Notes: generated by a model not told the origin, from the sequence alone. A DNA stretch of 32,000 nt from Candidatus Thalassarchaeaceae archaeon (GCA_045568075.1 JBJLBP010000001.1:1380001-1412000), one strand, 5' to 3'; shown: positions 1 through 32,000, counted from the stretch's first letter. Program-made: numbers and translations.

Positions 1-540
1 GTTCTCGATACAACACGAAATCTCGTCATAATCTCAGCCCAAGCTACTGATGGCTCCCGTCTCGACTACACATACGACGCCGAAGTTGGCTTCTTCTCCT
101 CGTTCACCTGGACCGATGCCGACGGTGTAGAACAACTCAGAATGCAATTTGCATCTGGCGGTGAAGGCCACACTGGAGAGGTATTCTTCATCCGCGGTGG
201 GGACCTTTACGCAAAAACTTGGGAGAATGCTGGTACCGATGCCGAATTCCGTGACACTTTCTTCGTCAGTAATCACCCGCAGGACGGTGAGTGGAACGAG
301 ATGATCTACTATCTCGACGCAGCTTGCGGAAGTGGTGGTTCGAGTATCACGCTGACGTTGCGCGATCACACTTCGGTCTCTGCTCTCGAGCGCTTTTGGG
401 GACCTGGGGCGGAGGAATATGGGACTCTAGGGACCATACCTTACCCAAGCGAGGAGTACACTCTGACTCTGACCTTCACAGGCGACTCAGATCTACGCCT
501 AATCATCGCCGGCGGAATCACCTATTCATGGTCTATCTGA
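1..540 (+). CDS. C-terminal part of a hypothetical protein (5' end lies outside the window)
   Basis: Frame 1 is open from base 1 to the TGA at 538-540. The listed 142..540 ORF is therefore only the tail of a longer gene. No family recognised. The next gene starts 9 nt downstream. Confidence 0.5.
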   Translation, partial: VLDTTRNLVIISAQATDGSRLDYTYDAEVGFFSSFTWTDADGVEQLRMQFASGGEGHTGEVFFIRGGDLYAKTWENAGTDAEFRDTFFVSNHPQDGEWNEMIYYLDAACGSGGSSITLTLRDHTSVSALERFWGPGAEEYGTLGTIPYPSEEYTLTLTFTGDSDLRLIIAGGITYSWSI

Positions 541-549
541 GGTAGCCAA

Positions 550-1143
550 ATGGCCAATGGCACACTTGTCATGCTCCATGGGATGACCGGGACCTCTGAC
601 AAAATGCAGCCGCTCGCTGAGCGACTTTGCCCGAGCGGCTGGGATGTATTATGCCCACAAGCCACCATCGAACATCCAACTCGTGGTGGCTTTGCTTGGT
701 GGCTGCGGGCAGATGACCCGACACTGCCTCTAGATGATTATTCGATGGGGCAGGTCGACGAATCGATGCAGCAGGTAATCAGTCAGATGCCCGATGGACC
801 GCTAATAGTAGGTGGGTTTTCTCAGGGTGGAGCGATTGCTTCCGCCCTACTCGAGACTGACTTGCAAGAGCGTATCCTCGGTCTCGTCCTTCTCGGAACC
901 AAGACTGTTAGACCAGATTCACTGACTGCTTGTCTGCCATTTCTTCATCCGCGCGAAGTAGTCTGGATGCATGGCTCGCGCGATCACTTGGTTCCTATGC
1001 ATCTAGCAGTTGAACAAGTTGAGATCTTTGAGGCGGCCGATTGGCCAGTCACTCGCCTCGAACATGAGAAGGGACATATGGTCAATCTCAATCAATTCGA
1101 TGAACTCAAAGCAGCCATCCAAAGGATGACTGATTCGGCCTGA
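550..1143 (+). CDS. alpha/beta hydrolase, phospholipase/carboxylesterase (Abhydrolase_2-like) family
   Basis: 197-aa ORF. LHGMTG near the N-terminus, nucleophile elbow GFSQGG, then SRDHLVP and KGHMV in the Ser-Asp-His order typical of this family. SD-like TGAGGT lies 8 nt upstream of the ATG. Confidence 0.8.
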   Translation: MANGTLVMLHGMTGTSDKMQPLAERLCPSGWDVLCPQATIEHPTRGGFAWWLRADDPTLPLDDYSMGQVDESMQQVISQMPDGPLIVGGFSQGGAIASALLETDLQERILGLVLLGTKTVRPDSLTACLPFLHPREVVWMHGSRDHLVPMHLAVEQVEIFEAADWPVTRLEHEKGHMVNLNQFDELKAAIQRMTDSA

Positions 1144-1164
1144 GTGAGTCGGAACAAAGCCCGC

Positions 1165-1434
1165 TCAGTCGAGATATTTGATCAGATGATCTGAGCCACC
1201 TACGAAGAGAGGTGTATCCCCTCTCATATCGAGGCATACTGGCACCGTTCGATGCCCGGTTTCTCTCACTACCTCAAAGCGAAGATCGCCCTCATGGTCG
1301 AAATTGACTACGGTGTAAGAGAGGTCCTTTGAGTCCAAAACTCGCTTTGCCACTGTGCAATAACGGCAGACTGTCTGAGTGAACAGAAGGAAGTCTGTCT
1401 CGCAGGATTCAAGCCAGTGCTGCATGCTCGTCAA
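1165..1434 (-). CDS. glutaredoxin-like small redox protein (CxxC = CRYC)
   Basis: 89 aa. FTQTVCRYCTVAKRVL active-site region, later RTVPVCL and GGSDHLIKYL, matching the glutaredoxin/NrdH fold pattern (CPYC...TVP...GG). Confidence 0.75.
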   Translation of the reverse strand: MTSMQHWLESCETDFLLFTQTVCRYCTVAKRVLDSKDLSYTVVNFDHEGDLRFEVVRETGHRTVPVCLDMRGDTPLFVGGSDHLIKYLD

Positions 1435-1481
1435 GGTCTACTCCCTCCATCAATTTGCCTTCTTTGGAAAACCAGTCTTCA

Positions 1482-4400
1482 TCATGCAGCTGTGACAGGG
1501 TCACCGCCTCCATCCTCATCCCACCAAGCGGACTCTCCTAAATCGGCATCCATGATTTCATTATCCTCGGATTTGTTCTCTAGAACCTTATTGCACTCAT
1601 CAGGATCGATGAAGAAGAGGAAAACCACTGTAATCATAGTTAGAGCAGCCCCCACATAGATGGCAGTTGAGTAGTTATTATTGAAAAGATCCAGCATTGT
1701 TCCTGTGAATGTGTAGGCCATTACAGCAGATAGGTTGAACATTGACATATAGGCTGTAAATTGTGTACCTCCAACCTTACTCCAAGTCATCTTCATCGCC
1801 ACGGCAATTACACAAATCCAAGCAACTCCGTTAATCAGACCTCGGATTATCAAGTAAGTTGTCATGATTGCAGTATTGGTCCAGTATGGCTGTAGAACTG
1901 CCAACAGAGCGTTTGCAGCGGCGAGACAGGTGAATCCAATCATAGCCACCTTCCTGACTCCGTACCTATCTCCTAGCATACCACCGGAGATTTGGCCAAG
2001 CATCGTGGCAAAGATAACTACGCCACCGACAATAAGGTTGTACTTCTCCTGCTCCCATCCTGCCCTGTTGATGAAGATGTCAAGCACGATTGGATCGACG
2101 AAGAGGTACAGCTCAGAGAGAAGGCATAGGAAGATCAGCAAGAATGACGATCTTAGTGAGAATGCCTTGGTCAAGTTGAAACTAGTCTGAGCCAGAGTTC
2201 TCCTAGAGGATTGGGGCAACAAAGAAAATGGATTGGGCACTGACAATGACCGGTCTGCTGTTTTCCATAGTTTGGTCGTAACAAAATACACAATTACAGC
2301 GAGTACTAAGCCCCAGAATGCGACTGTCTTAGCCAAACCGTAAATTGGAACTGTCAAGTCCACTGAGACGATTGCGAACAATAGGCCGGATATGAAGATA
2401 AATATCGAGATCATAGTGATAAATGCTGGAAGGGAAATTTTCTCGTTGAATGTGGACTTACCCACGGCCACAGCAGCCCACCACTTCGATTCCTCCGAGT
2501 CCTCCCAGTATAGATTCTCATCTACGAAATCTGAAGCAACAGACTGATCTATTGAGGAAGTGGTTTCATCCTCCTCCGACCTACTGGACCAGGGGAATAG
2601 CCGAGTTCCTGGCTTCTCATAGAGGAACAGTGGTAGGATCATTATCAGAAGAAGCAGTGGCAATTGGATGGATAGCATGCCCCTTATTCCTATCTTGGTA
2701 GCGAATCCTCCTAGAACGGCTCCACCAATGATCATCCCTGCTCGCTTGGATGCAAACATGTACCCATTGGCCTTGGAGACCTCATCATCGAGAAGTACGT
2801 CCACGGCCAGTGCATCGGTACTTACGTCCTGAAGTGAGGCGAATATATTGTGAATGAATAGTAATTTGATTACCAGACCTAGTTCGTTCTTCAAGTCTGG
2901 AATTAGGAGTAGAGTCCCTATGGAAATAGCCATACCGAACTGCGCGAAAATAATCCAAAGCCTCCGAGAGCCAAATTGTGGCATATTCACCGTATCAATT
3001 ACTGGCCCCCAAATCCACTTGAATGTCCAAGGCAGTGCAATTGTGGCGAATAGTGTAGCAATCTCTTGAGGAGTAAGTCCGTTGTCAGCCAGATATGCAG
3101 CGAAGGCGACTGAGGCGAATCCCCAAGGCAAACCCTGAGCGAAGTAAAGGACGCAAAGAGATACCATCCTTCTGATTCTATTCTCAGTCAGACTCTGACT
3201 TTCGAACCACTCTTCTGTAAGTTGTTCTCTGTTGTAGAGTACGAACCCGACTAGGACTGCTAGCATCAGTCCGACTCCGATAATCAGTACGTTTGTGCTA
3301 CTAGCCCCACTAGAGGCGACTGCAGACGCAGGTTGGTCTAGCAGTATCACTCGACGGGCATCGACCGGGGAGACGTGGCCATCATCGACGATAAGCCTAG
3401 CATAAATCGTCGAGTTTCCGGACTCCGAATGCGGATCCAGTTTGATGCTCCATTTTGACCAGTCATCCAGTGGAGAGTCATCATCCGCAATCTTCCATTC
3501 TCCGCCACCTACTCGTACCTCAATCCTAGTCTGACTACCTGGGCTAGATGATCCTACATCTGCTCCGGATGATGAGCCACGTATGTAGCTCTCATTGCCG
3601 ATTTCTTGCATCGTGACGATCTCCATGCTCACATTGAGCGATGTGTCGATGCTTCCTGCTGCCTCCACGAAAGCCATCGGATCGGCCTGACCGTAGCCGA
3701 ATTCGTTGTCAGGGCGAGTCTCGAGAAGGCTGCAATCGTTGAATCCAGGATCGCCTAGACTAATCTCACGCTCGATTGCGTGGGCAGCAAGGATATCCTT
3801 GAATTCGGAATGAGTGAGGTCTGGATTAGCCTCCTTCATCAGAGCCGCGATTCCGGCCATGAGAGGCGTAGCCATGCTGGTTCCAGACTTGCTGGTGTAA
3901 CCATCATTTGTCGCGGCGTCTGGTGCCATGATGTTTGAGCCGATGGTCGAAATGTCGGGCTTAACTCGGCCATCTGAGGTGTAACCTCGGCTAGAGTAGA
4001 TAGCCAATCCGAGATTCTTGTCGAGGGATGCAACCGTGACTGGAAGATTGGCATCTCCTGGGCTGTCGATGGTATTGCAACCGGCAGCAGTGATTCCACC
4101 GAGCTCGTTGCCAGCAGACAGCGTGGTGATGATATCGGACTCTGCGACAGCATCCATCTGTCGGCTCCAAGTGCTTGAGCCATCGTTGTCAAAGTGAACC
4201 TCAAATTGCTGCTCACCCAAAGAGGAGGTGAGGATGTCAATACCGTGACGATCCTTGTTGTCGATGGCCCACTGAGCGCCCTCGATGATGTCCTCAATAT
4301 CCCCCTCACAACAGGCGAGGATGTTGATTACCCAGGCTCCGGGTGCTGTTCCGATGTATCGGGAGCCGTCGGGGGAAGCTTGTCCGCCGCCGGTTCCAGC

Positions 4401-5195
4401 AGCGATGCCAGCCACGTGAGAACCATGAGTTCCCGAATCGAATGACTCGCTGGCTGGCTGTTCTGAATCGGTATATACCGCATCGTAGAATGCCTTGACC
4501 TTCGGATCACAATCAGCTGGAATCGGGTCAGGATTCGGGTCTAGAGGGTTTGGAGGTTCGTCGATACAAGTGAATGGGTCGTCGTCCATATCGTTGAGAC
4601 CTTCGTGGTCTCCTCTGACTCCTGTATCGAGCACAGCAATCGTGACTCCTGTTCCATCAAAGCCGTATTCAGCCCAAACATCGTTGACTCCCATATTCGG
4701 ATTGGCTTCGTTCATGTGAGGTTCCGCCAATCCGAGATCTTCGAGCATAACCAATCCACTGAGCTCGAATAACGGGCTCCCCTCACCAATCAATTCGAGA
4801 GGTATCGATGCACCCAACGTATCGAGATAAGTCGCCCTGAAAGTCACTATGACGCCCATCGACTCAAGAGCCGAAACGTCCGCATCGCTCGGGTGGTGAT
4901 CAAAACCAATGAAGACCCGAGCGTGTCCAGCAGGAGCTCGTCTCCACCAATCCTCTTGGAAATCGACTGGTTGTTCAAGCAACCACTCCAGTCGGTCATC
5001 AATCGAATCATGATCCTTGTCACGGCTCCAATCAAGCCACCACTCATGATGAAGTGGAAGTTCGACGCTTTCCGTCCAAACGCCATCAGCGTCGTAGCCG
5101 CCTCGGCCTTCATTGACTACCAAAGTAGAGGCTGCCATAGGCAGAATCAGTACCAGAATCAATGCACTTGCAACGAGGGTACGGCGTCCTACCAT
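1482..5195 (-). CDS. membrane protein fusing an N-terminal secreted subtilisin-like (S8) protease to a C-terminal AmpG/PAT-family MFS permease
   Basis: The 1304-aa ORF is trimmed to Met68 (ATG at 5195-5193). There a signal/anchor sequence RRTLVASALILVLILPMAAS begins, and the overlap with the upstream kinase gene disappears. S8 triad motifs in D-H-S order: AVLDTGV, THGSHVAGIAAGTG, SGTSMATPLMAG. A single TM helix VLIIGVGLMLAVLVGFVLY lies at about 3234-3290. The MFS half aligns by eye to E. coli AmpG: LYFAQGLPWGF, FKWIWGPVIDT...FGSRR, and SLQDVSTDALAVDVL. Confidence 0.85.
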   Translation of the reverse strand: MVGRRTLVASALILVLILPMAASTLVVNEGRGGYDADGVWTESVELPLHHEWWLDWSRDKDHDSIDDRLEWLLEQPVDFQEDWWRRAPAGHARVFIGFDHHPSDADVSALESMGVIVTFRATYLDTLGASIPLELIGEGSPLFELSGLVMLEDLGLAEPHMNEANPNMGVNDVWAEYGFDGTGVTIAVLDTGVRGDHEGLNDMDDDPFTCIDEPPNPLDPNPDPIPADCDPKVKAFYDAVYTDSEQPASESFDSGTHGSHVAGIAAGTGGGQASPDGSRYIGTAPGAWVINILACCEGDIEDIIEGAQWAIDNKDRHGIDILTSSLGEQQFEVHFDNDGSSTWSRQMDAVAESDIITTLSAGNELGGITAAGCNTIDSPGDANLPVTVASLDKNLGLAIYSSRGYTSDGRVKPDISTIGSNIMAPDAATNDGYTSKSGTSMATPLMAGIAALMKEANPDLTHSEFKDILAAHAIEREISLGDPGFNDCSLLETRPDNEFGYGQADPMAFVEAAGSIDTSLNVSMEIVTMQEIGNESYIRGSSSGADVGSSSPGSQTRIEVRVGGGEWKIADDDSPLDDWSKWSIKLDPHSESGNSTIYARLIVDDGHVSPVDARRVILLDQPASAVASSGASSTNVLIIGVGLMLAVLVGFVLYNREQLTEEWFESQSLTENRIRRMVSLCVLYFAQGLPWGFASVAFAAYLADNGLTPQEIATLFATIALPWTFKWIWGPVIDTVNMPQFGSRRLWIIFAQFGMAISIGTLLLIPDLKNELGLVIKLLFIHNIFASLQDVSTDALAVDVLLDDEVSKANGYMFASKRAGMIIGGAVLGGFATKIGIRGMLSIQLPLLLLIMILPLFLYEKPGTRLFPWSSRSEEDETTSSIDQSVASDFVDENLYWEDSEESKWWAAVAVGKSTFNEKISLPAFITMISIFIFISGLLFAIVSVDLTVPIYGLAKTVAFWGLVLAVIVYFVTTKLWKTADRSLSVPNPFSLLPQSSRRTLAQTSFNLTKAFSLRSSFLLIFLCLLSELYLFVDPIVLDIFINRAGWEQEKYNLIVGGVVIFATMLGQISGGMLGDRYGVRKVAMIGFTCLAAANALLAVLQPYWTNTAIMTTYLIIRGLINGVAWICVIAVAMKMTWSKVGGTQFTAYMSMFNLSAVMAYTFTGTMLDLFNNNYSTAIYVGAALTMITVVFLFFIDPDECNKVLENKSEDNEIMDADLGESAWWDEDGGGDPVTAA

Positions 5196-5248
5196 GGGTA
5201 GGACGAATCTAATGCCATGTTTGAGGGTTCGCCCGGAATAATTCGCTC

Positions 5249-6100
5249 TCAGCAAATCGCGACTCCTTCTTCCTCGAAATCCCAGTCGATTATTTCCCAA
5301 CCTAATCTCTCGATGTCTGAACGGACTGATGATACATGCATCGGATTGCACAACAAAGCAGCGCATCCACCCGCTCCTGCTCCCAAGGCTTTCCAAGCCA
5401 TTACCGTACCACTGCTAAGCAATGGATCGATGACTGAGCGGAATGGATCGTGTATCGAGGGATCGATCAAATCGACCCCTCGGCAGACCTCGTTGAGAGC
5501 CTCGACGACCAGTTGTCGCTGGTCTCTCTGGAGAGCATCTACCATGGTCCGGGAAGAGAGTCTGATGGCCTTCAGACCCTCGATGACCTGAGCGTCGCCC
5601 TCATCGTAACGTGACCAGACGCGATTCTGGATATCCCCTGATTTGTGAGAGATTCCCGAGTGGGCGATTAGGAGATGTTTTTTCAGCCATTTTCGGGCTG
5701 ATGGCGCTGGCTCGAATGGCAATCTTTCGACCGAGTCAGCGATGAATAAAAATCGGTTGAAACCGCCGTGTGTTGCGGCCCATTGATCCTGGCGACCGCA
5801 GCGGTTTCCCGCCGCATTTTCAGCTTGGTAGGCGGCTTCTGCTAATTCATCTGGTGACATCGCTTCGATACCTTGCAGTGCGGCGATTTTAGCGACGTTC
5901 AGGGCTCCGCTTGTCCCGAGTCCTGAGCCCGCAGGGACATCGAAGCTGAACGAAACTTGACCAGCACCATCTGAGTGGGCTGTGACGTACTTGTTGATGG
6001 TGAAATTGACGACCTCCCCCCCGAAGTCATTGGTGAATGGTACAAGGTCGGTCCAGCCTCCTGTGAGATCCACTCGGAGCGGAGCCCGGACAGTTACCAT
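5249..6100 (-). CDS. GHMP-family sugar kinase (HddA/fucokinase-like)
   Basis: 283 aa. N-terminal RAPLRVDLTGGWTDL, GHMP ATP-binding motif PAGSGLGTSGALNVA, and GRQDQWAATHGGFN. All three are typical of the HddA/fucokinase branch of GHMP kinases. Confidence 0.8.
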   Translation of the reverse strand: MVTVRAPLRVDLTGGWTDLVPFTNDFGGEVVNFTINKYVTAHSDGAGQVSFSFDVPAGSGLGTSGALNVAKIAALQGIEAMSPDELAEAAYQAENAAGNRCGRQDQWAATHGGFNRFLFIADSVERLPFEPAPSARKWLKKHLLIAHSGISHKSGDIQNRVWSRYDEGDAQVIEGLKAIRLSSRTMVDALQRDQRQLVVEALNEVCRGVDLIDPSIHDPFRSVIDPLLSSGTVMAWKALGAGAGGCAALLCNPMHVSSVRSDIERLGWEIIDWDFEEEGVAIC

Positions 6101-6246
6101 AACCGTGCCCTATGGTCAACTCATTACAACCCTGCGACGAACTACAAAACAATCTGGCATTGAATATCGATGATAGATGGTCTCGACAATGGAGGTGTGA
6201 CGGCAGCACCTAGGTCAGAAGTCGGGACCGTAAATCAAGGGTATCA

Positions 6247-6975
6247 ATGACCTCTCCCAAGAGCGTGTCATCCAGTGTGGACGAGGTCATTGCAGCATTC
6301 GCTGCCGGCCAGCCAGTGATGGTCTTCGATTCGGATTTTCGCGAGAAGGAGACCGATCTTCTTTGGCCGGCCACCGCCGCAACTCCAGAGGTAATGCGCA
6401 CCCTGCGCAAGGACTGCGGCGGACTTCTCTTTCTCGCAGTCGGCGATGAAATCGGCAAAATGTTCGGATTACCCTGGCTTCAGGACATTCACACACACCC
6501 AGCCCTCGTCGAACAGAATCCTGTGCTCGGCCATCTCATCACCAATGATCTGCAATATGATGCTCGGTCAGCATTCACTCTCTCAATCAACCACCGTGAT
6601 ACCTACACTGGAATCACCGACCGAGACCGAGCCCTGACAACTCGACGATTTGGAGAGTTAGCCGGAGAACTTCTCGGTCAAGACAGCGCGGGCGAAGAAG
6701 CATACGCTCTGCTCGGCGCTGAGTTCCGTACACCTGGGCACATCCCGGTTTGCCGAGAGTCCCCAGGAGGCTTGGCCACGCGACAGGGGCACACCGAACT
6801 CGCAGTGGCCATCGCGCGGCTCGCGGGCCAAGTGCCCGCGACCATCGGCGCGGAGATGCTGCAGCCAGACGGCGACGGTGCCCTGAGCGTCGCAGCAGCA
6901 CGTGAGTATGCGTCAGAGCGTGGCATTCCTATGATTACCGGAGCGGACCTTTTGGGTGCGTTGGGAATCGAGTAA
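6247..6975 (+). CDS. ribB: 3,4-dihydroxy-2-butanone 4-phosphate synthase (archaeal type)
   Basis: 242 aa. It aligns along its length with my recollection of M. jannaschii RibB: VFDSDFREKETDL, RKDCGGLLF, SINHRDTYTGITDRDRA, FRTPGHI, RQGHTELAVAIARLAG. Confidence 0.9.
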   Translation: MTSPKSVSSSVDEVIAAFAAGQPVMVFDSDFREKETDLLWPATAATPEVMRTLRKDCGGLLFLAVGDEIGKMFGLPWLQDIHTHPALVEQNPVLGHLITNDLQYDARSAFTLSINHRDTYTGITDRDRALTTRRFGELAGELLGQDSAGEEAYALLGAEFRTPGHIPVCRESPGGLATRQGHTELAVAIARLAGQVPATIGAEMLQPDGDGALSVAAAREYASERGIPMITGADLLGALGIE

Positions 6976-7037
6976 CATCGGAGCGATGAGTCGAGGCAAC
7001 CGAAGCATTGACGGGATTCAACGGGTGGGAGAGATTG

Positions 7038-7496
7038 ATGGTCAGAGTCATGGCAGTCGGAGTTTTCGACCTGCTGCACGCCGGCCACCTGCACTATGTT
7101 GAGCAAGCAAAGTCACTCGGGGACGAACTCGTGGTCGTAGTCGCACACGATGATACGGTTCGCAAGCAGAAACACGAACCAGTGACTAATCAGGACCTGC
7201 GTCAGCGAATGGTCCAGGGCTTGAAGCCAGTCGATGAGGCGATTATCGGGAATCCACCGACTGTTCCAATCTTCGACATCTTGGATGTCGTCAAACCCGA
7301 TGTGATTGCACTAGGTTACGATCAGAAACACTCTCGTGATTCAATCAAGGCTGGTCTGGATTCGAATGGCTGGGGCCATGTGGATGTCGTGCGGGTCGAA
7401 GGTTTGGCTGACGATTTGGATGGTACTCGCAAAATCATTGCTCGGATCATCGACCTTTGGTCGGGCGAGACTGGCGGACCTTACGAGGAGGATTGA
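7038..7496 (+). CDS. ribL: archaeal FAD synthase (cytidylyltransferase-fold, RibL-like)
   Basis: Start moved to the internal ATG giving MVRVMAVGVFDLLHAGHLHYVEQAKSLGDELVVVVAHDDTV. This is the (T/H)xGH nucleotidyltransferase motif and overall pattern of archaeal RibL. It sits between ribB and ribE. Confidence 0.8.
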   Translation: MVRVMAVGVFDLLHAGHLHYVEQAKSLGDELVVVVAHDDTVRKQKHEPVTNQDLRQRMVQGLKPVDEAIIGNPPTVPIFDILDVVKPDVIALGYDQKHSRDSIKAGLDSNGWGHVDVVRVEGLADDLDGTRKIIARIIDLWSGETGGPYEED

Positions 7497-7498
7497 GT

Positions 7499-8101
7499 AT
7501 GTTCACCGGCATCGTGGCTGGGATTAGTCAGATTACTGCCATCGAGGACGGCGAAGAGATTCGCAGTTTTGTTGTGGACCTCGCTGGATTCGACGAGGGG
7601 CTCGAGGTCGGAGCAAGTGTCGCGCTTGATGGCGTTTGCATGACTGTGGTCTCAATTGAGGGTACGGTGGTTCGCTTCGATGCGATACCTGAGACTCTTG
7701 ATCGAACGACCCTGGGTGGCTTGGTTGCGGAGGATTGGGTGAATGTTGAGCGCTCACTTCGCATGGGTGATGAGCTCGGTGGTCACATCCTTTCTGGACA
7801 CATTTTGATGACTGCGCGGATTCTGCAACGAACTGAGCGTGGTGAGGGTGTCGACTTGTTAATCGAGAATCCTACCGAAGCTATTCCGTACATTCTGGAG
7901 AAGGGCTATGTCGCTGTCGATGGAATGTCATTGACAGTTGGTGAGGTTAGTGAGTCTAGCTTCGCCTTACACATTATTCCCGAAACGCTGAGGGTCACGA
8001 CGATAGGTGAGAAGCAAGTCGGCCATTCTGTGAATATCGAGATTGATTCTCGCACTCAGGCTGTTGTCGACACGATTCGACGTATGGGGGTGGAGTCGTG
8101 A
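7499..8101 (+). CDS. ribE: riboflavin synthase, bacterial/eukaryal (two-barrel) type
   Basis: Start at the ATG at 7499, 2 nt after the ribL stop, giving the canonical MFTGIV N-terminus. There is an internal duplication of the lumazine-binding barrel: VGASVALDGVCMTV and GYVAVDGMSLTV. Confidence 0.9.
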   Translation: MFTGIVAGISQITAIEDGEEIRSFVVDLAGFDEGLEVGASVALDGVCMTVVSIEGTVVRFDAIPETLDRTTLGGLVAEDWVNVERSLRMGDELGGHILSGHILMTARILQRTERGEGVDLLIENPTEAIPYILEKGYVAVDGMSLTVGEVSESSFALHIIPETLRVTTIGEKQVGHSVNIEIDSRTQAVVDTIRRMGVES

Positions 8102-8493
8102 GGATCGCAGCGGTGTGTGGTTCCTTTCACAAGGCAGAGGTTGAGCAGATGCTTGAGCATGCGCGCGACGAAGCCGTCTCGAAGAATGCAGAGGTGACTG
8201 AGGCTGTCTGGGTTCCTGGCTCGATGGAAGCGCCATTGGCCTTGGAGAGATTGCTGATGCGAGAGGATGTCGATGGGGCGATTGCACTTGGTATAATCGA
8301 GCGTGGTCAGACTCAACACGGTCTGGTCATGGGTCAATCGGTTACCCGTGCTATCATCGAATTGCAAATCAAACACAACAAGCCGATTGGACTTGGAATT
8401 ATTGGGCCTGGGGCTGAGCCAGAACACATTGAACCCCGCCTTGAACCGCATGCCCGCGCCGCTGTCGGCGCGGTAATCGCAATGCAGAATTGA
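8098..8493 (+). CDS. ribH: 6,7-dimethyl-8-ribityllumazine synthase (short archaeal type)
   Basis: 131 aa. GTG start overlaps the ribE stop (GTGA). VPGSMEAPLALERLL...DVDGAIALGIIERGQTQHG...KPIGLGIIGPG matches the archaeal lumazine synthase pattern. Confidence 0.85.
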   Translation: MRIAAVCGSFHKAEVEQMLEHARDEAVSKNAEVTEAVWVPGSMEAPLALERLLMREDVDGAIALGIIERGQTQHGLVMGQSVTRAIIELQIKHNKPIGLGIIGPGAEPEHIEPRLEPHARAAVGAVIAMQN

Positions 8494-8535
8494 GTGTAGA
8501 ATCTCAGACTCTTCTCGCCTTCAAGCGACAGCATA

Positions 8536-8551
8536 CATGATTGAAATCATG
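8536..8551. promoter_or_regulatory. perfect palindrome CATGATT-GA-AATCATG between ribH and trxB
   Basis: 7-bp inverted arms with a 2-nt spacer, read directly. It lies 43 nt after the ribH stop and about 80 nt before the trxB ATG. It could be an operator or a weak terminator stem. Confidence 0.3.
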
Positions 8552-8631
8552 CTGCAAGGGTTCCAAAGTCAGTATCAAAGCACAAATCACGAGAGTCAAT
8601 GTTCAAAGAACGCCGAACATTGGGTGAGGTT

Positions 8632-9561
8632 ATGTCCGACGAAGTCCGCAATGCCATCATCATCGGTTCGGGACCGGCGGGATATACTGCAGGACTGTAT
8701 TCGGCCCGAGCGATGCTTGAACCTCTGATGTTTGCAGGCTACGCCTCTGGCGGTCAATTGATGCTAACTTCCGACGTCGAAAACTTCCCTGGCTACCCGC
8801 AAGGGATTGGAGGTCCAGATATGATGATTCAGTTGCGCGAGCAGGCTGAGAGATTCGGACTCGAGGTGCATGACAAGAATGTCGAGCGCGTCGATGTTAG
8901 CGAGCGCCCGTTCAAGGTCTGGGTCGAAGGAGAGGAATTCCGTGCTCAGACCTTGATTATCTGTACTGGTGCTGAAGCAATTTGGCTAGGTGTCGAAGGA
9001 GAGGATGCTCAGAAGGGTCGTGGAATTAGCACCTGTGCTACTTGTGATGGAGCATTTTTCCGAGATGAGGAGATTATCGTTGTCGGCGGTGGCGATTCAG
9101 CGATGGAAGAAGCAACATTCCTCACGCGGTTTGCAAGCAAGGTTACCATCGTCCACCGGCGTGATGTTTTCCGCGCATCGAAAGTAATGTACGACCGTGC
9201 AGCTGTACATCCCAAAATCGAGATCAAGACCTTTCGCTCAGTAAAACAGTGGTTATCTGATGAAAATGGCCTAACTGGTGCACTGCTCGAAGACCCACGA
9301 GATGGTTCAACTGAGGAAATCGCTTGTAACGGAGCGTTCATCGCTATCGGTCATACTCCGATTACCTCGTTCCTTGAAGGTCAAGTTGAGATCGATGAAT
9401 CAGGTTACATCTTGCATCATGAACACACGATGACCAGCGTCCCGGGTGTATTCGCAGCCGGTGATGTCGTCGATACTCGATACCGACAGGCGGTTACTGC
9501 AGCAGGAATGGGCTGTCAGGCAGCTATCGACGCAGAACGATGGCTGGAAGATCAGCACTGA
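8632..9561 (+). CDS. trxB: thioredoxin-disulfide reductase
   Basis: Start placed at the ATG at 8632, preceded by GGTGAGGT. FAD motif IIGSGPAGYTAG, redox-active CATCDGAFF, NADPH motif VVGGGDSAMEEA, and C-terminal GVFAAGDV. Confidence 0.9.
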   Translation: MSDEVRNAIIIGSGPAGYTAGLYSARAMLEPLMFAGYASGGQLMLTSDVENFPGYPQGIGGPDMMIQLREQAERFGLEVHDKNVERVDVSERPFKVWVEGEEFRAQTLIICTGAEAIWLGVEGEDAQKGRGISTCATCDGAFFRDEEIIVVGGGDSAMEEATFLTRFASKVTIVHRRDVFRASKVMYDRAAVHPKIEIKTFRSVKQWLSDENGLTGALLEDPRDGSTEEIACNGAFIAIGHTPITSFLEGQVEIDESGYILHHEHTMTSVPGVFAAGDVVDTRYRQAVTAAGMGCQAAIDAERWLEDQH

Positions 9562-9576
9562 TTTAGGGCGATAATT

Positions 9577-9608
9577 GGCTTCGATAGGCAACTTGCCAAG
9601 CCGAAGCC
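9577..9608 (+). promoter_or_regulatory. imperfect stem-loop (GGCTTCG...CGAAGCC with inner GGCA/TGCC) ending 3 nt before the moeB-like ATG
   Basis: Outer 7-bp arms at 9577-9583 and 9602-9608, plus an inner 4-bp stem, read directly. It may terminate trxB or occlude the downstream initiation region. Confidence 0.3.
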
Positions 9609-9611
9609 ACC

Positions 9612-10787
9612 ATGAATGAGTCGTCTTTCCTCATGTGCGTGCCAGATGAACTGACTGCGGCCGAACGCGCCCGATACGCACGTCATCTGATGCTCCCAGA
9701 GATGGGGGAAGAGGGTCAGAAGCGCCTACTCGAAGCCTCTGTGATGGTCATCGGAGCTGGAGGTTTGGGGTCTCCGGCGCTTCTGTATCTAGCTGCTGCA
9801 GGTATCGGACGCATCGGCATCATCGATGACGATCGCGTCGATATCACAAATTTGCAGCGGCAGGTAATCCACGCCACCGCCTCCGTAGGATCACTCAAGG
9901 TCGAATCAGCGGCTATCAGAATCAATCAGTTGAATCCGGAAGTCGAGGTAGTAAAGCACGAAGTTAGACTCAATGTCGAAAATGCGCTCGAATTACTTGC
10001 GGGATACGATGTCATCATTGATGGAACCGACAACTTCCCCACTCGTTACACAGTGAGCGACGCATGTGAAATCCTAGGGACTCCGTGGGTCTTCGGAAGC
10101 ATCCACCGATTTGAGGGGCAAGTCAGCGTCTTCAATCACGAAGGTGGGCCCAATTATCGTGATTTATTCCCTAGCGCTCCACCTCCTGAACTTGCTCCGA
10201 ATTGCGCGGAGGCGGGAGTTCTCGGAGTTCTACCTGGAATCGTTGGCAGCATTCAGGCTGCCGAGGCGATCAAACTGATTCTTGCTGTTGGTGAGCCTCT
10301 CTCGGGCCAATTGCTCGCGATTGATGCTAAGACAATGAGGATGCGAGCGCTAACATTTGAGCGAGATGCGAACCGCGAGGCAGTTAGAGAAATGTCAGAA
10401 GAGCTGGTAATGGCAGCGTGTGCAAGTCAGCAAGGTGAGCCAGAGCCAGCACCAGGTGAAGTTCTGGAGATTACGCCCGCCGACTTTGTCCAGAGGAAAA
10501 CTTCTGGTTGGAATCCATTCCTACTCGATGTTAGGCGGGCAACTGAGGAATCGATTGTATCCTTGCCAGAAACCGACCTACGAATCACACACATTTCTGT
10601 CCCATCACGCTCAGAGGAGATTCCACAAGATCGTGATATCGTTGTCTATTGCCGAGTTGGTGGCCGATCGAACGCTGTTGCGCACTGGCTGGGGCAGGCA
10701 GGCTGGAACCGTGCACGAATCTGGAACATGGTTGGTGGGGTTCATCTCTGGGCTGATCAAGTAGATTCGGCGGTTCCCAAGTATTGA
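9612..10787 (+). CDS. moeB: ThiF/MoeB-family adenylyltransferase with C-terminal rhodanese domain (MoeZ/UbaA-like E1)
   Basis: 391 aa. RYARHLMLPEMGEEGQKRL, nucleotide loop VIGAGGLGSPALLYLAAAGIG, DDDRVDITNLQRQ. The C-terminal rhodanese region has the active-site loop VVYCRVGGRS. Confidence 0.85.
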   Translation: MNESSFLMCVPDELTAAERARYARHLMLPEMGEEGQKRLLEASVMVIGAGGLGSPALLYLAAAGIGRIGIIDDDRVDITNLQRQVIHATASVGSLKVESAAIRINQLNPEVEVVKHEVRLNVENALELLAGYDVIIDGTDNFPTRYTVSDACEILGTPWVFGSIHRFEGQVSVFNHEGGPNYRDLFPSAPPPELAPNCAEAGVLGVLPGIVGSIQAAEAIKLILAVGEPLSGQLLAIDAKTMRMRALTFERDANREAVREMSEELVMAACASQQGEPEPAPGEVLEITPADFVQRKTSGWNPFLLDVRRATEESIVSLPETDLRITHISVPSRSEEIPQDRDIVVYCRVGGRSNAVAHWLGQAGWNRARIWNMVGGVHLWADQVDSAVPKY

Positions 10788-10797
10788 AGGTTATTTC

Positions 10798-11001
10798 AAT
10801 AGTGGTGAAATAACACTTAATGGCCTCTTTAATTGTGGTTATTCTGCGAATTTGAAGGCAATATACTCGTTTAGCCATAGTTTCTTGCGTATTAGTGGTG
10901 AATAATACAAGCAGACACCTTTTGAATTGTGGTGAAAATAGAGCGAATACGCTGTAATTATGGTGTTGCAACATTAGCAGGCGCTCCGATAGTGGTGCGA
11001 A
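10798..11001 (+). repeat. six direct copies of an AATWGTGGTGAAA-like motif in the moeB-E1 intergenic region
   Basis: Copies read directly: AATAGTGGTGAAA (10798), AATTGTGGTTATT (10831), ATTAGTGGTGAAT (10891), AATTGTGGTGAAA (10925), AATTATGGTGTTG (10956), GATAGTGGTGCGA (10988). Core-to-core spacings are 33, 60, 34, 31 and 32 bp. All copies share one orientation. Confidence 0.7.
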
Positions 11002-11053
11002 TGGGAGCCGTGCAGCGATTCTTTGTTGTACTAGTGCCATACTGGAGACATCC

Positions 11054-13915
11054 ATGACCGGTCGCCGCGGAATCTGGCGCTGCCCCTCTTGTAGCAAGCA
11101 TCAGACCTGGAAATCCCGTGACCAATCGACAACGCGACTCGACCGAAAGTGCATCTCTTGCGAACAACGAATCAGAGTAACACTCGATCGTTCAAACAGC
11201 GGTCGCGGACGTAAACAGCAAGCTCAAGTCTGGGAGCGACCGACTGAGACCTCGCTAGAAGAGTTGCAACAAGAAGTATCCCTACGAGACTCAGGTGAAA
11301 CGATTGCAGACTCCCGAACGGAGAGAGCAGGGCCCTCCAACCAGCAAGACCTACCGCCACTCTGGGGCGCAGGATGGAGTCCAAGACAAGCGCTAGAGTT
11401 CGCTGCCCCACTACCAAACGATACAGCTCGCTCTGAAATGATGCGATTCCTCATCGAAAGATACGATGGTCATGTCGAGTCGGCGTTCGAATGCTGGAAC
11501 TCCCTCAACCCCCCAGAGCGCTTCAACGGGCCGTCCTTCCATGAGTTTAGCCAATCATTCTGCGATGCTTACTCGCAAGTGCTGAGCGAGCGAGTCTACG
11601 AGCCAGGTCTTGCCGGGCTCGCTCAGGAAGAAATCATTCCCCGTCGGAGCGGTTCATTCTACCTCGACAGGCGCGCAGTGCGCATGATGCGTGATGTCGC
11701 GTTATGCTTGCGACGAATGGCCCACATCGCTGCAGTGACTGTCGAACAACGTTTCGAATGGCAGCGATGGATGCACCGTACCCGCGCCCTCGACGAGCAC
11801 CTCAAGGAGCTCTTCATGAATGGAGTTCCGACTCCTGACGGAGGGACATTCGGAGGCAAGGGATTCCGCTCGACTTGGCAGGAAGGTGTCGTAGCTTGTG
11901 CAACATCAATGACTCGCGCAATAGACATCCCTGCTGAATCAATCGACGAGGCCGACGTCATCGCCCCGATGATTCGCGACGTCGGACTTGCCCTATCGAT
12001 GGGCCAAACTCCTCTCGAAATTTTCAATGCCCAAGTGGGCAAGTCCACATCCTACATGGACGGAGGCATTGAAGGAGCAGGAGGGAGAGACCTCCATGTT
12101 GGAAATTGGAGCAAGAGAGTCTTACCACCAACCGCTCCACTTCCGATTGCCAGCGCCACAGCAACCGGCATTGCGCTGGCATCCAGCAGACTCTCAGTAC
12201 CTCGCTTCCACCTCGCACCAGTAGGTGAAGGATGCAGTAGTAGCGGCGAGTTCTGGGAAGCGATTAACCTCGCCGGCGCCCGAGGCCTACCGATAGCATA
12301 CATGATTCAAAACAATCAGATTGCCCTCGACACATTCACCGTCAGTCAATCTGGAGCCGAGACCTTCGGAGACAAGGGGCACTCAATGGGAATCCCTGCT
12401 TGGACTATCGATGGAGCCGACCCCGCGCAATTTCACGCATCAACTGCCGCAGCAAGAGAATACGCCCTCGACGGTTGCGGGGCCACGCTAATCCATGTCG
12501 AAACGATGCGTGGATGCGGACACGCCCATCATCACGACGACCTCTACCTTGGAGCAGTCAGCGGCAATCCACCCGGCTACGTCGATCGCGAATTACTGAC
12601 CTATTGGGCAGAGAAAGACCCTCTTCCAAACCATCGCGAGCACCTCATCCGCCTAGGTGTCAGTGAGCGGCGCCTCGCGCAAATGGAGGCAGAAGAGCAA
12701 GCGGTCGTCGACGCAGCACGCCAAGAAATGGAAGCGGCGGCTTGGCCTGAAGGTAATTCAGTCACAGCAGGAATCACCTCAATCCACGATGCGGCAACCC
12801 ACTCAGAGCAATACGACCGCTTCGGAGTAAGTCTGCCCGGACCTGATTCAGAAGTCTCCGCAGGCGATGTCGAAATCGAATTCTCTGACGCTCCAAACTC
12901 CTGGACTTACAGTAAAGCAATCCAAAATGGAATGGTTGCATTGGCCGACAAGTACGGCGATTCCATGGTTTTCATGGGCGAAGACATGGAAATCGCCGGT
13001 GCCTTTGGGATGAATCTTCCACTCAAAGCCCGAGGTCATTCAGACAAACTTCTCGATATGCCCTTGTCCGAGGCCATCATCATCCATTCGGCCACTGGAG
13101 CGGCTCTCGGCGGTCTCCGACCGGTCGCAGAAATCCAATTTGGCGGATTCGCCGCACTAGCAATGAATCCGCTGATAAATAACGCAGCCCAACTCCGATG
13201 GCGTTGGGGCGCAGAAGTACCGCTTACAGTCAGAATCCCACTCGGAGCAAAAACCCGTAGCGGCCCCTTCCATGCCAATATGATCGAGTCCTGGTTCGCC
13301 AACGACCCCGGGCTCGTCATTCTCTTCCCATCAAACCCACAAGATGCCTATGATCTCCTTGTAGAAGGCCACGCACTAAACGACCCAGTAGTCTTCCTCG
13401 AACACATCGGACTCTACGGATTGCGTGGTGGACAGACGGGTTGGGGAGACTCGATTAACCAGATTGTCGATACAAAATCGGTTCATGAACGCCTCGCGCG
13501 GGCAGAAACAAGCATCGGCAAAGCTCGCGTAGTCCGAGGCGGCAAAGACCTCTCAATCGTCACTTGGGGAGCGATGGTACACGTAGCTCTCGAAGCCGCT
13601 GCGGCTGCCGCCAAGCGAGGCATAGAAGCAGAAATCATTGACCTCAGAACTCTGCAACCCTTCGATGCACAGACCTGTATCGATTCAGTGCGAAGAACAG
13701 GTCGTCTGATTGTCCTACAAGAGGCGCAGTACACCGGAGGTTTGGGCCATACAGTGAGCAGTCGTATCCTTGAAGAAGCGTTTTGGAACCTCGAAAATGC
13801 ACCTGTAGTAATCGGCGCTTTGGACACCCCCGTTCCATTCTCACCACCACTCGAAGACCACACGATACCCACCGCAGAACTGGTAGTCCGACACATCAGG
13901 CGAATGTGCGAATAA
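11054..13915 (+). CDS. fused 2-oxoacid dehydrogenase E1 component (alpha + beta) with N-terminal zinc-ribbon extension
   Basis: 953-aa ORF. CPSC-x19-CISC zinc ribbon at residues 10-36. E1-alpha TPP motif GEGCSSSGEF...MIQNNQIAL and MRGCGHAHHHDD. E1-beta/transketolase-like half: FMGEDMEIAGAFG, MPLSEAIIIHSATGAALGGLRPVAEIQF, PFHANMIESWF, VVFLEH. GGAGA lies 7 nt upstream of the ATG. A later internal start cannot be excluded. Confidence 0.8.
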   Translation: MTGRRGIWRCPSCSKHQTWKSRDQSTTRLDRKCISCEQRIRVTLDRSNSGRGRKQQAQVWERPTETSLEELQQEVSLRDSGETIADSRTERAGPSNQQDLPPLWGAGWSPRQALEFAAPLPNDTARSEMMRFLIERYDGHVESAFECWNSLNPPERFNGPSFHEFSQSFCDAYSQVLSERVYEPGLAGLAQEEIIPRRSGSFYLDRRAVRMMRDVALCLRRMAHIAAVTVEQRFEWQRWMHRTRALDEHLKELFMNGVPTPDGGTFGGKGFRSTWQEGVVACATSMTRAIDIPAESIDEADVIAPMIRDVGLALSMGQTPLEIFNAQVGKSTSYMDGGIEGAGGRDLHVGNWSKRVLPPTAPLPIASATATGIALASSRLSVPRFHLAPVGEGCSSSGEFWEAINLAGARGLPIAYMIQNNQIALDTFTVSQSGAETFGDKGHSMGIPAWTIDGADPAQFHASTAAAREYALDGCGATLIHVETMRGCGHAHHHDDLYLGAVSGNPPGYVDRELLTYWAEKDPLPNHREHLIRLGVSERRLAQMEAEEQAVVDAARQEMEAAAWPEGNSVTAGITSIHDAATHSEQYDRFGVSLPGPDSEVSAGDVEIEFSDAPNSWTYSKAIQNGMVALADKYGDSMVFMGEDMEIAGAFGMNLPLKARGHSDKLLDMPLSEAIIIHSATGAALGGLRPVAEIQFGGFAALAMNPLINNAAQLRWRWGAEVPLTVRIPLGAKTRSGPFHANMIESWFANDPGLVILFPSNPQDAYDLLVEGHALNDPVVFLEHIGLYGLRGGQTGWGDSINQIVDTKSVHERLARAETSIGKARVVRGGKDLSIVTWGAMVHVALEAAAAAAKRGIEAEIIDLRTLQPFDAQTCIDSVRRTGRLIVLQEAQYTGGLGHTVSSRILEEAFWNLENAPVVIGALDTPVPFSPPLEDHTIPTAELVVRHIRRMCE

Positions 13916-14009
13916 TGGAACGTAAGTGAGAGAATGATGAGGTGTCGTGCATGCGAGTAACGGGAATGAACTCAAACATCATGAGCGAGGCGCGGAGGAC
14001 GTGATAGCG

Positions 14010-14951
14010 ATGCTTGACTCCGACCCCGGATTGGTCCTCATCGGCTTTGCCCTACTCATGATTGGAGGCGAAGGCGTTGTTCAAGGTGCAATCAAGATAG
14101 CATACAGGCTGAATGTGCCACCACTTCTAGTAGGATTCACCATCGTTGCGATTGGAACCTCTCTCCCGGAGTTGGCTGTGGCTCTCGAAGCGGTGGCTCA
14201 AGGAGAGCCTGACATTGCGGTCGGTGGCGTGTTGGGCTCAAATGTTGCGAATGTATTGCTGGTTCTTGGAACCGCCTGCATGCTGGGTTCAGGTAGTGAT
14301 GCAGGCGCAGGACTGCGCCGCGATGCAATGGCTGTAATCGTGGCGACAGTGCTGTTGACCGCCTTCGTCTATCTAGGACGAATCCCATATGAAGGCGGCA
14401 TCATCATGCTGCTCCTTTTGGTTAGTTACTACGCCTATTCCTATCTTTATTCCAAAGGAAAGAGTGAGGATGAGGAAGAAGAGGATACATGGTTACCTGA
14501 CAACATGATTCTCGCCATCGCGGCAACCATCGCTGGCGGGATGATGATCTGGCAAGGAGCGGTGCTCTTGCTCGATGGAGCAACTGGATTGGCGGAGGCA
14601 TATGGCATCCCTGACACGGTCATCGGTTTGTCTATGGTCGCTCTTGGTACATCTCTGCCTGAATTGGCTGTAACTCTGATTGCTGCGCTACGGAATCAAG
14701 GAGGAGTCGCCGTCGGTAATGTCCTCGGTTCGAACGTAATCAACATCCTCGGAATCCTTGGTACCGCCTCGGTAGTTGGAGATGGTATCGATATCGCTGC
14801 TGAATTCGCAGGACGAGATATCTGGGTGGTTATCCTGACTTCCGGATTGGTTGCTGCGATGCTCCTTGATGATCGTGAAATCGGTAGGCGTGTCGGGGCT
14901 ACAATGGTTGTTGGTTACCTATCGTACATGTCATTCCTGTACTTCGGTTGA
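14010..14951 (+). CDS. Ca2+/cation antiporter (CaCA/YrbG family)
   Basis: Two alpha-repeat motifs, GTSLPELAVAL...GSNVANVLLVLG and GTSLPELAVTL...GSNVINILGILG, separated by an acidic loop. Start placed at the ATG at 14010; the listed 13947 start is a GTG. Confidence 0.85.
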   Translation: MLDSDPGLVLIGFALLMIGGEGVVQGAIKIAYRLNVPPLLVGFTIVAIGTSLPELAVALEAVAQGEPDIAVGGVLGSNVANVLLVLGTACMLGSGSDAGAGLRRDAMAVIVATVLLTAFVYLGRIPYEGGIIMLLLLVSYYAYSYLYSKGKSEDEEEEDTWLPDNMILAIAATIAGGMMIWQGAVLLLDGATGLAEAYGIPDTVIGLSMVALGTSLPELAVTLIAALRNQGGVAVGNVLGSNVINILGILGTASVVGDGIDIAAEFAGRDIWVVILTSGLVAAMLLDDREIGRRVGATMVVGYLSYMSFLYFG

Positions 14952-15069
14952 ACATCGGCTTCACGAACTCCCACCCCCTAAATCAGACGCACTCTAGGTG
15001 TCTTCACTGTGCATCCACTACCGAATAAGCGGTGCGAACGGCTAAGGCGGAAGGACCGCTGGCGGGTTC

Positions 15070-16218
15070 ATGGCAGACTTCGCATTGTCCGAGGAACAGG
15101 AGATGTTGCGCGAACTCGCCCATGAGTTCGCAAGGGATTCCGTCAGACCTCATGCTGAACACTGGGATACTAATTCCGAGTTCCCAATTGAAGCGATTAC
15201 TGAGGCCCATTCACTTGGCCTGACCAATCTTCACATTCCTGCTGAATACGGAGGCATGGGTATGGGGATTCTCGACGAAGTATTGGTCTCTGAGGAATTC
15301 TCTTGGGGAGATCCCGGTTTTAGCACAGCAGCATATTCCAATGGTTTGACAGTTGGCCCCATCATTACTGGAGGCACAGAAGAGCAGAAAGTGGAGTATC
15401 TCGGTCGATTGGTAAAAGATCCAAAGATTGCTTCCTATTGTGTAACCGAACCGGGTGCAGGAAGTGATGTCGCAGGCATCCAAACCACAGCAGTACGGGA
15501 TGGCGATCACTACATTCTGAACGGTCAGAAAATGTGGATTACAGGCGCAGGGCAAGCCGACTGGTTCTTCGTCCTAGCATACACTGACAGATCTGCAGGA
15601 TACAAAGGGATGAGCGCATTCATTGTTGAGAGTTCTTGGGATGGAGTATCTCTAGGAAAGAAAGAAAACAACATGGGGCAAAGAGCATCAGACACTCGAG
15701 CAGTAATCTTCGAAGACGTCCATGTACCTGTCGAGAACCTTGTCGGAGGCGTCGAAGGAAAAGGCTGGTTTAACGCCATGAAGGCCTTCGACCTATCTCG
15801 TCCTAACGTCGCTGCTCAAGCAGTTGGATGTTCCAGAGCAGCATTCGAATATGCCCTACAATACGCTGACGAACGCAAGACCTTCGGAAAGAAATTACAC
15901 GAGCATCAAGCAATTCAGTTCATGCTCGCTGACATGAAGACCAAAATCGAAGCCAGTAGAATGCTAACTTGGCGCACCGCATGGGAAGCAGATAATGGAA
16001 TCAAAAATACCGAAAGTGCCGCTCACGCAAAGCGCTTCGCAGCTGATTCTTGTATGGAGATAACAACCGATGCGGTGCAAGTTTTCGGAGGCTATGGTTA
16101 CTCAGAAGAATACCCAGTGGCACGACTTATGCGCGCAGCAAAGGTTCTGCAAATCTACGAAGGAAGCAGCCAGGTGCAGCGTATGATCATCGGCCGTGAG
16201 ATGACTCGCAGCCTCTGA
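15070..16218 (+). CDS. acyl-CoA dehydrogenase (short/medium-chain type)
   Basis: 382 aa. CVTEPGAGSDVAG, KMWITGAG, and C-terminal QVFGGYGYSEEYPVARLMRAAKVLQIYEGSSQVQR with the catalytic Glu context YEG. Confidence 0.95.
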   Translation: MADFALSEEQEMLRELAHEFARDSVRPHAEHWDTNSEFPIEAITEAHSLGLTNLHIPAEYGGMGMGILDEVLVSEEFSWGDPGFSTAAYSNGLTVGPIITGGTEEQKVEYLGRLVKDPKIASYCVTEPGAGSDVAGIQTTAVRDGDHYILNGQKMWITGAGQADWFFVLAYTDRSAGYKGMSAFIVESSWDGVSLGKKENNMGQRASDTRAVIFEDVHVPVENLVGGVEGKGWFNAMKAFDLSRPNVAAQAVGCSRAAFEYALQYADERKTFGKKLHEHQAIQFMLADMKTKIEASRMLTWRTAWEADNGIKNTESAAHAKRFAADSCMEITTDAVQVFGGYGYSEEYPVARLMRAAKVLQIYEGSSQVQRMIIGREMTRSL

Positions 16219-16233
16219 ACAGCCCAAAGGGCT
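16219..16233 (+). terminator. short GC hairpin CAGCCC-AAA-GGGCTG immediately after the acyl-CoA dehydrogenase stop
   Basis: Perfect 6-bp stem with a 3-nt loop, read directly. There is no following T-tract, so terminator function is uncertain. Confidence 0.25.
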
Positions 16234-16292
16234 GCCTGCTCACAAGACCGTGCCCTTGAAATCGGAGTCGCGAGACCCCGGGTTAGATATCC

Positions 16293-18299
16293 ATGGGAGA
16301 TTCAGCCGTTATTCGGACCCGATTGATCGCATTCTCGATACTCGGGATGATGTTGGTTCCAGCACTTGCTGCGGCCCTCCCTGCAGTCTCGAACCCCCAG
16401 CAAATCTCCAACACTTACGCTGAACAAATTGGCGAGTGGTGGGAAGATACCAGCATGGATCGCGATGGAGATTACATTCACGATGCGATTTGGATTGCCG
16501 CACAGAACAATCACTACGAGTATCTCGATGATGCTGGAAGGATTTCCGTAATCGTTGATTTCGACCATACGCCGACGGAGGCCGACCAAGCCATGCTAGA
16601 ATGGGAGGTCGGCTTTCAGACACAGTTCCGGTACTGGTTGATTGACTCCATTGCTGGAACTGTCGAGCTTAGTCTCATACACAATCTGCTCGAGTTGCCT
16701 GGTGTAGTCTTCATCGAATTGGATGGGATTTTGGAAATCAAAATGGAAGATGTCGTCCCAGCTCACGGAGTCGACCTAGTTTGGCAAGACACCGGCTACA
16801 CTGGCGCTGGAGTGACCATGGCCATAATCGATACTGGAATCGATGGAAATCACTCTGGTTTGGATGATTTGGATGATGACAATAGTACAAACGATACGAA
16901 AGTAATAGCATTCTACGACGCGATCAATAATCCGGGGGCGACCAATGGAAGCGAAATTTTCCCCTATGACGATAATGGGCATGGAACTCATTGCGCTGGA
17001 ATAACCGCAGGAACTGGGGCACCTACATTCCAACACGTTGGTGTTGCGCCACATGCCAATTTAGTAGGCGTGAAAGTTCTGAGTGGGAGTGGGAGTGGCT
17101 CTTTTGCACAAGTTATGGCAGGCATGCAATGGACCGTCGAAAAGAGACATGAGTTCAATATCAGAGCTGCCAGTATGAGTCTTGGCGGCCCTGGCCCGAT
17201 TGAGTGGACTTCCGCGGAAGAGGAATCTGTCAATAGAATGGCAAATGAGATGATGAGATCAGGAGTGGCTCTTTTCATAGCAGCAGGAAATAGCGCCGGA
17301 AGTGCAACTATCGGCACACCAGGTAGTGCTGAAGACGTGATTACTGTAGGTGCATTGGACAAGGATACCGCAATTGCGGTATACTCCAGTCAGGGACCAA
17401 CTGAAGAAGGGCGGATTAAGCCAAATCTGGCATTTGTAGGCAGCAGTGTAAACGCTCCTGATGCGAATACTGGGGACGGTTACGTCGCTCTGTCAGGGAC
17501 TAGTATGGCTACTCCGGGTGCAGCGGGTGTGGGTGTCTTGATGTTCCAAGCGAACCCAGATCTCAGTCCATTCGATATTCGTAACATTATGCAGGAGACT
17601 TCTACTTACAGACAGTGCCACTACATGTTTGCAAACGAACCCTGCGCTGAGGACCTGATTCCTAAGAATCGTCAGAATAACGTATACGGGCACGGACATG
17701 TCAACGCTCAACCTTCAGTCGAAGAGGCCGCGAATTACCACTACGAACTCAGTATGTCGCTGAATGTGACACTTGAGAGCGAGTATGGAATGGATAATCG
17801 AGTGCACATCGGTCAAGGGGATTCGATTGTATTCAACTTGGAAGGTGGAATTCAGCGAGTACAATGGCGCACTTGGGATATGCGAGATAATTGGATGGAT
17901 CTGGCTGAGTTTTCTGTTGGCGACGAGACTTTTGAGGTTACACACGGGCTGTTAGTGGACCGGCTCCGTTTCCTTCCAAACAACACTGTCGAAGGTGACC
18001 AAGTGGTTCTGGTTCGCGCCATCTCTGGTGACGAGTCTTCAACCAATCTAGCCGTTGGGATCCATGTGATGGGTGAAGAAAAGATGGCTGAGAGTGGTGG
18101 AGCTGGATCACTGATGGGGCTGATTGTCGGTGTACTAGCATTACTGGTTCTCGTGCTCCTGGGCGTGCTCGCTTTCGCGGGAGTTCAACTGCGTGAAAGG
18201 GGCTACTTTGACAATGAAGAAGAGTATGATCAGGAGATGGATGCCGCCGTCGAATCAATGATGAGCGGTGACGATGACGCAGTTGATGATGGCGATTGA
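16293..18299 (+). CDS. membrane-anchored subtilisin-like serine protease (S8)
   Basis: 668 aa. Signal peptide LIAFSILGMMLVPALAAALPA, propeptide-like region, and triad motifs MAIIDTGIDGNH, HGTHCAGITAGTG, SGTSMATPGAAG. C-terminal TM helix LIVGVLALLVLVLLGVLAFAG is followed by an acidic tail. Its N-terminal half resembles the protease half of the 1482..5195 fusion. Confidence 0.9.
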   Translation: MGDSAVIRTRLIAFSILGMMLVPALAAALPAVSNPQQISNTYAEQIGEWWEDTSMDRDGDYIHDAIWIAAQNNHYEYLDDAGRISVIVDFDHTPTEADQAMLEWEVGFQTQFRYWLIDSIAGTVELSLIHNLLELPGVVFIELDGILEIKMEDVVPAHGVDLVWQDTGYTGAGVTMAIIDTGIDGNHSGLDDLDDDNSTNDTKVIAFYDAINNPGATNGSEIFPYDDNGHGTHCAGITAGTGAPTFQHVGVAPHANLVGVKVLSGSGSGSFAQVMAGMQWTVEKRHEFNIRAASMSLGGPGPIEWTSAEEESVNRMANEMMRSGVALFIAAGNSAGSATIGTPGSAEDVITVGALDKDTAIAVYSSQGPTEEGRIKPNLAFVGSSVNAPDANTGDGYVALSGTSMATPGAAGVGVLMFQANPDLSPFDIRNIMQETSTYRQCHYMFANEPCAEDLIPKNRQNNVYGHGHVNAQPSVEEAANYHYELSMSLNVTLESEYGMDNRVHIGQGDSIVFNLEGGIQRVQWRTWDMRDNWMDLAEFSVGDETFEVTHGLLVDRLRFLPNNTVEGDQVVLVRAISGDESSTNLAVGIHVMGEEKMAESGGAGSLMGLIVGVLALLVLVLLGVLAFAGVQLRERGYFDNEEEYDQEMDAAVESMMSGDDDAVDDGD

Positions 18300-18846
18300 C
18301 AAGGCAATCATCCTCGCCGCCGGAGCGAGCGAGCGTTTGGGTGAACCCAAGGCCCTCGTCCAGTTGACTAATGGCTTGACACTTGTTGAATTCATGGCAA
18401 ATCTACTACATTCTTACCAGCTTGAAGTAATCGTCGTAACACGGGAAAACTTAGTCCAACCAATAGGTCATATTCTCAAGGAATTGGGAGCGAAAATCGT
18501 TCTCAATCGCGACCCTGAGGCGGGGCGCACTGGCAGTATCCAATGTGGGTTGAGAGCCATAGGAAGCGGACCGGTTCTCATCGCACCTGTCGACCGCCCT
18601 GGATTCGGTAGCGAAACCATCGAAGCCATGCTCGAGGCTGGCACCACCGCTTGCCCAGTCTATGGTGGGCGCGGTGGACATCCAATCGCACTCTCAGCGT
18701 CGGATTGTGAACGAGTTCTCAAAGCCGCACCAGACACGCCGCTACATGACCTCATAGAACCGCAGCGTATCGAGGTAGATGCGCCTCATCTTCATCTCAA
18801 TATCGACACCAAAGAAGATGTTGAGGAACTTCTCCGAATCTACTAA
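18286..18846 (+). CDS. mocA: MobA/MocA-like molybdenum cofactor nucleotidyltransferase
   Basis: AIILAAGASERLGEPKALV N-terminal motif and the ~190-aa size of the MobA-like NTP-transferase family. Candidate ATG starts at 18286 and 18289 overlap the protease stop at 18299. It is linked to XdhC and an XDH-family enzyme. Confidence 0.7.
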   Translation: MMAIDKAIILAAGASERLGEPKALVQLTNGLTLVEFMANLLHSYQLEVIVVTRENLVQPIGHILKELGAKIVLNRDPEAGRTGSIQCGLRAIGSGPVLIAPVDRPGFGSETIEAMLEAGTTACPVYGGRGGHPIALSASDCERVLKAAPDTPLHDLIEPQRIEVDAPHLHLNIDTKEDVEELLRIY

Positions 18847-18865
18847 GATGCTGAAAGGCCTCAAC

Positions 18866-18888
18866 CGATGTTGAACTACAAAACATCG
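18866..18888. terminator. hairpin CGATGTT-(9 nt)-AACATCG between convergent genes
   Basis: 7-bp perfect inverted repeat in the 76-bp gap between the mocA-like gene (+) and the permease gene (-), read directly. Confidence 0.25.
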
Positions 18889-18922
18889 TCATTGAGTTCA
18901 AAACAACGAAAATCGAGGGAAA

Positions 18923-20191
18923 TCAGGGCTGGAGAAGTCTCTCGATTTCGGGATATTCCCCCATTGCCCAGAGGAAAGCAAGACCGATGAGAAGAGCAGG
19001 TAGTGTAGTGTGAATTGTTGCCCAAATCGAGGCGGTCTTGTGCCTGACCAGAAGTGGGAACAGAGCATCGCCGTCCTGTGATATTGCATTAGCAACCAGT
19101 GCAGGGAAGGATATGATGCCCTCGACATATGCGGTGATGGCGATAATCTGAGGTCCGCAACCGGGGATCAGACCAATACCGGCTGCGACGAAAACCGCCC
19201 CGACACCAGCACCATGCTCGGCGAAGTCACCATCATCCATACCGAAAGCAATCATTCCGAAAGCGAAGGCAAGGTAAGCGATGAGAACCCAGAATGTGAC
19301 GAAGGCGGTTTCCGAAGCAGCGTGAACGAGGGTTTCATCCAACGAATGCAACTTGTCTCCAATCGTCGCTTCTGTATCATCAGAAAAGAAATTTTTCGAT
19401 GAAAGATAGAGAATAATCGAAAGCGATGTTCCAATCAACCCCACCCATGTGATTAGACCATCTCGAGTCATCGGATCCCATGCGAGTTCGGGCGCGTATT
19501 CGGCGTCTTGAGCATACCAAAAGAGTAGCATAATCGCGAGAACTAAACCAACTGCTGTGACTGCCCACCAAACTCGATAACCTTGGTGAATAATCTGGTA
19601 ACCCAAGCCATCTGGTACTTCTCTAGGAAGATCATCGAGCACCGAATCCTTGCTTTGCAAATCTAAACCAACATCGTCTTCCAACTGCTTGGCGGCCTCT
19701 TCCCCCAGCGATTCCTTCGAGCCAAAGGTTGGGCCGAATCGGCCCAGTGGACGAGAGGGAGTGACACCGATTGCATCAGCCCCGTACCCCCACGCGACTC
19801 CTACGAAGAATGAGGTCGCGTGGACGATTAAGACCGGCGCGAGAAATTCTGGATTTTGGAAGACCGCGCCGATTAGAACGAAAGCAGCATCGCCAAGAGT
19901 GGCGATGAGTGTGGCGATCACGGTGCCATAAGTGACGTAGCCACGAGTATACATTGGCATGATGATGATTGCACCACCGCAACCGGGAGTCAGACCCATG
20001 AAGGCACCGAGGGTCGGTTGCCAGCGCTTATTGTCGCGAATCCATTCAACAAAACGGCCCGCAGTAATGTATTGCAACCAACTGAACAAAAGCACCATCG
20101 CAGCTACGAAAACTGTGACTGCAAGAAAGGCGTCTCGCATCGAAATGACGAGAATTTCGAGCGCCTCACCAACGGTGATGTTGAACGCCAC
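18923..20191 (-). CDS. polytopic membrane permease with duplicated PGCG motif (possibly the ArsP_2/DUF2899-like putative metal transporter family)
   Basis: 422 aa with about 10 hydrophobic segments. Two related motifs, GLTPGCGGAIIIMPMY and GLIPGCGPQIIAITAY, sit in the two halves. GTG start at 20191. The family name is from memory and is tentative. Confidence 0.6.
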   Translation of the reverse strand: MAFNITVGEALEILVISMRDAFLAVTVFVAAMVLLFSWLQYITAGRFVEWIRDNKRWQPTLGAFMGLTPGCGGAIIIMPMYTRGYVTYGTVIATLIATLGDAAFVLIGAVFQNPEFLAPVLIVHATSFFVGVAWGYGADAIGVTPSRPLGRFGPTFGSKESLGEEAAKQLEDDVGLDLQSKDSVLDDLPREVPDGLGYQIIHQGYRVWWAVTAVGLVLAIMLLFWYAQDAEYAPELAWDPMTRDGLITWVGLIGTSLSIILYLSSKNFFSDDTEATIGDKLHSLDETLVHAASETAFVTFWVLIAYLAFAFGMIAFGMDDGDFAEHGAGVGAVFVAAGIGLIPGCGPQIIAITAYVEGIISFPALVANAISQDGDALFPLLVRHKTASIWATIHTTLPALLIGLAFLWAMGEYPEIERLLQP

Positions 20192-20322
20192 GGAGCGCCT
20201 CGGTTGGTATCAACCATATCAAAGTTAGCCGAGGCTAACTCTTGACTAGTGAGGAGAAAGGCGTCGCTATTATCGCAATGATATCGGACACAACTCCAAA
20301 ACGGACATGCGTATCGCGCTCT

Positions 20323-21156
20323 ATGACCAGCGCCACGCTCGCTTGGGTCCTCGAGAGGCTCGGATGCGGTGATCGGGTTGCGCTCGCCTCTGTCGTCGAA
20401 GCAAGTGGTAGTGTTCCGGGCAAGCCAGGAGCGCGCATGGCTGTGACCAATCGCGGTAGAAGGCACGGCACTGTCGGTGGTGCGGGTTTAGAACTCAAGG
20501 TGGAGAATCATCTCAACCAAATGCTTGTCAATGGATCGAATGCAAGTCGAATCGAAACATACGTGCTACATAGAGATGCGAAGGGCCAAGAAGTAACCGC
20601 TCTCAACAGCCTTTGCGGCGGTCGCGTGACCGTCTCTCTGGAGGTGCTTGAACCAATGCCACACATACTGATTGCTGGCGGTGGACATTGTGGGCAAGCG
20701 ATAGCTGCCGCCTGCGATAATCTCGGATGGTCTCACAGCGTCTACGACATTCGCTCGGAATATGCTGCAGGCGACCTATATCCGAACGCCGTCGAGAACC
20801 ATGATGGAGACGTGGACGGCTTTGTAGCAAGCCTCGCAGATGAAGGTTTTCTGCGCTTCTCAGATATTCTTCTGCTCGGCCACGATTGGGCGGTCGACCA
20901 AGACCTGCTAATCGGGATGCTTCGAGCCCGTGGAGAAGAGTTACGACCGCGTATCGGAGCGATTGGTTCGCGCTCGAAATGGAAGGCTTTCAGTCAAGCT
21001 CTAATCGATGCCGGAATCACCCAAACAGCAATCGATTCTGTTCGCTGTCCAATCGGCATCGACATCGGCGCAGAGAGTCCTGAAGAAATTGCAATCGCCG
21101 TCTGCGCCGAGATCATGGCACTAGAGAAAGGCACTCTCATGAACGACGAAAACTGA
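20323..21156 (+). CDS. xdhC: XdhC/CoxI-family molybdoenzyme maturation protein
   Basis: RVALASVVEASGSVPGKPGARMAV...GTVGGAGLE (XdhC N-domain pattern) and a Rossmann-like ILIAGGGHCGQAIAAA (XdhC C-domain). Start placed at the ATG at 20323. Upstream in-frame ATG 20278 and TTG 20242 are alternatives. Confidence 0.85.
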   Translation: MTSATLAWVLERLGCGDRVALASVVEASGSVPGKPGARMAVTNRGRRHGTVGGAGLELKVENHLNQMLVNGSNASRIETYVLHRDAKGQEVTALNSLCGGRVTVSLEVLEPMPHILIAGGGHCGQAIAAACDNLGWSHSVYDIRSEYAAGDLYPNAVENHDGDVDGFVASLADEGFLRFSDILLLGHDWAVDQDLLIGMLRARGEELRPRIGAIGSRSKWKAFSQALIDAGITQTAIDSVRCPIGIDIGAESPEEIAIAVCAEIMALEKGTLMNDEN

Positions 21157-21167
21157 AAGGTGTCCGG

Positions 21168-22409
21168 ATGGGCCGCAGAATCATGCGTCCAACCGCAATC
21201 GCGCTCGTACTGATGTTATCATCTGCGATGCTCAGCGGTTGCATTTGGGATGATGAAGTCACAACCAACGTACCCGAAGTCGAAGATGATGGTTTTCGAG
21301 CCTTCAGTGTAGTCGCCCCAATCGACACTGGAATCAACGTCTACCACGACCACTTTCGGACTAACGAAACACTCCCTGATTGGATGCTTGAACAATTTGG
21401 CGTGACAATGACTTGTGAATTGACCTTCGAGGGTACTTGGGAGGATCGTTATGAGGCTGATAGAGCGACTTGCTGGGACCTCATCAACGCTACCGATATC
21501 GTTTACTTCCCCGGCACCAGAATCATCGGCGCTACACCCGATGATGATACAGATATTCCAATCCTTGACGACCCTCAAGACGGTCACGGCACGGCAGTCA
21601 CAGGAGCGGTCCTAAACGCCAATCCAGACGCTGTGATTTTCTTCGTCGAGGGTTTCTCCGATGCAGCGGTTCTAGCAGCAGCAAACCAGCCGCTTGTTGA
21701 CATCATTACTACCAGTTTCGGGCCGATAGGATCGGTACCTGTCACCGGTATCGAACAAGCGACTAAGGTCGCAGTGGTCCATAACAAGAAAATTCACACT
21801 GGAGCCGCCGACAATTCACCTTCACCCGCGGTGCAAGACGCTACAGCCGGCCCACCTTGGAGCATAGGCATCTCAGGATATGCTGAGGAGGATGACGATC
21901 AGAAAGAGACCATGAGCGGCTCCTATCCAGACGCTGCTGCGGATTGGACCCAAGTCCTTCCAAACCACGACGATATCGATGGATACCATCAGACCAGCGG
22001 CACCTCATTCGCAACACCGCGAACCGCTGGCCTGCTCTCCAAAGTTCTCCAACACCTGCGCGAGGAATTCGGCGATGACTCAAGCGGTGCCGACCCTATA
22101 GTGCGCAGTGGCCTCATCGTCAACGGAACAGATTACTCGGCCACCGAAACGGACATCCGCAACGCCCTCAATCTCTCAGGGTGGTATCCAAGTGCCAATA
22201 CTTGGGACCCGACATCTGGAACAATGCCGATCTCACCCATCGCTCCCTGCACACAGGTTGGTTGGGGAGTCGTCAATGAGTCGAACGTCCTACCGATGAT
22301 CAAACATCTGAATGGCACTGAACAGATGCCAAATCGACCCTCGGACGTAGTTCAATGCATGGCGGCTAACCAAGCGATGCGAGAAGCCTATTGGTCCTTC
22401 AGAGCCTGA
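21168..22409 (+). CDS. divergent S8-family peptidase, probable lipoprotein
   Basis: 413 aa. Signal sequence with lipobox-like LSGC. D-H-S order motifs APIDTGINVYH, DGHGTAVTGAV, TSGTSFATPRTAG. AAGGTG lies 8 nt upstream. The gene starts 12 nt after the xdhC stop. Confidence 0.7.
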   Translation: MGRRIMRPTAIALVLMLSSAMLSGCIWDDEVTTNVPEVEDDGFRAFSVVAPIDTGINVYHDHFRTNETLPDWMLEQFGVTMTCELTFEGTWEDRYEADRATCWDLINATDIVYFPGTRIIGATPDDDTDIPILDDPQDGHGTAVTGAVLNANPDAVIFFVEGFSDAAVLAAANQPLVDIITTSFGPIGSVPVTGIEQATKVAVVHNKKIHTGAADNSPSPAVQDATAGPPWSIGISGYAEEDDDQKETMSGSYPDAAADWTQVLPNHDDIDGYHQTSGTSFATPRTAGLLSKVLQHLREEFGDDSSGADPIVRSGLIVNGTDYSATETDIRNALNLSGWYPSANTWDPTSGTMPISPIAPCTQVGWGVVNESNVLPMIKHLNGTEQMPNRPSDVVQCMAANQAMREAYWSFRA

Positions 22410-22518
22410 TATTCTTACAAAAATAAACCAAATAGGCGAGATTCTTCGGTTTCTCTCGTCACTTCACAGCGACACTTTAAGCCCGGTCAATTGAATACTA
22501 CCGCCACAATTTCGTGCC

Positions 22519-23166
22519 ATGCGTAAGGTGGTGCTGAGGTGGCGGCTCTCGACCATCGAGGCTTCGAAAGATCTTTCTCGCCTCCTCAAAATCTTCGATC
22601 GCTTCGAAGTACTTGCCCACCTTGGGGTGTCTCCGATCGGCATCGTGCAATTGGCTGAGGTCGAAGTCAAAGAAGGAAGAGATATTCACGAATTGAACGA
22701 ACTCGATAGCTTTCAAGTGATGGAAATCCATGAGGAATCTGAAGATGGAATCCTCGCCAGTATCCTTTGCAGTCACAGTTTGGCGAAGTCAGCAATTGAA
22801 CTCTCAAACCTGCATCTCCAGCCACCTTACGGCATTGATTCAAAGCGCGGTATGGAGATGCGAGTAACCGGTTTAACTGGGGCAATGCGACGATTTCTCG
22901 CACTCCTCAGAGTCATCTTGCCCCCGGACAAAGTCAGCGTCATTACGATGCGAGGAGAAGTGGTCAATGGATGGAGCCAAATGCTGACGAATAGGCAACA
23001 AGAAGTCTTGTCATTTGCATCGGAACGAGGCTACTATGAGGATGGAAAGAATTTGACGATTAAGGAGCTCGCAGATGAGATGGGAATTTCCCGCTCGACT
23101 TTCGGCGGCCACCTGCATGAAGCAGAACGAGCCATAATGCGAAAGGCAGGTTCCGACCTTGAATGA
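22519..23166 (+). CDS. HTH_10 (bacterio-opsin activator-type) DNA-binding regulator
   Basis: C-terminal LTNRQQEVLSFASERGYYEDGKNLTIKELADEMGISRSTFGGHLHEAERAIM is the typical euryarchaeal HTH_10 domain. It lies 54 nt upstream of the Mo-enzyme operon. Confidence 0.8.
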   Translation: MRKVVLRWRLSTIEASKDLSRLLKIFDRFEVLAHLGVSPIGIVQLAEVEVKEGRDIHELNELDSFQVMEIHEESEDGILASILCSHSLAKSAIELSNLHLQPPYGIDSKRGMEMRVTGLTGAMRRFLALLRVILPPDKVSVITMRGEVVNGWSQMLTNRQQEVLSFASERGYYEDGKNLTIKELADEMGISRSTFGGHLHEAERAIMRKAGSDLE

Positions 23167-23220
23167 GTCCGTAGGACTCAGACCGAAGCGTAATAGGACA
23201 ACCATCAGTGGATTCGACGC

Positions 23221-23790
23221 ATGGTGCAGCACCGGCTTCCAATGCTTCCCTCGACGGGGGAAGTTCCTTGGGCAGCCTTGGTGAATGGTGTTGAGAAGCA
23301 GTTGAACATCGAGGGGAATGCGATTCTGCTCGATGTTCTACGTGACCAGGCGGGGAGTCTGGGCACGAAGCGAGGCTGCGATATGGGAACTTGTGGATGC
23401 TGCTCGGTACTGATTGATGGGCAGCCTCGACTCTCCTGTTTGACGCTTGCAGCTGAGGCAGATGGCTGTGACATTACCACTGTTGAAGGGCTTGCTGACG
23501 GGCACCATCTACATCCGATTCAAGAGATGTTTACCGAGTGTGGAGGGTCGCAGTGCGGCTTCTGCACCCCGGGATTCTTGGTTGTTGCATCGGCGCTATT
23601 GGAAGATAATCCAAATCCTAGCGACGATGAAATCAAGTGTGCAATCGAAGGAAATCTTTGCCGCTGCACCGGTTACCAACAGATTGTAGATTCGGTGCGA
23701 GCGGCATCTGAAATTCTGACTTCAGGCAAGAATATCGAGGATTCAACCTCGCCAAAGAGCGATCCTCATCCTGGATTTTCTGGAGAGTGA
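23221..23790 (+). CDS. xanthine dehydrogenase-family small subunit, two [2Fe-2S] clusters (CoxS/HcrC-like)
   Basis: GCDMGTCGCCSVLIDGQPRLSC (plant-type cluster) and CGFCTPGF...NLCRCTGY (second cluster). Confidence 0.95.
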   Translation: MVQHRLPMLPSTGEVPWAALVNGVEKQLNIEGNAILLDVLRDQAGSLGTKRGCDMGTCGCCSVLIDGQPRLSCLTLAAEADGCDITTVEGLADGHHLHPIQEMFTECGGSQCGFCTPGFLVVASALLEDNPNPSDDEIKCAIEGNLCRCTGYQQIVDSVRAASEILTSGKNIEDSTSPKSDPHPGFSGE

Positions 23791-23794
23791 TTCG

Positions 23795-26599
23795 ATGGCC
23801 GAATCAGAGGATAATCCATCCAGCGACAAGAATGAGGATGAGATGGTCGGCTACCGGCAGCAGCCGGGAAAGTTGCCTTTCTCGAAACCTGGCTCTGGTG
23901 GTAAAAATCGGTTCTCGCAGCCGACTGATGCAGCGATGATTCCCAAGTCTCAAGGTGGTAAAAAGAGCCAGCCTTGGGGGTCACATCGCCACGATAAATT
24001 GGTCAGTGGCCAGATTATCGGTAAGCCAACTGCACTTGTGGACAGTCGCTGGAAGGTAACTGGGCAGGCTCACTATGGAGACGATGTGCGCCTGGCTGGC
24101 GAGCTGATTGGACGAATCATTCGCTCGCCGCATCATTATGCTCGAGTGCTAAGCATCGATTGCTCAAAAGCACTCGAATTGCCCGGCGTCGTAGCCATCG
24201 CTACAGGAGCCGATGCCGCCAATAAATTCGGAGTTCTGCCAGTCACCAAAGACGAGCATGCCATGGCAGTTGAGAAAGTCCGCCACGCTGGTGATCTCGT
24301 CGCTTGCGTGGCAGCCGAGGACGAAGCAACTGCACGCGAGGCCGAGCGTTTAATCGAAGTCGAATACGAAATCCTCGATTCAATTCACGATATGCGCCAC
24401 GGCCTCGATGATTCAGAAAATCCTATCCACGACCGTGGAAAGTATCACATCGGGGAGGCCAATGTTCAGAAGCGAGTTTTCCAGGAGTTCGGCGATATCG
24501 ATGGAATGGCTTCGAGTGCAGTCGCTAGTCACAAGCAAAATTGGTTGTTTGCGGGTGTGAATCATGCTGCGACTGAGCCTCATGCTGTGGTTGCTCACTG
24601 GGACCCATCGGGGCGATTGACGCTCTACACACCTCAACAAGTTCCTCACTATGTCCACAGAGCTTTGGCAGACGTACTCGAGATTCCTATGCATCAGATC
24701 AATGTGCACCGCACCTTTGTTGGTGGTGGGTTTGGAGGCAAGTCCGACCCATTTCCACATGAGATGTGTGCTGCTATTTTGGCGCGGAAATCTGGGCGTC
24801 CGGTGCGGATTTGCTTCGACCGCGAAGAAGTCTACTGGATTAATCGCGGTCGCCACCCCTCACGTATCGAAATGAATCTACACGCTGATTCAGAGGGGAG
24901 AATTTGTGGAATCGAAACTGATGCTCTGATTGATGGTGGTGCGTTCGCCTCATTTGGTCACGTTACAACCTATTACAACGGGGTGCTACACACCGCTCCA
25001 TACGAAATTGGAGCGTTCCATTACACAGGCGCTCGCGTTTGGACGAATAAACCGGCAAGCGGTGCAATGCGCGGTCATGGAGCTGTGAATTCGCGCTGCG
25101 CGGTTGAGACGGGGTTGGATGACCTATCCGAGAAACTCGCCGTCGATCCAATTACCCTAAGGTTGGCCAACTTGTTACCACCACACTCGGCGACAATAAC
25201 CGGCTTCCGCGTGACCAGTATCGGTATGCGCGAATGTCTTGAGCGAGTGAAAGAAGCCAGTGGCTGGGATGAAAAATTCCGTAAGATGCCACTGGGCAAA
25301 GGAATCGGCATTGGCTGTGGATTCTTCATCTCCGGCTCAGGCCTGCCGATTCATTGGGATCCGAACAAGTTCCCACATGCGACGGTGCACCTGAAAATCG
25401 ACATGGATGGTGGTGTCACCGTCCATACAGGCGCAGCGGAAATTGGCCAAGGCTCCGACACCGTCGTTGCCCAGTCCGTTGCCGAAGTCCTCGGACTTCC
25501 TCTCGACATGATTCGAATCAAATCCCGAGACTCCGACACATCACCCGTCGACCTCGGATCTTACTCATCTCGCGTTACTTTCATGAATGCAAACGCGGCG
25601 ATTTCTGCAGCCATGCAAATACGCGATGATCTGCTAGACGCAACCGTAGAAATCACAGGAGCCGACCGTGCGAAATTAGTCATCGGAGATAGGCGAATCT
25701 TCGCCAAAAACGACCCGGCAGTTGGAATCTCATACCTTGAGGCGCTCCACAAAGCGCAGGAAGACCGAGGAGCACTCATCGCATCGGGCGCATACAGAAC
25801 GCCACCAATGGGCCGAACCCACAAGGGTGCTGCCGCCGGCTTAGCGCCGGCTTACTCATTCTCAGCCTACGTTGCAGAGGTATCCGTAGACGTAGAAACC
25901 GGGCAAACAAAGGTGGAGAAAGTCTGGGCTGCCCACGATTGTGGAAAGGCTCTCAACCCACTCGCAGTTAAGGGGCAAATCATCGGCTCCTGTCACATGG
26001 GAATGGGGCAAGTTCTCAGCGAGGAAATGCGTTACGGTCGCAGTGGCCATCTGATGAATCCCGATCTTCTCGATTACAAGATTCCTAGCGTCCACGAAAT
26101 GCCAGAAGTCGTACCGATTATTGTTGAGTCAAACGACCCAGAAGGGCCGTTTGGGGCTAAGGAAGCGGGCGAAGGCCCACTTCTACCAATTCTGCCCGCT
26201 GTCTGTAATGCAGTGTATGATGCGGTGGGCGTGAGGACTGCTGAATTACCAATCACGCCCGATCGCATGCACAGATTAATCGAAAGGAAATGCAAGGCCG
26301 ATGGAGTCTCTGAGCCTCTCGACCTTGAAGCACCGCGGCTCGAGCACTCTGCTCTGCAGGATACTCTCGCCGCACGCGCTGCCGAGCATGCTGAACGAGA
26401 TCTCACTCGCAGGCTCGATGATGACCGCCAGCCTTACCACAATGGAGCGCTCTTCGGCCTCGACCCAACAATTCCTCCAGACGAGATAGACGAGCGCTGG
26501 GCGGTCAATGTGATTCCATCTGAAGAATACCTCACGGAACCACGGTTGGCCGGAAGCGCTTGGAAGCACACTGAGCGCCGACATCGAGGTGATGCCTGA
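23795..26599 (+). CDS. xanthine dehydrogenase-family molybdopterin-binding large subunit (CoxL/HcrA-like)
   Basis: 934 aa. a/b-hammerhead start IGKPTALVDSRWKVTGQAHYGDD, VGGGFGGKSD, GAMRGHG, and C-terminal FGAKEAGEGPLLPILPAVCNAVYDAVG with the catalytic Glu context. There are extra low-complexity extensions: about 75 aa N-terminal and about 100 aa C-terminal. Confidence 0.95.
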   Translation: MAESEDNPSSDKNEDEMVGYRQQPGKLPFSKPGSGGKNRFSQPTDAAMIPKSQGGKKSQPWGSHRHDKLVSGQIIGKPTALVDSRWKVTGQAHYGDDVRLAGELIGRIIRSPHHYARVLSIDCSKALELPGVVAIATGADAANKFGVLPVTKDEHAMAVEKVRHAGDLVACVAAEDEATAREAERLIEVEYEILDSIHDMRHGLDDSENPIHDRGKYHIGEANVQKRVFQEFGDIDGMASSAVASHKQNWLFAGVNHAATEPHAVVAHWDPSGRLTLYTPQQVPHYVHRALADVLEIPMHQINVHRTFVGGGFGGKSDPFPHEMCAAILARKSGRPVRICFDREEVYWINRGRHPSRIEMNLHADSEGRICGIETDALIDGGAFASFGHVTTYYNGVLHTAPYEIGAFHYTGARVWTNKPASGAMRGHGAVNSRCAVETGLDDLSEKLAVDPITLRLANLLPPHSATITGFRVTSIGMRECLERVKEASGWDEKFRKMPLGKGIGIGCGFFISGSGLPIHWDPNKFPHATVHLKIDMDGGVTVHTGAAEIGQGSDTVVAQSVAEVLGLPLDMIRIKSRDSDTSPVDLGSYSSRVTFMNANAAISAAMQIRDDLLDATVEITGADRAKLVIGDRRIFAKNDPAVGISYLEALHKAQEDRGALIASGAYRTPPMGRTHKGAAAGLAPAYSFSAYVAEVSVDVETGQTKVEKVWAAHDCGKALNPLAVKGQIIGSCHMGMGQVLSEEMRYGRSGHLMNPDLLDYKIPSVHEMPEVVPIIVESNDPEGPFGAKEAGEGPLLPILPAVCNAVYDAVGVRTAELPITPDRMHRLIERKCKADGVSEPLDLEAPRLEHSALQDTLAARAAEHAERDLTRRLDDDRQPYHNGALFGLDPTIPPDEIDERWAVNVIPSEEYLTEPRLAGSAWKHTERRHRGDA

Positions 26600-27588
26600 T
26601 GCGCACACCACCATTCGAGTTGCACACTCCCAAGAACCTCGAAGAGGCTCTCACCACAGCAGGTGAGTTGGCCGACGCTGGCCAAGACTTCGACTGGATC
26701 GCCGGCGGAACTGACCTGCTGCCCAATTACAAGTGGCACATCAACGTCAAACCACACGTGATTTCTCTGGCCAAAGTCAGTGAACTCACCGAGCTCAATC
26801 CAAACCATATCGGCGCAATGGTCAGACTACATGACCTAGTCAAGTCAGAACACACACACCCAGTTCTCGCCAAAGCCGCCGACTCAATCGCCAGCGTACT
26901 CATCCGCCGCTCTGGAACCGTCGGTGGCAACATCTGCCTCGACACCCGATGCTATTGGTTCAACCAGACCGAGCAGTGGAGAGAATCGATTGACTGGTGC
27001 TACAAATGCGACTGTGGGACGGGGGCCGACTGCCGCGTCATACCAAACCAGAATACACTCTGCGTCGCCACCTACCAAGCCGACCTCGCACCAGTCCTGA
27101 TGTGCCTAGGTGCAACCATTCACCTCGCTTCACCGGACGGCAAACGTTCGATGCCACTAAGCGAATTTTTCCAACTCGACGGGATAACCCGCAATGTGCT
27201 GAAACCCGGCGAGTTGGTCACTCACCTGAGTCTACCCGATGATTCAGGTGAGTGGCAAGGTGATTACCAGAAGTTGAGGCAGCGCGAATCCTGGGATTTC
27301 CCAGAAGCAGGCGTGGCGGTGCTGTGGAAGCGAAATGGTGAGTCAAAACCTGCTGATCTCAGAGTTGCAACGACAGGACTCGAATCGATTCCTGGATTTC
27401 ATACGGAAGAAGCCGAATCGGCCTTGGCTGACTGGAATGGAAAGGAATCCGTCAATGCGATGGCCGAAGCAATTCGAAAAGCCGTCAAACCTGTTCAAAA
27501 CACGTGGTACGCCCCTTCCTATAGGAGAAAGATGGTGAAGGTCCTAACGCGTAGGGCGTGTGCAGGGATGCTGAGGTCAGGCGAATGA
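26599..27588 (+). CDS. xanthine dehydrogenase-family FAD-binding medium subunit with Cys-rich insertion (HcrB-like)
   Basis: The ATG overlaps the large-subunit stop (TGATG). FAD_binding_5 pattern DWIAGGTDLLPNYK and RRSGTVGGNI. Insertion CLDTRCYWFNQTEQWRESIDWCYKCDCGTGADCRVIPNQNTLC lies at 26935-27063. Confidence 0.9.
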   Translation: MRTPPFELHTPKNLEEALTTAGELADAGQDFDWIAGGTDLLPNYKWHINVKPHVISLAKVSELTELNPNHIGAMVRLHDLVKSEHTHPVLAKAADSIASVLIRRSGTVGGNICLDTRCYWFNQTEQWRESIDWCYKCDCGTGADCRVIPNQNTLCVATYQADLAPVLMCLGATIHLASPDGKRSMPLSEFFQLDGITRNVLKPGELVTHLSLPDDSGEWQGDYQKLRQRESWDFPEAGVAVLWKRNGESKPADLRVATTGLESIPGFHTEEAESALADWNGKESVNAMAEAIRKAVKPVQNTWYAPSYRRKMVKVLTRRACAGMLRSGE

Positions 27589-28517
27589 AGTCGAGAATCA
27601 TGGTTCTAAGCGTCATCGCCATGATGCTATTACCGGGGCTCCCAAGCGTTGTTGCTCAGCCGAACATTGGAAACTGGGAACTCGGTATTGATTATCCAAA
27701 AGAAGATGATTCGAATCCCTTTACTGTCAGTAATGGAGGGAATGCAATAATCAATTTCTGGGTTGCCAATGATGGACTGTTCAACATCAAAGTGACTTTC
27801 GAATACGAAGTTCCCTGGGATGCCCAATTCTCAGGACCAGAATCAGTGACTATAGGTCCAGGTGCAAATAGCTCGATTTCATTGATGATTGCTGGCATCG
27901 ATGTCTTTTCGATCGATGCTATGACCAAGGATTCATTCACAATCACCGCTAACCTCGAAGAGCGTAATGGAATTCCTGCTGTGATTCCTGAGACTCAAGA
28001 AAAAACTGGCGACCTTGAGATTCCAGAGATTTTCCAACTTAACGTGGATATCGCTGACGCAGTGGGGTCAATCAATGCAGGAACCGATACAGTTCTGAGA
28101 GTCACTGTTACCAACAGAGGTAATGCCCGTGACAAAATTCGAGAGATTGAAATTAGCGATGACTGCCCTCTGCTGACCACGAACGAAGGACTCGATGTTC
28201 TTCTTTCCCGAAACATCGAGAAGGGTGCTTCGACTACGGCTGACCTTGAGGTGATGGTTTCAGAAAGCCATCCGAAGCGGAATTGTCGTATCGAGGTTAC
28301 AATTGCTTCAGAAGGAGCGGATGGTGCACAACTCTCGACTGACTTCACTAGAGTCAATGTCGAACCACCTCCGACCCAGAATAATGATCCTGATGAACCA
28401 GGAGACTCGAATGACCCTGTCGAAGTGGTCACTTCGAACCTTCCTGCCCCTGGTCTAAGCGTTATTTTCAGTATCCTAATCGGCGCGTTAATCGCACGCA
28501 CCTCACGACGCTTCTGA
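27585..28517 (+). CDS. secreted cell-surface protein with two beta-sandwich (CARDB-like) regions and a PGF-CTERM-like anchor
   Basis: Start at the ATG at 27585, which overlaps the upstream stop (ATGA) and is preceded by GAGGT. Signal peptide MKSRIMVLSVIAMMLLPGLPSVVAQP. VTVTNRGNARD-type strand motif. Pro/Asp/Asn linker followed by LPAPGLSVIFSILIGALIARTSRRF at the C-terminus. Confidence 0.65.
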   Translation: MKSRIMVLSVIAMMLLPGLPSVVAQPNIGNWELGIDYPKEDDSNPFTVSNGGNAIINFWVANDGLFNIKVTFEYEVPWDAQFSGPESVTIGPGANSSISLMIAGIDVFSIDAMTKDSFTITANLEERNGIPAVIPETQEKTGDLEIPEIFQLNVDIADAVGSINAGTDTVLRVTVTNRGNARDKIREIEISDDCPLLTTNEGLDVLLSRNIEKGASTTADLEVMVSESHPKRNCRIEVTIASEGADGAQLSTDFTRVNVEPPPTQNNDPDEPGDSNDPVEVVTSNLPAPGLSVIFSILIGALIARTSRRF

Positions 28518-28706
28518 AATGGCTAAGTGAACCGGTATCCGAGGTATGTTTTCACCGCACTGGGATGGTGCAGAATAAGCATCGAGACCCTCTGTTTTCC
28601 CATTCTAAAGGTGCCCTGTAATCAACAACATATATCTGTGAAATGAGGTTGGCGTCGAAGCGTAGGGTACCCAGCGTACGCTAATGTTGTGAAGAAGGGA
28701 ATTACA

Positions 28707-30299
28707 ATGGCTGGTGAAAATTCCGAGGATGCCAATTTCACCAACATCGTAGTGGGCTCTCTAGCGACTACTCTCGTCCTCCTTCTTATCCTCCCAATGA
28801 TCTTCGTAGCGGGCAAGGCTACGTACTATTCAGCGTATACAGATGATGGAAGTGGAGAAGTGGGCGCTCTAGCTCAAGTCACCGATATGCGCGAATCGAT
28901 GGCAGACGACGAGGGCTACTTCATCGCCAACACAATGTCGACTCCTATGCTAGTCAATGACTGGAAAGATCCGCACCGAACAGCTCTGATGATCATCGGT
29001 CCTGAGAAGCCAATCGCTGAGACCGAAGCCGACGCGATTTACGACTTCGTGACCGAGAAGGGAGGAAAGGTGATCGTCGCAGCAGACGGGACCAATGCTA
29101 ACCGCCTAGCCGAGAAATTCGGCGTGACATTCTTCGACGCTCCTCTAAACGATGAAAATCAGTTCTGGCTCGAATACGAGAACGGAGAGGCGATTCGTGG
29201 ATCGTGGTTGAACGTCTGGGGTCTGGCAGCCATCTCAGAAGATGTCAACGAAATGCCTCCAGCATACCTCAGGCAGGGATGCGTAGATACAGACGTGCTT
29301 GATGAGAACCGGCGCAATTGCCGTCTACCAGTGATGTTCCGCTCTCCTACTGGAATGAAGTATGAACCGCTCCCGATGGACACCACCCATCCAAATCACC
29401 GTGATGTCAGTATTCTCGCTACAGCCTCTTCATCCGCCTTCATCGATGTGCAGGACAATGGACGAGCAGATGACCCAAAGAATCCCGCTCCAGGTGACCT
29501 CTCACTCATCATCCGGATCGATTACCCTAACATCACCGCCTTCGACCAAGTCACCTCAGGTTCTGGAGGATTAGTTGGAGGTAATACGCGTGAGCTAGCG
29601 GTGACTGGAAGTATCGTATTCGTCTCCGATGAGGAAGCATTCTCAAACCGATTATGGAGCCTTGATGTCGCTCTAGAACACCAAATGAGTTCATCGTGTG
29701 AACAGCACACAGATCACTGCTGGCTCGATGTCACTCGCGAGTCATACTGGGAAGGGAATGAGAATTACTTCTCGCTCTTGATCGACGATATGATGGAGCA
29801 TGATAACAAGAAACTCGCCAAGTCCATCAGGGATGACAAGGGACAGTTCCAAGTCGTCTTTGATGAGAGCCGACACGTGACTGGGATCATCTCCGCTCCA
29901 TTCGTCGAGGCCATGGGAACAGTTGTGCTTCTGACCTCGAATACCTTCCTCAAGTGGCTGGTAGTCCTCAATGTAGGTCTCTTACTTCTCGTAGCGATGA
30001 TGGTGGTTCCAGAGAAGGAAAACTGGAGGCATGTCTTCGACCTCACGCGTTTCAAGGAGCGCCCTCAGAAATTGGACCCAAGCACCTATCGAAAACGCGT
30101 GCAACAAGCACTATTCACTAAGGTCAGAGTACATTACGACCTAACTAGAGATCAGATGGCTATCAAACCGCCAGCTGAAATCCAGACGATGATTGGAGAT
30201 CCCCGACTCGTCGAACTGGCATATAGTCAGAGCAGAAAATACACTCCCCAAGAATTGCGACAGCTGATGGTTGCGATTCGACGTTGGGGTAAGAACTGA
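28707..30299 (+). CDS. bitopic membrane protein, DUF4350-like partner of MoxR/DUF58 operons
   Basis: ATG at 28707 (the listed 28689 start is a GTG). N-terminal TM VVGSLATTLVLLLILPMIFVAG and a second TM near residue 400. TALMIIGPEKPIAETEADAIYDFVTEKGGKVIVAADG resembles the DUF4350 core. The position upstream of moxR fits that family's usual context. The assignment is from memory. Confidence 0.55.
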   Translation: MAGENSEDANFTNIVVGSLATTLVLLLILPMIFVAGKATYYSAYTDDGSGEVGALAQVTDMRESMADDEGYFIANTMSTPMLVNDWKDPHRTALMIIGPEKPIAETEADAIYDFVTEKGGKVIVAADGTNANRLAEKFGVTFFDAPLNDENQFWLEYENGEAIRGSWLNVWGLAAISEDVNEMPPAYLRQGCVDTDVLDENRRNCRLPVMFRSPTGMKYEPLPMDTTHPNHRDVSILATASSSAFIDVQDNGRADDPKNPAPGDLSLIIRIDYPNITAFDQVTSGSGGLVGGNTRELAVTGSIVFVSDEEAFSNRLWSLDVALEHQMSSSCEQHTDHCWLDVTRESYWEGNENYFSLLIDDMMEHDNKKLAKSIRDDKGQFQVVFDESRHVTGIISAPFVEAMGTVVLLTSNTFLKWLVVLNVGLLLLVAMMVVPEKENWRHVFDLTRFKERPQKLDPSTYRKRVQQALFTKVRVHYDLTRDQMAIKPPAEIQTMIGDPRLVELAYSQSRKYTPQELRQLMVAIRRWGKN

Positions 30300-30322
30300 A
30301 GAAAAAAAATGGAGAGAAAAAA

Positions 30323-31330
30323 ATGACTGAAGAAAAAGCAGCGACTAAGAAGAAGGCCGCAGGCGGTACAAAGAAGGTGAGCGATAAGCTCGCTGCCGTC
30401 GGTGCGATCGGACAAGCGATCGGTACCGAAGTGCAGAAGGTGATCATTGGAAAGAGCCACGTTATCGACAATGTGATGATCAACATCCTGTCCAACGGTA
30501 ACCTCCTGTTCGAAGATTACCCTGGCCTTGCAAAGACCCTAATGACGAATACGTTCGCCGATGCTCTCGGCTGCGACTTCAAGCGTGTACAATTCACGCC
30601 TGACTTGTTGCCAGCGGACATCACTGGAACGAATATCTACGATGCGAAGAAGGGAGAATTCTCCTTCAAGCCTGGACCGATATTCTGCAACCTGCTCCTG
30701 TCTGACGAGATTAACCGTGCGCCACCGAAGACGCAAGCGGCTCTGCTCGAAGCCATGCAGGAGTACCAAGTGACCATCGGAACCGTCACCCACAAACTCC
30801 CAGCACCGTTCCTTACAATGGCGACACAGAACCCTGTCGAACAGGAAGGTACCTACCCACTACCAGAAGCTCAACTTGACCGATTCATGTTCAAGATGAG
30901 CGTTGGTTACCCAGACCGTGCGGATGAGGACGAGATCCTCGCTCGACGTATCGCCCGAAAGAAGGACGCAGTCGAAGTCGAGGTCATCACTGACCCAGCC
31001 CGTGTGGTAGCAATGCAGCAAGCCATCGAGGATGTTTACGTCGACCCCGCTGTACGCATGTACATGGTCGAGATTGTCTCGAGAACCCGTGAAGATCCAC
31101 GTGTCCTCGTAGGTTCCTCACCACGTGGTTCACAGGCTCTACTGAAGACGAGCCGATCCGCAGCAGCAATGCGCGGACGAGACTTCGTCACACCGGACGA
31201 TGTGAAGTCGATTGCAACCCTCGCGGTTGCTCACCGATTGATCCTCAAGCCCGAGCACCAAATCAAGGGACTCGAGAATGACGAAGTCATCTCGGACATC
31301 CTGCGCCAGGTGCCAGTGCCAACGGTGTGA
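30323..31330 (+). CDS. moxR: MoxR-family AAA+ ATPase
   Basis: 335 aa. Walker A-region EDYPGLAKT, Walker B LLSDEINRAPPKTQAALLEAMQE, QNPVEQEGTYPLPEAQLDRF, and C-terminal GSSPRGSQALL. It has a Lys-rich N-terminal extension of about 30 aa. Confidence 0.95.
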   Translation: MTEEKAATKKKAAGGTKKVSDKLAAVGAIGQAIGTEVQKVIIGKSHVIDNVMINILSNGNLLFEDYPGLAKTLMTNTFADALGCDFKRVQFTPDLLPADITGTNIYDAKKGEFSFKPGPIFCNLLLSDEINRAPPKTQAALLEAMQEYQVTIGTVTHKLPAPFLTMATQNPVEQEGTYPLPEAQLDRFMFKMSVGYPDRADEDEILARRIARKKDAVEVEVITDPARVVAMQQAIEDVYVDPAVRMYMVEIVSRTREDPRVLVGSSPRGSQALLKTSRSAAAMRGRDFVTPDDVKSIATLAVAHRLILKPEHQIKGLENDEVISDILRQVPVPTV

Positions 31331-31368
31331 GACTGAAGGACTGACTGAACATAAGGAGGTGAGAGCCA

Positions 31369-32000
31369 ATGGCATGGAGCAGGAAATCAGCCATGTTCGC
31401 AGCGCTGGCGATAGCGTTGTACCTGCTCGGGCTGGTGCTGAGAAATCAGCAACTGGTCACCGTTGCCGTAGTTCTACTCTCTTTCCTGACCTATGCGGCC
31501 TTCCGCACTACTCACGCCGATGTCGCTTCTAGCGGCAGGCGTCTAGAAGATGCGGAAGCAGATGCAGGCATCCAGTTACAATCGATTGTCGCTATGCGAA
31601 AACTCTCATCAGCGAGAGTTTTCGAAGACGGCGAAATCGACGTTGTTCTCAGAATCCAGAACCGATCAAATCTCTCCAAGGTTCTGGAAGTGAGAGATAG
31701 GGTGCCAGAAGTCATGCGAATCAAGAAGGGTGCAAATTACGTCTTGATGGAACTCGGAGGTCGTAAAGAGACCGAGATTTCCTACACTATCGAGGCCCCT
31801 CTCCGTGGATTCTACACGATTGGACCTGTCTGCGTACGTGTACAGGATGCATTCGGTCTATTCCACAACGAGCGTGAGATTCACCTGTACGATGATTTCC
31901 TCGTCTTCCCAAAGATGGAGGATATCAAGGACGCACTCATCAAGAGTCGCGTTCCAAAGATCTTCACCGGTGCGGTCAACATTCGTAATCCAGGTGAAGG
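31369..32000 (+). CDS. DUF58-family protein (3' end outside the window)
   Basis: This ORF is absent from the supplied track because it has no stop in the window. ATG at 31369 is preceded by AAGGAGGTGA. My translation gives an N-terminal TM pair (MFAALAIALYLLGLVL, VTVAVVLLSFLTYAAF), then PLRGFYTIGPVCVRVQDAFGLF...LVFPK, the typical DUF58 core that follows MoxR genes. Confidence 0.8.
   Translation, partial: MAWSRKSAMFAALAIALYLLGLVLRNQQLVTVAVVLLSFLTYAAFRTTHADVASSGRRLEDAEADAGIQLQSIVAMRKLSSARVFEDGEIDVVLRIQNRSNLSKVLEVRDRVPEVMRIKKGANYVLMELGGRKETEISYTIEAPLRGFYTIGPVCVRVQDAFGLFHNEREIHLYDDFLVFPKMEDIKDALIKSRVPKIFTGAVNIRNPGE

Follow-up and report, generated by a model that had tools for sequence, protein, structure and literature searches.

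A subtilase ectodomain joined to a membrane permease in one gene of a marine archaeon

A 32,000-nucleotide stretch of DNA (hereafter, the window) from Candidatus Thalassarchaeaceae archaeon (GCA_045568075.1 JBJLBP010000001.1:1380001-1412000), a member of Marine Group IIb within the abundant marine archaea of Marine Group II, contains an ORF that an earlier note had described as a secreted subtilisin-like protease fused to an AmpG/PAT-type permease of the major facilitator superfamily (MFS). Such a gene raises the questions of whether the two halves are truly encoded as one protein, what kind of permease is present, and why a protease and a transporter would be joined. We found no paper describing a fusion of this type.

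One uninterrupted frame in many genomes

To determine whether the fusion is genuine, we first examined the reading frame and its domains. A single uninterrupted frame of 1237 codons runs on the minus strand from an ATG at 5195 to a TGA at 1482-1484 (Table 1). Although the mechanically defined ORF extends upstream to a TTG at 5396, the N-termini of homologues (consensus MxxRR...) support the ATG at 5195. A Pfam search matched Peptidase_S8 (PF00082) at aa 181-502 (E=1e-46; 159.9 bits against a cut-off of 21.8, covering the full profile, 1-288), MFS_1 (PF07690; E=2e-26; 93 bits against a cut-off of 33.4) and Acatn (PF13000) at aa 680-759 (E=5e-9; 35.6 bits against a gathering score of 23.7, but covering only profile positions 5-85 of 546). 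The catalytic residues named in the note are correct, i.e., D190 (AVLDTGV), H257 (THGSHVAG) and S440 (SGTSMATP), and together with the oxyanion-hole N363 (SAGN) they are invariant in a 50-sequence alignment spanning Marine Groups IIb and III. They also align with the triad of the archaeal subtilase Tk-SP of Thermococcus, the best solved relative of this domain (3afg/9ues; E~1e-33). The note's placement of the extra membrane helix (TM0), at 3234-3290, was close to the interval that we obtained.

Table 1. Features of the fusion gene and two further genes of the window (positions counted from the first letter of the window)
Feature	Position	Strand	Residues	Observations
Whole gene	1482..5195	-	1-1237	Predicted pre-pro-subtilase, TM0 and PAT-like MFS permease in one frame; 1237 codons plus TGA
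Predicted signal peptide or anchor (MVGRRTLVASALILVLILPMAAS...)	5118..5195	-	1-26	Hydropathy peak at aa 8-26; consensus MxxRR...LP.A.SS in homologues
Propeptide-like region	4701..5117	-	27-165	Aligned with the unfused paralogue from aa 51; AF2 secondary structure beta-alpha-beta-beta-alpha-beta at aa ~91-155, at modest confidence; no Pfam I9 hit
Subtilase (S8) catalytic domain	3681..4700	-	166-505	dN/dS 0.03
Codon D190	4626-4628	-	190
Codon H257	4425-4427	-	257
Codon N363 (oxyanion hole)	4107-4109	-	363
Codon S440	3876-3878	-	440
Beta-rich domain	3336..3680	-	506-620	AF2 strands; dN/dS 0.00-0.04; recombination breakpoint at about aa 500-550
TM0	3234..3305	-	631-654	Hydropathy 2.79; AF2 helix; no basic residues before it, four Arg after it
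Cytoplasmic linker (NREQLTEEWFESQSLTEN)	3180..3233	-	655-672	Contains a short helix
MFS N-terminal bundle, TM1-6	2628..3179	-	673-856	AmpG-type motif A (W729, P731, D734, R744, W747), K726, and TM4 residues D790, D794 and D799; dN/dS 0.08-0.10
Central insertion	2214..2627	-	857-994	Acidic, disordered cytoplasmic stretch plus two extra TM helices (922-943 and 950-976); poorly conserved, dN/dS 0.34-0.41; present in the Marine Group IIb clade and shorter or absent elsewhere
MFS C-terminal bundle, TM7-12	1611..2213	-	995-1195	dN/dS 0.15-0.21
Acidic cytoplasmic tail	1485..1610	-	1196-1237	14 D/E vs 2 K/R
Glutaredoxin-like gene	1165..1434	-		Pfam Glutaredoxin; 47 nt downstream on the same strand; conserved neighbor of all ectodomain-MFS versions; synteny in 78 loci, often overlapping the MFS stop; also next to the M28-MFS gene
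Unfused paralogue	16293..18299			Signal, propeptide-like region, S8, one TM helix (aa 610-628) and acidic tail; 33% identical over aa 51-539

Since the paralogue at 16293..18299 shows that a protease with a membrane helix can stand alone, two adjacent genes might have been joined artificially by a frameshift or an assembly error, with a stop or frameshift near 3170-3300 having been named beforehand as the result that would undo the observation. To investigate this possibility, we compared full-length loci from different species-representative genomes. Fifty of 53 carried a single ORF containing DTG, GTSMATP and FKxxWGP in the same synteny, and the other three contained N runs. These assemblies are independent and include records whose names suggest single-cell genomes and a long-read-style contig. 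In addition, more than 120 full-length protein clusters were found, the fusion is present in fixed synteny in more than 50 species-level genomes of Poseidoniales, no stops occur in close relatives, and selection is purifying on both sides of the junction (Table 1). The observation made in the note is therefore confirmed, and the artefact is effectively refuted. A Marine Group III clade is 41-48% identical over the full length, and its S8 catalytic domain is about 61% identical to that of the window, as compared to 33% overall for the in-genome paralogue. That paralogue resembles the fusion, as does Tk-SP, in its signal peptide, propeptide-like region, S8 domain and C-terminal beta domain, and it also has a single TM helix after the beta domain; however, these membrane-anchored archaeal subtilases end in a short tail after the anchor, whereas here the anchor helix continues into a complete permease.

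A permease related to AmpG and SLC33A1

To characterize the permease half, we combined profile searches with structure prediction. An AF2 model of aa 600-1237 (pLDDT 81.7, pTM 0.80) showed TM0, TM1-6, two central helices and TM7-12, i.e., 1+6+2+6 helices with a positive-inside bias at TM0. This predicted topology is self-consistent, placing the protease outside and starting the MFS domain from the cytoplasm, as the note had proposed. A Foldseek search with the model returned 272 PDB matches at E<=0.001, and all 50 listed were MFS transporters. The best were AmpG structures (E=2e-12; TM-score up to 0.81 normalized to the target), followed by EfpA, MHAS2168 and SLC33A1. By sequence, the nearest solved relatives were likewise AmpG and then SLC33A1, and the best NCBIfam hit was the AmpG family TIGR00901 (E=2e-33 over aa 675-1190). 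HMMER aligned the AmpG-like motifs in the same way as the note had done by eye, and the motif A between TM2 and TM3 (WGPVID734...FGSR744R), in which the D and R are invariant, aligned with W65-P67-D70-R80 of AmpG. The equivalents of AmpG K62, W65, P67, D70, R80, W83, D125, D129 and D134, whose roles come from work on AmpG (PMC11568325), are conserved across 33 family representatives. The MFS half is thus closest to the PAT family (TC 2.A.1.25) by sequence and by predicted fold.

However, assignment as AmpG, the anhydromuropeptide:H+ symporter of Gram-negative bacteria (structures 9c3f, 8zgz, 8zke, 9j9z), was not supported. Curated cut-offs were missed by a wide margin (TIGR00901, 115.5 vs 350 bits; NF008238, 61 vs 756; NF008867, 68.7 vs 656), and identity in the structural alignments was only about 17-19%. 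Of the disaccharide-binding residues Tyr59, Lys62, Asp125, Asp129 and Tyr152 (PMC11568325), K726, D790 and D794 are kept, but Tyr59 is replaced by W723 and Tyr152, which is needed for AmpG function (PMC11568325), by K817. Lys132 is also replaced, by A797, and the same holds across the 33 family representatives; the C-domain Lys235/Asp238 cluster is not kept. Furthermore, the TM13/14 vestibule of AmpG is absent, since no helix follows TM12 (aa 1175-1195), the tail is acidic and disordered, and the two extra helices lie between TM6 and TM7. The permease here also differs in its N-terminal TM0 and 600-residue ectodomain, and its host, being an archaeon, lacks murein. Considering these differences, a glycopeptide or muropeptide scavenger, a specific version of the note's suggestion of import of peptide-glycan fragments, in which the permease would keep AmpG-like specificity for sugar-peptide fragments and the protease would trim peptidoglycan debris or glycoprotein fragments outside the cell, appears unlikely, even though AmpG is the nearest relative, K62, D125 and D129 have equivalents, and more distant family members carry glycoside-hydrolase-type domains. 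In addition, subtilases are not known to cut the D-amino-acid stem peptides of murein.

Different ectodomains on one TM0-MFS chassis

To help elucidate why a protease precedes this permease, we examined what else occurs in front of it. The TM0-MFS "chassis" forms one clade in Poseidoniia (Marine Groups II and III), in which the ectodomain may be S8, an M28 aminopeptidase, a cupredoxin or one of two unknown domains, and a homologous TM0 with an FFxPF/W motif occurs in the other ectodomain-MFS proteins. The M28 version, whose metal-ligand motifs align with leucyl aminopeptidase 1amp, was found in about 57 clusters beside the same grx/esterase/secreted-protein neighbors. The S8, M28 and one unknown version share the same downstream neighbor genes, and the S8 and unknown versions share the whole locus; at about 10 loci the S8 domain has been replaced by an unknown, non-protease-looking domain. 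More distant members of the same MFS family carry an extra helix plus glycoside-hydrolase-type domains at the C-terminus. Sliding-identity analysis showed that the window's own gene is a recombinant, since its nearest relative switches just after the S8 catalytic domain, and that its protease and permease parts come from different lineages. Because, in addition, the linker/TM0 region is poorly conserved, with dN/dS >= 1, the two halves are not tightly co-adapted.

These results leave room for the possibility that the TM0-MFS body is merely a convenient membrane platform or co-expressed partner, with the permease carrying some substrate unrelated to proteolysis. The heterogeneous ectodomains, their replacement at the orthologous locus, the recombination between protease and permease and the weakly constrained linker are all consistent with this reading, and the unfused paralogue manages with a simple TM anchor. 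On the other hand, two unrelated peptidase families on one transporter clade, plus glycosidase-type domains on more distant members, are hard to explain by chance anchoring, a single helix is a far cheaper anchor than a 14-helix permease, and the transport residues are conserved and under purifying selection. We therefore consider simple anchoring possible but rather unlikely.

Proposed coupling of proteolysis and uptake

Considered together, the data favor, though only somewhat more likely than not, a tethered exo-protease coupled to proton-driven uptake of its products. In this view, after export and, presumably, removal of the signal peptide and propeptide, an active subtilisin-type endoprotease with a beta-rich stalk would sit on the outer face of the membrane, held there by a short linker (about 10-15 residues) and TM0, which leads straight into a 14-helix permease of the AmpG/SLC33A1 (PAT) lineage. 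This permease keeps the family's motif A and its Lys/Asp/Asp cluster on TM2 and TM4, which has been proposed to mediate proton coupling in AmpG. The protease would cut dissolved or particle-bound protein at the cell surface, and the adjacent permease would import the resulting small peptides (or amino acids) using the proton gradient, so that the cell captures its own hydrolysis products before they are lost by diffusion into seawater. What our analysis establishes is the anatomy and predicted topology of the protein, the intactness of its catalytic and coupling residues, its conservation, purifying selection on both halves, and the recurrence of peptidase-MFS fusions. That the ectodomain is proteolytically active and stays attached, that the permease transports and does so inward, that its substrate is the protease's product, and that proximity matters are inferences from sequence and predicted structure alone.

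The cleave-and-import idea put forward in the note gains independent support from the M28 fusion, and there are precedents within the family. AmpG imports a peptide-bearing fragment produced by extracytoplasmic hydrolases (PMC11568325), and SLC33A1 (AT-1), with which the Pfam Acatn match is shared, has been reported to move the peptide disulfide GSSG from the lumen to the cytosol (PMC12889552), which shows that the family can carry peptides, although SLC33A1 is a eukaryotic ER protein of low identity with no ectodomain and no protease. In A. baumannii, AmpG1 recruits the lytic transglycosylase Slt through a periplasmic domain, coupling cleavage to import (PMC13507758). The logic is the same, but there the coupling is non-covalent, through a docking domain, and the enzyme cleaves glycan, whereas here the hydrolase is a protease within the same polypeptide. 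Moreover, Marine Group II archaea are regarded as protein/peptide heterotrophs with extracellular S8 and M28 peptidases (PMC6864105; PMC6336850; PMC9723583). However, the sequence does not reveal the substrate, the permease is not related to the known peptide MFS families (POT), and the cupredoxin and unknown ectodomains, which show that the partner need not be a protease, are not explained by a peptide-specific coupling. The protease might also be cleaved off after maturation, the full-length AF2 model was too poor (pLDDT 62, pTM 0.48) to say whether the active site faces the transporter mouth, and the neighboring genes are housekeeping and give no functional hint. The interpretation in the note was thus partly supported.

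Two other readings appear very unlikely. The permease might export a precursor, a peptide or another compound, that the tethered protease then matures or activates outside the cell, as LanP/NisP does for lantibiotics, and MFS exporters such as EfpA and NorA are indeed among the structural neighbors after AmpG. Peptidase-containing ABC transporters (PCATs), in which a C39 peptidase is fused to a bacteriocin exporter, likewise combine a protease and a transporter in one polypeptide, with the substrate handed between them; however, that protease is a cytoplasmic cysteine peptidase, the transporter is an ATP-driven exporter, and a dedicated precursor is cleaved and then exported, as opposed to the scavenging and import proposed here. 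No precursor or biosynthetic genes lie near the fusion, whose fixed synteny is with riboflavin, thioredoxin-reductase and glutaredoxin genes; an M28 aminopeptidase or a cupredoxin in the same position does not fit leader-peptide removal, and AmpG and SLC33A1, the nearest characterized relatives, move substrate towards the cytosol. Alternatively, the protein might be a sensor (transceptor), whose ectodomain generates or binds a ligand and whose MFS body signals or admits an inducer, by analogy with AmpG's role in beta-lactamase induction, in which imported fragments act as signals, and the long acidic cytoplasmic loop and tail could bind partner proteins. However, no regulator lies next to the gene in any of the 78 loci, and conservation of the coupling residues argues for real transport.

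More broadly, although this remains tentative and somewhat less likely than not, Poseidoniia could possess a modular "enzyme-on-a-transporter" system, in which a conserved TM0-plus-PAT-type-MFS chassis sits at a largely conserved locus and different extracellular modules have been swapped in front of it by recombination, each preparing or capturing the substrate that the permease takes up. The glycoside-hydrolase-type domains that follow an extra C-terminal helix in more distant, unidentified members of the same MFS family provide a parallel. If so, this would be a previously undescribed, covalent way for free-living plankton to keep the products of extracellular hydrolysis.

The reading frame and its conservation

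The earlier note described one open reading frame encoding a secreted subtilisin-like protease joined to an AmpG/PAT-type MFS permease, and this observation was confirmed. The coordinates it gave hold, but the gene lies on the minus strand. Although the mechanically called ORF begins further upstream at a TTG, the note's start, the ATG at 5195, gives 1237 codons ending at the TGA at 1482-1484 and matches the N-termini of homologues, whose consensus begins MxxRR. A Pfam search identified Peptidase_S8 (E=1e-46, full profile), MFS_1 (E=2e-26), and Acatn/PF13000 (E=5e-9), while the best NCBIfam hit was TIGR00901, "AmpG family" (E=2e-33). Hydropathy analysis showed an N-terminal signal/anchor, nothing hydrophobic through the 600-residue acidic ectodomain, a strong helix, and then the MFS region. 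Motifs that the note had aligned by eye with AmpG were aligned identically by HMMER against the AmpG chains in the PDB. The catalytic residues are D190, H257, and S440, with oxyanion N363, and they align with the archaeal subtilase Tk-SP, the best solved relative (E~1e-33). A Tat-type signal was considered because of the conserved RR near the N-terminus, but we infer that a 15-helix membrane protein is not a plausible Tat substrate. As the note stated, the paralogue within the window has the same protease-TM layout but ends in an acidic tail; it consists of a signal, propeptide-like region, S8 domain, one TM helix, and the acidic tail, and is 33% identical over aa 51-539. The window also encodes a third, divergent S8-like protein (Pfam E=3e-7), which has DTG, DGHGT, and SGTSFATP motifs and a lipobox-like LSGC at the end of its signal peptide, as well as a cluster for a molybdenum hydroxylase of the xanthine-dehydrogenase/CO-dehydrogenase type (Fer2_2, MoCoBD, and FAD_binding_5 subunits, with XdhC and a MobA-like transferase), in the middle of which sits an HTH_10 regulator.

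Positions of the fusion gene, its elements and other features (window coordinates unless a locus is named; residues are those of the fusion protein)
Feature	Position (nt)	Strand	Residues (aa)
Mechanical ORF, from TTG	1482..5396	-	
Fusion gene, from ATG	1482..5195	-	1-1237
N-terminal signal/anchor (hydropathy)			8-26
Peptidase_S8 match (Pfam)			181-502
Strong helix (hydropathy)			636-654
TM0 (AF2 model)			631-654
Short cytoplasmic helix (AF2 model)			656-663
TM1-6 (AF2 model)			673-856
Acidic stretch, mostly disordered			about 857-921
Two extra helices (AF2 model)			922-943 and 950-976
TM7-12 (AF2 model)			995-1195
Acidic tail			1196-1237
Acatn/PF13000 match			680-759
TIGR00901 match			675-1190
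Implied recombination breakpoint	~3550-3700		~500-550
Linker, TM0, cytoplasmic linker	3180-3335		
Glutaredoxin-like gene	1165-1434	-	
Glutaredoxin-like gene, locus L002	9698-9961		
Glutaredoxin-like gene, locus L080	8611-8880		
Secreted protein of unknown family (320 aa) and, usually, alpha/beta-hydrolase (esterase)	142-540 (cut by the window end) and 550-1143	+	
As previous row, locus L068	8011-8973		
Unknown-ectodomain version, locus L068	5086-7764		
Unfused S8 paralogue	16293..18299		
Third S8-like protein	21168-22409	+	
Molybdenum hydroxylase cluster	18268-27588		

To determine whether the fusion might be an artefact, we searched 5.8 billion proteins and obtained 627 hits, the best 120 of which are all full-length fusions of 1223-1330 aa at 60-96% identity; some are annotated by JGI as "subtilisin family serine protease/MFS family permease", others simply as "MFS transporter". 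A scan of one genome per prokaryotic species found 78 loci, nearly all in records labelled Poseidoniales, Thalassarchaeaceae, Thalassarchaeum, Marine Group II, or by broader archaeal names, and the closest, at 96%, are Thalassarchaeaceae, so the window comes from a Marine Group IIb archaeon. One contig of the scan (locus L054, NZWI01000049.1) is labelled "Candidatus Neomarinimicrobiota bacterium" but carries the archaeal synteny and the fusion gene, and is probably mis-binned. In 50 of 53 full-length loci the frame is uninterrupted and contains DTG, GTSMATP, and FKxxWGP, while the other three contain N runs. Synteny is fixed: thioredoxin-reductase-like gene, RibC, RibL, RibB, (GHMP kinase), fusion gene, glutaredoxin, (esterase), and a 320-aa secreted protein. 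Against 96%-identical relatives, dN/dS is 0.03 for S8, 0.00-0.04 for the beta domain, 0.08-0.10 for the MFS N-half, and 0.15-0.21 for the MFS C-half; both halves are therefore maintained by selection. By contrast, dN/dS is about 1.2-2.0 across the linker, TM0, and cytoplasmic linker, although only 55 codons are involved. In a 50-sequence alignment reaching 42% identity, the triad, the oxyanion Asn, and the key MFS residues are invariant. These results show that the gene is not an artefact.

Predicted anatomy and the kind of permease

A full-length AF2 prediction (aa 38-1237, 50-sequence alignment) was poor (pLDDT 62, pTM 0.48), with the S8 domain largely unmodelled, and no conclusion was drawn from it as to how the protease sits over the permease. 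However, a model of aa 600-1237 built on a more diverse alignment is good (pLDDT 81.7, pTM 0.80) and gives 15 helices, with the N-terminus outside and the C-terminus inside. There are no basic residues in the 15 residues before TM0 and four arginines in the 21 residues after it. The linker from the beta domain to TM0 is only about 10-15 residues so that, as read directly from the sequence, the protease is held close to the membrane.

Foldseek against the PDB placed AmpG structures first (E=2e-12; TM-score up to 0.81 normalised to the target), followed by EfpA, MHAS2168, and SLC33A1. To ask whether the permease retains the functionally analysed residues of E. coli AmpG (PMC11568325), we mapped these onto the protein and onto 33 representatives of its family. 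The AmpG-type motif A and the Lys/Asp/Asp cluster on TM2 and TM4 are kept, i.e., K62, W65, P67, D70, R80, W83, D125, D129, and D134, corresponding here to K726, W729, P731, D734, R744, W747, D790, D794, and D799. Replaced throughout the family are Tyr59 by Trp, Ser123 by Leu, Lys132 by Ala, and Tyr152 by Lys or Ser, and the C-domain Lys235/Asp238 pair is not kept. In addition, the TM13/14 vestibule of AmpG is absent, the extra helices here being central, and curated AmpG cut-offs are missed by a wide margin. These results indicate a PAT-lineage, probably proton-coupled MFS of unknown substrate, rather than an AmpG. The family's known substrates are a glycopeptide (AmpG), acetyl-CoA and, in a 2026 preprint, the peptide disulfide GSSG moved from lumen to cytosol (PMC12889552).

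Different ectodomains on one transporter clade

A search of the MFS half against 1.84 billion representatives gave 4070 relatives, 210 of them at E<1e-30. Most are plain 410-470-aa permeases at 30-41% identity, named "PAT family ... AmpG" by JGI's pipeline, and they occur in Thermoplasmatota and in bacteria. The closest relatives, however, all have long N-terminal extensions. These are S8+MFS in Marine Group IIb; S8+MFS in Marine Group III (41-48% identical over the full length, about 50 clusters); Peptidase_M28+MFS (about 57 clusters, 844-960 aa); plastocyanin-like cupredoxin+MFS; and two kinds of unknown Cys-containing ectodomain+MFS. In a rough NJ tree of the MFS domain all of these form one clade, with the unknown-ectodomain proteins nested among the Marine Group IIb S8 fusions; since this tree has no bootstrap support, we rely on it only where synteny or the shared TM0 motif agrees with it. 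TM0 begins with the same F-F-x-P-F/W motif whatever the ectodomain, and thus belongs to the conserved chassis, although the window's sub-lineage has a short linker and a TM0 lacking the FFxPF/W motif seen elsewhere. The cupredoxin version (protein P0126; loci L084 and L085), a plastocyanin/azurin-type domain fused through the same TM0 to the same MFS clade (660 aa, 33 cluster members), was found only on short contigs, and the Marine Group III copy lies in a different context.

At about 10 species' loci (L068-L078 of the species scan), the gene in exactly the same synteny has an unknown ectodomain in place of S8, and its MFS is 53% identical. This ~260-aa Cys-containing ectodomain (MYFWG...CW..F...GYGEI...FRMYYS...EFPI; proteins P0121, P0486, P0123, and P0128) had no Pfam match and no PDB sequence match, even when searched with a profile. 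The M28-MFS gene is flanked downstream by homologues of the same glutaredoxin (51%), esterase (54%), and secreted protein (56%), and its M28 domain keeps the metal-ligand motifs aligned with leucyl aminopeptidase. These are therefore versions of one gene whose ectodomain has been exchanged, being whole-locus orthologues in the case of the unknown-ectodomain version and sharing downstream neighbours in the case of M28. The secreted protein and, usually, the esterase are conserved neighbours of every version of the ectodomain-MFS gene, i.e., S8, unknown, and M28. The glutaredoxin-like gene (CRYC, TVP, and GG-D motifs) lies 47 nt downstream of the window's gene on the same strand and overlaps the MFS stop codon by about 14 nt in many loci; it also neighbours the M28-MFS gene, there on the opposite strand. 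Given the report of GSSG transport by SLC33A1, a thiol/disulfide-peptide link is conceivable, but it is pure speculation. As a whole, the neighbourhood of thioredoxin-reductase-like, riboflavin, GHMP-kinase, glutaredoxin, and esterase genes gave no functional clue.

The window's own gene shows this process at work. Residues 1-500, the pre-pro-S8 part, are 86-100% identical to loci L059 and L060 of the species scan, whose flanks on both sides are also the closest, whereas from about aa 550 onward (beta domain, TM0, and MFS) the nearest relatives are loci L002 and L048 at 70-100% and L059/L060 fall to 30-78%. The gene is thus a mosaic, which points to intragenic recombination just after the S8 catalytic domain. 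More distant members of the same MFS family (proteins P0231, P0168, and P0207) have an extra helix after TM12 followed by a C-terminal domain, namely an MGH1-like glycoside hydrolase with the carbohydrate-binding domains GH65C and F5/8C, a 3-keto-disaccharide-hydrolase domain, or FG-GAP repeats, a mirror-image "hydrolase on a permease" layout.

A possible cleave-and-import device

The analysis itself establishes a surface-exposed subtilase that looks catalytically competent, its covalent attachment through one helix to a permease that retains the AmpG-type coupling residues, and conservation of the whole protein across more than 50 species and two orders of Poseidoniia. That the protease cuts protein at the cell surface, and that the permease imports the fragments with the proton gradient, is our inference. 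Its main support is recurrence, since an endopeptidase (S8) and an aminopeptidase (M28), which are unrelated folds, are both fused to the same transporter clade, and glycosidase-type domains are fused to more distant members. The family also offers a non-covalent precedent, in that A. baumannii AmpG1 binds the lytic transglycosylase Slt to couple cleavage to import (PMC13507758), and the idea fits the accepted ecology of Marine Group II as protein/peptide heterotrophs with extracellular S8 and M28 peptidases (PMC6864105; PMC6336850; PMC9723583). However, cupredoxin and unknown ectodomains sit on the same chassis, and the cupredoxin is not explained by cleavage and import; S8 can be replaced, and protease and permease parts recombine freely; the linker is weakly constrained; and there is no experimental or gene-specific expression evidence. 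We therefore regard coupled cleavage and import as only somewhat more likely than not, against plain anchoring, glycopeptide scavenging, export followed by processing, sensing, and artefact as the alternatives. The interpretation in the earlier note, a coupled cleave-and-import device for peptides or peptide-glycan fragments, is thus supported only in part, as the permease does not have the character of an AmpG.

The components are ordinary. The architecture, i.e., an extracellular protease, one helix, and an MFS importer, and its modular, locus-conserved ectodomain swapping are not described in any paper we could find: searches of the literature on Marine Group II and on subtilisin fused to MFS proteins gave nothing on such a fusion, although many subscription papers lay outside the literature searched and this is absence of evidence only. 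Genome surveys of these archaea list S8 and M28 as extracellular peptidases, and ABC oligopeptide transporters, without mentioning the fusion (PMC6864105; PMC6336850). Automatic annotation does record the two domains, but the genes are now split between "S8 peptidase", "MFS transporter", and "AmpG signal transducer", and surveys of peptidases or of transporters in these archaea may therefore each record only one of the two functions.

Marine Group II archaea are among the most abundant planktonic archaea, are uncultured, and are thought to live on dissolved and particulate protein (PMC6864105; PMC6336850; PMC9723583). A standing problem for free-living cells that use extracellular enzymes in dilute seawater is that the products diffuse away, and a protease welded to an importer would be a direct molecular answer to that problem, one that offers a concrete, clonable target. 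It would also widen the known substrate range and architecture of the AmpG/SLC33A1 transporter family, and it would show domain swapping at one locus as a route to new nutrient-acquisition devices.
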